Counted from the whole stretch's first letter, positions 1 through 63,808 are shown. The stretch: 63,808 bases of DNA, filler included, from Stramenopiles sp. TOSAG23-2 (GCA_900128395.1; 7 parts of 7 records of this genome joined end to end with filler, not necessarily neighbours in it); one strand, 5' to 3'. Notes: generated from the letters alone by a model not told the origin. Program-made: numbers and translations.

Positions 1-674
1 CTTCTATATCTTGTACATCTATCAATTTTTATTATTACAGAGTTTTATTATATTAATTATTATACTTAGGCACTTAGCAGAGTATAGAGTGTATGAGTAT
101 GCCAGCTGGCCCAGCTGGCCAGCCCAGCCAGTACTGTATGGTACCTGTACAGATATTAAAATATAGGATTTATTAAAATAATCTTTTAATTATTACTTGC
201 CACACACCTTCGGAACACATGTTCACCTCTGCCTTCAAAAATTTCAGGTCAAATCCCTTAAAAATACTATTTAACAAGGGGAATATATAGATTAAAAGGA
301 TACAATGGCATACTGTAATACATTTATAAGAGTATTATATAATATTAATATCATTGAGTATCATTGATTTTTCTGCGCAACATGACATGCACATTTTTTA
401 CTTATTCATTTCTCATTTTTTTTTTCATCAATCCTGGCAATCCATAAAAAAATTTAATTTGCACATTTATATGTATCATCAATTTTATTAAATTTATATC
501 ATTTTGTACATATTCAATATAGACCGTAGTAAATCAATGCACTTCAATGCAAATGCACGTGTGAAACAACCGACATAATAATATATTAGATATATAAATT
601 TGTAACACGATAAGTCTTTATATATATACACATCCGATAACAGATTGTTAAGACTATTGATCATCATCACCATC

Positions 675-1361
675 ATGCCAAAATCAGAACAAAATCGTAT
701 TATTCGGTCAAATGATGGCGAGGTTATATATAATATCACAGTAGAAGTACAACGAAGAGAAGCGGACCAATTGAAACAATTACAAAGTGAATTTAAAAGT
801 GAAGTTGAACGTGAACGTAATCGTCAAGATAAAAATTTTAAGAAAATGTTGGTACAAGATGAGGGAGTTGCACCTTTTAAGTTAAATGAAGTACAAGAAA
901 TTTCATGTGCTGATGGGAAATCTATACAAAACCATCCGATTATTACCATTGGAGTTACATTAAATATGGGTTTAGATGATAGCTCCAACGTATTGGTTGA
1001 ATCTGACCGAGTTAAAATAACTACAAAAGCAAAAGAGATCTATTTATTTCACTTTCGATCTGATAAATCGTTTTTGCCATGGAAACGTCTATTAAATGAG
1101 AAATTAGGCAATAATTTTAATGAAATATTTGTTGAAAAGGAAGAAGTGAATAAATCTGTAGCAGCTAAATTTAAAACAATGAAACAAAAATCTGAAATGT
1201 TTTTTAATAAGCAAAATAAGAAAAGTGAACATTTATATGAAAAGCAAGGACAAGAAGTGAAAAAAATAATGGAAGAGACAAATCAAGAAGTAGATAATAT
1301 ATTGGAAGAGACGCGAAAGAAGTTAAAAAATAAATTTTTATCATCGCATCAAAAGAAATGA
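675..1361 (+). CDS. Hypothetical coiled-coil protein, possibly with a degenerate PH-like core
   Basis: First ATG of the 645..1361 ORF is at 675. Charged helical N- and C-terminal regions; YLFHFRSDKSFLPWKRLLNEKL weakly resembles the last strand and helix of PH domains. Confidence 0.6.
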   Translation: MPKSEQNRIIRSNDGEVIYNITVEVQRREADQLKQLQSEFKSEVERERNRQDKNFKKMLVQDEGVAPFKLNEVQEISCADGKSIQNHPIITIGVTLNMGLDDSSNVLVESDRVKITTKAKEIYLFHFRSDKSFLPWKRLLNEKLGNNFNEIFVEKEEVNKSVAAKFKTMKQKSEMFFNKQNKKSEHLYEKQGQEVKKIMEETNQEVDNILEETRKKLKNKFLSSHQKK

Positions 1362-1685
1362 CGTACCAAAAAAGGTCCAAAGTGTTGGAGGTATTATAAT
1401 AAGTAAGACCTTAAAATATTTTAATTTAATTTGATAGGGAATAATTTCGAAATATTTTTGAAAACTACAACACAACACACTGCCATAATCTAAATCATCA
1501 TAGTAGCATAATAATTTCAAAATACTACATTTTAATAATAAATATTTAAAATATAAACTGGTAAACACAAAAGTGAAAACACAGTTTGTTTAACCGACTA
1601 CGTACTATTCTAGACATCTCCATTATTCCAATAGTGAATTACAAATTAATTTTATATCATAATTAGTATCAATATTTCATAAAGA

Positions 1686-2696
1686 ATGGCTGACATGGAT
1701 GATATGCCACCACCAATTGAAGACGATTCACCACCACCAATTGAAGATTTATCTATAAATAATAAAAAGAAGACGGAAAGTAGTACAACTACTACTAAAA
1801 AAGATGATGGAGAAGAAAAATCATTGATGCAAAATATGATTGATGAAGCTACTGTTGCTAAAAAGAAGAAAGATGAGAAGAAGGCAAAGTTGCGCAAAAA
1901 AGCAGATAAATCGTTTGGTAAAGGTTTGAAAAAAGGCTTTTTCAATAATCCAAAACCAAAAAAGAAAAAGAAAGCAAAGAAAAATAATAGTAATAGTAAT
2001 AAAAAGAAAAGCAATAGCAAAGTGGATGATGATGTAGAGTTTGAAATAAATACAGAAGGTGCAAAAAAATTAGATAAAAAGGCAAAAGAAGAAATGCCAT
2101 TTTTACGTGCAAAAAAAGGCAATGCCAACGATCCGAATAATCCATTAAATAATTTACGTATACCAGAAGTACAAGCGGCCATGAAAAATACTTTAAATAA
2201 TAAAAAAGAATGGATGACACCAGATTTATTACGTCGATTTGCTACAAACCCAAAGTTAGCATTAGGTTTACAAAATCCAAGATTTGTCAAAGCAATGGAA
2301 GAACTTCAAAAAGATCCAGAAGCAGCCATGGCAAAATACAAAGACGATGAAGCATTGCAAGATTTCCTACAAGAATTTATGGGATTAATGGGTGATCATA
2401 TGGTCAATTTAGGCGAAGCGAAGAAAGAAAAAGAAGCAAAAAAACAAAAGTCAGAACAAGAGCGTCAAAAACAACAAGAAGAAGCAATGAGGAGAGAGTT
2501 GGAAAAAGCAGATCCAGAAGTTGCAAAGGTCTTACAAAATCAAGAAGTTGCGCAAATTCTAGCTGATCCAAATATGCAAAAAATTATGCAAGAGTGTACA
2601 CAACCAGGTGTTTTAAGAAAATATATGAGTGACCCTGTTATTGCTAAAAAATTCCGTATCTTGCAAAAACATGGTCTTATTCAAATGCATTTTTAG
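1686..2696 (+). CDS. STI1/DP-domain co-chaperone-like protein (two STI1-like modules, no TPRs)
   Basis: WMTPDLL...NPRFVKAMEELQKDP and DPEVAKVLQNQEVAQILADPNMQKIMQEC...SDPVIAKKFRILQKHGLI. The latter resembles the C-terminal DP domain of the HOP gene at 59420. Confidence 0.8.
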   Translation: MADMDDMPPPIEDDSPPPIEDLSINNKKKTESSTTTTKKDDGEEKSLMQNMIDEATVAKKKKDEKKAKLRKKADKSFGKGLKKGFFNNPKPKKKKKAKKNNSNSNKKKSNSKVDDDVEFEINTEGAKKLDKKAKEEMPFLRAKKGNANDPNNPLNNLRIPEVQAAMKNTLNNKKEWMTPDLLRRFATNPKLALGLQNPRFVKAMEELQKDPEAAMAKYKDDEALQDFLQEFMGLMGDHMVNLGEAKKEKEAKKQKSEQERQKQQEEAMRRELEKADPEVAKVLQNQEVAQILADPNMQKIMQECTQPGVLRKYMSDPVIAKKFRILQKHGLIQMHF

Positions 2697-3076
2697 AACT
2701 AATCTGATTTTGTCGTATCGCAATGTTATCATATATATCATACGATTGATTGTCCATATTTCAGTTCAGTGAGATAGATATTTATTGTCTCAGTTATTGT
2801 ATATAAAATAATTTAATATTATTATTATATACTGTATTAACAATTAAGTACACGCGCGTATTATGTATTGAATTAATACTTTTGGTACGAACACCAAAGT
2901 ATAATTTTGGAATAATTATTCGTGTAAGAAGTTTTCAGCAAGTTCAACATTCATGTTGGAGAGTGCAGATTTCACATTTTCAAACCAGCACAAGATGCCG
3001 ACCAGCAGACGACTGGAATACTGTTAAATATTTCTTCTAAAAAAAAATTTATAATATACATCTCGTATATATATAT

Positions 3077-4603
3077 TTAACACTCTTCCTCCTCTTCCTC
3101 TTCCTCACCACTATCATTTAATACATCTACTACACGTTCCATAATTGGTGATGGTACATCTACAATCATATTCATACCATCATGACCACTAGTAATAGTA
3201 TTATTATTATTCCCACTTTGATTGTTATATTTACTATGATTGGTCTTCTTCCCTCTCCTTCTTCTTTTCCTCGGTGGTAAATAACTACCACTGCCACTAT
3301 CTTCTAAATTACATAGTATATCTCCAAAACATAATACACGCAAAAAATTGTCAAAATCTATTAAATTACGATTCATATTATTGTTATTATCTTTTTGTAT
3401 CTTCAATTTACCTAAACATATATCTGAATATGGAAAGTAATATAACATTAAAATACTTAATGCAAACATTTCAAAAATAATTAATGTAGCAACTGTTCGT
3501 ACACCCCTTTGTGCACTCGGTGTTGCAAATCCAGTTAAATATAGACAATGACCTGAGCGTTTTCCGATTAAATAGCAATATGGACTATGTATAACACCTT
3601 TACCAACTAATATATGTAATATCATTTCTTGCCATACCGTTAAGAAAATTGCTAATTTGATAACAATAAATTTACCTTCTGCTTTTAATATTTTAACTTT
3701 TGGATGTTTCGCTAATGATAAATACACATTTAATAAGCCAAGCATGGCAATAGTAACTGATAATAATGCTATTGGTTTTACATATGGATCCGTATAAATA
3801 GCAACATGAAGATGCTCAGAAATTGCAGTTACAATTGCGGCAACTGGTTTGATAAACATAAATTGCCAGAAACAAAATTTCCATACATGCAATGACAATG
3901 ACGTAGATTTTATAGGAAATAATTTCCATGATAATAATCCTTCCTCCTCACATGGTGGGCATAATGTACATATTATTGGGACCTCATTCACCTCACAATT
4001 TCTTTTCCAATATTTTTTTACATACCTTTCTCCACCAGCACTTAATATCATCAAAGCAAAAAATGTATATAATACGTAGGTTTCATATATTGATCGTGCC
4101 AAATCAAAAATACCTGAATTACGAGACGATAAAACTGCAAACCAGGAAAACGTTGCATAGATTGGTGCAACTAATATAATACGTAAATAACATTTTTGCA
4201 AACCAGGCTTTCTCCAAGATTTTAAATGATTTATAAACTGAAACGTACATAATATGCAACATAATAAACATAAAAAACCTGTACAAAATATCAATGCTAG
4301 TTCACTAACAGTATATTTTACATAACTATGATTGGGATGATGAAAATTTTGTGGAGATATTGGTAAAGGTGGTGGTGGTGGAATATTATTATTATTATTA
4401 TTTATTTGTTTATGTGAAGCTATTATATTTGCCTTTGGCAAATTATGAATAATATTCGTATATTGATGATGATGATTATTCATATTCATATTTATATTAT
4501 TATTTGTATTGGTATGATCCATGCCACCAGTAGCTGCATGTCCCTCCATCACATCGTGCACTACCTCTCTTATATTATTCAAAACACCATTCACTTCATT
4601 CAT
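3077..4603 (-). CDS. TMEM184: Organic solute transporter alpha / TMEM184 family membrane protein
   Basis: HLKSWRKPGLQKCYLRIILVAPIYA, YETYVLYTFFALM, QFMFIKP, KFIVIKLAIFLTVWQ and LIIFEMF match OSTalpha family motifs; several TM segments. Confidence 0.88.
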   Translation of the reverse strand: MNEVNGVLNNIREVVHDVMEGHAATGGMDHTNTNNNINMNMNNHHHQYTNIIHNLPKANIIASHKQINNNNNNIPPPPPLPISPQNFHHPNHSYVKYTVSELALIFCTGFLCLLCCILCTFQFINHLKSWRKPGLQKCYLRIILVAPIYATFSWFAVLSSRNSGIFDLARSIYETYVLYTFFALMILSAGGERYVKKYWKRNCEVNEVPIICTLCPPCEEEGLLSWKLFPIKSTSLSLHVWKFCFWQFMFIKPVAAIVTAISEHLHVAIYTDPYVKPIALLSVTIAMLGLLNVYLSLAKHPKVKILKAEGKFIVIKLAIFLTVWQEMILHILVGKGVIHSPYCYLIGKRSGHCLYLTGFATPSAQRGVRTVATLIIFEMFALSILMLYYFPYSDICLGKLKIQKDNNNNMNRNLIDFDNFLRVLCFGDILCNLEDSGSGSYLPPRKRRRRGKKTNHSKYNNQSGNNNNTITSGHDGMNMIVDVPSPIMERVVDVLNDSGEEEEEEEEC

Positions 4604-4970
4604 TTTATTTTTATATATCTTTTAATTGTAATGTTATTTCTATCTTCTTCTTCCTATTATTTTTGTATTAATTATTATTATTATTATATTTATTATTAAT
4701 ATGACGAATTATAAATATAATATCCCATCAAAGGTACCTGGCTGGCAAGGCTGGCTGGTAATAATACAAAAGTATTACAGGTTTTAATAATAATACCACA
4801 GGTATTGTTATAGTAGACACAGTTGTTGCAGTTATTATTATACCAAAAATGAACCCATGTAAAAGTATTATTACTATTTATTGATGATGTGGGACTAAGA
4901 AAAATATTATTACAAGGAAACAGTGTTAGTCCTTGTCATCGTCTATCAAAGCAAATATAGAAATAAAAAC

Positions 4971-6443
4971 ATGGCGCAATTGGTAGTCAATAATAATTAT
5001 AATGATGACGATAATGATAAAACAACAGAATTATCTACAATGAACGACTGTCCTATATTTAAAATTTTTCAAAATGGTTTTGATGGTGGAATGCTTTCTT
5101 TTATAGTCAATTATTTACAAGTTGATGATAGTAAATTAATTAATGACATCACCATGCAAAATATAAAACCAAGACCAATTCAAGAGCCGAGACCAACGCA
5201 TAATCAACGTTTTAATATTGTTGCAAATTCATCTCATCGACCTAATATGTGGAGTGAGCAATTAAATGATGTTTCCACTTGTATTGATTTAATTAAAGAG
5301 TTATATATTAAAAATGTTAGTTTTGATATATGCAATAGTTCTTACCGGAGTAATCAGGAATATAATAATTTGGAAAAACAAAAAGTAGATTTCGATTTTG
5401 TATTTGATGGTGAATGGGAAGGCGAGACTTGGAAATATGATTTAACATATTATCTTGCAAAAGTGGAAAGTCGAGAGCATGATGTATTGGGAAAAGCTCC
5501 AGCTCATAAATATTGGTGTCATGGATACGTAGTTTGGACACTTGTTGAAACACCAGAAAAAAAATATGAAGCACGTATTGGTGAAAAGGCAATAGAAATG
5601 CTTTGTGGTTTTGTACATCACACCTCTGTAAATGATATGCGTATGCCAATAATGATTGATAGAAATCACAATAACAAGAATATAACATGTTGTTATACGC
5701 ATTTTGAATTAATGGGTTATACTACATATCCATCTATTGATCAACCAATAATAGGCCCTGATTGGTATCGATTTAAAATTATGAGTAAACCGATAATGGA
5801 AAAAATATTTGATAATAGTCATACAAGATGCTATAATTATAACAATTTTGTAGGTCGTTCAGCTTGCAATAATGGAAAATTTGATGCGAAATTAATTATA
5901 AAATTAGTGAAAATTCCTGACTATTTATATTGGAAAGTACCAGATGCACATATATTGTTACAACCTATTATGAATGCAAGGAATATTGATCAATTAAGAA
6001 AAGAAATTGTACAATTGCATGTAAATTTAATTAATAACAATGGATGTGTATATTTAAGTATTAGTGAGGTTACGAAAGTTTTAAGAGAAAAGAAAAAGGC
6101 AATGGAAGGATGGGATAAAATCAAACCATATCCAAGTGATGTAAATACAAATATAATTAGTACTACTATTAACAATAATAATAACAATAGTTGCATGGAT
6201 GATGTAAATGATAATAATAATAATGTAAAAAATGAAGATGGGGATTCAACAACATGTAATACAGCAACTTTAGTTGGACGATTGTTAAAATCAATACGAT
6301 ATTTCATTAAAAAACAAAAAGATGAAATGGAAAATGGAAATAATATTATATTAGATGAAATGAAATTATGCCATATATGTAAAAATGAAATCATCTATTG
6401 CAAAAATGAATGCATAAGTGTTAGAATTGATAACTTAAAATGA
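4971..6443 (+). CDS. Hypothetical protein (~490 aa)
   Basis: Long ORF with host-like Asn/Asp tracts; first ATG at 4971; C-terminal CxxC...C...C cluster; no family recognised. Confidence 0.65.
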   Translation: MAQLVVNNNYNDDDNDKTTELSTMNDCPIFKIFQNGFDGGMLSFIVNYLQVDDSKLINDITMQNIKPRPIQEPRPTHNQRFNIVANSSHRPNMWSEQLNDVSTCIDLIKELYIKNVSFDICNSSYRSNQEYNNLEKQKVDFDFVFDGEWEGETWKYDLTYYLAKVESREHDVLGKAPAHKYWCHGYVVWTLVETPEKKYEARIGEKAIEMLCGFVHHTSVNDMRMPIMIDRNHNNKNITCCYTHFELMGYTTYPSIDQPIIGPDWYRFKIMSKPIMEKIFDNSHTRCYNYNNFVGRSACNNGKFDAKLIIKLVKIPDYLYWKVPDAHILLQPIMNARNIDQLRKEIVQLHVNLINNNGCVYLSISEVTKVLREKKKAMEGWDKIKPYPSDVNTNIISTTINNNNNNSCMDDVNDNNNNVKNEDGDSTTCNTATLVGRLLKSIRYFIKKQKDEMENGNNIILDEMKLCHICKNEIIYCKNECISVRIDNLK

Positions 6444-6600
6444 GAGATGAAGATAAATAATACTATTTCAATTATGTAGGGGGATATATTAATACTGTAC
6501 AGCCAGACAGTACAAGAACAACAACTTGCAATCCTTGTTGTTTTTCAAAACTTTTCACTTTTTTTTCTTCAATACTTTTCACCTTAACCTCCCTTACGTC

Positions 6601-6802
6601 TACAATCTAGAATTTAAATTAAGGATATTGCTGTTTCATATTCGAATACCTGTGGTATACGGATATGTAGCAATGTAGCAATGCATATTACAATCTAGAA
6701 TTTAAATTAAGGATATTGCTGTTTCATATTCGAATACCTGTGTTATACTAATATAAATACGGATATGTAGCAATGTACATGTAGCAATGTAAATGCATAT
6801 TA
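6601..6802 (+). repeat. Tandem duplication, ~88 bp unit; second copy carries small insertions
   Basis: TACAATCTAGAATTTAAATTAAGGATATTGCTGTTTCATATTCGAATACCTGTG occurs at 6601 and 6689, each followed by ATACGGATATGTAGCAATGTA...ATGCATATTA. Confidence 0.9.
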
Positions 6803-7137
6803 GTATATCTTTTCTTCTCATTAATGCACTAATTAAAATTAGTGAAATTAGAGCTATTATACAATATACAATAATTAATAATTCATTATTTAATATATAT
6901 ATATATATATTACGCATGCATGTAATATAATGATGCATGTGTTATAATGTATTAATTAATAATAAGTAATAAATAATAATTCATAATCGATAACCATTAC
7001 ATAAACATAAATATTTACATACACATCTCTTGAGCGTGGAAGAATACGCAGAGTTGCGGATTGTTTTTTGAGCAGAATGTAAGAGTATTGACGCGAGAAA
7101 AAAACCTTTGAACCATTTAAAATAAAAGAAAAAAAAT

Positions 7138-9805
7138 ATGAAATTACCAACATACAACATATTATTTTTTATGGTCACGATATGCGTAGGCACGGTGGGT
7201 GCGCCAGTGCCTGGCCCACCACAGTCGGCAAGAGTTCGTATTATCAACGAAAGTACTCTGGAAGTGACGGTGAAACCGCCGGTGGACGACGGGGGGGGGA
7301 TTACAAACTATTACGTACGTACTAAATACGGGTGCAGTGCTGCTACTGGGACTGGAAGCATTGCGCATGGTACTATTTTCTGCAACATGGACATTGCCGG
7401 GGGCAGATGGTTACTTTATCTAATCAATGGAAATGACGCACAGCACAAACCGACACTAAGGTTAGGCAGTAATTCTAGCGGTTTTAGCTATTGGTACGCT
7501 GCCAACGATGCAGAAACTGTTCCAAAATCTACGGGCGCGTATAAATTAAGCGAAAACCTCTTCAATGACTACAATTTCACGGAAGTGCTAGCCTACATTG
7601 CCAGTTCCAGCAATGCGGAGAAATGGGTCAAGATAAAGCGTTCCTCTGGAAATGGAATAGACAGAACAATGGCATTTGCGGTTAATTCGCAATCGCCTGA
7701 AGGAGATAGCTGGGTTTTTGACCGCGAAGATGGAACGTCGACGACACGAATGCAGGATACCCAATATGGGCTGGACACCCATGGACCGTTTTTCAAGGAC
7801 GATTTCTCTGCCGGTTATGGTTGGATGTGGAGCGATAATTCAGGGGTCAATGATTTGCGAAAAGGCACCATCCCCGGAAGTACTATTTCCGATATATCCG
7901 TCGTCTGGTGGTGGTACGGGAGAAGAGATGACGATAGGAATCATTTCCTTTCACCCACGTCGCCACTTTATGTAGGCAACAACTTTAAAGGTGTCCCTAC
8001 AACTGCAATTGTATCGGCCTGCAACGCCCACGGTTGCGGCCCAAGCATCAACATTTCGACAGCTTGCGATATCCCCTCCAGCGGCAGTGCCACCATTACC
8101 AGCGACTGCATTCTCTACAGCCAAATCATCGTCACCGGCGTGTTAAATGTCACTGGCGTACCAGATGCCAATGGCGTGTTGCCGAAAATTATCGGTGGCG
8201 GTTCGAATCGGCATTTTAGCGTTATTGGAATTTCCAGTCAACTTGTTTTGGCTCGCTTAAATTTAACGAAAGGTAATGTTTACGGCGAACCATGTGCTGT
8301 GACAAAACCGCCTTACAACTTTTACGGGTGCAGTGGAGGTTCAATATATACCGACCAGTATAGCAGAGTGTACATCGTTTCGTGCGTATTTGCTGATAAC
8401 ACAGCTTCATTTGGTGGGGGGAGTATATTTGTCAAAGGCGGTGCTCAATTAAGTATCCACAATTCTACTATTGTGAAGAGTGCTGCATTAACATCAAACG
8501 GTGGAGGTATCTATATAAGAGACGCAGCATCAGCGCTACTTATGGAAGGGGGCACATTGGCTCAGAACGAAGCAGGAGGAAATGGCGGGGGCATAGGCAT
8601 GGCAGAAGGCTCTAAATGCACTGTTGTGCACGTAAAATTTATGAACAATACTTCTGCCTATTCTGGAGGAGGTGTGCAACAAGATATGGGAGAGTTAAAG
8701 ATGAATAATTGCACGCTGGTCGGCAACCACGCACGTTCAGGTGGGGCAATTTATCTTGCAAGAGGTACACATTATATTCAAAATTCCATTGTACAGCGCA
8801 ACATTGCAGAAAACTTTGGTGGTGGCATTCATATCCGTCGAGATGGGTCCCTGGAGATAGTATCAAGCATCTTTGAAAAGAACATCGTACGAGAGAACTC
8901 AGATGGTGGAGGCGCATTGTTTGTTGATTATGCGAATACAAAACCGGGGAGTATTCGAATTGATGTTCGTGAAACTCGGTTTATTGAAAATATAGCATCC
9001 ACTGGAAGTGAAATTATGACTGTGTTTAGTGAAGGAAAACCAACTATAGTCAATTTGATTAACGTTGAATTTGTGACAAGTAGCGCAAGCTTTTATTATG
9101 TTCGTCTTTGCCCAATTAATGAAATTTGTGCTCCTCGAACCTGCGCTTCCAACCCCTGCACCGTCTTCCCCTTCACTGGAACATGCACCAACCGTACGGG
9201 AAATCAAGGGGTTTTGTGCGATTACGGCGAAGAAGCGATTTGTTACCCTGGTGATTTTAAAAAAAAGGTGGCAGAGACAGCATTGCCACCGCCCCCAGAC
9301 TACTGCCAGGCGTGCGCGGAGGGTCAATATACGACGGCACAGAACCTACCAATCTGCTCAACCTGTAACATACCGCCAGAAGGAAATGTGACGGTCTCTC
9401 AAGATTGTGTTCAGCGGACGCAGATTGTAGTGACGGGTGATTTGAATGTCACGGGTATCCCAGATGCCCAAGGAAAGTTGCCAGCCATTGTGGGAGGTGG
9501 TTCGAATCGGCATTTTCATGTCAAAGCTGGGGGTCATTTAGTGATTCGTAATCTGAATCTGACGGGTGGGGATGTTGAGTATGGCGGCTCAATTTTAATG
9601 GAATTCTCATCACTAGATATTGCATACAGCATTTTCTCAAATAATCGAGCTACCGTAACCGGTGGTGCAATTGAATTAAACCATTGCAAGAATGTTCTCA
9701 TTCACAATGTAACATTTGAAAGGAATGTAGCTGTACATGGGGGGGGGGCTCTTAGTATACAAAATAGTCGCGGCATTTTACAGCTCGATTCGTCTAAATT
9801 TTCTT
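7138..9805 (+). CDS. Large secreted/surface protein: split FN3 with fibrinogen-like insert, then PMP-like GGA(I) beta-helix repeats and Cys-rich linkers; 3' truncated at contig end
   Basis: Hydrophobic N-terminal signal; PGPP...VKPPVDDGGGITNY and VSACNAHGCGP FN3 motifs; many FxxN..GGAI/GGGI repeats; ORF runs into the N linker. Confidence 0.8.
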
Positions 9806-9905
9806 NNNNNNNNNNNNNNNNNNNNNNNNNNNNNNNNNNNNNNNNNNNNTTAATTAATTAANNNNNNNNNNNNNNNNNNNNNNNNNNNNNNNNNNNNNNN
9901 NNNNN
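9806..9905. other. Artificial contig linker N44-TTAATTAATTAA-N44
   Basis: Identical 100 bp block with a stop-in-all-frames core, present six times in the window. Confidence 0.98.
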
Positions 9906-10261
9906 TTTAAGTACAAATAAGAATACTAAATTTTCATAGGTGCCAAGTCCACATCTAGTATCATGTTCCGACTTCCAGACTTTTCTCTAAGGTTCCGTCA
10001 AATTATTATATTTAAAAAAAAAGGGGCACCTATTTACCTGCTAAATGAGCAGGTAAATGGCCGTATTAAAACCATTACAATATCGATTTGAATGGATGAA
10101 TCGTAGAGAGAGTAAGTGACGTAGATGATAAAAGACTTTATATACAGGATTAATAAATTGTAATTGACATATTCGTATTATATTAATTGATTGGTATACT
10201 TACAATTTAAGTTTTCGATTGTAAGAAGCAAATATATTTATTTAAAAAAACGTGTATAACA

Positions 10262-10987
10262 ATGAAAATCTTCAATGTGATTGTGATATTAATCATTGCG
10301 CAGTATGTGTTGATGGTATCTGCTGTTAAGGGGGGGATGAAAACTCAGTTGGAAACAATAAAAAGAAGAAGAAAGCTTTTGTCGAGAAGAATGGATATTC
10401 AACGCAATGGTTTTGGAGGGAAGAAAAAAAAGAAGAGAAGAAGGAGAGAAGCAGCAAAGAGAAGCGAAGAAGCAGCAAAAAGAAAGAAACGAGAGAAACG
10501 AAACACTTGTAAAAATGGTTATGGTATTCCAAATGGAAAGATATTTACATCTGGTCCTGCATCACAATGTAGTGGTCTATCTAAAATAACAACAGAAGCA
10601 GACTGTAAATTAGCAGCTAAATACAATAGTAAGAATAATATTGATAAAAATGGAGGATATGGAGGCCGAATGAGTAGGTCGAGTAGACCACCTGGATGTT
10701 TTTATCACGAGTATCACAGGACATATTATTGGAATTACTACACAAAATCAACAACAAAATGTAGCGATAGATATAAATGTATATGCAAAACAAAAACATG
10801 TATCAAATGCCCAATCAATACATATAGTAAAGGTGTAGTGAGTAAATCACCCGCCTTTACTAATGACCAATGTTATCTCGATTATTGTAATGCACATACA
10901 GATTTACAAAAGGCATTTTGTGGTGGTAGAAAGATTATGATGAATCTCTACGATGGGATCAACCAGTTACACCAAAGCTCGACCTAG
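10262..10987 (+). CDS. Secreted Cys-rich protein with basic N-terminal region; C-terminus probably truncated or chimeric
   Basis: Signal peptide; KRRRKLL putative processing site; Cys module ITTEADCKLAA...PPGCFY...CSDRYKCIC; CIKCPINTYS; a new module YCNAHTDLQKAFCGG stops abruptly. Confidence 0.7.
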   Translation: MKIFNVIVILIIAQYVLMVSAVKGGMKTQLETIKRRRKLLSRRMDIQRNGFGGKKKKKRRRREAAKRSEEAAKRKKREKRNTCKNGYGIPNGKIFTSGPASQCSGLSKITTEADCKLAAKYNSKNNIDKNGGYGGRMSRSSRPPGCFYHEYHRTYYWNYYTKSTTKCSDRYKCICKTKTCIKCPINTYSKGVVSKSPAFTNDQCYLDYCNAHTDLQKAFCGGRKIMMNLYDGINQLHQSST

Positions 10988-11336
10988 GCGAAAAGAGGAT
11001 ATACCAAGTTACAACATGAAATTAAAAGAGACAGGTTTGATTATAGATAAATATGCAAATCAAAGTATTCAACATGAACGTAAAGTTTTACCACATACAA
11101 ATTGGATGGTTCAATAATAGGGTGTGAGAGAGGATATATTGTGTGTGGATATAGTTGCACAATAAGAAATGGATAATCATAAAAAAGTATTCCCTGATAA
11201 TTTATATTTTTACGAGATTCGTACCGTAGTTTTTTTAAATTTTGTTATACACACACTCTCTACCGGAGATGTCCTTAGATGTATTACGGTTGTATCATAC
11301 ACCATAAATCTACGAACTTTATATTTACACACATTT

Positions 11337-13694
11337 TTATTTCTCTCCATAAACAACAACACGACAGCAAAGATCGTTCATGTTATACTTTGCAAGATGT
11401 GAAAATTCTTTTGAATTTTTACCATGAATTTTATACACTTCAGATGATTTATTTTCATTATTATTATTATTGTTATCATTATCAGCAATATCGTCATCCC
11501 CCTTGCTCTCGTCGTCATCAGCACCACCTTGTTTTTCTTCCTCATTCAAATCATCATCTTCATATTCTAAATTATATTCCATTAAAGAATTTTCAATATC
11601 AACTACAACATTTTTAAATCCAACTTCTTCAGCCATTTTTCCAATGTCACTTAATTTGCCAAAAGTTTTCATACACAAAGGCCAATGATTTGTACTATTA
11701 TTTTTCATTAACGGATTTTCATTATTATCTTTGATTACAGTGCAACATATTGCCATTACACCTCCATCTTTTTTCAAAAAATCATATGCTGATTGAAAAC
11801 CTTTCTTTTTATTTGGCAATAAACAAAATGCACCGTTTGATATAACATGTGAAAATGTTCCTTTGTATTCCTTTAAAACTTCATTTTCACTTAATGTTTC
11901 AATATCAGCATTTAAAAACTTAACTTTTTTTCCAAATGAAGTAGCATTACGTTGAAGTCTCTTTTCACACCATTCAATCTGCTTTTTACTTAAATCTACT
12001 CCTGTCACTTGATTGCAATTGTAGTAATTAACAGCCAAAAAAGAATCAAAACCAAGTCCACATCCCATGTCTAAGACTTTTGATTCAGAATTTAGCATTA
12101 TAGATGATTTACCTTCTTTTTTTTGATGACCATGAGATTTTCGTTGTAAGAATTCGAATGGACAACCAACTCCTTGAAAATTGACAAGATCTAACTCTGA
12201 TGTACTTTTCAATAGCTCTTCATTATATCCTAAATATTTAGTCAAAGCTATTGCTAAACTTAAATTTCTTTTACCTGGAAGTTTTTGCTCCTCTCCGTTA
12301 TTTACAGTTTGATTATTGTTGTTTTCATTGTTATACATGTTTAGCATACTTGCTCCAACATTTTCATATGCTGCCTTTGTTTCCAATTTTAAATTACTTT
12401 GGTTCATATTAACATAACCAAACTCATCTGGATCATTTTCTAATACCACATCATCATCCTCATCATAAAGAAATACCGCATTAGCATATGGTTGTAAAAT
12501 ACAATTATTGTTCATGTTACTTTCTTCTCCTTGATCAAATTTCATCATTGGATTCAACGCTTCAACAGCTTTCTTATTGAAAATGCTATTATTTACTTTG
12601 TCTTCATCTTCAATTTCAGCTTCATATGCCATTGTATTTAAAAGTAAATACGGTTCAGGATATATAATCTTGGACCTGGCAATCTTTTGCAATTCATTTG
12701 CAGCTTTTTTATAAAATTCTACTGCACCTGTGAAATGACCGCAATGACCTTTACCTAATACCACGAGAATTTTATCATTTGATCCAAATTGATTATTCTG
12801 ATTTGCAACTAATTGTGCTATAAAATTTCCCATACAAGCATCTTTAATCAATTGTGCTTGAAAGATACCTGAAATCCCAACATCGTTTTCAAAGGTCTGT
12901 TGCATATGTAATAACAATTGTTCTTTTGATTCATCAGATTTTGAATCCTCTTTAATAGTATCCAATAACTCGTAATCCAACTCTAAACCCATCATTGATT
13001 TGAAAAACACTTGATGAGCCATCGATGAGTCAAGCAATGGAAGGTTATTATCCTGACGATCGTTACTTCTTGTGTTTTGTTTGAAGAAGGAATTATCAAA
13101 GTCTTGAACTGGTATCCAACCTTTTTGCATGATATCTTTAAAAATATTTGTAATCTCAGTTCCATTTTGTTCTTTATGGGCATGATATAATTTACTTGCT
13201 ATAGGGCGTGGAACAAATCCACCATGAACTTTGACTTTGTTTTTTATACTTAACGCATGTACATCTTCAAAAAATCGTTTGTAGGGATCTAAATTATGAT
13301 TCTCTGTTCCTATCTTTCGATATTCTGCTTTGAATGTATCAAAATTAAATTCTTGACTTGTTGTGGAATCATTAAAATAAAAATTTAATAATTGACTCAT
13401 TTCCAAACTAAAATGTTCAAAAACAATATGCATTTTTCCATCTCCTTCCAAACTTGCAGTATTTGCAGCTAATACACTTCTAAGAAATGATACTATATGA
13501 TCTTCCGAATGTATTTCTCCAAAGAACAATAACCTTTCTTTACTTGCAATATTTTTTAAGAACTTTGGTATAGAGGCAAATGGCTTTGTCGTATCTTGTA
13601 ATATATTACTATTATTATTATTATTTATAGCATTTCTTACTAAAAGTCTATGTGCAAATCTCATGGAATTTTTTGATGATGCAATGGATGCCAT
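11337..13694 (-). CDS. Fusion: ChaN/Tiki-superfamily (haem-uptake-like) domain plus ArsM-like class I SAM methyltransferase
   Basis: N-half: LFFGEIH, HIVFEHF, AQLIKDACMG, LVVLGKGH. C-half: FQGVGCPF, VLDMGCGLG, VTGVDLS, VISNGAFCL, WPLCM. Confidence 0.8.
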   Translation of the reverse strand: MASIASSKNSMRFAHRLLVRNAINNNNNSNILQDTTKPFASIPKFLKNIASKERLLFFGEIHSEDHIVSFLRSVLAANTASLEGDGKMHIVFEHFSLEMSQLLNFYFNDSTTSQEFNFDTFKAEYRKIGTENHNLDPYKRFFEDVHALSIKNKVKVHGGFVPRPIASKLYHAHKEQNGTEITNIFKDIMQKGWIPVQDFDNSFFKQNTRSNDRQDNNLPLLDSSMAHQVFFKSMMGLELDYELLDTIKEDSKSDESKEQLLLHMQQTFENDVGISGIFQAQLIKDACMGNFIAQLVANQNNQFGSNDKILVVLGKGHCGHFTGAVEFYKKAANELQKIARSKIIYPEPYLLLNTMAYEAEIEDEDKVNNSIFNKKAVEALNPMMKFDQGEESNMNNNCILQPYANAVFLYDEDDDVVLENDPDEFGYVNMNQSNLKLETKAAYENVGASMLNMYNNENNNNQTVNNGEEQKLPGKRNLSLAIALTKYLGYNEELLKSTSELDLVNFQGVGCPFEFLQRKSHGHQKKEGKSSIMLNSESKVLDMGCGLGFDSFLAVNYYNCNQVTGVDLSKKQIEWCEKRLQRNATSFGKKVKFLNADIETLSENEVLKEYKGTFSHVISNGAFCLLPNKKKGFQSAYDFLKKDGGVMAICCTVIKDNNENPLMKNNSTNHWPLCMKTFGKLSDIGKMAEEVGFKNVVVDIENSLMEYNLEYEDDDLNEEEKQGGADDDESKGDDDIADNDNNNNNNENKSSEVYKIHGKNSKEFSHLAKYNMNDLCCRVVVYGEK

Positions 13695-13979
13695 TGTTGT
13701 TTAAAAAAGTAGAAACTAGATTATTATAAAGGGTTGATACTTCTTTCAAATGTTATACAAACTGAAATACAACATATACAGTTTAAATATTTTGCGTATT
13801 CTACTATTCACTCGTGTTTCGAATGGGTTAAAGAATCGAATTCGATATTGCATTTGATTAACAACATCCATAGGCCAAGTAAAATTTCCGATAAACAAAT
13901 AACATAGGCATAGCATATAGCTCTATAAAATAACCTGTAATACTATTACCATGCTATTTTACAAAAATTCTGGTGGAAG

Positions 13980-14816
13980 GTGGTGGTCAAACAAATCGGA
14001 AGTAAATGTTACATCATTTTCATTAAAAAAATAGTTGTAGATGAAGAAAATAGAAAAAGAAATGTTGATGTTAATATTAGTAATGACAAATCGAGAAGAG
14101 AACCATCCCCTGTAATAGATGTTTATAAAGAAAGATTACAACGTGCACGTTTAGAATATTCAAGATTAAAAAAAGAATCGATAAAAAATGAATATATGAT
14201 GATTGATGAGAACAATAACATGGTTGATGAACTAGATAATAAGAACGGTGAAATTGTTCAAAACAAGAACAATAGCAATACCAATAGTAAACCAAAGATT
14301 GTTAGTTATCGTGATTCTGTTACAATGGCTAGAGAGGTAGCGTTACCTAATAATCATAATAATAAAAATACAACTGATGATGCCCCAAAAAAACTTCATA
14401 GTCATAACAACAACAATATAAATAATAACAATAATAAAAAGAATAAATATGATATAGTACAAAGGACAAAATCATCATTAATTAGAGAACGAGAGCGATT
14501 ATTAGCAGAATTGACAAATATGGAGAAGAAACAGACAACATTAAGTAGTAATAATCCGAATGATGATGAAGATGAAAAATCATTAATAGAAGAAGAGGAC
14601 GATATTATTAATACTAATACTGAAGATAAGGATATTGATATTGATGATGCATCACAACAAAGTTTAATTAATAAAAAAGGTGGACAAAAAATACAACTTC
14701 GAAATTTTACGACAACACCAATTGCAACAGATGTTAAAAAAGTTTATATCGTTGGAAAAGGAAGATCAAGACGAGCAACATTTGGTGCTATTGCAGAAGA
14801 AGCTGGGATGTTATAG
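13980..14816 (+). CDS. Hypothetical low-complexity coiled-coil protein; true start uncertain
   Basis: Asn/Asp-rich ORF in host style. First in-frame ATG is only at 14196; an out-of-frame ATG at 13951 could join via the A7 run at 14025-14031. Confidence 0.55.
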   Translation: MVVKQIGSKCYIIFIKKIVVDEENRKRNVDVNISNDKSRREPSPVIDVYKERLQRARLEYSRLKKESIKNEYMMIDENNNMVDELDNKNGEIVQNKNNSNTNSKPKIVSYRDSVTMAREVALPNNHNNKNTTDDAPKKLHSHNNNNINNNNNKKNKYDIVQRTKSSLIRERERLLAELTNMEKKQTTLSSNNPNDDEDEKSLIEEEDDIINTNTEDKDIDIDDASQQSLINKKGGQKIQLRNFTTTPIATDVKKVYIVGKGRSRRATFGAIAEEAGML

Positions 14817-15182
14817 TAAAAATATAATAGTGGTGTGTCAATAATTAGAAAAACGGAGAGAGTGAAAAGAGAGAAGAGTAGAGAGTTTCATATTTGCCCT
14901 CAGACACACACACAACGCCATTTTTTTTTATTTATTATAAAATATTCATTTAATAAAAATTCAAAAAATAATTAAAAAATATATATATTTTTTTTTAATT
15001 TATTTAAAAAAATCATTATTTAAATACGACACACATACATACAGAACATTTATACATCATATATTTCTCGGATTTGTTGTTTATCCAATTCAAGGCAGTA
15101 CTACGAACTTCGTACGGTATAAAATTGATTCCGCAGCTATAATATCATACATCCTACTCTCGCTTTATCAACAAATATACTC

Positions 15183-16163
15183 TTACAATTTACTAGATGG
15201 TGTCAAGTTACCACCGGAATTTTTAATATCTCTATTAAGACGACCAACTTCACCACGTTTAATATGACCAACTGTACCTTCATTGCTGTTTTCACTACCA
15301 GCACCTGCAAGTAAACGTGGCGGTTCAAAATTAGGATCGTAACGATATGAAACAAAATCTTCATCAGTGAAACCATGTCTGTTTCGTAAATATTCATCAT
15401 CCAATAACATATTTCCAGTGTAATCAGGATCTTCACATACAAGACCTGCAGTTGCATCTGCAATAATAGTAGCTTTTCTCCAATTTTTTTTATCACCTAA
15501 TTCAAAATTAATAGATGCTAAACTTTCAATAACAGTAGCTGGCCACATGGTATTTGCAATGATATTTTTGCCTTTGTATTCAGCTGCAACGCCCATAGCA
15601 ACCATGGACATTCCCATTTTTGAAATATTATATGCCGTGACACCTGAATATTTATTATAATTTGGAGAAATAGCTGGACTCATATTAATAACACGGCCAA
15701 AGTTACCTTTTTCCATGTACGGTAAACATGCACTAGTCATGCAAAACGTTCCTCTTACATTGATAGATGTGATTAAATCATATTTACGAATTGGTGTATC
15801 TTTGATATCTTGCCACCATAATGCAGATGCATTGTTGATCAAAATATCTAAACTACCAAATTTTTCATATGCAGCTTTTGCACAAGCTACACAAGCTTCA
15901 TCATCTCTGATATCAAGTTGATATGGTAATGCACCAGCACCTGAGTTTAATGCACGTACTTCCTCCGCAACGGTATAGATGGTACCTGGCAATGTTGGGT
16001 GTGGTTCCACAGTTTTAGCTGCAACGACGATGTTACATCCTAAACGACCAAGTACCAATGCACATTCACGCCCAATACCACGACTGGAACCAGTAATAAT
16101 TGCTGTCTTACCTTTCAGACTATACAGTCTTGACATTTTTGCTGCTTGACTACCATTTAACAT
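15183..16163 (-). CDS. HSDL2: HSDL2-like short-chain dehydrogenase, no SCP2 domain, peroxisomal PTS1
   Basis: TGSSRGIG, AAKTVEPHPTLPGTIY, NNASA, YNISK catalytic motif, ANTMWPAT; ends in SKL. Confidence 0.9.
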   Translation of the reverse strand: MLNGSQAAKMSRLYSLKGKTAIITGSSRGIGRECALVLGRLGCNIVVAAKTVEPHPTLPGTIYTVAEEVRALNSGAGALPYQLDIRDDEACVACAKAAYEKFGSLDILINNASALWWQDIKDTPIRKYDLITSINVRGTFCMTSACLPYMEKGNFGRVINMSPAISPNYNKYSGVTAYNISKMGMSMVAMGVAAEYKGKNIIANTMWPATVIESLASINFELGDKKNWRKATIIADATAGLVCEDPDYTGNMLLDDEYLRNRHGFTDEDFVSYRYDPNFEPPRLLAGAGSENSNEGTVGHIKRGEVGRLNRDIKNSGGNLTPSSKL

Positions 16164-16936
16164 GTTTAAATAAATATTATTATTTTTTTTTTAGTTTTTT
16201 GTTGTTTGACAATTTAAATTAGACGTACTAATGCAATATCTTATAATTATTATATGAATATCTACTGTTTTAATTATATATTATTCTTGTTTTTTTCTTA
16301 TAAAATTTTTTTCACCCGACTATATTATATATGTATGTGTTGGAGAAACGAATGGCCTCTGTGTTCGAAGGAATGTATCATCATAAAAAAAAAAAGAAGG
16401 TGAAGTTGCTGAAGAAAAAGTTGCAGGCAAAAATGGAACACTGGAACACAACGACGACGGAAAGGAAAAGGTAAAAAAGGTAATCAGCTATTCTAATTTC
16501 CACTTTAAGTATAGAAATTGGCAATGCCTAGAGAATTGATTTAGATTTTCCGTAATTCATAATAAGATGCCGATTTTGTGGTGATGTGTTCGTATTGATA
16601 TGCTAATTGACATTAATTAAGGATATTAATTGTATTACTGGATATTTCATAATACAGTATTATTTCTACGTATTCTACTACTAAAAGATACAATTATAAA
16701 TCCCTTAATTATATATAAACTGCTTTGTTGCCACCACTAGCCTTGACCACACATCTTCACCACTTTGTTGTTGTAAAACTTTATTGTTCGATTAAAATAT
16801 ATATAAAAGAATACTCTGTGAATATAGTCAATGTCACTAGACGACATGATATGAACTATCGTTTAATACATTTTAATACATACATATATATATATATATA
16901 TCAATATAGAACTATATAGTATATATAGAAATAAAC

Positions 16937-17920
16937 ATGGATATGCCACCAATGCCATCGTTAAATCCAATGCCTTTAAAAGAAAAAAAATTTAAGAAAG
17001 CGAAGAAAAATCCAGGAACTTTCAACGAACTTGGTATGCGTACAACTAGTGTAGTTAATATAGATTTTTGGGATGGATTTCAATTTCAAGGCGCCGTGCC
17101 AATTATACCTGGAAAAATCATGCAACAAATGGCGTCAGGAACATATAATGGTCCACAACCACAACCAAAATTAGCAATTACACATACTTTTCTTTTAGGT
17201 ACTAGTATGTTACCAAGTGGACGTTCATATCAGTTTGGTGCTAATTATATGGCAAGCCAACGTGAAGTTTTAGTCGGTAGAGTTGATCCAGGCACTGGTG
17301 ATTTAACAATGAATGTGAATCAATTTTTGAAAGACGATTTACGTATGTCCATACAAGGTCGTTTGGTCAGTGATAGTAGTGAGCAGGAATCCATGCTAGA
17401 TGGTAATTTGGCATATTTAGGTCCAGGTTATACGTTTGAATCGAAGATAGGTTATAGTGGAAAAGGTAGTGGTCCAACTTTTGGATTTTCATTTCTGCGA
17501 TTATTTGGTGACAATATTAAATTAGGTTGTAATACTAGATATGTATCTAAAACTGGTTTATCTACCATATCATGTGGCGCTTCTATTGCTGGAGCACAAG
17601 ATATTGCTAGTGTAAAGTTTACATCGCCACAAAATAAACCAGGTAAAATGGTCGCTGGTTATTATAGGTCTGTTGATAATAAAGTTTCTTTGGCAACTGA
17701 ATTGGAAATATCAGCAGAACGTAAATCAAATCTAAAATTTGGATGGCAATTTAATATGCATACTGCAAAAGTTAGTGGTAGCATAGATAGTAATTTAGTC
17801 ACGATGGCAACCATTGAGGATAGAAGTGAAACATTTGGTTTCACATTTTTATTTACTTCCATGTTAAATCATGCAGCTGGTAAATATAAGTTTGGTGTAG
17901 GAATGAATATAGGCCAATAA
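16937..17920 (+). CDS. TOM40: Mitochondrial outer-membrane import channel Tom40
   Basis: NPGTFNEL...FWDGFQF N-terminus, YQFGANY, alternating beta-strand pattern, C-terminal NH..GKYKFGVGMNIG beta-signal. Confidence 0.9.
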   Translation: MDMPPMPSLNPMPLKEKKFKKAKKNPGTFNELGMRTTSVVNIDFWDGFQFQGAVPIIPGKIMQQMASGTYNGPQPQPKLAITHTFLLGTSMLPSGRSYQFGANYMASQREVLVGRVDPGTGDLTMNVNQFLKDDLRMSIQGRLVSDSSEQESMLDGNLAYLGPGYTFESKIGYSGKGSGPTFGFSFLRLFGDNIKLGCNTRYVSKTGLSTISCGASIAGAQDIASVKFTSPQNKPGKMVAGYYRSVDNKVSLATELEISAERKSNLKFGWQFNMHTAKVSGSIDSNLVTMATIEDRSETFGFTFLFTSMLNHAAGKYKFGVGMNIGQ

Positions 17921-18213
17921 TAATTAATGATAAAATACTGTTCTAGATTTAAAATCACAAGATGGGAATACATTTTACCGAACATATTTTTTTTGTATAT
18001 GTGCATAATTTTTTGTTATTTTATTTAAATATAAAAATATATACATGCGCATAAATTCTGCAAAATATTGGAAATAATACTCGTACGATTCGTAGAAAAG
18101 AGAGATTTTTGCTTTTTTGTAAAAAAATATACACCATGTTTTCTGGGTATTTTAACATATATTTGATATACATTTATATAAAATACTATGTAAAACACCT
18201 TTTTTCTTTTTTT

Positions 18214-19709
18214 TTAACTTTTTCCACCTTTTCGTTCTGGCATTCCATCTGGACGTTTTCCATAGGAAACTTCATCTTTACCAAATTTAGCAGCTAATAA
18301 AGCTGCAAAATCTTGTGCATCATCAACAATTTCCACAACATCATCATATGAGGTGGAGGACGGCGATAAAGCTTCATCTTCATCATCATGAACACGTGTA
18401 GCAGCAGCTGCAATTTGATCCTTCCTTGTTATGAAACGAGCAAAAGTTTCATCTTTATCCACTGCACCAGATACTTTACGTATTTTCTCTGAACGTAAAT
18501 TAATAGAACATCCAGGAAGCTCATCCCATTTTCCTAATAAATTAAAAGATACAGAAATTCGATAATTTGCTGCTTTTTCAAATGAGGAAGATTCTTTGCA
18601 TGGATCTACTGCATGTGGTAACCAAGAGGGAAAGACGATTAAATCGCCAACAGCTGGTCGCATCGAATGTTCTTGATGAAACGGAGGCATTGCTTCTTCT
18701 TGATGAAGTGGTTGGAATGGGCTAACACCACGTGGATCACAAAATTTAATCGAGCCGGATCCAGGTGGAAGATTTGCATAATATACACCACTTAAAACGC
18801 CATAATAGTGAATATGGTAAGGATGACCACTCCCTGATCCATGCACTGATGCCCATACGACTAATTGTTTTCCATATACAAATGATTTTGCTTGATTTGT
18901 ATCGACACCAAAAGAATCTTGTAAAAACCAAATGCAGCTGTCTCGAAATTTTTTTACTAATTCTTTCATTTCCTTTGACGATGAATATTCTTTTGACCAT
19001 AGCAATGTGTCGTCATCTTCAGAAAAAATAGGATCATCATCCTTATTTTCAGCTATTTCCAACTGTTCTGCACATATTGTATCAATTTGGTATTGGAAAA
19101 ATTCATTATTTTTTGCCATACGCGCGTCATATCCTGCTGCACTATACTGATTCACAATTCCACTATTTTCCATATTTTGAAATTTCTTACTTTGAAAAAG
19201 GTTCAATATCTTTTCTTTCACTTTCATATTTATCCGCTCATCTAATATACCACTGCTACCCATGCCACGACCTTTACCACGATGAGATTTCGTAGAAGTT
19301 AAAAGGTTTGCATGCCACAATGGAGACGGAAATAGAATTGAAAAACGTGCATTATTAGGCGATGATGACATATTTCGTTTCTGAATTGTTGTAAATGTTG
19401 TTGAAAATCGTCTTTTACCATTATCATTTATAGACCGTGGTGATGACGATACATGATTATTTGTTCCATTAGTCACAGTCGTAATGGAATCTTCCTCATC
19501 ACTACTATTAATAATAAAATTACTATCATCATCATCATCATTATTTCCCCATACTATACTTGAATCTTCCCCTTGTTGTGTCAAAATTCGTATATGCTCC
19601 TCTAATGTCGTCTTTGGTTTTGTATCAAGCTTTGCTAATATAGCTTCATCTTCAACTTGAATGACAGAAGAAATTTCTGGAAAATAATGTTTAAGCATTG
19701 TTTCTACAC
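18214..19709 (-). CDS. 5'-truncated fusion: NFU1/NifU C-terminal end, linker, then putative 2OG-Fe(II) oxygenase (TIGR02466/PF13759-like)
   Basis: Frame is open from the contig edge: (G)VETMLKHYFPEISSVIQVEDE matches the NFU1 C-terminus. Downstream: WASV...HPYHIH...LSGVYY...IKFCDPR...GDLIVFPSWLPHAVDP...RISVSFN. Confidence 0.8.
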
Positions 19710-19809
19710 NNNNNNNNNNNNNNNNNNNNNNNNNNNNNNNNNNNNNNNNNNNNTTAATTAATTAANNNNNNNNNNNNNNNNNNNNNNNNNNNNNNNNNNN
19801 NNNNNNNNN
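19710..19809. other. Artificial contig linker
   Basis: N44-TTAATTAATTAA-N44. Confidence 0.98.
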
Positions 19810-20155
19810 CAGACTATTATAGATAGTAGTATATACGATGTACACTATTTATACAGGAATTATTAACTTGTAATTTTCCTTAAAATGATCGCGATATTGT
19901 GTCGCGGTGGATGGCATCCACAATAAAAAATGTGCAAATCATCATGTTTTTTTGTTATACTACAAATATATACTGCAGTAGATATAATTGGCATTGACTA
20001 TAATTCAGATATGGCCATATACATAGTCTCGAAAACAACAAAACACAAAAACAAATAACATAAAAAAGAATAACTATAATATATATTAATATATATTGTT
20101 AGAATCAATAAACGAATTTTTTCCTTGGAAAAACAAATTAACAACACAACCAACC

Positions 20156-21271
20156 ATGTCACAACCAGATTACCCTTCGCGTTATAAACTTAGTAAAATG
20201 AAAAAATCTGAATTACAAGATTTATTGGCAGAAAAAGCAAGTGAAAATTTGCAAGGTAAAAAAGCTGATTTGATTGATCGTTTATTAGATATCTACAGTG
20301 ACGAGAAGTATTTAATTGATCAAGTTCAACAAGATTTGAAAGACGATGGTGAATTTGTGAACGATGATGAGGATGATGAATATCAACCACCACCACCACC
20401 AGAGGATGATGATGATGAAGAGTGGGAAGAAGCGGAAGTATTGGAGTTATCAGCACCAGTTGACGCTTTGTGTTCATGCGATCGATTAAAAATGGCATTT
20501 TCTGCTTTTATTTTGATTGTATTGGCATCGGCAGCACATTTTCAATGCACGACCGATTCTTGTAAGGCACCTCAATCTATTAATGATATTGATTGGCTAA
20601 AATATCGTATAGAAGGTTCCAACTTTAAAGGTTTTGAAGATATGGGTTTCAATGAATGGAAAGATATGTTAAAATTAAAAGACATATTGGTGATCGTAGT
20701 TGGACTTATTGCAATAGTTTATGCATTGAAATGTATTTTAGTGCATTACGTAGCAACTACTGCAGAGGAAAAACGTGTTGGAAGATCGTGGGAGGTATTA
20801 TGGCTTTTAATTTCTGGTGTAATTCATTTATGGTTTGAAGGTACATTTGTATTTTTCCGCCATCATGAATTTTATTTGAAAATGGATATTTACATGGTAG
20901 CAGATTGGCGTTATGGCAATCCAATGGAACCTGGTACAAGAGCTATGGAAGCAATTACTTCCGTGATGGAAGGTCCATTATGTTTATTGGTTGCATATGC
21001 TGCCGTAAAAAATAAAATTTGGAGACATCCAGCACAATTAATTGTGACAACTTGTCAAATATATGGTTTAATATGGTTCTCTTTGCACCCAATGTTTGAT
21101 AGTAGCATACAACATTTATCTACAAATCCATTTCTATTTTTCGCTGTTGCATTTGGATTAAACGGACCTTGGGGAATTTTCCCACCGATGTTATGGGTTC
21201 AATCATGGAGAAAAATTATGGAAAGTTTGGAAGAAACTGAAGATCCATTTGCACACATCAAAGATGATTAA
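20156..21271 (+). CDS. SAP-domain plus EBP/EXPERA (sterol delta8-delta7 isomerase-like) multipass membrane protein
   Basis: ATG at 20156; SAP-like LSKMKKSELQDLL...LQGKKADLIDRL; acidic tract; extra TM segments; EBP motifs IHLWFEG, DWRY, MEAITSVMEGP, QIYG, LNGPW. Confidence 0.85.
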   Translation: MSQPDYPSRYKLSKMKKSELQDLLAEKASENLQGKKADLIDRLLDIYSDEKYLIDQVQQDLKDDGEFVNDDEDDEYQPPPPPEDDDDEEWEEAEVLELSAPVDALCSCDRLKMAFSAFILIVLASAAHFQCTTDSCKAPQSINDIDWLKYRIEGSNFKGFEDMGFNEWKDMLKLKDILVIVVGLIAIVYALKCILVHYVATTAEEKRVGRSWEVLWLLISGVIHLWFEGTFVFFRHHEFYLKMDIYMVADWRYGNPMEPGTRAMEAITSVMEGPLCLLVAYAAVKNKIWRHPAQLIVTTCQIYGLIWFSLHPMFDSSIQHLSTNPFLFFAVAFGLNGPWGIFPPMLWVQSWRKIMESLEETEDPFAHIKDD

Positions 21272-21699
21272 AATAAAAAAAAAAGAATAAAGAGGAAACG
21301 GAGAATTCAAAAATACACACAGACAAAACAAAGTAAGAGGAGAGAGGAAAAAAATGCTAGGTGGTACAATAATACACCGCACACACTGTTAAAATATATT
21401 TTATATAAAATTTATAATGAGTATTTTTTATGCATATGCATATTTATAAATAATATCATATATATGCATATGATATATATAAAAATTTCTCTTATTTATA
21501 ATTTAAAGATTTTATTTACTCATAATATATAATGATATGAATATTTAAAATGCTTTTTTATATATATAAATAGGATACACCAACATGTTTCTTTTAGTTT
21601 GCGTATTTTTTGATTATTTAATCGTACATCACAGTGTTTTATTATTTTCTCCCTCGTCTCTCAGACGCGTATGAAACAAACCATATTTCGATATATCAT

Positions 21700-22029
21700 T
21701 TAACTAGAGTGTTTAATTTGACGTGACATTATTTGTTTGTGAACAGCTTGAATGTCGGATGCATCGATCTCACTTGAACCACGAGCTTTTGCTTTTTGAT
21801 ATGCTGCAACAAATACTTTTTCAAGAATACCTTCAAGCGCATCTTCCAATGTGCCAAGTGCATCAACTTGAAATGGAACATTTGATTTTTGTGCTGCTTT
21901 ACTAGCAATGTCTTGAATCATATTTGATAATTCAGTTGGCAAACTTGAATTTGGCCGAAACCTTTGCGGCGTTCGTTTTACCCTGGATGATTTCCTTTTG
22001 CTTGGCGTATTGTTTTTGCTTTTTGGCAT
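21700..22029 (-). CDS. Divergent histone H3-like histone-fold protein
   Basis: Basic tail; PQRFRP, MIQDIA, FQVDALGTLEDALEGILEKVF and IDASDIQAV align to H3 PHRYRP, LVREIA, FQSSAVMALQEA.EAYLVGLF and IMPKDIQLA. Confidence 0.75.
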   Translation of the reverse strand: MPKSKNNTPSKRKSSRVKRTPQRFRPNSSLPTELSNMIQDIASKAAQKSNVPFQVDALGTLEDALEGILEKVFVAAYQKAKARGSSEIDASDIQAVHKQIMSRQIKHSS

Positions 22030-22831
22030 TGCAACTATATATATATATATGTATGTATAATATGTAAACTAAAATTGATTGTATTTTAAATATATATTGT
22101 TTAATATGAATGATTATAATGTGCTATAGAATTATACGTGATTGTGTTACCCGATTGTGTGTATAATATTTTGTAACTTTCTTCTATTTGTATATAATAC
22201 AGAGTACGTACTACTGTGGAGTATAATTGTTTTCAATCGACTTTTTCTTTTTTTCTTTTACTTTTTTTTTTTATTTTTTTTTTTTTGGCGCTTTTTTTCA
22301 TCTATGTAGTATACTAAATTAGTACTTAAATTAAACGTCGTTTTGAAATCCACTTTTAACTTACTTGGTACAGTATAATCTAAATCTTTTTTCTCCTAAT
22401 TTACAAGGAATTTTTATGTTTTTTAATTTCCCTTAAAGTATAAATTATGTTCATTTGATGGGGGGGGTTCAAAATAGAACTTTATTTTAAAAATTATAAT
22501 AACACATGTCCTTAAATGATCGTCGCCTTCTCCACACCATTCGATAATAAAAAATAATAATACTATAATAATAATTAGAAGAAGAATATAATGGATTGCG
22601 ATTATTATTAATGGATTATTATTATGACTACTGAAGATTTGTATTCTTTTTATATATAGTGTATGAGGAGAGGTAGAGAGAAACGTAGACGACTAATACG
22701 AAAAACAACAAAATAGTATTTATTGTTGTAATTATTATCGAACACACATACACACACACATATATATACCAGTTACTGTTTTAAAACATTTACAGCTTTT
22801 ATATATAATATAATATAATATATATTTTGTT

Positions 22832-24769
22832 ATGGCTTCATGTACTTTGGATGATATTGAAAATTTAGCATTTACAGATGAAGACGAAATAAATGTACGT
22901 GCACCAAGACCTTCTGTAGTCATGCCAAAAGTAACTTTGATCAAAGGTAACAAACGGAATAAAAAGAAGACGAGGCAAAATATGAAAACAATTGGATCCT
23001 CTGAAGATGAAACAAAAATAAATACTGGAATGTACAACGATACGCAAGTTGGTGGATACGTACCTGGTACAGAAACCATTTGGATGAAAACATTTGGTTG
23101 TGCACATAATGTTAGTGACGGTGAATATATGCAAGGTATGTTAGCAAGTTATGGATATACATTCACAGAAACTCCATCTGAAGCAGATTTGTGGTTTTTA
23201 AATAGTTGCACGGTAAAAAATCCATCAGAGACAGCATTTATGAATTTAGTCAAAAAAGGAAAAGCTGGAAATCATAAATTAGTTGTTGCTGGATGTGTAC
23301 CACAGGGTGATCGAAAAATTAACGGTTTAGAAGATGTTAGTATTGTTGGTATTTCCCAAATCGATAGAGTGACAGAAATTGTGGAAGAAACGTTGAAAGG
23401 GAACGTTGTACGTTTGTTATCTAAGAAAACATTACCAAGCTTAGATTTACCTAAAATTCGTAAAAATCCATTTGTTGAAATTGTGCCATTATCTACAGGT
23501 TGTTTAGGTGCATGTACATATTGTAAAACACGACATGCACGTGGTAAATTAGGTAGCTATACCTTGGATGCCTTGTCCCGTAGAATTAAACAAGTTGTAA
23601 AAGAACAAGTTGCGGAAATATGGCTAAGTAGTGAAGATACAGGTGCATGGGGATTGGATATAGGGATGAAAATACCAGATTTATTGGAACACGTCGTTAC
23701 ATTATTGCCAAAGGATCGAAGTGTAATGTTACGTATTGGTATGACAAATCCACCATATATATTAGAACATTTGGAAGCAATTGCTAAAACATTAAATCAT
23801 CCATCTGTTTTTTCGTTTTTACATGTACCATTACAAAGTGGTAGTGATAATGTATTAAAAAACATGAATCGTGAATACGATAGTGCAGATTTCATTAAAG
23901 TTGCTGATTATTTATTAAAACACGTTCCAGGGATGACACTCGCAACTGATATTATATGTGGCTTCCCGTATGAAACTGATGAAGATCATCAAGATACATT
24001 ACGAATTTTAAATAAATACAAATTACCAGTCGTCAATATTTCACAATTTTATCCAAGACCTGGAACGGAGGCAGCAAAAATGAAACAATTAAGAAGTCAA
24101 ACGAAAAAGGCGAGAAGTAGGGAAGTTACAAAAACTTTTTTATCGTATAAGCCATATGAGAAAACGTTGCCAATCGGAACAAAAACGTTAGCATGGGTTT
24201 CAAATGAAGTATCAAAAGATGGTAGAAATAGTGTTGCACACACAAAAAGTTACTCAAAGGTCTTAATACCACGTGATGATCGTTTAAAAGGTGCAAAAAT
24301 ACAAATTGAAATCACTTCAGTTGATAAATTTCATGTAGTAGCTGATGTTTTAGAAGTTTTTTTCAAACATCCGCATGCGAAGGATATTGTGGAAGAAGTA
24401 GAAACAAAAGGTGAAACAAAGAAAGATGTTAATAATAGTAGTAGTAGTAAAAAAACTGAAGAAATATTTGTTGATGGTGATTTTTGCGGTGATGATGGTG
24501 GTTGTTGTGGAAGTAATGAAGGTGAATGCTGTGGTGGTGGTTCATGTGATGATGATGATCATAATACAAAAAATAGTAAAAACGATGGCAACAATGCTAC
24601 TGGTCAACAAGGAAAGAACAGTGGAATGAAATCGATCATAAATGATACTACGACATCATTTTGGGATTCTAATATGTATCGGTACTTGATTCGACCAGTC
24701 ATTTTTGCTATTGTGTTTTTACAGATTTTTATTTATATAAATAATAATTACAAACAGCATCATTTATAA
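22832..24769 (+). CDS. CDKAL1: tRNA t6A methylthiotransferase (radical SAM, tail-anchored)
   Basis: TFGCAHNVSDGEYM, NSCTVKNPS, AGCVPQ, GCLGACTYCKT radical-SAM motif, TDIICGFP, TRAM region, C-terminal TM. Confidence 0.96.
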   Translation: MASCTLDDIENLAFTDEDEINVRAPRPSVVMPKVTLIKGNKRNKKKTRQNMKTIGSSEDETKINTGMYNDTQVGGYVPGTETIWMKTFGCAHNVSDGEYMQGMLASYGYTFTETPSEADLWFLNSCTVKNPSETAFMNLVKKGKAGNHKLVVAGCVPQGDRKINGLEDVSIVGISQIDRVTEIVEETLKGNVVRLLSKKTLPSLDLPKIRKNPFVEIVPLSTGCLGACTYCKTRHARGKLGSYTLDALSRRIKQVVKEQVAEIWLSSEDTGAWGLDIGMKIPDLLEHVVTLLPKDRSVMLRIGMTNPPYILEHLEAIAKTLNHPSVFSFLHVPLQSGSDNVLKNMNREYDSADFIKVADYLLKHVPGMTLATDIICGFPYETDEDHQDTLRILNKYKLPVVNISQFYPRPGTEAAKMKQLRSQTKKARSREVTKTFLSYKPYEKTLPIGTKTLAWVSNEVSKDGRNSVAHTKSYSKVLIPRDDRLKGAKIQIEITSVDKFHVVADVLEVFFKHPHAKDIVEEVETKGETKKDVNNSSSSKKTEEIFVDGDFCGDDGGCCGSNEGECCGGGSCDDDDHNTKNSKNDGNNATGQQGKNSGMKSIINDTTTSFWDSNMYRYLIRPVIFAIVFLQIFIYINNNYKQHHL

Positions 24770-25451
24770 GAGATATAAATTTTTTTAAGATTTTGATGGT
24801 GATGGAGAGCTTTGTGTGTAATGATTGTTGTGTTTGGAGTGTACTGGATATGATGTCTTTTGATACTGTATTCTCGTGTAACAATAATCATACACGTGTG
24901 TCTTAAAATTAAAGATATTATATTGCATTAAATATATATAACACTTTTAGAGACCTTTTTTTTTAAATATGATATAAATATGCATGTGATGTATCATATA
25001 TCATAAAATTATAAAAGAGTGCGTTTTTAAAATATTAATATATATATGTTTTGATGTTTTATTAAAAATATATGATATATGATATGCATATTATCATACT
25101 TATTATTTTAATATCTTTTATTGGTCATAAATAATATTTGTGTGTTTTAAATATATATAAAAAAAAAGAAGTTCTTGCTTGTGTGTGTTATTATATTATA
25201 ATTATATATATCATATATATAAATTCGTACCTTTCTATTAAAATGTACGCGCGCGCGTTTGTACTTTATATATATAATAAATTAAAAGAGTAAAAAAGAA
25301 AGTACGAACTCTTGATATTTTTATTTTTTTTTAAATGATATTCGTAAAACATATCTCCAGCCCTGGGCCAGTAAACAGAGCAAAATGTACAAATTTTTTA
25401 TTATTCATGTTTTTAATATTAATATATTAATATATTTGTAAATATGTAACC

Positions 25452-25733
25452 TTACTGTGTACGCATTGGGGGAGATACTAAAATAATCGCGTCACCACGA
25501 ACAAATAACATTTCTACCTCACGCTTTTGAGTACTAACAAGCTCTTCATCTGTATCTTCATCAATTTCAACTGTTGTGACTTTCTCTTCAACATCTTCTA
25601 ATACCATATTTAAATGTTCGTCAAAAGCGTGTAATTTACCTTGCAGTTCTCTTCCACCACGACATTTAATTAATATTCTCTCATCAATACTTAAACGAAT
25701 AAGATCTAACGGTTTCTTAATATTATCTGACAT
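25452..25733 (-). CDS. LSM3: U6 snRNA-associated Sm-like protein LSm3
   Basis: [40 protein letters not shown]...[15 protein letters not shown]. Confidence 0.96.
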
Positions 25734-26428
25734 TGTTCCCTATTGAAAATTACTACTATTATATATATATATATATATATATCTATCTGTCTGTCTATCT
25801 CCAATACAAATTTACTACAGTACTTATTATTAAATATTTATTATGTATGGTGCTATCCTGGCTATGTAATAAATATTATATATAATGTACTTTTATATAA
25901 TTAATATAAGAAAATGAATGGCACCACCAATGGTATGATATAATTTAAACACAACATGATGTGCATGTGATGGTGAGTATTGAAATGCCTCCTTACTGTT
26001 ATCTATACTGTACTAGCTCATATTCTAATAGGACAGTACAGTAATAGTAAAACACCTTAATCTATTGCTATACGTACTGGACACAACAGACGGTTCGGTA
26101 GGACTTTGCTTCGATGCCGCGGACACCCGATTAAGGAAATGGTCTAATGGCGGTAGTTTGTAAATTTCTTGTTCAAAAAAATTGTTCCCGCACAGGTTTA
26201 AATGGTCACAACTTTAAATGGTTTCACAGTCGCCATTTTGTGTTTAATTTACGCTACACAATATTTTGAACGTAAATCGATATATTGGTCTTTACTGCTG
26301 CTTTTTTTAAAAAACAGCGTCAGCGGATTATATATTACTAATATATATAAAAATACAACAGTATAGATGTTACGAAATCTGATTTGAGATGTTAATTTCC
26401 GGGAGTAAAAGAAATTTATATAATACAT

Positions 26429-26545
26429 ATATAGCGAACATGTACTACAGCATAAACCTGCAAATACACGTAAACTTCCTACATCAATGGAATCGACATC
26501 ATCTTGTCCCGCAACAGTTTCTTTTTCAACAATAACAGTAGCCAT
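26429..26545 (-). pseudogene. Truncated paralog of the Cys-rich gene at 27381-28024
   Basis: MATVIVEKETVAGQDDVDSIDVGSLRVFAGLCCSTCSLY matches the neighbour's first ~39 aa; similarity then ends and I found no downstream exon. Confidence 0.6.
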
Positions 26546-27380
26546 TTTTTTTTAAATATATATTTTTTCTTTTTTCTTTCGTTTATCTTTTGATAATAAT
26601 ATAATTAATAATTTAATAATACCTTTGTTCTTTCAATATATCTACTCTCTCTTTTACGTTTAGTACCATTAAATACATTTTATTTATTAAAATATATACA
26701 GTTATAGTTTTCATATGTTTTAGATGTTAGCGTATAAATACCATTAGGATGGATCAGCTAGCTACCACACATTAATTCAAATATACAGTATATCGTAGTT
26801 TTACAATAGTATTCTCCTTGTGTGCACATTTTCCTTTTTTTTGTCGCCACCAAATTTTGAGATTTGTACCGCAAAGATGAAAATTTCGAAGCTGGGAAGA
26901 GTTGATAATAGAGGCCGAAATATGGCATCTTCTTGGATTAAAACCGGGTCATATGGTGTATTCCAGTATTATCATAGTGTAAAATATAGTAAAAAACGGT
27001 ACCTGGTAAAGTAAAAAAAATTATTTTCGTTAAATACGACTCGTATATTTTTTTCATTTTACGAGTATTAAAAATAATACTTCGTATATTTTTTTTTTTA
27101 TACATTATACCAGGTATAATTTATTATATTAATTTGAAACATTTTATTAAATGCATAGTGCCATATGTTGCATATCATGTATTATCATATCGTACATATA
27201 TATATATATATATTATATATTATATCAATTTGTACTAAATCATATGATATGATATCATATTATGATATGACATTATATGATATATATATAATATAGTATA
27301 TATGTTCTAACATGTAAAATTGTAAGTTCACATTACAATCATACGCATCAACTTGTGAACAGTATAGCCATATTTTGACT

Positions 27381-28024
27381 TTAACGCTCTGCTTCAATCT
27401 CCATTGGTGCACCATATCCAACATTTGCTTGTGGGATAGCATCCAATTCTTGCTCATGGGAATAAGTTTCTGGGTCGATTTGTGCAAGCGTTTTACAACA
27501 GCCCGGTTTGCATTTAAATTTGTAGCAACAGTTAAGGCCCCATACATTAAATATGCATGGAACTTTCTCATTGCAAGGAAATGCTATTGTACGAAAACAA
27601 AAAAATAGATCAGTTTAATGGTTAGCTGAGAAAACGAATATAACAATATTTATACATATACATATTATATGTATTAAAAAGTATTAGATAACTTACCACA
27701 ACGTGTATCGAGGCAGAAGAATTGGCATTGCGTACCAATACAAGTGGTTGGTGGTAAGCATACGCAGTCAGTATCTGCCAAAATACACCAAACTTTCCTT
27801 TCATCTTGACCTTCTTTGTTTACTGCAGGCTTGCACAATCTACAGTCACCTTCGATGCATAAAACAGTCCCTGAAGTCTGCATACCACAACAGTTTGGCG
27901 TTTGCGTGTATAGTGATGTAATAGCGCAACACATTCCAGATATCACTCTTAGTGCTCCAACATCAACATCATCTTTATCTGCTTGTCCACCAACAACGTT
28001 CTTTTCAACTATTACGGTAGCCAT
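27381..28024 (-). CDS. Two-exon Cys-rich protein, 176 aa: join(28024..27697, 27583..27381)
   Basis: Intron 27696..27584 (113 nt) has a GTAAGT donor, GCTAAC branch point and TAG acceptor. Splicing gives ...CLDTRCAFPCNEKVPCIFNVWGLNCCYKFKCKPGCCKTLAQIDPE...EIEAER*. Confidence 0.88.
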
Positions 28025-28566
28025 GTTTTTTCTTTGTTTTCTTTGTCTCTCTTGTTTTTAAAAAGGATGTATTCCTGTAATTTATTGTTCTTTTTGCATA
28101 TAGTTTCAGCATAAGCTTATATTATGTTTAAACATGTATTATAGAATAGTTGGTGCATATATTATACTTTATCAGAGCTGACTATTATCTTTAATAACCT
28201 AACTGTAATTATTAGTATACCAAGATTTGTACCGTAAAACCACACACGCAATACACAATCACACAATCTAAATCTTGTTACTTATTTTAACTTATATAAA
28301 CGAGGATGGATTGGTAGCATCAGATAGCATTGGCGTTACATTGTTACCAATCAATTTAATCCAAATTTTCGTAGATATTTTTATTGTACCACATTTAATA
28401 TGACCACACCACAGAGGAGAAGGAGTGACAGAGTTATTCTAGTTTTACTATTCACATTTTTGAGGGAAATACAGTACCTAGCCCGGCTAGGTATACAAAA
28501 ATGGAAAAGTCTAGATTTACGTCCCCGTAATAATACTATTACTATAAGGTGGCTAGCTCTATAGCT

Positions 28567-28628
28567 ATCCAGGATCCAGGATCCAGGATCCAGGACAGGC
28601 TATCCCAGCTTACCAGCTTACCAGCTTA
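28567..28628 (+). repeat. Adjacent micro-tandem arrays (ATCCAGG)x4 and (CCAGCTTA)x3
   Basis: Read directly at 28567-28594 and 28605-28628. Confidence 0.92.
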
Positions 28629-28796
28629 CTGTATAATAATAAGTATATACTACTAATACCACTTGTGGTATAAAAGCTGTTGGCGTCCAACAAGTAGTCA
28701 CTATTTATATTAAGGATATTTATATGAGAAATCATTTCAATCATACTTAATGGCTCTACAGTGTTCTAATTACTAGCTAGCCCTGGCTAGAGCTAG

Positions 28797-29176
28797 CCCA
28801 GTCAATTTTTTTTAGAGAACGATACGTTAGCATGGAATAGCATTGAGGTCCAAAATAAAGTATCGTTCTGTATCGTTCTCTCTAATTTTCCAATTTTTTG
28901 GCTACATGAAAATAATCTATAACAATATCCGTAAAATATTAAATATAATGAATTATTTTAATAGTTATAAAAACTTATAAATACTATCATGATTTCCATA
29001 TTTATATTTTCAGATTCCCAAAATTTAGAACAATTTTATCGAACGATAAATCTCATTTTTTCATCTTTTATCTAGCATGGACACAGCATGAGAGAACGAT
29101 ACAGAACGATACTTTATTTTGGACCTCAATGCTATTCCCATGCTAACGTATCGTTCTCTAAAAAAAATTGACTGGG
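28797..29176. mobile_element. MITE-like non-autonomous DNA transposon, ~380 bp, ~85 bp TIRs, flanked by CTAG
   Basis: CCCAGTCAATTTTTTTTAGAGAACGATACGTTAGCATGGAATAGCATTGAGGTCCAAAATAAAGTATCGTTCTGTATCGTTCTCT is matched by its reverse complement at 29091-29176 with one indel. AT-rich non-coding interior; CTAG on both sides. Confidence 0.85.
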
Positions 29177-29513
29177 CTAGCCCAGCTAGCTATGTAGTAT
29201 TAATAATGTTAATGTCATGGTATTATTAATGACGTAAAAATGGGTATAATAAAAGTGTATAGCAACAGTATATAGCATAGAACTTTATAATAATATATGC
29301 ACGTCATTTTTTTTCGACCCAAATATGGCCATACCGGATGTGCACATCATTGGGTGGTGGTGGTGTGCCAGTGGTGTGCAAATTACACCTCTTATTACTT
29401 TTTTCCGGATTCCGGATTATTATAAAAAATATGATGAATTTGACATAGAAACGATAATATAATATATATATACACTCTATTGTTGTATCATGTATTTTTA
29501 CATAATATTGTTG

Positions 29514-29608
29514 TTAAGATGCTTTTTGCATTTCACGCAATTCACGTCGTAAACTTACATTATTATTTCCTATGATTGTAAGCATTTGTCCATCATTTCG
29601 TTTTTCTT
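29514..29608 (-). CDS. 3' end of a gene cut by the contig edge
   Basis: Minus frame reads EKRNDGQMLTIIGNNNVSLRRELREMQKAS* from the contig end with host-like codons. Confidence 0.55.
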
Positions 29609-29708
29609 NNNNNNNNNNNNNNNNNNNNNNNNNNNNNNNNNNNNNNNNNNNNTTAATTAATTAANNNNNNNNNNNNNNNNNNNNNNNNNNNNNNNNNNNN
29701 NNNNNNNN
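29609..29708. other. Artificial contig linker
   Basis: N44-TTAATTAATTAA-N44. Confidence 0.98.
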
Positions 29709-31100
29709 GATGGGCGTTCAGAAATAAATGTACAAAATATTTTATTTGGTGATGTTTGGATATGTTCTGGACAGAGTAATATGGCTTATTCGCTGAATGG
29801 CAGTAATGGGGTGGCTCTTGTTCATCCACCTGTTAATAATTCTTTGCATGAGATTCAAGATATGATAAACTATCCACATATGCGATTATATCGTGGCGGG
29901 CAAATAGCTGGAGTAACGTCGGAGCAATTGGAATTACCACGACCAACTTCTGGTGGATCAAAAGAAGTTACTATCGGATGGTCAAAGCCATGTCCATCTG
30001 GTGATTTTAATTCTTGCCGATCTGATTTTTCTAGCATGTGTTATTTTTTTGGTAGAAATTTACAAACAACATTAAAGTTAAAAACAGGTAAAATATTACC
30101 AATTGGATTGATTGGTACGTATTATGGAGGAACAGCTGATGAGCTATGGTCTTCAAAAGATGCTTTATCGGAATGCCTTGACCCACAAAAACCTGTACCA
30201 AAAATAGATTCTACATTGTGGAATGCGATGATTTTCCCCATCTTAAAAACGACAATAAAAGGTGCGATATGGTATCAAGGTGAAGCAGATTCAAAACATC
30301 CAGGTGGAATATATGATGGATACAATTGCACGTTCCCAGCTATGGTCAGTGATTGGCGTCGCAAATGGCATACTCACACCAATGGCGAAACAGATCAAAA
30401 TTTTCCATTTGGATTTGTACAATTAGATTCTATAGGAAATGATACTATTTTTAACAATCCTAAAGATCCAGAGGATGATGCATTCAGTCCACAATTTGGA
30501 TATGCTGGTCTAAGGTGGGCGCAAACTGCTGGATATGGTAGTGTACCAAACCCAGTTCAAAAAAATGTATATATGGCAATTAGCTATGATACTCCAGATC
30601 GACCTTACAAATTTATATCCAAATTAAATGGAAGGGGTGATATAGGTTTCAATGTACACAGTCCGTTTAAGCAATATCCAGCTGCACGTTTGTGCCGTTC
30701 TATCGTTTCAGGAGTTTATGGCATCAATGTCGATACAAGTGGCCCGCTGTTTGATCGGGTGTTAAAGAAAACATCCAATGAAACTATCATTCAGATTAAA
30801 AATGTTGGTTCCATGGGTGGAATAATACGTCATAATTATTCAAAAGGATTTGAAATACTGAATGAAAAAGATATGAAATGGTACAATGCTGTAATAGCGT
30901 ATACGACAACAGATACCATTACAATTAAACATGATGTAATTGCTTTATCGAATGGTATAAAGCTGAGATATAATTGGTATTCAAATCCATGTGGTATATA
31001 TTGCTTTGAATGTGCAATATATGTCAAAGTAAAACCTTTAGGTTTCCTTACTGGGATGAAAGATTTTTTACCACTTGCACCATTTATTGTTGATTTGTGA
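29709..31100 (+). CDS. SIAE: Sialate O-acetylesterase (SASA/SGNH family), 5' truncated
   Basis: Frame is open from the contig start: ILFGDVWICSGQSNM, FSSMCYFFGRNL, LWNAMIFP, GAIWYQGE, MVSDWRRKW, FPFGFVQL, LRWAQT, LRYNW. Confidence 0.92.
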   Translation, partial: DGRSEINVQNILFGDVWICSGQSNMAYSLNGSNGVALVHPPVNNSLHEIQDMINYPHMRLYRGGQIAGVTSEQLELPRPTSGGSKEVTIGWSKPCPSGDFNSCRSDFSSMCYFFGRNLQTTLKLKTGKILPIGLIGTYYGGTADELWSSKDALSECLDPQKPVPKIDSTLWNAMIFPILKTTIKGAIWYQGEADSKHPGGIYDGYNCTFPAMVSDWRRKWHTHTNGETDQNFPFGFVQLDSIGNDTIFNNPKDPEDDAFSPQFGYAGLRWAQTAGYGSVPNPVQKNVYMAISYDTPDRPYKFISKLNGRGDIGFNVHSPFKQYPAARLCRSIVSGVYGINVDTSGPLFDRVLKKTSNETIIQIKNVGSMGGIIRHNYSKGFEILNEKDMKWYNAVIAYTTTDTITIKHDVIALSNGIKLRYNWYSNPCGIYCFECAIYVKVKPLGFLTGMKDFLPLAPFIVDL

Positions 31101-31246
31101 AGAAAAAGGGGAGAAAGATCTAATGCACTTCATGTTATTTTGTATTATGTTAATCTGTGAACAACAAATCATCCTCAATCCCCAGAGTCAACTTTTCCTA
31201 ATCAGGATATGTATTATTATGTATCTATATATTATGTATACTTTCA

Positions 31247-31424
31247 TATTTATATTGTATCGTATTGTATTTACATATTATAAATGTTTCCTGTTAAGGG
31301 TTAAGGTATTTATATGGTTTTTGAATATTTATTTTATGTTATATGCCCCTTAATATTTATATTATATTGGATTGTATGTAAATATAAATGTTTTCTCTGG
31401 TTAAGGTATTTATATATGGTTTTT
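31247..31424 (+). repeat. Degenerate ~105 bp direct repeat, two copies
   Basis: TATTTATATT...ATTGTAT...TAAATGTTT...GGTTAAGGTATTTATAT(AT)GGTTTTT occurs twice. Confidence 0.65.
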
Positions 31425-31430
31425 AGCAAG

Positions 31431-31700
31431 CCCCGGCAAATTTTAAATGGCGATGTGATAAGCGTTAGCATAAACATAGCATTACAACCCGAACTTTATA
31501 GTTACCGTATAGGGTTTCTAAGTTTTAAGTTACCAAACTGACTATTTAGCTCGAGATGGGAGTAATAATCTCCGATAATTAGTAATTAGTGACAAAATTA
31601 ATGAGTTTACTTGATGATTATTTTTAGATCGTAAAATTCCTGAAATGTTATTGAGTTTTCATCACATCGCTCATTTAAAACTACTCGACAAGACCCGGGG
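31431..31700. mobile_element. Degenerate MITE-like element, ~270 bp, probably related to the 28797 element
   Basis: Left end CCCCGGCAAATTTTAAATGGCGATGTGAT pairs with ATCACATCGCTCATTTAAAA...CCGGGG at 31661-31700; carries the same CGTTAGCAT..ATAGCATT subterminal motif. Confidence 0.6.
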
Positions 31701-32170
31701 AACGACTTAAAAAACTTTAAAAAAAAGTAGGTAGTCTAGACTAGTTTTAAACAAAATTTTTTAATAAAAAATAACACGTGTAACAATGGAAAAATAAAAA
31801 AATGAATTAATAATAAAAGAAGTTCAAATAAAACATAAATGTAGACATATCGAGGGAGAACCATCAAAAGGCAAGCAGCATACATATAAATTTACGTACA
31901 TACCTGTGGCATATAGATATAGGATTGACGTTTGTATCGTCATTTTGATTGTATTATCATATTTGGTATATTACCTTGTTAATACTACAATAGAAAAAAA
32001 AAAAGTATCATCTGATTTTAATAATATATTTTTTTTTTTCTAAATTTGTTGTTTTGAAGAAACATTATACCGTTTAGTCTTAGTAAAATATTTGATTTAT
32101 GTTTTATAGTATATATTAATACATTTATATATATATATACACACACACACACATATATATATATATAACA

Positions 32171-35100
32171 ATGGATTTTGATTCTGATGATGATTGTATA
32201 ATCATTGAACAAAAGCCGTTTGTATATGATATGGATTTTGAAGATGATAATAAAGAAGAAGAAATTGAAAATGAAATTATAAATAGTAATAATAACGATA
32301 ACAATATTGGTGGTATGAAGAAAAACACCAATATTGATTATTCTTCTATGTCTACGACGACGACGACGACGACAACGACGGCAACTACTAATACTACTAC
32401 CACCACAACAACAACACCAACATCTAATAAAATGATGATGATGACAATGAATGTAGATGACGATCATTCTAGTAGTAGTAGTAGCGATGATGAAAATGAG
32501 GAAGAACCTGAACCAACACCATCTAAAAATACAAACCTTGAAGACGAAGATGAGGCCATGTTATTCAAAATCCATGATGTTCGTGCATTTCTTCCATTTT
32601 GCAGCAATTGCAATTCAACCATGAATAGTCATGATGATGTTGATACATCAGAGCTTGCATTACATAATACCAAACTGCCGGATCAATATTGTAAAAAGTG
32701 TATGGGAAATGACGAAAATGCCATGTTACAAAAGATGCCCTCGTCAAATGATATTGTTGAAAATAATAACAATAACAATAATAATGAATTGGTGGTGGTG
32801 GTGAATAATACTACTAGTAGTAAAAAAAAAAGTCTATCTGGGCCAGCATTTTATTTACAGAAAGGTAAATTAAGAAGTGTAGCAGATGAAAATTATGTTT
32901 TTGATGTTGATTTGCACCAACACCCAAATCCAATAGTAGAAACAAAGGTACTTTCTGCCGATCGCTTGCCTGCTAGAGCATATATTCCTCGATTACCCCT
33001 TCCAATAATTACACGTGGCTTAATATCATCACAGCAATATTTAGCTGTTGTCCATGCTGGGCAACAACATGAAAAAATTGTTGAAAATATAGATGGTACA
33101 GTGGCATATCGTCAAGGTTTTTTTATTGGTGATGGTACAGGCGTTGGTAAAGGTCGTGAATTAGCTGCAATTGCAGCAGATAATTGGTTCAACGGCCGAC
33201 GGCGTATTTTATGGATTTCATGTTCACGTTCATTATTAGCTGCTACACGACAAGATTTTATTGATTTAGGCCTTAGTAACCATATACGTACAGTTTATGA
33301 ATTAGGTGGAAAAGATGGTTTGCGAGGAGCAGATTTAAATCGACAAATTGGCGGGAACGGTAATGGTGTTATATTTAGCACATATAGCCAGTTGTTTCAA
33401 ACGTATCGTACTACCAACGGGGCACGTGAATCATATGTTGATAGTTTAACATCTTGGCTACGAGGTGCTGTAAATGAAGAGGCTGTAATACTCTTTGATG
33501 AAATTCATAAAGCAAAAAACTTATATGTAGCACCAGTTAAACAACGTGGACAAACTATCAGAGCAAATCGTTGGGATAGAATGTTTATTAATGATGCGTT
33601 TGATTCATCAGCGGATGAAGATGATAATTATGGAAACAATAATAACAATTTTTTAGATGTTAATGGAGCAGAAGAAGCATCAACTGATACTGCTAATACA
33701 AAAAAAGCAACAAAAACTGGTATTGCTGTGAAAGCAATACAAGATAATCTACCAAATGCGCGGATAGTATATGCCTCTGCCACTGGTACGAGTAATGCCT
33801 CTTCGTTAGCACCATTCATACGATTAGGGCTATGGGGTAGTGAACTTTGTGTATTTAATAACTTCAAAGATGCGCATGAAGTGTTGAAGCCATCAACGCA
33901 AAATGCCAACATGGCATCATTGGATAGAATGGAACTGTTATCTAGAGAATTTGTCGTCAATGGAAATTATCTTTCACGTGCACTTAGTTTTGAAGGTTGT
34001 GTTTTTGATACAAATCCATGTCCAGAATTTACGATGGAAATGCGAGAAATGTATGATGAAGCTACACGTTTTGTATCAAAAGTATATGCTTTTATGGAAG
34101 AATGTAGAGAATATTACCATGATGCTGGACACCGTAAGGCATGTAGATATTTAAATAGTGTATTTTGGAGTACACATCAAAAATTATTTAAAATGTTAAT
34201 GGTACATAGCAAAATTGATTATCTTGTCAAAGAGGTTACTCAATGTCTAGCAGATGGATGTAGTCCGGTCATAGGCCTTTGGTCAACTGGGGAAGCATCG
34301 TTAAATCGCTTTAAAGATAAAATCCATCCTCGTCTTGTTACAGATAAAATATGTTCAACTGTTAGGGAAACATTATATTATTTTTTAACCGTATATTGTG
34401 ATCCTGAATCGAACGAAAGAGATCCTGAAGAGCAATTTCAGCTAGAAGATGCAACAGCCATTCTCCATCGTGAAAAATTGGATCAATTATTGGACGAGTT
34501 AAAAACAATAAATTGGCCGGCAAGTTCATTGGAATTGCTAATAGAGCGATTAGGTGGTGAGAATAATGTTGCTGAACTTAGTGGCCGATCGTTGAAACAA
34601 CGAAAAACTGCTGGTGGTTATATTTTCTGCGATCGTTCCTCAACAACATTGGAAGAAAGAGATGCATTTATGAATGGTGAGAAAAATGTGGCAATTATTA
34701 CTGCTGCTGGTAGCACCGGCATAAGTTTGCATAGTGATTTAGCTTGCAAAAATCAAAAAAAACGAGTAATGTTTATAACCGAATTGAGTTGGGCAGCAGA
34801 TAGTATGGTGCAGCAATTAGGCCGAGTACATCGATCAAATCAAAAATTTGCGCCTGAATTCAGGATTATCGTTTCACGTCTAGGTGGGGAAAGTAGATAT
34901 ATAGGTGCTATAAAAGTTAAATTGCGTGCATTAGGGGCAATGACGAAGGGAGAACGTAATAGTAGCATTGGAAATTCCGCTGGAGCAGAGGATTTTAGTT
35001 CTGGAGAAAGTTTTTTTGACAACTATGGTACACAAGCATTAAGGCAAACTTTGAAGTTGATAGCTAGGGAACATGAGAATGTAGGTGAGCGTTTACCACC

Positions 35101-36793
35101 TTCAGTAATAACACTGGAAACTCATGGTTTTTTAGTAAATTTCTTGGAAGAGCACTTGACAACTGGTGGCAGCTCATCATCATCCAATCAGAACAACAGC
35201 AATAATAGCGTTAACCATTTAAGTACAGTGGAACGATTAGGATTGTCTGTTGTTGGTATTATTTTTAGTTTTTTGGAATATGATTTAACTGAATATCGAC
35301 TTGACCAACGTTTAGCATTAGCCAACATAGGTATTCCAATTGCCGATACATCTCAAATTGGCCAAATCACCACCAAGCGATTTTTTAATCGACTTGGTGG
35401 AATGTCATATATGAACCAGCAAAATATATATGGGGATTTCAAGGAAAGATACGATATTCTTACAAGTCAGGCAAAAGCTGAAAATAAATACAAAAATAGT
35501 TCAAATGAAATTATAGGATCCCATATTACATTAAGCAAGGAGCCGGAAGTTGTGCATACAAATGAACACAATGTTCAAACAAAATTAGTTACGTTGGATG
35601 TAGACATTGGAACCAATTTTGAAATGGCAACGCGCAAATTAAGCGAAGCAAAGGAATGGCGTAAGGACAAACGTGTTCAGAAGGATATTGGTTCTATGGA
35701 TGGATTTTACAAGTGGGCAACTTATAAAAATACATTCAAAAAAACTGAAAAACGTACTGAATACTTTTTAGTGATAGAGCAACCAGACTATGCAGCAAAT
35801 GGACGTGGTCTCCGTCGTAGCATATTAATGGTATGGACACCGCATCGCGGCAAAGTCCGAAATATAGGTAACATCTTTGCTCAATATGACAAAGGTAAAC
35901 GTCGAGATATTCCATTATTACGAAAATTACGTGCTGCCGTTCGTCATAATCGTTCAGGGGTTAAACGTGTTTTGACTGATCAATGTGATGGATATGATGC
36001 GAAAGTTGGTCCCATGAAAACTGAGTTTAAAAATTTAATTAAATTTTGGAACTTGCAAAATGAAGAATCACTTACATATTGTAGTAAATGCATAAACTGC
36101 AGAAATATACGAAATTTTACAACAAAACGTAACTGCAAAGGAAAGAAAAATGAAGATGGAGGCCAAGGTACTCGCATGCAGAGGAAATACATTTTATCAG
36201 GTTTAGTGCTTCATTTATGGGATGTCATTGAGGATATTAAAAGGACATCACGTGCCCGTATGACATTTGCAAATGATTTTGGATATGATGAAAACGAAGG
36301 ATTGGATGGTGCTAATTCTAATAATGGTGGCAGCATTGCTTCAAGACGTAGGAAGAGAAATGCAACAAAGAAAAACGCACCTTCTTCTTCTTCTTCATCA
36401 TCATCATCGTCGTCTACTAATACAACGGCGACAACAACAACAACAACAACAACTACGACTGCTACCGTTGATGTTGAAAATCAAGAGGAAGATGATTCAC
36501 AGTATGATCATGAAATATTTCAAGATATGGGTGTTGTGAAAGCAACAACAGACGATGGTCGACCTATTTGTGGCTTGGAAATACATCCACTAGATGTGAA
36601 ACGTTTAGTCAAAGCATTAAATGATGCACCTGCTACTGTTCCAGAACGAATCAAAGAGAGGCAAGATCGCGAGGAAAGGAATATATTAGCACAACAACAA
36701 CGAGTCCAAAAAATGAAAGAGGAAACGGCAAATCGAAAACGAGTAGCAGAAATGGAAAAATTTGCTGCAACTATTAAAAAACCAAAAAAGTAA
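32171..36793 (+). CDS. SBNO: Strawberry notch family SF2-like P-loop protein
   Basis: GFFIGDGTGVGKGRE, FSTYSQL, FDEIHKAKNL, RIVYASATG, VAELSGR, AGSTGISLH, QQLGRVHRSNQ, LGAMTKG. Confidence 0.93.
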   Translation: MDFDSDDDCIIIEQKPFVYDMDFEDDNKEEEIENEIINSNNNDNNIGGMKKNTNIDYSSMSTTTTTTTTTATTNTTTTTTTTPTSNKMMMMTMNVDDDHSSSSSSDDENEEEPEPTPSKNTNLEDEDEAMLFKIHDVRAFLPFCSNCNSTMNSHDDVDTSELALHNTKLPDQYCKKCMGNDENAMLQKMPSSNDIVENNNNNNNNELVVVVNNTTSSKKKSLSGPAFYLQKGKLRSVADENYVFDVDLHQHPNPIVETKVLSADRLPARAYIPRLPLPIITRGLISSQQYLAVVHAGQQHEKIVENIDGTVAYRQGFFIGDGTGVGKGRELAAIAADNWFNGRRRILWISCSRSLLAATRQDFIDLGLSNHIRTVYELGGKDGLRGADLNRQIGGNGNGVIFSTYSQLFQTYRTTNGARESYVDSLTSWLRGAVNEEAVILFDEIHKAKNLYVAPVKQRGQTIRANRWDRMFINDAFDSSADEDDNYGNNNNNFLDVNGAEEASTDTANTKKATKTGIAVKAIQDNLPNARIVYASATGTSNASSLAPFIRLGLWGSELCVFNNFKDAHEVLKPSTQNANMASLDRMELLSREFVVNGNYLSRALSFEGCVFDTNPCPEFTMEMREMYDEATRFVSKVYAFMEECREYYHDAGHRKACRYLNSVFWSTHQKLFKMLMVHSKIDYLVKEVTQCLADGCSPVIGLWSTGEASLNRFKDKIHPRLVTDKICSTVRETLYYFLTVYCDPESNERDPEEQFQLEDATAILHREKLDQLLDELKTINWPASSLELLIERLGGENNVAELSGRSLKQRKTAGGYIFCDRSSTTLEERDAFMNGEKNVAIITAAGSTGISLHSDLACKNQKKRVMFITELSWAADSMVQQLGRVHRSNQKFAPEFRIIVSRLGGESRYIGAIKVKLRALGAMTKGERNSSIGNSAGAEDFSSGESFFDNYGTQALRQTLKLIAREHENVGERLPPSVITLETHGFLVNFLEEHLTTGGSSSSSNQNNSNNSVNHLSTVERLGLSVVGIIFSFLEYDLTEYRLDQRLALANIGIPIADTSQIGQITTKRFFNRLGGMSYMNQQNIYGDFKERYDILTSQAKAENKYKNSSNEIIGSHITLSKEPEVVHTNEHNVQTKLVTLDVDIGTNFEMATRKLSEAKEWRKDKRVQKDIGSMDGFYKWATYKNTFKKTEKRTEYFLVIEQPDYAANGRGLRRSILMVWTPHRGKVRNIGNIFAQYDKGKRRDIPLLRKLRAAVRHNRSGVKRVLTDQCDGYDAKVGPMKTEFKNLIKFWNLQNEESLTYCSKCINCRNIRNFTTKRNCKGKKNEDGGQGTRMQRKYILSGLVLHLWDVIEDIKRTSRARMTFANDFGYDENEGLDGANSNNGGSIASRRRKRNATKKNAPSSSSSSSSSSSTNTTATTTTTTTTTTATVDVENQEEDDSQYDHEIFQDMGVVKATTDDGRPICGLEIHPLDVKRLVKALNDAPATVPERIKERQDREERNILAQQQRVQKMKEETANRKRVAEMEKFAATIKKPKK

Positions 36794-36927
36794 AATAAAT
36801 ATTTAAATATTATAAAAAATAAAAAAATATTTTTTAAAAATATGTATAGAAATATTTTAGACTCATATAAAAATAAAAACACCTCAAAACTCAAAACATC
36901 CCGCACATACGACATTACAAACACTAT

Positions 36928-39505
36928 TTAATCACCACCACCTTGACCATCGATTTTAATACCACCATTTTCTTCTTCACCACCACCACCATCATCATTT
37001 GTCTCTGTATTCTCCTCAGCATTATTATTATCTTTTGCTTTCTCCGCTTCTGCTTCCTTTTTCTTATCTTCCTCTTCTTTTTTCTTTCGTTCTTCCTCAA
37101 TTTCCAATGCTTTGACCCTTGCACGTTCTTCCGCTTCTGCTTTCACTCTACCAGCTTCATCGGATTTTGCAGCTTCTGCCTTTTTCTTTTCTTTTTCTAC
37201 TTTGAATTTTTCCAAACGTTTCTTCTTTGCTTCTGCTGCTCTGCGTTTTTTAGCTTCCTCTTTTTCTTCAGCAGCTAATTCTTCATGTGTTTTACGCTTT
37301 CCAGCACCACGTTTACCTCCATTCGCTAACCAATTTTTCACATCTGCTTTTTGTTTTGCAGTAATCTTTGCCAATCGTTCTTCCTCTTCTTTCTTTTTAC
37401 GTCGTAATTCACGTTTTTCTTCTTTCTTACGTTGTTTCTCTTGTGCTTTCTTTTGCTCATATGCTTTTCGTTGAAGTTCTAACATTTTTTTCAATTCATT
37501 TTGCCGTTGTTGTCGTTTTCGTTGCCGTTTCTTTTCTTTTGCTAAACGTTGTTTTTCCTCTACTAATTTTTTATATTCATATGGAACAGTTTTATCTTTT
37601 GGTAATCTTCTTCGAATAAATGCTTTTCGTTCTTTAAGGCGTTTTGAAAATCCTGCAAATTGATCATCATCTATTCCATCTTTTCTAATAGCTTGTACCC
37701 ATCCTTGTACATCACTTGTTGCAGGTTGTTGATAAATTTGTAATAAACGTTGTTTCGCACTTCCATTAAATATATCGTTGACTAAAATTTTAATCACTTC
37801 AACGGATGCTCTAGCAGCTCGCAATTGATGAAGTGGTAATTTTTGTATGGCATCTTCGCCAAATTTCAATGGACTTCTATTTTTATATTTCTCTTTCATG
37901 GTTTCCTCCCGTCGTGTCTGTGCTAATGTTTTCCGCGTAGGAGTAAAACCAGAACCAAATCCAACTTTACTTTTTCCTTTTTGTTCTGGAATGTTTTTCG
38001 GCTTTCCACTATTAATTAAATTTTCCATTTCCTTGGATAATTTAATTTCAGTGGTGCCACCATCCCATGCTTCAGGCGGTTCGATTACCGTGCGTTCCAG
38101 TGGAAGACGCACCAATGTTAATATATGGCGTTGAATAGCATGGGCAACTATATGATCGACCATTTCCATTGCGATTGCTACACTTTCATCTAATGCAAGT
38201 ACCTTTGGAACTGTAAATTTATATTCCACCATAGGACAATCAACACGTTCCGTACTGGATGGTAAAGGCAAGAAACCTCTTTTTTCCCAAATTTTTGCAT
38301 TACCCATGCGCCTCTCCATGACTTTATTATTTTTCCCTTTAATATATGCTTGTCTTCTCATGTAGGATCCTAATGCATTGATACGCTCATCACTTGTCGG
38401 CAAAGAGCGAAATCCTTCCCCCATTGCAACACCACGCAAACAACTTATGTATTCTTCGAAGGATATAATTTGCGCACCACGCCTAGCACCCAAATCGGTA
38501 TTCATGGCACCTAATTTTAAATTGGAATAATGAAAAATTGCTAATGCTTGTGTTTTCGTTACTTGCCATGGCATTAATTCAAAATCATTTACAAAAATCA
38601 TCCAATCGGATATTGTCAATCCACTTCGTAATTTTTGCAATTCATCGAAATCAATTGTCTTTGTTCGTAATGGCATGAAATCACGGCTATAATTCGAAAA
38701 GACTTTGCGTAATGGATAGATCCAATTTTTGAAAAAATCCATTGATTCTGCTAACCATCGTTCTTCCTCCGCACGTTCACGTTTAAATTCTTCCGGGTAA
38801 TGAATATGGGATTGCAACGATTTTGCTTGCCTAGCATCAAAATCACCTTCATGTAAACTCTCTTGTTCCATTCTACCATATAATTGCATTGTTGTTTTTA
38901 CACCATATTTTTTTTCTTCCTTTGCTTTTCTACGTGCTGCTCTACGATTATTTTGCCTGCGTACAAATTCTTTTCGCATACGTTTTCGTTCCTGTGCACT
39001 GCGAAGTTTTCTCCTTTCTTCTTCTAATTGTTTACGTTTTCTAAAATCATCTAATCGTTTTTTTGCTGCATCAATATCCCCTTGCACGGATTTAGCTGCT
39101 TTTTTAATTTTCAATTTCACTTTACGTTGCCCAATTTGTACATTGCTTTTACGCGATTGTGCTTTTTTTAATGCCAATGCACGCCTTTCCTCTCGAGATA
39201 AATCTTCCATCTTTGGCTTGCGATTTTTTTTATTATGTTCTGATTCTTTTTGTTCTTCTCTTCATCTTCATCATCGATATCTTCCACTGGGGAATCTTCC
39301 ATTGCAAAATCATCATCTTCCAATGCATCATCATATAAAGAAGATTGCTGTGATGTTGGTCGTGATTGTGCTTCCGACATTTGTCGTCTCTGCTTCGCGC
39401 GTCGTTTCTTTGCCCTTCTACGAATGGCTTTTTTATGAACGTGCTTTGCAAATAATTGAAATTCATCTAACGTAATTTTACCAGTATGTTCAATATCCAT
39501 TGCTT
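36928..39505 (-). CDS. Large EF-hand plus coiled-coil protein, 5' truncated, with a 1 bp frameshift near 39259
   Basis: ORF 39168-39500 (MDIEHTGKITLDEF EF-hand) and ORF 36928-39210 join if one base is restored in the (GAA)n run, giving DEDEEEEQKESEHNKKNRKPKMEDL. Confidence 0.72.
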
Positions 39506-39605
39506 NNNNNNNNNNNNNNNNNNNNNNNNNNNNNNNNNNNNNNNNNNNNTTAATTAATTAANNNNNNNNNNNNNNNNNNNNNNNNNNNNNNNNNNNNNNN
39601 NNNNN
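39506..39605. other. Artificial contig linker
   Basis: N44-TTAATTAATTAA-N44. Confidence 0.98.
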
Positions 39606-39733
39606 ATACATATCTATATCAGTTTAGGGAAGTGTACCAGTGAAGAAGGAGATTTGATTAGTAGGGAGTTCAATAGGAGAAATTAAATAGAAACGTCATT
39701 TATTTCATATTATATATATATATTTTTTTGAAG

Positions 39734-42700
39734 ATGAAGATGAATATTGTAATAGTTTTGTTATGTTTATTGTTCAGTAATTATGCATTAGCAGCAGAAA
39801 TTAAAGTTGAAATGTATGAGTCATTAGGTAACTCAACAAATGCAACAACTGGAGCAGTACCGATGCTAAACAGTACCGTTGGTGGTAATTCAACAACTGT
39901 AACTGCATCAAACGCAACATTAAATAATAATAATACAAATATAGGAATAGCAAATAATGCAACTAAAAATACTACAACAGCAGTAGTAGTAAATACAACA
40001 ACAGTTGCACCAGTAGTTGCAAATAAAACCGTAGTAGTAGTAGCACCAGCATCTAATGCGACTAATACAACGAAAAATAAAACAACTGCTACCAATAGTA
40101 CAGTTCCAAAAAAGGCAAATGTTACGAAAGTAACACCAAAAGCGGAACAACCAAAAGTAGAAACACCAGTAGTTAAAAAGAAGAAGAAAAATAGTACTTC
40201 TACAAATACTACTAAAGTACGTGGTTTACCAACGAAAATGAAAGTAGAATGTGAACCTGGTACGGAAAATGCGTTTCTACCAGGTGATAATGGACAAGTA
40301 GAGAATGTACAATCAGTCGTTGGATATGCTGTATGTAAAGAATTTTGTAAAGATCCAGAAAGTGAAGGCTTATACAATGGTACATGCGTCGTTGATGGTG
40401 AACTACATCGGTTCCCAACGAAAGATGGTGGTGCTTTGAAACAAAACAAGGGACCAAATACTGTCAAAAGCCCCGTGCCAACGACTGGCACCAAAACCGA
40501 CATGGACTTTTTGCCAGATACGCCACCAACGGAGCAAGTAAAATCGTTCTGGACCGAGGAAGGTGCAAAAAGTTTAATAATGGAAGATGGTAAACCACGA
40601 TTACCACATGCACGTAAAGGACATACAACTAGTATCATAGGCAACGATTTGTTTGTCTTTGGTGGTTGTAACGCGCCAGCTGGCAAATGTTACAACCAGC
40701 TTTTAAAGTTAGATTTGACGAAGATGGAATGGTCATACCCTAAAGTACAAGGTGTTGCTCCACCAGCATTAAGTGGCCATACGGCTACTGTGGTCAGGTT
40801 ACCACCAAAAGATCAATGGGCAGCGGAAGATGCAGTAGCATCTGTTCCTTTCCTATTTATTTTAGGTGGTAAAGCAACTACAGAATCGGCGGACGGGAAA
40901 GAAATGGTTTATTCCGATGCATTATACATTTTAAGTGTAAAGCAAGATGCCTCTGGCCTCCCTGTATTAAACTGGGATAAAATTTCACTTGATCAAATGA
41001 TGGGTCCAGCAAAAGGTAAATGGACAGCAAGAGAAGGCCATACGGCAACAAGGGTTGGTAGTTATTTGTACGTGTTTGGTGGACAAAGTGACGATGGAAT
41101 TGTGAAAAACAGAGAAATATTGCGTATGAAAATCTTGCCAGATCGCGACAGATTAAAGCTTGATGGCAAAACTTTCTTTCAATGGACAGCGCTGGATGCA
41201 CTGAAAGGTGCTGCGCCATTGCCACGATATGGGCATAGTGCTGGTTTATTAAGCGGGCGTTATTACACCATTTTCGGTGGTTATGTTGCTACTAAATCTG
41301 GTGCTTCAAATGATGTAGTTGCAATTGATTTAGGTGCAACTGATGATGTTGGCAACAATTGCGCCGATGCAGCAACTGCACCAGGACAAGAATGTGAATG
41401 GGTAAAACCAATGCCAATGGGAACGGAACCTTTGCCACGACAATATGCTGCTTCTACCGTAATTGGTAAAAAAGGCAGCAGAGGCAATAACAAAATGGTT
41501 ATTTTCGGTGGTTGTGGCGTACCTTCCAAAGTTTGTTACAACGATGCGTACGTATTGCGCGTGACGAAACAAGGCTGGTATTGGCAACAAACCGATGTAG
41601 ACGATGATCAAATCCCAGAAAGAAGAGAAGCTGGTACGTTAACGTACATTCCATCAACCGTGCATTTCACATCATTAGCAAATGCATTTGGACCACATGT
41701 GAAAATGGCAAAAGATGGTGCAGCAAAGAATATGTTTGGCTCAAAAAATGCAAGTAGAGTTGCTAAAGGACCTGTAACTACCGGTTCGAAACACTCACTT
41801 CTTGAAGTGGAAAGTGAAGATTTAAATGCAACTATCATAGGACGTAAACATGGTAAACGTGTTATTTTGTTCGGTGGTACTCTTCGCGAATCGCGTTCGT
41901 TCAATGATTTATTTACATTTGAAATGGGCCAATACAGACCTGAAGCAATCCCAGAAATCAAATCTGATTTACCATTGACACCAGCTGAAAAAGGATGTGC
42001 TAGTAATTGTAGTGGTCATGGACGATGCGACACTGGACGTTGTATATGCAAAAACGAAACGTACGGCCCATGGACTGGAATGAACTGCAGTATTGCACCA
42101 ATTAAACCTGTACCAAAAACCGCGCCAGCTGGCTTTGTATTGCCAAAAGATTCGATTATTGTCTCATTGACCGGTAAAGGTTGTAAAGCAAATTGTAGCG
42201 GTCATGGTGAATGTAGAAATGGTACCTGTGTATGTCATACATCTAAATTTGGCCATTGGCATGGTCCAATATGCAATAAATTACGATGCCCTAATGATTG
42301 TACCGGACATGGTGTCTGCCATAACGGTACATGTGCATGTGATAAAACGTACAGTGGTATTTCTTGCGAATTGCGCGTATGCCCAGGTAACAAAACTATG
42401 GGCGTTTGCAGTGGCCACGGTAAATGTAATATCATCGATGAACACAAGACGAAATGTGCCTGCATGAAAGGATGGGGTGGTAAATCTTGTTTTGAGAAGC
42501 GAAATATCTCAGAATGCGGTGCTTTAAATTGTTCATATCCAAATGGTCGATGCATTAACGATACGAAAATCAATGCTTTCAGATGCAAATGCAAAAAAGA
42601 ATGGGCTGGCGTCGAGTGTGGTGAAGTTGCGAAATTTACTCATGTGATCAACGTTAACGGCAAAAACATGACCGTCCCATCATATGTTAACGATGCGAAG

Positions 42701-45700
42701 ATGGTGCGTGTTCAAATTAATGGAACGGAGAAAATTGTTCCAATTCCAAATGACCCAAATCAAAATATAACGACTGTGGTACATGGCGTTGAAAAGCCAG
42801 CATATGTGGTAGGGGACGAATTGTTTATAATTCCAGACCCTACCGAGGATACCTATGTAGAAGTAGCTATGGAACCTTCTGCACCTGGTGCAACTGCTGT
42901 TAAAGTTAGTTGTGAAGGGTTAAAAGAATTTACACCTGGTGACGTTATGATTTTCGGTGCAGGTAATCCAGCAACAATGGAAATTAGAAAAGTTGCTTCA
43001 GTGGAAATGCCAGCTGAATGTGCAGTTCCTGTCAACGAACATCCATGCCCAACAAAAATACCAGGTACACCATGTAGCGGCAACGGTGAATGCTCCGGTG
43101 GAGAATGTAATTGTAAAGCTAATTTCGGCGGCATAGATTGCAGTACTTGGGCATGTAATGATGATCCAGATTGTAACCATGGTACATGCAAAGTTGCAAA
43201 TGGTACTTGTACTTGCGAAGCTGGTTGGAAAGGGAAAAAATGCGCCGTTAGCGCTAACGCAAAACCTGCTAATATTAGTAAACCACTTGCATTCAAAGCA
43301 ACTTCTCAAATTTTACGATCACAACAACCAAACACACCACCAAAAGCACACTTGAAAGTGACATGTATGAAAGCAAATGGAGCATCGCAAGTATTAACGG
43401 CCGATGCGTCACAAAATAAAGTTGAATATGCACTATGTGAATTCTTCTGTGCTGATCCTAGTACCCCTAACATTAAGTTCAGTGGACCATGTCAAATTGG
43501 CACGAAACGTTTCAGTGCTGGAGGTACTATGGTAGTAGATGTTGGAGGTATGGCGTTAATCGAGATGAAAACTGGTGGTGGTAGTTTAGGTTTAGACCGC
43601 CCATTGGAAAATTCTCATTCTGGTACCATTGTAAAAGCAGTGGTTGCTCCACAACCAGAAGCAGTACCAACATTAGAACCAAAAAAAGCATGTGGTATTG
43701 AGGGTAACAGAGCATCTGCGCTATGTTACACTCACGGTACATGTAATGACGACACGGGTAAATGTGCTTGTAGAATTGGATGGCAACCGCCATATTGCGA
43801 AAAATCAACTTGCAGTTCAACATGTAACACTGAAAATGGCAAATGCGAATGGATTGATCATTTAAAAAGGAAACATAAAAGATGTTTCTGTAAACTCGGC
43901 TTCGGTGGTGATAATTGTGAAAAAGAATTATGCCCTGGTGATTGCGGTGGCAAATACCGTGGTAAATGTACGGAAATCCCACACAACGATACCAACGGAA
44001 CATATTATTTCAAAAATGCTAAATGTGTCTGTAAAAAAGGCCTCGGTGGTGAGGATTGTATGACTGCTTCTGGATGCGGTGGCAGTGGGCACGACTGTGG
44101 CTCCAATGGCAAATGTGTTGCAGATACATGTGTCTGTAATGCTGGATGGGGTGGTCCACTATGTAACCGTCAAGTATGTTTGCATAATTGTACTGGACCA
44201 GAATATGGTACGTGCGGTGTTGGACCAGTTGATAAGAGCAAACCAAATGGCCCGTCGCAAAGGCAATGCATCTGTCGCCTTGGGCACAAAGGCGCAGATT
44301 GTAGCATTCCTGATCCTTGCGGTGATAGTACCGGAATGACTTGCGGCGGACATGGCCATTGTAGTTCAACTTCCGAAGGCGATGGCGGAAGACATTGTAT
44401 CTGTAACCCAGGATACGGCGGCGAGTTCTGTATTACGAAAGAGAATCATACATGCGCTATGAATCACAAAACTGGCGAATTATGTGGAGGACCAGAGAAA
44501 GGTATGTGCGTACAAAAAGCTGTAGAAGAGGAAAACTGTTTCTCTCCACCTTGTTGCCAATGTAAATTTGGATTTTTTGGCCATGATTGTACCCAAAATG
44601 CTCCTTGCCCAGGTAACAACTGTAATGGTAAAGGTGTATGCAAAAAAGGATTATGCGAATGTTTCCCTGGATGGACCGGACAAGCATGTGATGTGTCAAG
44701 TACATGCCCAATGTACGGCAAAACTGAATGTGCTGGACACGGTGAATGTATTTTAGGCGTATGCCAATGTGCTGATGGTTGGGAAGGTTATGCCTGTCAT
44801 AAAGCTAAGGGATGCCCAAATAATTGTACGGATGCTAAACACGGTATATGCCACGGTAACAGATGCCATTGTATGCCAGGATGGGAGGGTGCTGATTGTA
44901 GTTTCAGCACTAAAGTTAATTGTCCGATGGGATGTAGTGGTCACGGTATCTGCCAAGTAAGCACTGCTAAATGTTACTGTGAACCTGGTTACATGGGACC
45001 AATCTGCGCTGAAAGTGTAGGTTGTCCAAAATTTGACAACAAAACGTGCAGTGGTTGGGGTATTTGCAAATATGGTAAATGCTTCTGTGCACCGGGACGT
45101 GAGAAATACGATGATTGCCGTGCGCCAGAAGAATGCCCACGTGATGCCTCGGGCAATTTGTGCTCCGGCGCTGGTCTGTGCTTGAATGGAACATGCTTCT
45201 GCGCTCCTGGGCATTACGGCGATTCTTGCCAACGCGGTAAGCAATGCAAAAATGATTGTTCCAGAAATGGTTTCTGCCACAACGGTAAATGCCAATGTGA
45301 CATCGCATGGTATGGTGATGATTGTTCCATTCCAGTACGTTGTAAAGGTGAAATCCCAGATCCATCCAATCCAAACTCCACATTAACCTGTGGTGGCCAT
45401 GGACGTTGTTTAAGAGGACGTTGTTATTGCGGCCCTGGCTGGATGGGGGACGATTGTCAAACATCAATGCCATGTCCATCTGGCTGTGGCGTCAACGGAA
45501 AGTGTGAAGGCAGTGTTTGTATTTGTGAACCTGGCTGGACAGGAGTCAACTGTACCTCTCAGGTAGACTGTGAACCAAAAAATTGTAGTGGACATGGTAC
45601 ATGTTTATTAGGCCAATGCCAATGCTTAGAAGGATGGAGTGGTAGTGAATGTAATCGCGCCGTTCCTTGCCCTAACGACTGTAGTGGACATGGCGATTGT

Positions 45701-47086
45701 GTAAATGGAAAATGTGTCTGTGATTTCGATTACAGTGGTGTCGATTGTGGCAATGGCGGACACTTGAAAATCGAAATCTTTGGCCCTAGATGCAAAAATA
45801 ATTGTTCGAACCACGGTCTGTGCGATAGTGGCAAATGTTTATGTAACTTAGAATGGACTGGTGAGGCGTGCGAAGAACGCTTGTGGTGCGCAAATAATTG
45901 TAGTGGTCACGGTTTGTGCCACAATGGCAATTGCTTCTGTGACCCTGGTTACAATGGCACCAGCTGTCACATTTACAGTGGGTGTTTGCCAGGTAACGGT
46001 GCACCAGATTGTAATGACAACGGTATCTGCTCTCACGGCCAATGCTTCTGTAAACCAGAATGGGATGGCGATGCATGTGAGAAAAACAAAGAGCATGCTG
46101 AGCCAACGAAATGTATCATACGCAATGGTGTTGAATGCGGTGGACACGGCATTTGCCAATTAGGACAATGTATTTGCGAAAAAGGCTGGTATGGCGCAGC
46201 ATGCGAATCAATTTTATCGAAAAAAATGCTGTTACAACAAGCACCTGGTGCAACTGGAACGATGGCAACTAGCTTTTTAGATTTAGGTGGCAAAGCAAAG
46301 CAATTGAAAGCATTTAGTTTTAGAAATTTAAAAGCACAACTAAAAAGTAAAAATAGACGTGCACAAACCTCCAATTGCCCAAATGGCTGTTCAGGTAATG
46401 GCCTATGTAAAAATTCTGCATGCCAATGTAACACTGGATACAGCGGATTAGATTGTGCACAATTGACACAGGCAAAGAAAACTGAGTTAGAAGGTGTGAA
46501 ACAAGCTTCTGATGGCAGTGAAAGATTCCAATCGACTGGCACTGGTTGCCATGCAACTTGTAAATCAGATCGCGGAACATGTGTTGAAAGTAAAAATGCA
46601 AAAACCGGACAAATGGAAATGAAGTGTAAATGTAAAGCAGGTTCCATGTGGACGAACGGCAATGACCCATTAAGTTGTGATAAAGAAGAATGCCCAAAAA
46701 GATGTGGCATGGCTGCTGATGGTGTTGCAAATGGTGTATGCGTATTAGGCGTATGTAAATGCGACAACGGTTTCGGTGGCGATGATTGTACACATATGTG
46801 CCCACAAAGATGTAGTGGACATGGTAAATGCGAAATGTCTGCAAACAATGATAAATCATATCATTGTTTCTGCGAGGCTCCATGGACTGGCATTGCTTGC
46901 GACCAAGCAACTCATAGTAATTTAATGGTTAGTAGTATGATTGCTGTAGCAATCATAACATTCATAGTAGGCTTGTGTTGTATCCCATTGATGAAAGAAT
47001 ATTGGGAAAAAAGAGAGAAAGACAAGTATCTAGCTATCGTTCGTGGTGACAACGCAATACCACGTCAAGATATGCGAGTACAATAA
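39734..47086 (+). CDS. Type I membrane protein: signal peptide, Thr/Asn-rich stalk, Kelch propeller, ~33 tenascin-type EGF repeats, TM, short tail
   Basis: ATG at 39734; repeated R.GH....FGG Kelch blades; CxxxCSGHGxCxxGxCxCxxGWxGxxC repeats (33 by manual count); TM MIAVAIITFIVGLCCIPLM; single exon. Confidence 0.92.
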   Translation: MKMNIVIVLLCLLFSNYALAAEIKVEMYESLGNSTNATTGAVPMLNSTVGGNSTTVTASNATLNNNNTNIGIANNATKNTTTAVVVNTTTVAPVVANKTVVVVAPASNATNTTKNKTTATNSTVPKKANVTKVTPKAEQPKVETPVVKKKKKNSTSTNTTKVRGLPTKMKVECEPGTENAFLPGDNGQVENVQSVVGYAVCKEFCKDPESEGLYNGTCVVDGELHRFPTKDGGALKQNKGPNTVKSPVPTTGTKTDMDFLPDTPPTEQVKSFWTEEGAKSLIMEDGKPRLPHARKGHTTSIIGNDLFVFGGCNAPAGKCYNQLLKLDLTKMEWSYPKVQGVAPPALSGHTATVVRLPPKDQWAAEDAVASVPFLFILGGKATTESADGKEMVYSDALYILSVKQDASGLPVLNWDKISLDQMMGPAKGKWTAREGHTATRVGSYLYVFGGQSDDGIVKNREILRMKILPDRDRLKLDGKTFFQWTALDALKGAAPLPRYGHSAGLLSGRYYTIFGGYVATKSGASNDVVAIDLGATDDVGNNCADAATAPGQECEWVKPMPMGTEPLPRQYAASTVIGKKGSRGNNKMVIFGGCGVPSKVCYNDAYVLRVTKQGWYWQQTDVDDDQIPERREAGTLTYIPSTVHFTSLANAFGPHVKMAKDGAAKNMFGSKNASRVAKGPVTTGSKHSLLEVESEDLNATIIGRKHGKRVILFGGTLRESRSFNDLFTFEMGQYRPEAIPEIKSDLPLTPAEKGCASNCSGHGRCDTGRCICKNETYGPWTGMNCSIAPIKPVPKTAPAGFVLPKDSIIVSLTGKGCKANCSGHGECRNGTCVCHTSKFGHWHGPICNKLRCPNDCTGHGVCHNGTCACDKTYSGISCELRVCPGNKTMGVCSGHGKCNIIDEHKTKCACMKGWGGKSCFEKRNISECGALNCSYPNGRCINDTKINAFRCKCKKEWAGVECGEVAKFTHVINVNGKNMTVPSYVNDAKMVRVQINGTEKIVPIPNDPNQNITTVVHGVEKPAYVVGDELFIIPDPTEDTYVEVAMEPSAPGATAVKVSCEGLKEFTPGDVMIFGAGNPATMEIRKVASVEMPAECAVPVNEHPCPTKIPGTPCSGNGECSGGECNCKANFGGIDCSTWACNDDPDCNHGTCKVANGTCTCEAGWKGKKCAVSANAKPANISKPLAFKATSQILRSQQPNTPPKAHLKVTCMKANGASQVLTADASQNKVEYALCEFFCADPSTPNIKFSGPCQIGTKRFSAGGTMVVDVGGMALIEMKTGGGSLGLDRPLENSHSGTIVKAVVAPQPEAVPTLEPKKACGIEGNRASALCYTHGTCNDDTGKCACRIGWQPPYCEKSTCSSTCNTENGKCEWIDHLKRKHKRCFCKLGFGGDNCEKELCPGDCGGKYRGKCTEIPHNDTNGTYYFKNAKCVCKKGLGGEDCMTASGCGGSGHDCGSNGKCVADTCVCNAGWGGPLCNRQVCLHNCTGPEYGTCGVGPVDKSKPNGPSQRQCICRLGHKGADCSIPDPCGDSTGMTCGGHGHCSSTSEGDGGRHCICNPGYGGEFCITKENHTCAMNHKTGELCGGPEKGMCVQKAVEEENCFSPPCCQCKFGFFGHDCTQNAPCPGNNCNGKGVCKKGLCECFPGWTGQACDVSSTCPMYGKTECAGHGECILGVCQCADGWEGYACHKAKGCPNNCTDAKHGICHGNRCHCMPGWEGADCSFSTKVNCPMGCSGHGICQVSTAKCYCEPGYMGPICAESVGCPKFDNKTCSGWGICKYGKCFCAPGREKYDDCRAPEECPRDASGNLCSGAGLCLNGTCFCAPGHYGDSCQRGKQCKNDCSRNGFCHNGKCQCDIAWYGDDCSIPVRCKGEIPDPSNPNSTLTCGGHGRCLRGRCYCGPGWMGDDCQTSMPCPSGCGVNGKCEGSVCICEPGWTGVNCTSQVDCEPKNCSGHGTCLLGQCQCLEGWSGSECNRAVPCPNDCSGHGDCVNGKCVCDFDYSGVDCGNGGHLKIEIFGPRCKNNCSNHGLCDSGKCLCNLEWTGEACEERLWCANNCSGHGLCHNGNCFCDPGYNGTSCHIYSGCLPGNGAPDCNDNGICSHGQCFCKPEWDGDACEKNKEHAEPTKCIIRNGVECGGHGICQLGQCICEKGWYGAACESILSKKMLLQQAPGATGTMATSFLDLGGKAKQLKAFSFRNLKAQLKSKNRRAQTSNCPNGCSGNGLCKNSACQCNTGYSGLDCAQLTQAKKTELEGVKQASDGSERFQSTGTGCHATCKSDRGTCVESKNAKTGQMEMKCKCKAGSMWTNGNDPLSCDKEECPKRCGMAADGVANGVCVLGVCKCDNGFGGDDCTHMCPQRCSGHGKCEMSANNDKSYHCFCEAPWTGIACDQATHSNLMVSSMIAVAIITFIVGLCCIPLMKEYWEKREKDKYLAIVRGDNAIPRQDMRVQ

Positions 47087-47528
47087 TAAAAACGTAATCT
47101 GTAAAGAGAAAAAATTAAAAAAAAAATATTTTTAAATATACTATATATACCGCGTACATTTAAAATATAATTAAAGTATGACCAGTACGAGTATAATATT
47201 ACCCATAAATTTATTTTCTATGATAATTTACTCAATGATAATTTCCTACTCTTCAAAAGAATATAATACTCGTATATCATTACAAAATAACTATGAAATA
47301 AATCTTATTATTTTTTTTTATTTTTTAATTATGTTTTTTTCCCCTCAAAATGAAGGTAAATAGATGGTGTATCAACTACGAAGTCGTATGATACTCGTAC
47401 GCACATATATCATATATATATATATATATAATTATACGAAATATCGTATATGTACTCTCGTATTCGTATATTTTTTACAGCTCGAGTGTATTGAATTTTC
47501 TTTTTTATATAATATTATAATATTGTCG

Positions 47529-48623
47529 TTAATCGCTATCACCATCTCTATCATCCACTCCACAATTTAACCAATTAAACCAACCGCCTTCACCACCACC
47601 AGCACAACCACCTTTTGATTTACCATATTTTTTTGGTCCATGAGCTATTCGATGATCAACAGCTTTACCAATTTTTTCCAGCAATTTCGTTTCCCGCGTC
47701 CTTTCGTCTTTTTTCTCCATGATTTCATCAATTCTACTATTAGATTTTTCTGTGACATTTGATATGTCGTTGAAATCTACTTCTCCTTGTTTCAGTTTTT
47801 GTTGTTGTTGTTGTTTTTCAACATCTTGTTTTTCTAATTGTTGTATCTCTTCCTCCAATTGATTTAAATTTTTATTGCCACTCATTATCATCGACGTGCT
47901 ATCACTTCCTAAATATTTAATATTCAATGTATCATCGGATGAAACATTTTGTTGTTTAATTAATTTTTTTGTCGACTTTTTTTTCTTTGAAGAATTATCA
48001 TGTTTTTTTTTCTTTTTCTTTTTTTTTACTTTAAATTTTAAGTTATTATTATGTCCACTACTACTGCTACTAGTTGCTGTTGTAGTAGATGTATTAGTAT
48101 TAACATCATTGGCAGCAGCAACAGTAGCAGTTGTATTAGTAGACATTCTATTTGCATAAATATCATCAGTTGCTTTCCCTGTTTTTTTCTTTGGCGATGA
48201 AAGTTTCATATTATTACTAGACGTTGAAGACTTCAGGTTATAAATTTCATCATCTGTATATTCCACTGGACCTTTATATACACCGGAACCGTCTAACTCA
48301 CCTTCTGACTCAGAGTTGTAAGATCCGTAACTTTTTTGGAGACTGCTAGTATATTCTTCATGATCATCATTTTCTAACCTATTTAATTCATCCAATTTTT
48401 GTTTGATTTTGCGATCAACAGCCTGATCTGTCATCCCTGTATCGTTGCTATCGAAAAATTTTCCATCTGATATTTCATCCATGATTTCTTGGTAATATCC
48501 AAGGTACAAAGAACTATGGTTTTCATCATCTTGATTTTCGTGTTCTGTATCTAATAAATTACTTTGTCGTTCCTCTAATATATGATACCATTTATCGTTC
48601 AATGCTTCCAAATTCTCTGCCAT
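47529..48623 (-). CDS. Hypothetical disordered/coiled-coil protein
   Basis: 364 aa ORF with host-like low-complexity tracts and poly-Lys; no family recognised. Confidence 0.65.
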   Translation of the reverse strand: MAENLEALNDKWYHILEERQSNLLDTEHENQDDENHSSLYLGYYQEIMDEISDGKFFDSNDTGMTDQAVDRKIKQKLDELNRLENDDHEEYTSSLQKSYGSYNSESEGELDGSGVYKGPVEYTDDEIYNLKSSTSSNNMKLSSPKKKTGKATDDIYANRMSTNTTATVAAANDVNTNTSTTTATSSSSSGHNNNLKFKVKKKKKKKKHDNSSKKKKSTKKLIKQQNVSSDDTLNIKYLGSDSTSMIMSGNKNLNQLEEEIQQLEKQDVEKQQQQQKLKQGEVDFNDISNVTEKSNSRIDEIMEKKDERTRETKLLEKIGKAVDHRIAHGPKKYGKSKGGCAGGGEGGWFNWLNCGVDDRDGDSD

Positions 48624-49287
48624 TTTATTAGATACGAATTGTACGTCGTTGTGTCCTTTTTATGTAATTATTTGTATATGCATGTAGAGAGAGAGAGACT
48701 AATTACATTTAATTTTTTATATTTACATTCTAATTCATTATTTAACTAATAACTACTTAAACTGTACCATTGCCAGATTGTACTAACTACTAGTATTAAT
48801 AACTATTATACCAGAGAGGTACTTTATCTTTCACTGTAGCCATGCTGGCATGCACCTATACTCAGGAAACCCCGCTATGTTATATATATGGCAGCAATTA
48901 TGCACCATGCGTGTCTCCTCATCAAGCCAGGCAAGCCTACATAGTCTAGCAAGCCAGTCAAGCCCATGCAGCACAATGAAAACAAAAACACAAAAACAAC
49001 TATAGCACTATACAAAAAAAAAAAAAAAAAGGCCCACCGATCAGCGTGTGAGTGTTTCTGTAAAATGCCTATCAACATTTCTTATAAGAATACTTTTTAA
49101 TTTTTTAAGTACAAATATATAATTTTATTATTTTTTTTATTTTTTAGGTAATTGTTATTCAATTATTTATACCAGGTACTATAAGAAATATATATATATT
49201 AATATATGTACTTTATGTATGGTGTTGTAGTAAGAAAAATGAAAAGAGAGAAGAAGAGATTAACAAAAATTGTTTGTTACTGTTATC

Positions 49288-49392
49288 ATGAAATTTACAT
49301 CAGTATTATTAGCGACTCTTATGGTGCTTGCCGTTGGGAACGGGAAAAGGACATGGATGTCACCAAAATTAAATGAAAAAGTCAAAGGAGAA
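49288..49392 (+). CDS. 5' end of a secreted-protein gene cut by the contig edge
   Basis: MKFTSVLLATLMVLAVGNGKRTWMSPKLNEKVKGE, a typical signal peptide, open to the linker. Confidence 0.65.
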
Positions 49393-49492
49393 NNNNNNNN
49401 NNNNNNNNNNNNNNNNNNNNNNNNNNNNNNNNNNNNTTAATTAATTAANNNNNNNNNNNNNNNNNNNNNNNNNNNNNNNNNNNNNNNNNNNN
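49393..49492. other. Artificial contig linker
   Basis: N44-TTAATTAATTAA-N44. Confidence 0.98.
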
Positions 49493-49949
49493 TACTCTTA
49501 GTATATTAATCATATTTAAAAATTACTTTTTTGTGCACAAAAATGCACTTTTTTTTGTTATTCTAAAATCGTACTTAATTTTTCATTGATTTTCCCCCTT
49601 ATCGAAGTGGAATTATTTTTACTGGATTAACACTGTATAGCAGTGAAGTGGTATCATAGGCTTATACACCTGCTAATAATACATACATGATCCGGTTATT
49701 CAATGTACCCATATGAAAAATGATATTTTAACATTAAATGGTAAATATTTTTCAGAGCGACAAGGAATACATTTCATATGGTGTTCTAACCGATTGGGAT
49801 TCCATTCATACATGTCAGGGAAGCTCCATGCACATTTGGCACAAAAAAGATTCAGAGGAACAATATTTTGTAAGTGGTGCCGTCAATCATCAAAATCTAC
49901 AACACACACAAAATTTTACATCTGTTCAAGATATTCCCATCCCAATATT

Positions 49950-51000
49950 TTATTCCCTTCCTCCAAGCCGTTTGACCTTTTTTAGAAGCTCACTTGTCAA
50001 TTTTTCTTGTACCTCTTTCTCTTTGTTTAATTGCTTAATTTGTTCTTTTAATTCATCAATTTCTGTTAGTTTATTGTTGGTAAATAGAATTTGGTAATTA
50101 TAATTATCATCCAAATCTTCCACTTTTTCATCTAAGTCTGCTACTTTGCCTTGCAATTCCGTTTTAACTTTTTTAAATTTTTGAATATTCATCCAAATCT
50201 TCAACTTTTTCATCCAAGTCTGCAACTTTGTCTTGAAATTCTTTTTTAACTTTTTTAAATTTTTGATTATTTTCTGATGTCAACAATAACCAGCCAGTGC
50301 CGTTAATGTTTTCACTTGTGGCTTTTCTTTTTAATGAGATTGTTTCGTCTTTTTCAGTGTCGACATTTCTTACAATGGTAATTTCATTGTTTACAGCTGT
50401 CTTTAATTTTTCATTTTCTAATATCACTTTTTTCATTTGTTCTTTTAATTGTTTATTTTCATTTTTTAAATCTTCATTTTCTTTGTGCCCACCATTCTCA
50501 TATAACCATTTCATGATATTTAAATTATTAACACGACATGCTATCTGCATTGGTGTTTGTCCAAATATATCTGCTTTTGTAACATCATCTTTTGCACCAT
50601 TGTCATATAGCCATTTCATGATATCTAAATTATTATAATTACAAGCTGCTTCCCACATTGGTGTTCGTCCATATTTATCTGCTTTTGTAACATCATCTTT
50701 TGCACCATTCTCATACAGCCATTTCATGATATCTAAATTATTATTACGGCATGCTTCACACATTGGAGTTTGTCCATATTTATCTGCTTTTGTGACATCA
50801 TCTTTTGCACCATTCTCATAAAGCCATTTCATGATATCTAAATTATTATTATTGCATGCTTCCCACATTGGAGTTCGTCCATCATTACCTGCTTTTGTAA
50901 CATCATCTTTTGCACCATTATCATAAAGCCATTTCATGATATAAAAATTATTATTACAAGCTGCTTTCCACATTGGAGTTCGTCCATCATTATCTGCCAT
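49950..51000 (-). CDS. Ankyrin-repeat plus coiled-coil protein; frameshifted near 50185, possibly a pseudogene
   Basis: Five near-identical G(R/Q)TPM..AC..NNL.IMKWLY(D/E)NGAKDDVTKAD units. First ATG at 51000 with an in-frame TAA shortly upstream; C-terminus continues in another frame after an 82 bp duplication. Confidence 0.75.
50488..50998 (-). repeat. Coding tandem array, 105-108 bp unit, five copies (ankyrin)
   Basis: TCATCTTTTGCACCATT at 50585, 50693, 50798 and 50903. Confidence 0.92.
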
Positions 51001-51853
51001 TTCAATATTCACTTCTTACTTTTATCAAATCACAACTATATATATATAATAAATATGTCTCATCTAATCTACATCCATATATATCCATACACATATATAC
51101 ACATCTATCAAATGAATATAGTTTTTATTATATGCTTCGACAACAAATAAAATTTGCCATATACTGTACAAGCAACTTCTAAAGCATCAAATGAACCAAA
51201 GGTTATTGAGCCTGAATATAGAATACTATTAAATGATGGTGAGTTTCTACAAAGGTTGGATTCTTTTTTACAAAAAGTTGGAACAATATCACGGCAACTC
51301 GTCTATCAATTGGGTTTGTGTGTGTTAGTGTTGCTGAAGAATATATATTGTTTATTTTTGGTTTTTTGCATGTACTATGTACTTATAGATATAGGATGCG
51401 CGAAAATTCATATTAATATACACACAGCATTGGTTTTACTTCTTTGCTAGGATATTTTTTTGGTATTTTTAAGCATAATAATTAGTATAGTTCAAAAGAT
51501 ACAATAATAAAAATATCTTTTTATCTTGGAATCTTTGGATATATTATAATATATATGTGAGAAAGGAATACAGAAGACGACAGATATATATATATATATA
51601 TATACGAAATAAAATTAAGTGTAAATATAGTTTATAATAAAGCAAGGATTCTATATATCAGATAGTTTTTCAAAAAAAAAATAGTTTGAATCAGTTATTA
51701 TATATATTTAACTTCCTCAAATTTATACTCTTTTTTTTTTTAATAATAATCTTCTTCATTTTCTTGGGTATAAATTATATAGCGTAAATTATATTATTAT
51801 TATATCTGTTCGATAGAAGAAAACAATTATTTGAACAGTTCAATACAAAAAAT

Positions 51854-53296
51854 ATGTATAGCAAGATATTTATTAAAGCACCAGTAATCACTGCAACTGC
51901 TACGTTTTTTGCATCGTCGCAATATTTTTTTGAAAGACGACCAAATAATTATATCCTCCAAGCAGAAGATGATACATCAACTAATACAATATTCATTACT
52001 GAAAATAATAATAATAATGTAAATAATAATATTAATAGTAGTCGTCACAATAATAATATTAAATATTCATCAATATCATACAATGCAAATACACCATGCG
52101 AAGATACTTTTTCCATTGTTAAGAACAAAAATCCAAATGTACCATTTCAAACTGCATGTGCTGTATTTGATGGTCATGGTGGAAGACAAGTGGCTAAATA
52201 TGCTGAACACCATTTATTGAATCATTTTAAAAATTCTTTACTACGTGAAGTTGACAATAATAACAGCAATGGTAATAATAATAATGATGATGATAACAAT
52301 AATAGGATGATTGAAAAAACAATATTAAATACTTTTAAACAAATCGAAAATGATCTGCGTATAAAATTAAGGCCTGTATTTGAATTAGGATTTGGTAGCG
52401 TTGGTAGGGTAGGTGCTTGTGCATGTGTTGCTATATTGAATTATGATAATACATTAACAATAGCAAATGCAGGTGATTGCAGAGCAGTTATTGGATCAAT
52501 AATACCTAATAATAATGATACGAACAACAGGATGAAGCATATTATTGATGATGATAATAATAACGACGATGATGATACAAAACCATTCCAACAACAAATA
52601 CTCAATAATAAACCTGATAGTAAATTTAACAGTATTATTGCTTTGAACGATCTTGATACTAATACAACGATTCAAACAAATTCACCATTGGATCAAAATA
52701 TAAGTATTATTGCAAAACCAATGACTTCCATACATAATGCATGTGTAGAAAAGGAAAAAAAACAATTACAAAAAGATCATCCAGATGAAACATTGGAACA
52801 ATTAGTAAGATGTAAACATCCAACATCTTGTTACGTGAAAGGTAGATTGCAACCTACCCGTAGCTTGGGTGACTTTTATTTGAAATATGAAGAATTTAAT
52901 GGAACACGGCCATCTAAACATAATCCATATACTACCTCTGATCCAAATAGATCACGACATATTAAATCTCCATATAATCCTCCATACATAAAAGCAACAC
53001 CTGAAATTGTGAAATATCAAATTAATATTGCAAATGATAAGTTTTTAATATTAGCAACAGATGGTTTGTGGGATGAATTAACACCAGAGGAAGCATGTGT
53101 GATTGTAAACGATAACATCCAAAACCAAGGAAAAGATTCTATTGTGGAAACAAATGCAAAGGTTTTATTAAATGCAGCGATGGAAAAAGCGGCATATCGC
53201 ATTGGATTAACTGTGGATGAATTGAAGTCCAGTCCATTTGGTAAAAGGCGTAGGAGTATGCATGATGATATAACCATTATTGTCATGGAATTTTAA
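51854..53296 (+). CDS. PP2C/PPM phosphatase, pyruvate dehydrogenase phosphatase-like
   Basis: NTPCED, VFDGHGG, ANAGDCRAV, VKGRLQPTRSLGDFYLK, PPYIKATPE, FLILATDGLWD, RRSMHDDITIIV. Confidence 0.92.
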   Translation: MYSKIFIKAPVITATATFFASSQYFFERRPNNYILQAEDDTSTNTIFITENNNNNVNNNINSSRHNNNIKYSSISYNANTPCEDTFSIVKNKNPNVPFQTACAVFDGHGGRQVAKYAEHHLLNHFKNSLLREVDNNNSNGNNNNDDDNNNRMIEKTILNTFKQIENDLRIKLRPVFELGFGSVGRVGACACVAILNYDNTLTIANAGDCRAVIGSIIPNNNDTNNRMKHIIDDDNNNDDDDTKPFQQQILNNKPDSKFNSIIALNDLDTNTTIQTNSPLDQNISIIAKPMTSIHNACVEKEKKQLQKDHPDETLEQLVRCKHPTSCYVKGRLQPTRSLGDFYLKYEEFNGTRPSKHNPYTTSDPNRSRHIKSPYNPPYIKATPEIVKYQINIANDKFLILATDGLWDELTPEEACVIVNDNIQNQGKDSIVETNAKVLLNAAMEKAAYRIGLTVDELKSSPFGKRRRSMHDDITIIVMEF

Positions 53297-53512
53297 AAGG
53301 AAAAAATACGAGTACGTCGTACGTCGTAAAAACATACGAAAAAATATTTATCACCACGCGTACTTTATGACGCGTACTTTTATAAAATATATTTATATAC
53401 GTATATAACTTAGATTTTGACCATCATTGTTAAAATATATTATGTACATATATGTGTTTTTCTCTTACTCATATGTTATATAGTACATCATATATGATGG
53501 CTACATATATAA

Positions 53513-53535
53513 TGTGTGTGTGTGTGTGTGTGTGT
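53513..53535 (+). repeat. (TG)n microsatellite
   Basis: About 11 TG units between convergent genes. Confidence 0.9.
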
Positions 53536-53947
53536 ATAAAAATAAATATTTTTCAAATTAACAATTTAAACACATGTTTTTTTAAATAAATTTAAGAGTG
53601 TGTGTTTTTGAAAAAAAGTTTAAGCTCCACCTCTCTCTCTAATCACTATCATACATTTTATTTAAAATACACAAAGTATTTAAATATACAATTACGGAGA
53701 AGTAATATAAACACTACACACAGTTTTACCGCATTTGCTTTTACCTATTAATTTTTAATGTATCCAGCGTTTTGTCGTTAAAAACACAAAAAAAAATCAA
53801 TTTTTGTATTGGTCATTTTTACGTAGCTGGGGTGTTAGTGTGTACGCGTCTACACACATTTACTATCACATTTACTATAAAATACAATCCTATAATGTGT
53901 TAATATATATTATATGTATATGTGTGTTGTCATAAATAAGTTAAAAA

Positions 53948-55906
53948 TTACAAGCCAGCTTTTAATGGTAAAATTTGTGTTGCATTAGCTTCACCATTTT
54001 TCAATAGCTCTTGAATATTCTTTTTTGGGATTTTCCCTGTTGCACCACGTGGTAATTGTTCATTCCATATATATATTTCCGTTGGAACTTTAAATTTTGC
54101 TAAAATGCCTTGACAATGTTGTACCATTTCCGCTGCTGTAAATTTTGGTGCACCGTTTTTCAATACAATTGCTGCTGCAACTACTTCACCAAGACGTTCA
54201 TCTGGCATAGCAAATGCGGAACATTCCATAACAGATGGATGCTCATATATAGCAGATTCAACTTCTGCACATGAAATATTTTCACCACCACGAATAATCA
54301 AATCTTTCAAACGATCCATGATGTACAATGCACCTGTGTCATCCAAACGACCAATATCACCACTACGGAACCAACCATCTTTTGACATGGAATCAATCGT
54401 TTTTTCTGGTTTATTTAAATATTCTTTCATAATAGTAACACCACGTATCAATACTTCACCAGGTGTATTTGGTGGCACTTCTTTGCTTGGATCTTCTGAA
54501 TCTACTATTTTCACATCGATTAAACCAACTGCGCGACCACATGAACTTGGATTTGAAATGTATTCTGCACTAGACATGGTTTGTACCGTAATGGCATTGG
54601 ATTCGGTTAATCCCCATCCTTGTCCAGCACTTTTACCAGCTTTTGCAGTTTGTTCACTTAATTTTTTAGGAGGAGCTGCACCACCACCACCTAAACTTTT
54701 TAAAGTCGATGTGTCGTATTTATCATAATCAGGATGATTTAATAAATCCATGGACATGGTTGGTACGCCAGTAAAACTTGATACACGTTCTTCCTGTATC
54801 AATTGCAATGCTAGCAATGCATCCCACTTTGCCATCAAAACCAATTTACGCCCAAGGAATACACTTAACAAAAAGATAGCATGTGTACCAGTTGCATGGA
54901 ACAAAGGTACAGGGCATAAAATAGCATTTGCACGTGGTCCGGATGATGCTTTTTTCGGTGTTTTTGGCAATTTAGCACGAATTAAACGACCATGGGCCCC
55001 ATAAAACATTGCACCACGTAGTGATTGTACAACATTTCTATGCGTTGAAACTACACCTTTTGGTGCACTTGTGGTTCCACTAGTGTACATGATAATAGCA
55101 TTTGCTTCTGGAGATACTGTGCATGATGGCATTGGTTTTCCTTTCACCATGTTCATAACATCATGTAATTTGTAAACTTTTACATTACCACCACCCGTAT
55201 CCGCAACATTATCTGGATCACGACTAACAACGACGGCTTTTAACTTTGGCAATTTACCTTCCCTGCATAACGGCAATACTTGTGCAGCACGTTGGCCATC
55301 ACAGAAACAAACAGTTGAACCAGAATCATTCAAACCATATGAAATTTCATCACCAACCCATAAGGAGTTTGTTGGAACGGAAACTAAGCCACTGCTAGTA
55401 CTACCCATAAATGCAAGTACCCATTCAGGATAATTTCTCATCAACATGGAACATGGTTCACCTTCATTGCAGCCAACTACATTGCGTAAGAAATGGCCAA
55501 GTCCACTTGCTAATTCCCATGATTTTCCAAAGCTATATCGCTCCATGCCATTAATAGCGTCAGCGCCACCATAAACCAAGAAGTCATTATCTTTATATTG
55601 GGTGCAAAATTTTTCAAATACTTCACGTAAACGTTGTGGTCCATTTTTAAAGTATCTATATTTCTGCCCTTTACCCTCCGTGCCAGATAAATGTGGCGCA
55701 TTTGTTGTTCCATTGTCCGTACGAATGTAATCTTCAAATAATTTATATTCGCTACCATCTGCTTGCAATGCATTAAATGCTTCTTCCACATGTTCCGTAG
55801 GCAAACCATTTGCTTTTGCCCATAATTCCACACGGTCTTTCATGGATGGAATCGTCGTACCAAAGTATTTACTTCCAATACCAGAATCTGTTGTAAATGT
55901 TGTCAT
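53948..55906 (-). CDS. Long-chain acyl-CoA synthetase (class I adenylate-forming, FadD-like)
   Basis: YTSGTTSAPKG, PLFHATG, GWGLTES, GWFRSGDIG, DRLKDLIIRGGENI, LPRGATGKI. Confidence 0.93.
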   Translation of the reverse strand: MTTFTTDSGIGSKYFGTTIPSMKDRVELWAKANGLPTEHVEEAFNALQADGSEYKLFEDYIRTDNGTTNAPHLSGTEGKGQKYRYFKNGPQRLREVFEKFCTQYKDNDFLVYGGADAINGMERYSFGKSWELASGLGHFLRNVVGCNEGEPCSMLMRNYPEWVLAFMGSTSSGLVSVPTNSLWVGDEISYGLNDSGSTVCFCDGQRAAQVLPLCREGKLPKLKAVVVSRDPDNVADTGGGNVKVYKLHDVMNMVKGKPMPSCTVSPEANAIIMYTSGTTSAPKGVVSTHRNVVQSLRGAMFYGAHGRLIRAKLPKTPKKASSGPRANAILCPVPLFHATGTHAIFLLSVFLGRKLVLMAKWDALLALQLIQEERVSSFTGVPTMSMDLLNHPDYDKYDTSTLKSLGGGGAAPPKKLSEQTAKAGKSAGQGWGLTESNAITVQTMSSAEYISNPSSCGRAVGLIDVKIVDSEDPSKEVPPNTPGEVLIRGVTIMKEYLNKPEKTIDSMSKDGWFRSGDIGRLDDTGALYIMDRLKDLIIRGGENISCAEVESAIYEHPSVMECSAFAMPDERLGEVVAAAIVLKNGAPKFTAAEMVQHCQGILAKFKVPTEIYIWNEQLPRGATGKIPKKNIQELLKNGEANATQILPLKAGL

Positions 55907-56268
55907 GGTTGTTGTAAATTATTTGTATATCTGTCTGTATTTATGAATATATCAAACGTTCAATCTCTTAATTTTCTGTTTCTTTTAGTTTCAATTCTCG
56001 CTTTGTTGTTCTATACCTATTTTGTGTTTGTCTATGATATATATATATAAATCATTCATTAGGCCTGAGTGGATGAGAAATGATGTTAAAGTTGGACAGA
56101 CCGAAGAGTACCCTAATTTTAACATGAAATATTAGGAACACATTTTGACAATTTTTTTTTTCATCTTTTCTTGGAGTATAATGTATTGGCTCTTGAAAGA
56201 GATAATTGAACCGGTTTACAATATCTACTGGACCACTTTTTTAATTTTTTTTTTTAATCACTTTACCG

Positions 56269-57126
56269 TGTAGTTTTTGTAAATTCCTTGTTCTTCCATA
56301 TTCTGTCCTAAATGTGAAAATTTTCTTCTGACTATCATTTAAAATACTATTTGCTTTATTAATTAAAATCTTTGTAATTGCTGTTAATATCTGGACTATT
56401 CTATTGGAATGGTTGTATCTTCCTGTTCTTACAACTGCAGAATTTGCAAATCAGTGTTTAGCAGGTATTGGAGCAGCATTTAGTGAAGGATTTTTAAATA
56501 TTGTTCTGCATATTTATATCTTTGATCAAGGTTTCCATTTTTATCTGGTTGTGGTGATCCAGTTGAATTAGCAGTTTTATACATGAACCTTTTCTTTAGC
56601 TTTTCAGCTGTCCAAGGTGGTACATGTAGCTTCAATTCTTCAATGACCTCTTGTGCTAGTATCATTTTCTTATCAGAGGACTGTGCAGTGTCCACATCAG
56701 TGGCTAGTATTTTAGATCATCTTGGTGTACAAAGATCTTGCATTTTGCCCATTGATTGGTATTGGTGGCTACATAGGGTTATTTGATGATCCTAATACAT
56801 TCAGAAGATTAGATAATTGTCAACATTTTGTAGATGTAGCAGTAGATGAAAATAACAATGATGATGATTTTGATGATGAAACCAGGCAAGCTGCAGACTT
56901 AGAAATCTCGGTAGATGAACCCGGTTTTTTTCAGATTAAACAGGCAAAAAACCGTTACTACACATGTCATAACCACCCGGTTAAAAAGAATTTCCAAGGA
57001 AAAGTTAAAGCATCCGAAATTGATCTAGATTTTCATTTTCACGAAAACCCTTTAAGGAGGAAATATCATGGTTGTAATAATATACCTCTTGTGCCAATTA
57101 AAAATTATATTGATAAAAATCGATGA
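56269..57126. pseudogene. Decayed coding-like segment (gene or element relic), CpG-free over 640 bp
   Basis: Coding-like base composition, broken frames on both strands, Asp/Asn tract in ORF 56722-57126; no CG dinucleotide from 56269 to 56908. Confidence 0.45.
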
Positions 57127-57570
57127 AGATTATAATTTAAGGGTCCATTTTAAGAAAATTTGTTAAAAATATTAAGAACCTATCAAATTAATTCCGATAG
57201 TATGAACACAGCATTACACCAAATATTAATTTATATTATAATATTCTCACTCCTCCTTTTTTTTTTTTTTGAATTTGTTGTTATGTTGCTTATTGTTTTT
57301 AAATAATAAATAATATATATACTGTATATAATAAATAGATTCCTTCTTAGATGTAGAAAAGAAAAAGAGATTAAAGTAATAGGAACTATATCATTGGATT
57401 ATATTACATATCATATCATACCAACAAAAATAATAAATATATTATACTCCCAACCATAAATTATTTTTGAATATATATATATAAATAAATAATTATATAG
57501 TTCAAGATTATACTAATTTTTTGAATATTTAAAATATTGATATCTATATACACATAATAATAATAATACC

Positions 57571-58812
57571 ATGGAAAGGTTAGTAAAAAAAGATTCTACG
57601 GATATGTACAAATTGAATTGGCGTATTCATGCTACATTTACACGTGGGGAATATTCAAAATGTATGGAAGTCATCGAACGTCAATTAAAAGATACAAAAG
57701 GTTTGTGTGAATATGCTTTATATGTCAAAGCTATGATTAAACGTCAACAAGGGGAAATAACAGATTCGTTGCAATTATTTCAAACAGCTACATGTTTAAA
57801 CCCAACTAATATTGCTAATTTAAAACAAGTTGCACGTTCGTTGTATTTATTGGGCAAGCATAAAGCAGCGATTGAAGTGTACGAAGAAGCGGAACGAGCT
57901 GTTGATACAGGTGCTAGTAAAGATTGGGAAGTATGGCATAATAAAGGTTTATGTTATACCTATTTGAAACAATTTGATGATGCTGTTACATGTTTTAAAA
58001 AGGCAAATAAGTTACAGCGACATGATATTACATTTATGCAATTAGGAAAAGTACATACATTGCAAGAAGATTATAAAAAGGCAATTGATGTATATTTAGA
58101 TGCATTGGAATTTTCCCCTGAAAATCCAGAAATATTAACAACATTAGGTTTATTATATTTACGACAAGGTGATAATTACAAAGCATTTGATTATTTAGGA
58201 AATTCATTGACGCATGATAGGACAAATCCAAAAACAATATTAGCAGCTGGAAGTATAATGCAAGATCACATGGATAATGCAACTGCTTTGATTAAATACC
58301 GTATTAGCGCACAAAAGACACCTAATAGTGCACAATTGTGGAACAATATTGGTATGTGCTTTTTTGGGCAAGAAAAATATATTGCATCTATATCATGTTT
58401 GAAACGTGCTTTATATTTAGATCCATTTGAATGGATTATTGCGTATAATTTGGGATTAGTACATTTGAATACGGGGCAATATGCTAGTGCATTTCATTAT
58501 TTTTCAAGCTCTATTAATTTAAAAACAGATTTTGCTAGCTCATATATGTACTTGGCAGTTACGTTAGTTCGATTGGAAGATTTTGATAATGCATGTCAAG
58601 CATATGAAAAAGCATTAGAAATCGATAGCGAGGATCATTTAACACATTTAAATTATGCAGTTTCTTTATTAAATGCAGGCGAGAAAGAAAAAGCGGAAAA
58701 ACATTTAGATCATTTTGAAAGATTGTTTACTGAACTTGATGAAGATGAAAAAAATAATGATCCAGATGTATTGGAAGTACGTGCAGAATTATTAAATCGT
58801 TTAAAGAATTAA
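57571..58812 (+). CDS. BBS4: BBSome TPR subunit BBS4
   Basis: NWRIH...GLCEYALYVKA, NLKQVARSLYLLGKHKAAIEVY, WNNIGMCFFG, ISCLKRALYL.PF.W, QYASAFH. Confidence 0.96.
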   Translation: MERLVKKDSTDMYKLNWRIHATFTRGEYSKCMEVIERQLKDTKGLCEYALYVKAMIKRQQGEITDSLQLFQTATCLNPTNIANLKQVARSLYLLGKHKAAIEVYEEAERAVDTGASKDWEVWHNKGLCYTYLKQFDDAVTCFKKANKLQRHDITFMQLGKVHTLQEDYKKAIDVYLDALEFSPENPEILTTLGLLYLRQGDNYKAFDYLGNSLTHDRTNPKTILAAGSIMQDHMDNATALIKYRISAQKTPNSAQLWNNIGMCFFGQEKYIASISCLKRALYLDPFEWIIAYNLGLVHLNTGQYASAFHYFSSSINLKTDFASSYMYLAVTLVRLEDFDNACQAYEKALEIDSEDHLTHLNYAVSLLNAGEKEKAEKHLDHFERLFTELDEDEKNNDPDVLEVRAELLNRLKN

Positions 58813-59278
58813 AAAAAATACCTGTGAAGAATATGATATTAATATATATAATATAAATAAATATGTACTCGTAATATATATATACGAAGCCGTCGTATAA
58901 ATATATAAACAATACGAGTATGAATGTACCATTTTGTGGTAAATCGTGATAATTCACACACACATATGATATTTTATTCACATGGAAATGGAGCTTGGGG
59001 GTTTATTCTAACTTAAAAAAACCCTGTATTTCATCATTTTGTTTTTCCCTTGGCTTATAAGCACATTTACGGCTAAATTTCCCTCCTAAAAGGTAATTTA
59101 CATATCATATATATATTCATATATATTAATTATATTATCATGAGTAAATTAAAAATAAATTATGCGTAAATTATATATTCATATTTTAAATATTTAAAAT
59201 TATATATATATATACGGCACACTTAACTCTGAATCACAGACAGAGGAACAATCTTTTGAATATCATACTAAATAATTT

Positions 59279-59378
59279 NNNNNNNNNNNNNNNNNNNNNN
59301 NNNNNNNNNNNNNNNNNNNNNNTTAATTAATTAANNNNNNNNNNNNNNNNNNNNNNNNNNNNNNNNNNNNNNNNNNNN
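59279..59378. other. Artificial contig linker
   Basis: N44-TTAATTAATTAA-N44. Confidence 0.98.
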
Positions 59379-59419
59379 ATTTTTTAAAAACGGCGAAACG
59401 AAAAAGAGTTATTACAATA

Positions 59420-61177
59420 ATGGAAGAAGCAAAATCTCTTACTGCTGCAGAATGTAAAGCAAAAGGAAACGCTTGTTTATCGGCGAAAGATTATAATACT
59501 GCAATACAATGGTACACAGCAGCTATTGAGAAAGATGGAACCAACCATGTATATTACAGTAATCGTTCAGCAGCATATTTAAACTTAGGAAATGGCGCTG
59601 CTGCGTTGACAGATGCTGAAAGTTGCATTAAAGTCAAAGGAGATTGGGCAAAAGGTTACAGTAGAAAAGGAGCAGCTCTTCATAAATTAAATAAAATGAA
59701 GGAAGCTATTGCTGCATATGAACAAGGTTTAAAAATTGATCCAAGCAATGCAGCATTGAAGCAAGGACTAGCAGCTGCGCAAAAAGCCGCACAACCAAAG
59801 ATGCCAAATCCATTCGGTCCAGATATGTATTCAAAGCTACAATCGAATCCAACAACAGCACAATGGCTAAGCGATCCAAATTACGTAAATACGTTGAATC
59901 TATTGTCTTCAAACCCACAAATGTTACAAAATCCACAATTATTGCAAAGTATGGATCCACGTATTTTGCAAACGTACATGTTTTTAATGGGTATGGGGAT
60001 GCCGCAAGGTATGCCAACAAGTGGTGGTGGTAGTGGTACATCGAGCAGGAAGACTGAATCGCCAGCAGAGAAAAAAGCTCGTATTGAAAGGGAAGCAAAA
60101 GAAAAAGCAGAAAAGGAACGTGCAGAAATATTAGCAAATGAAACACCTGAAGAAAAAGTTATACGTGAAAATAAGGAAAAAGCAGATGCAGTGAAAGCGG
60201 AAGGTACAGCATTTTATAAAAAGAAAGAGTTTGACCAAGCGATTGAGAAATATGAAGCTGCTAGTAAAATGTGCCCAACAGATATGACATACATGTTGAA
60301 TATCGCTGCATGTTATTTGGAACAAAAGAAATTTGATGATTGCATTTCATTATGTAAAGATGCTATTGATGTTGGCCGTGAAAATTATAATGATTTTAAA
60401 TTAATTGCAAAAGCATTTGAACGCATTTCAATGGCATATAAAAAGCAAAAAGATTACACATCAGCATTGGAATGGATGGAAAAAGCAAATTTGGAAAGTT
60501 CGAACGATAAACGTGCAGATAAATTATTGCAATTGAAGCGTTTAAAGAAAAAGCAAGATAAAGCTGCGTATATTGATCCAGCAAAAGCACTTGAGGCAAA
60601 AGAACGTGGTAATGTTCAATTTAAAGCTGGTAAATTTCCAAAAGCAATTGAAGAATACACCGATGCGATTAATCGTGATCCAACGAATCCAATGTATTAT
60701 TCCAATCGTGCTGCAGCATATCAAAAATTAATGGATTTTCAAAAAGCGGTTGAAGATTCTCAATTGGCATTGAAACAAGATCCAAAATTCACTAAAGCAT
60801 GGATGCGTAAAGCTGGTTGTGAATTTTTCCTGAAGGAATACCACAAATGCATGGATTCATATAAAGCAGTGCTTGATTATGAACCAGAAAATGAAGAGGC
60901 GAAGAAAGGTTTGGAGCGTACGGTGAGAAAAGTGAATACAAGTTCTGGTGGTGAAATGGATGCGCAAAGGCAAGCACGTGCAATGGCTGATCCTGAAATA
61001 CAAAATATTTTACGTGATCCATTAATGAATAGAATTTTACAAGATATGAGTACAGATCCAGTTGCAGCACAAAAACATATGAAAGATCCAGCAACAATGG
61101 CAAAAATTGAAAAATTAATTGCTGCTGGTGTTTTGAAAGTTGGTGGACCACCAGGAGGCCAACAACGTAGAAAGTAA
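59420..61177 (+). CDS. STIP1: Hsp70/Hsp90 organising protein STI1/HOP
   Basis: TPR1 (KAKGN...YSNRSAAY...KGYSRKG), DP1, TPR2A, TPR2B (AYIDP...KERGN), DP2 (AMADPEIQNILRDP...KLIAAGVL). Confidence 0.96.
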   Translation: MEEAKSLTAAECKAKGNACLSAKDYNTAIQWYTAAIEKDGTNHVYYSNRSAAYLNLGNGAAALTDAESCIKVKGDWAKGYSRKGAALHKLNKMKEAIAAYEQGLKIDPSNAALKQGLAAAQKAAQPKMPNPFGPDMYSKLQSNPTTAQWLSDPNYVNTLNLLSSNPQMLQNPQLLQSMDPRILQTYMFLMGMGMPQGMPTSGGGSGTSSRKTESPAEKKARIEREAKEKAEKERAEILANETPEEKVIRENKEKADAVKAEGTAFYKKKEFDQAIEKYEAASKMCPTDMTYMLNIAACYLEQKKFDDCISLCKDAIDVGRENYNDFKLIAKAFERISMAYKKQKDYTSALEWMEKANLESSNDKRADKLLQLKRLKKKQDKAAYIDPAKALEAKERGNVQFKAGKFPKAIEEYTDAINRDPTNPMYYSNRAAAYQKLMDFQKAVEDSQLALKQDPKFTKAWMRKAGCEFFLKEYHKCMDSYKAVLDYEPENEEAKKGLERTVRKVNTSSGGEMDAQRQARAMADPEIQNILRDPLMNRILQDMSTDPVAAQKHMKDPATMAKIEKLIAAGVLKVGGPPGGQQRRK

Positions 61178-61469
61178 AAAAAAAAACAAACAATGTGTAT
61201 GCTGGTATGCGCGCCTTTGAAAGACATAGAAAGAGAGAGAAAGAGAGGTGCTACGAGTATAATACATTTTTGGGAGGGGTATATATGTACGACGTACGAA
61301 GGTTCGTATATGATATATATATATATATAGGGTATTTAAATAAAAAGAAAATTTTTAACGAAAGTACGTATGCATATACTACACACAAAATAAAACAATT
61401 TTATGTTTCTCACACATTACGATTCAAAAGTACGAATCGTATTAAAAGAAAATACGCGCGCGTGTGTGC

Positions 61470-62567
61470 AAATATGTTTTAATTTTGTTAAATATTTCAT
61501 TTCCAGATGTTGATCCTGAACTGTAATGTGCTTCCACATCTTGTCCATTTACTATTGACATTTTGTTATAAAACGATTAAAATATGTATATACACGACGT
61601 ACAGAAGGATATATGTATATAAGCTTAATGAAAATATTTCTACTATCATAATCATCATTTCTATCTATCCAGCTACATGTATATATATCGAGTATTTGTG
61701 TGGTAAAGCTTCTTTTTATAGAAGAAAAGATGCATCTTTATTATTGTTGTGGCGCAATTTTTTAATATTAGTGCTATTCGTATGCTATATTATTAAAAAA
61801 TTGCTAATTTGCCATTCGGCTTAAGTTTTTTAGATATTTCGTTAATTAATTTTGTTTTATCTGTAATATTCATACCAACATGCAATAGATATGCTTTATC
61901 AAACAAGCCTGTAGAATCCGAGGGCAACGCTTTTTCCAAATCCAATCCACTACCAACAACTAAATGAACTTTATCTTTAAGTTGAGGAAATAAAGATTTC
62001 GTAATTTCATTTCCAGCATCCACAAATTTCTTTGTTAAATCAACACCTATTACCTTGCATCCATATTTATCAGCAACAAATCTCGCTGGACCGCCTAATC
62101 CAGCTCCTACATCCAATATCGTATCTGTTGATTTAATATCTAGCTTGTCCATCAATGAAATAGTTCCAGGTATACCACCAATATGAAACTCATCAACAGG
62201 TGCTAAATCTGTCAGTCTTACGGTAGTAATATTATTTTCATTTAAATATGTTTTAATTTTGTTAAATATTTCATTTCCAGATGTTGATCCTGAACTGTAA
62301 TGTGCTTCCACATCTTGTCCATTTACTATTGACATTTTGTTATAAAACGATTAAAATATGTATATACACGACGTACAGAAGGATATATGTATATAAGCTT
62401 AATGAAAATATTTCTACTATCATAATCATCATTTCTATCTATCCAGCTACATGTATATATATCGAGTATTTGTGTGGTAAAGCTTCTTTTTATAGAAGAA
62501 AAGATGCATCTTTATTATTGTTGTGGCGCAATTTTTTAATATTAGTGCTATTCGTATGCTATATTAT
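61470..62567 (+). repeat. 324 bp direct repeat pair (61470-61793 and 62244-62567)
   Basis: Copies look identical by eye at offset 774; the unit holds the upstream region and first ~30 codons of the methyltransferase. Confidence 0.93.
61793..62335 (-). pseudogene. Class I SAM methyltransferase (DEFH-type, sarcosine/dimethylglycine MT-like), C-terminally truncated
   Basis: DLAPVDEFHIGG, ILDVGAGLGGPAR, IGVDLT, LHVGMNI.DK, LKPNGKLAIF; the stop falls exactly at the repeat junction. Confidence 0.72.
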
Positions 62568-62688
62568 ATGGCAAACAACAGCCTTTTTTTTTGGGAATAA
62601 TACTACCTGTAAATAATACATAAGCACAATAAATATAGAAATAAAAAAATTAAAATAGCGTGTGCTATACATTTATATTTTATATTTT

Positions 62689-63792
62689 TTACATACCAAC
62701 TCTCCAAACACCACGATTTTTTATTCTATTTTGTTGTATAATAGTTTGACTATTTGTTACATTAGCTTTATGTAAATTTGCTAATTTTTGTTCATATTCC
62801 CTACGTTGTTGATTTCGATCACTTCCAACTTGCATTGTTCCCCTATTTGGAAATAATGTTTCTGTTTGTATCGTATTTTGATATGGTGTAATACCAACAC
62901 GTACACCTTCATTTTGTTGTTGTTGATCCGTCATCATCGCTTCCTGTGCACTCATATCCATTATATGTCCAAATACACGTTCTTTCGTATCTGCTTCTTG
63001 TCCCGTCCTTTCCAAATAACGTATATTTCCATTTTTATGATCCGCTTTCATACGTCGTTCTCCAGGTAAATACATAAATTCTTCACCCATATTATGACCT
63101 GTAATAGGATTTCTATCTGGTCTCATAATATGTGAATTTGGTGTCATTGCCGGTCCACGTGGTATATGTATATCATCTATCCATTTATTTGATACAGATG
63201 ATGGTGCACCTGCCCTTGTCTCATTTGCTACTTGATCCCATCCTAATGTACGTAACATATCATCTGTACCAGCACGTACTTCTGGCTTTTTACCATTTTT
63301 TAGAAAAAAATGATGTTTACCATACATTGGGTTACTAGCTGCTATTCTTTCATCTTTTTGTGTCTTTTCAGCATTTCCAGCCCATCCTGGACCACGTTTC
63401 ATTCTTCTATATTCTTTACTACCAGCTGAAAATCTATTTGCATCATAATGACCACGATGCATTTCTGCTTCTAATAGATTCTTTTCAAACGTGCCATGTT
63501 CCATTTGTTCAAATTTAGGTCTCGTCATCCGTTTTTTACTTGATTTAATTTGATCACTAATATCTCTTCCTGCTAATATATTACGCATATCTGGACTACC
63601 ATGTATATTAAATTGTTCATGTATATATGCACGTTTCCCATCTAAACGTTTTTGTACATTATTATTATTATTACTATCATTTTTGGTCTCATCTGTATCT
63701 ATTGCAAATGGAGTCGCACCATGGTATAATGTTGTTTCATTTACAGCTTTATTTCCATGTAAACGTTTAAAATTTTCAGAAAATGCTGACAT
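62689..63792 (-). CDS. Hypothetical hydrophilic protein (367 aa)
   Basis: Long ORF with host codon style and poly-Asn/Gln tracts; no family recognised. Confidence 0.7.
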   Translation of the reverse strand: MSAFSENFKRLHGNKAVNETTLYHGATPFAIDTDETKNDSNNNNNVQKRLDGKRAYIHEQFNIHGSPDMRNILAGRDISDQIKSSKKRMTRPKFEQMEHGTFEKNLLEAEMHRGHYDANRFSAGSKEYRRMKRGPGWAGNAEKTQKDERIAASNPMYGKHHFFLKNGKKPEVRAGTDDMLRTLGWDQVANETRAGAPSSVSNKWIDDIHIPRGPAMTPNSHIMRPDRNPITGHNMGEEFMYLPGERRMKADHKNGNIRYLERTGQEADTKERVFGHIMDMSAQEAMMTDQQQQNEGVRVGITPYQNTIQTETLFPNRGTMQVGSDRNQQRREYEQKLANLHKANVTNSQTIIQQNRIKNRGVWRVGM

Positions 63793-63808
63793 TATTTATT
63801 ATTTTTTT

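What the first reader, a model, noticed from the sequence alone, without database searches (positions are those of the whole stretch)
20156..21271. SAP-domain plus sterol isomerase fusion: a possible convergent lamin B receptor analogue
Seen: N-terminal SAP-like motif, acidic/Pro linker, additional TM segments around a Cys-containing loop, then a full EBP domain with H, E, E, T, N and W at the motif positions matching human EBP catalytic residues. Established: SAP/LEM-type helix-extension-helix domains bind DNA or chromatin; metazoan LBR couples a chromatin-binding head to a sterol C14 reductase at the inner nuclear membrane; ordinary EBP has no such head. Inference: an independently evolved chromatin tether built on a different sterol enzyme in a non-animal lineage.
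Basis: partly seen in the sequence, partly recalled or inferred. Interest (0 to 1): 0.8.

Follow-up and report, generated by a model that had tools for sequence, protein, structure and literature searches.

The report
SAP-headed sterol isomerase membrane protein
A small group of uncultured marine protists carries a sterol-isomerase-type membrane protein with a DNA-binding-type SAP domain fused to its front, an architecture that recalls the animal lamin B receptor but whose place in the cell is still untested.

Summary
Window 20156-21271 (+) is an intronless 371-aa gene. It encodes a SAP domain (aa 12-45), an acidic/proline linker, a CxC pair, one extra membrane helix (TM0, aa 111-129), a lumenal loop with CxxxxC, and a complete five-helix EBP core. 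His, Glu, Glu, Thr, Asn and Trp sit at the positions of human EBP His76, Glu80, Glu122, the Thr, Asn193 and Trp196.

The window protein scores 23.7 bits against the SAP cut-off of 23.9. Two orthologues pass it, and a profile of the heads finds solved SAP domains.

The fusion is conserved in four lineages down to 57% identity, shows purifying selection, and is spanned by gene-sized contigs from RNA libraries of three studies.

Among the 150 best EBP relatives only this clade carries SAP. No paper found describes it.

Human EBP has a lumenal N-terminus, so TM0 should put the head in the cytosol or nucleoplasm.

Inner-nuclear-membrane residence, DNA binding and isomerase activity remain inference. 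A conserved K-x-D/E tail and non-DNA SAP domains (MANF) are counter-leads.

Verdict: a real, new domain architecture. The LBR analogy is plausible but unproven.

The parts
20156..21271 (+). Whole coding sequence, 371 aa plus stop, no intron
   Evidence: RNA-library contigs cover 20086-21391 without joints. Orthologues are collinear single frames.
20189..20290 (+). SAP domain (aa 12-45); model helices 17-29 and 33-46 around a loop with Gly34
   Evidence: Pfam SAP 23.7 bits here, 27.9 and 26.9 bits in orthologues. The head profile hits solved SAP domains 2rno, 1zrj, 2do1 and 2kvu at E 4e-4 to 8e-3. The AF2 model gives the helices.
20294..20461 (+). Helix 50-63, then a disordered acidic/proline linker with the conserved motif DDDEEWEEAEVLEL
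   Evidence: Net charge -19 over aa 61-112. pLDDT below 50 for aa 63-108. The motif is kept in the 57% orthologue (alignment).
20471..20479 (+). C106-x-C108, next to the membrane on the N-terminal side of TM0
   Evidence: DALCxC is present in all 4 full-length lineages.
20486..20542 (+). Extra transmembrane helix TM0 (aa 111-129), absent from ordinary EBP
   Evidence: Best 17-residue Kyte-Doolittle hydropathy is 1.8-2.3 in 4 lineages. Model helix 110-127 with pLDDT about 65. Unfused relatives have no counterpart.
20543..20674 (+). Loop between TM0 and TM1 (aa 130-173) with C131-x4-C136 and the conserved DIDWLKYR and FKGFEDMGF; predicted lumenal
   Evidence: Conservation. The orientation is inferred from the human EBP topology.
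20675..21238 (+). EBP/EXPERA five-helix core (aa 174-361) with H224, E228, E265, T268, N336 and W339
   Evidence: Pfam EBP E 1.8e-16. phmmer to human EBP 6oht E 1.1e-06. Foldseek to 8w0r E 1.7e-05, TM-score 0.73 by target length. pLDDT mostly above 90.
21239..21271 (+). C-terminal tail ending H-I-K-D-D, then the stop; no di-lysine motif
   Evidence: The tails of the 5 full-length fused proteins end K-[DE]-[DE]. Di-lysine tails: 0 of 6 fused against 29 of 45 in the plant/fungal/animal clade.

Best explanation
The gene encodes a six-helix membrane protein of the ER/nuclear-envelope system.

Its C-terminal two thirds are an EBP-type sterol-binding core. Because all catalytic residues are kept, this core most likely still isomerises delta-8 sterols to delta-7 sterols.

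A lineage-specific N-terminal module (aa 1 to about 161) was added in front of it. The module holds a SAP domain, an acidic/proline linker and one extra membrane helix, TM0.

Ordinary EBP has its N-terminus in the lumen. TM0 should therefore turn the chain once more and expose the SAP head and linker (about 110 aa) on the cytosolic/nucleoplasmic face, the same side as the C-terminus.

A head that small can pass the pore membrane. The most likely mechanism is then diffusion through the ER followed by retention at the inner nuclear membrane through SAP binding to DNA or chromatin. That would make a chromatin-to-membrane tether built on a sterol enzyme, working like the lamin B receptor or the Heh/MAN1 proteins.

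Shown here: the architecture, its conservation, purifying selection, presence in RNA libraries, the fold of the core and the SAP profile match. Inferred: topology, enzyme activity, DNA binding and nuclear-envelope residence.
For: Domains:
- EBP E 1.8e-16. SAP scores 23.7 bits here and 27.9 and 26.9 bits in two orthologues, against a cut-off of 23.9.
- Of the 12 PDB hits of the head profile at E up to 10, the best five are chains whose matched stretch I recognise as a SAP domain: rice SIZ1 2rno (4e-4), E1B-AP5 1zrj, Hcc-1 2do1, MKL1 2kvu and DEK. Tho1 also appears. The SAP identity of these chains is partly recalled from their names.

Core:
- The model has pLDDT above 90 over most of aa 170-360. 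Its best Foldseek matches are human EBP 8w0r and 6oht, at E 1.7e-05 and 2.8e-05 and TM-scores 0.73 and 0.71 by target length. The sigma-2 receptor scores only E about 1.
- Five of five residues that PMC6549186 shows to matter (His76, Glu80, Glu122, Asn193, Trp196) are kept, as is the Thr.

Topology:
- PMC6549186 assigns the N-terminus of five-helix human EBP to the lumen (passages read).
- TM0 is hydrophobic in 4 of 4 lineages.
- There is no N-terminal signal peptide, and about 100 residues of acidic head precede TM0.

The fusion is real:
- Four lineages share it in single unbroken frames.
- RNA-library contigs from three studies cover head and core in one piece: 20157-21391, 20170-21358 and 20125-21278, with no joints.
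- dN/dS between the window and L002 is 0.065 for the head, 0.14 for TM0 plus loop and 0.034 for the core.

The fusion is special:
- The fused proteins form one clade with SH-aLRT 100.
- SAP is found in 4 of 150 representatives, all from this clade.
- The ER-retrieval di-lysine tail is present in 0 of 6 fused proteins, 6 of 20 unfused stramenopile-type and 29 of 45 plant/fungal/animal-clade proteins.

Precedent: N-terminal helix-extension-helix DNA-binding heads followed by membrane helices define a superfamily of inner-nuclear-membrane proteins (PMC4810098, passages).
Against: - No call bears on localisation, DNA binding or enzyme activity.
- The window protein itself is 0.2 bits under the Pfam SAP cut-off, and the truncated P0005 scores 14.4 bits.
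- SAP domains are not always nucleic-acid binders. The MANF SAP domain binds BiP in the ER lumen (bioRxiv 10.64898/2026.04.03.716285, passages).
- The SAP part is nearly neutral (9 K+R against 8 D+E). It is followed by a linker of net charge -19, which would not favour DNA contact.
- All 5 full-length fused tails end K-[DE]-[DE]. This resembles the C-terminal KXD/E motif through which Arabidopsis EMP12 binds COPI and stays in the cis-Golgi (PMC9274083, passage). That points to cycling in the early secretory pathway rather than to the nucleus.
- TM0 has only moderate model confidence (pLDDT about 65). Raw K+R counts on the two sides do not decide the orientation (my count from the sequence).
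- The core belongs to a stramenopile-type EBP clade separate from the plant/fungal/animal clade. I know of no enzyme assay for that clade.
- Whether the organism has a second, unfused EBP could not be tested because no genome is held.
- dS is near saturation, so the dN/dS values are rough.
Confidence: 0.45

Rival explanations
1. An ordinary ER or early-secretory sterol isomerase whose cytosolic SAP-plus-acidic head does something other than tether chromatin. It could recruit a partner protein or RNA, regulate the enzyme, or sort the protein, for example through COPI binding at the K-x-D/E tail.
For: - The core is a complete EBP with catalytic residues.
- The conserved C-terminal K-[DE]-[DE] resembles the COPI-binding KXD/E motif of EMP12.
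- SAP domains can be protein-binding modules, as with MANF and BiP.
- The conserved acidic-Trp motif DDDEEWEEAEVLEL looks like a short peptide ligand (alignment).
- The linker charge of -19 is unfavourable for DNA.
Against: - Most solved domains that the head profile finds belong to nuclear DNA- or RNA-binding proteins.
- A head, linker and membrane-helix order is the hallmark of inner-nuclear-membrane HeH proteins.
- The di-lysine ER-retrieval tail common in relatives has been lost.
Confidence: 0.3
2. A sterol-responsive, membrane-tethered regulator. The EBP core senses sterol. The SAP head with its acidic, activation-domain-like linker is then released by proteolysis near TM0, or is switched in its chromatin contacts. 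This would work like SREBP or other membrane-bound transcription factors.
For: - The order is a DNA-binding-type domain, then an acidic/proline region with bulky hydrophobic residues, then a membrane helix, then a sterol-binding fold.
- Conserved cysteines flank TM0 on both sides.
Against: - No protease site or partner was identified.
- By my recollection, SAP domains bind DNA with little sequence specificity.
- The strict conservation of all catalytic residues and a core dN/dS of 0.034 fit an enzyme at least as well as a sensor.
Confidence: 0.08
3. The head is lumenal. TM0 does not span the membrane, or the N-terminus is translocated, and the SAP-like domain acts in the ER lumen as the MANF SAP domain does on BiP.
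For: - A lumenal SAP domain has a precedent.
- TM0 model confidence is moderate.
- The four cysteines could form lumenal disulfides.
Against: - There is no signal peptide.
- About 100 strongly acidic residues would have to cross the membrane after synthesis.
- TM0 is hydrophobic and conserved in 4 of 4 lineages.
- The homologous EBP core has a lumenal N-terminus, so one extra spanning helix gives a cytosolic head.
Confidence: 0.07
4. An assembly or gene-model artefact: two separate genes, or a chimeric contig, read as one frame.
For: The window is a chain of separate contigs joined by spacers, so artefacts must be considered.
Against: - The gene lies wholly inside one piece, 19810-29608.
- The same single frame occurs on three independent metagenome contigs and in several protein clusters.
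- RNA-library contigs from three studies bridge head and core.
- The head is under purifying selection.
Confidence: 0.02

Closest known systems
EBP / HYD1 sterol delta-8,delta-7 isomerase (EXPERA superfamily, PF05241; human structures 6oht, 8w0r)
   Same: The five-helix fold: Foldseek E 1.7e-05, TM-score 0.73 by target length, 25-26% identity. His, Glu, Glu, Asn and Trp of the catalytic cavity are kept.
   Different: - It has an added N-terminal module of about 160 aa: SAP, acidic linker, TM0 and a Cys loop.
- It has no di-lysine tail.
- The core sits in a stramenopile-type clade apart from the plant/fungal/animal clade and lacks the WKEY motif of helix H1.
Lamin B receptor (LBR) of animals
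   Same: The concept only: a nucleoplasmic chromatin-binding head fused to a multi-pass enzyme of post-squalene sterol synthesis. The LBR architecture is recalled, not tested here.
   Different: - The head type differs: SAP rather than Tudor plus RS.
- The enzyme differs: an EBP isomerase fold rather than an ERG4/ERG24 C14 reductase. No such Pfam hit was found.
- Its localisation is unknown.
HeH/LEM inner-nuclear-membrane proteins (Heh1/Src1, Heh2, MAN1, LEM2)
   Same: An N-terminal helix-extension-helix DNA-binding-type head, an unstructured linker, then membrane helices with the head facing the nucleoplasm (PMC4810098).
   Different: - Pfam calls the head SAP. No HeH or LEM family appears even at E up to 10.
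- There is no MSC/winged-helix C-terminal domain.
- The membrane part is an enzyme fold.
Unfused stramenopile-type EBP homologues (P0006-P0008; Nannochloropsis/Microchloropsis, Thraustotheca and Rhodelphis entries)
   Same: They are 41-49% identical over the core and lie in the same starred 26-row clade of the tree.
   Different: They are 208-307 aa with no SAP, no TM0 and no Cys loop. Six of 20 keep a di-lysine tail.

Membership tests
EBP / EXPERA (PF05241) | Profile match above the curated cut-off | tested here: met
   60.9 bits against a cut-off of 25.7, E 1.8e-16.
EBP / EXPERA (PF05241) | Five-helix EBP fold | tested here: met
   AF2 core pLDDT above 90. Foldseek to human EBP: E 1.7e-05, TM-score 0.73 by target length, 194 aligned columns of a 213-residue chain.
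EBP / EXPERA (PF05241) | Catalytic and ligand residues His76, Glu80, Glu122, Asn193 and Trp196 (human numbering) | tested here: met
   H224, E228, E265, N336 and W339 align to them. Their roles are taken from PMC6549186.
EBP / EXPERA (PF05241) | Delta-8 to delta-7 sterol isomerase activity | not testable with these tools
   This needs yeast erg2 rescue or a zymostenol assay.
SAP domain (PF02037) | Profile match above the curated cut-off | tested here: inconclusive
   Window protein: 23.7 bits against 23.9, E 3.6e-05. Orthologues: 27.9 and 26.9 bits pass, truncated P0005 at 14.4 bits fails. The head profile hits solved SAP domains at E 4e-4 to 8e-3.
SAP domain (PF02037) | Two helices around an extended loop with a conserved Gly | tested here: met
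   Full-length model: helices 17-29 and 33-46, with pLDDT 79-83 for aa 11-30. Gly34 is invariant in the 4 heads. A structure search with the head alone returned nothing.
SAP domain (PF02037) | DNA or chromatin binding | not testable with these tools
   This needs EMSA or nucleosome binding with the recombinant head.
Lamin B receptor | ERG4/ERG24-type sterol C14 reductase membrane domain | tested here: not met
   No such Pfam family at E up to 10. The membrane part is EBP.
Lamin B receptor | Tudor/RS nucleoplasmic head | tested here: not met
   Only SAP is found in the head.
Lamin B receptor | Inner-nuclear-membrane residence with chromatin or lamin binding | not testable with these tools
   This needs localisation and binding experiments.
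HeH/LEM inner-nuclear-membrane proteins | HeH or LEM profile match in the head | tested here: not met
   Neither family is listed at E up to 10 for the window protein, or at E up to 1 for the orthologues.

The most novel reading that the evidence does not exclude
The protein may be more than a passive tether. It could be a sterol-to-chromatin signalling device. In this reading, occupancy of the EBP cavity by sterol intermediates controls cleavage at TM0, or controls the availability of the SAP head with its acidic, activation-domain-like linker. Membrane sterol status would then be read out directly on DNA. That would be an SREBP-like logic, evolved independently and built on an enzyme fold.
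Probability: 0.08. Interest if true: 0.9.

Novelty: new variant of a known kind. Interest (0 to 1): 0.62.

Why it matters
LBR is, as far as I recall, the standard example of a chromatin-binding head joined to a sterol-synthesis enzyme at the inner nuclear membrane. Why those two functions are coupled there is still debated.

A second, independently assembled fusion would argue that the coupling is selected rather than an accident of animal history. This one has a different head, a different sterol enzyme and a different eukaryotic supergroup. It would also give a simple comparative system: 371 aa, no intron, and separable head, TM0 and core.

If the head turns out not to bind chromatin, the protein still shows how one added membrane helix can re-orient a new N-terminal domain on an old enzyme. 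It also flags a stramenopile-type EBP clade. For that group an early survey found no delta-8,delta-7 isomerase in two stramenopile genomes (PMC2817430, passages).

Tried and rejected
- Head-only structure. The AF2 model of aa 1-66 from 4 sequences had pLDDT 72 and two long helices. A Foldseek search of it against the PDB gave 0 matches at E up to 10. This says nothing either way for so small a domain.
- Own genome. None is held. I therefore could not ask whether the organism has a second EBP, lamins or Heh/MAN1 proteins.
- Earlier notes of this scan: none for this place.
- ESM Atlas. It returned only EBP clusters at scores 0.76-0.77, below the level it calls meaningful, and it holds no structure for this protein.
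- Search with aa 1-172 alone. It found 3 proteins among 398 candidates, all the protein's own orthologues, so the source of the head stays unknown. Only lengths of 204-650 aa were searched.
- dN/dS against the 57% orthologue L001. dS was saturated in every segment but the tail, so these values are unusable.
- Positive-inside counting by hand. It gave about 11 K+R on each side when the long loops are included, so it does not decide the orientation.
- Literature. No paper holds both 'EXPERA' and 'SAP domain' or both 'lamin B receptor' and 'EXPERA'. The listings showed no SAP-EBP protein. Two reviews (PMC11591786; PMC12331695) added nothing on stramenopile EBP or the KXD/E motif.
- Supplements. 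The supplementary trees of PMC2817430 were not available to me and may show stramenopile EBP homologues.
- Complex prediction was not used. EBP dimerisation would pass by likeness to solved structures, and it bears on no claim here.

Full report
**What is there.** Window 20156-21271 (+) is a single open frame of 371 codons plus a stop. An in-frame TAA lies 69 bases upstream of the ATG. All orthologues begin at the homologous Met.

Pfam finds EBP/EXPERA (PF05241, E 1.8e-16, aa 246-350). It also finds SAP (PF02037, E 3.6e-05, 23.7 bits against a curated cut-off of 23.9, aa 12-45).

The window protein is thus a hair under the SAP cut-off, but several results back the assignment:
- Two orthologues pass the cut-off with 27.9 and 26.9 bits. 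A truncated third scores 14.4.
- A profile of four heads retrieves solved SAP domains as its best PDB hits: rice SIZ1 2rno at 4e-4, then 1zrj, 2do1, 2kvu, DEK and Tho1, among 12 hits at E up to 10.
- No HeH or LEM family appears.

**Anatomy.** An AlphaFold2 model from a 70-sequence alignment (mean pLDDT 75) gives these features:
- helices 17-29 and 33-46, which form the SAP helix-loop-helix (pLDDT about 80);
- a further helix at 50-63;
- a disordered stretch at 63-108;
- a helix at 110-127 (pLDDT about 65);
- from about aa 170 onward, a membrane bundle with pLDDT above 90.

The disordered stretch has net charge -19 and contains PPPPP.

Foldseek places the bundle on human EBP: 8w0r at E 1.7e-05 with TM-score 0.73 by target length and 194 columns, and 6oht at 2.8e-05. 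The sigma-2 receptor is far behind at E about 1.

Unfused relatives align from about aa 162. The helix at 174-199 is therefore TM1 of the EBP fold, and only the helix at 111-129 (TM0) is extra.

C106-x-C108 precedes TM0 and C131-x4-C136 follows it, in all four lineages.

From the phmmer alignment to 6oht, whose chain numbering is offset by 8, six residues line up with the human enzyme. H224, E228, E265, N336 and W339 match His76, Glu80, Glu122, Asn193 and Trp196. T268 matches the Thr three residues after Glu122. The roles of those five residues come from passages of PMC6549186.

**The fusion is real.** Full-length fused proteins exist in four lineages:
- the window species, also on locus L003;
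- L002 (372 aa);
- P0157 (364 aa, 83% identical);
- P0004/L001 (369 aa, 57-58% identical).

Each is a single unbroken frame.

Contigs from four RNA libraries of three studies lie on the gene. Three of them bridge head and core: 20157-21391, 20170-21358 and 20125-21278. The fourth covers 20086-20661. No joints were found. Contigs cannot prove transcript ends, and DNA can contaminate RNA libraries. Still, gene-sized contigs from poly-A libraries are what one unspliced mRNA would give.

Between the window and L002, dN/dS is 0.065 for the head, 0.14 for TM0 plus loop and 0.034 for the core. dS is close to saturation, so the values are rough. Comparisons with L001 are saturated.

**How special it is.** A full HMMER scan of 1.84 billion representatives gave 292 hits at E up to 0.001. 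Of the best 150, 143 carry EBP and 4 carry SAP. All four belong to this clade: P0003 and three fragments.

In a quick maximum-likelihood tree of 71 rows, the six fused rows form one clade (SH-aLRT 100). This clade sits inside a starred 26-row clade. The named members of that clade are Nannochloropsis/Microchloropsis, the oomycete Thraustotheca, and Rhodelphis.

The other 45 rows include plant isomerases, fungal homologues and a mussel EBP-like protein. They mostly carry the WKEY motif, which the 26-row clade lacks.

The region aa 1-172 finds only its own orthologues.

The gene occurs in marine metagenomes, and the neighbouring CDKAL1 gene has oomycetes as its best named hits. A marine stramenopile is therefore likely but not shown.

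**How it probably works.** PMC6549186 assigns the N-terminus of five-helix human EBP to the lumen. One more spanning helix in front would put everything before it on the cytosolic/nucleoplasmic side, together with the C-terminus.

Three features fit that:
- there is no signal peptide;
- about 100 acidic residues precede TM0;
- TM0 is hydrophobic in all lineages.

A SAP-type head, a floppy linker and then membrane helices is the layout of the HeH family of DNA-binding inner-nuclear-membrane proteins (PMC4810098). The di-lysine ER-retrieval tail is missing from all 6 fused rows, while 29 of 45 plant/fungal/animal-clade rows and 6 of 20 unfused stramenopile-type rows have it.

I therefore favour, at about 0.45, an active EBP-type enzyme that is held at the inner nuclear membrane by its SAP head. 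That would be an LBR-like tether in function, though not a member of the LBR family.

**Against it.**
- Nothing here tests localisation, DNA binding or catalysis.
- SAP domains can bind proteins, as MANF binds BiP in the ER lumen.
- The SAP part is nearly neutral and the linker is strongly acidic.
- The tails of all 5 full-length fused proteins end K-[DE]-[DE]. This looks like the KXD/E motif by which EMP12 binds COPI and stays in the cis-Golgi (PMC9274083).
- The stramenopile-type EBP clade has, to my knowledge, no assayed member.
- An early survey found no ERG2 or EBP in Thalassiosira pseudonana or Aureococcus (PMC2817430). That leaves open whether this clade is the missing isomerase.

**Rivals.** In order of weight they are:
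- a cytosol-facing regulatory or sorting head on an ER/Golgi enzyme (0.3);
- a sterol-gated releasable regulator (0.08);
- a lumenal head (0.07);
- an artefact (0.02).

**Novelty.** Searches for 'EXPERA' with 'SAP domain', and for 'lamin B receptor' with 'EXPERA', returned no paper. The listings held none on such a protein. One source's automatic annotation calls an orthologue 'cholestenol delta-isomerase' only.

The parts are known and the combination is new, so I rate it a new variant of a known kind. It is of real interest to nuclear-envelope and sterol biologists if the localisation holds.

Noticed in passing
window 9806-9905, 19710-19809, 29609-29708, 39506-39605, 49393-49492, 59279-59378: There are six 100-base spacers, each N44 + TTAATTAATTAA + N44. 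The pieces between them shrink slowly in length: 9804, 9799, 9797, 9787, 9786. The window is therefore a chain of separate contigs sorted by length, and genes on either side of a spacer are not neighbours. The 2OG-oxygenase gene at 18214-19698 (-) is thus not a neighbour of the SAP-EBP gene.
   Followed up: yes
window 21700-22029 (-): A 109-aa protein lies next to the SAP-EBP gene. It is also adjacent on L003. Its N-terminus is basic, and it has weak sub-threshold matches to the histone fold: PF00125 at E 0.005 and CBFD_NFYB_HMF at E 0.01. It may be a small histone-fold protein.
   Followed up: partly
window 22832-24769 (+): A CDKAL1-type tRNA methylthiotransferase (Radical_SAM plus UPF0004) lies on the same contig piece. 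Its best named relatives are oomycetes at 54-65% identity, which hints at a stramenopile origin of the window.
   Followed up: partly
window 7138-9861 (+): A 907-aa frame with Chlamydia-PMP-type repeats runs into the first spacer, so its end is cut by the contig end.
   Followed up: no
window 39728-47086 (+): A very long frame of 2452 aa lies in a stretch with raised G+C, 41-47% against about 30% elsewhere. It was not examined.
   Followed up: no
window 20420-20461 (aa 89-102): An acidic-Trp motif, DDDEEWEEAEVLEL, is kept almost unchanged even in the 57% orthologue, where it reads DDDEWEEAQILEF. It looks like a short peptide ligand, perhaps histone-binding, activation-domain-like or FFAT-like. 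Those likenesses are recalled, not tested.
   Followed up: no
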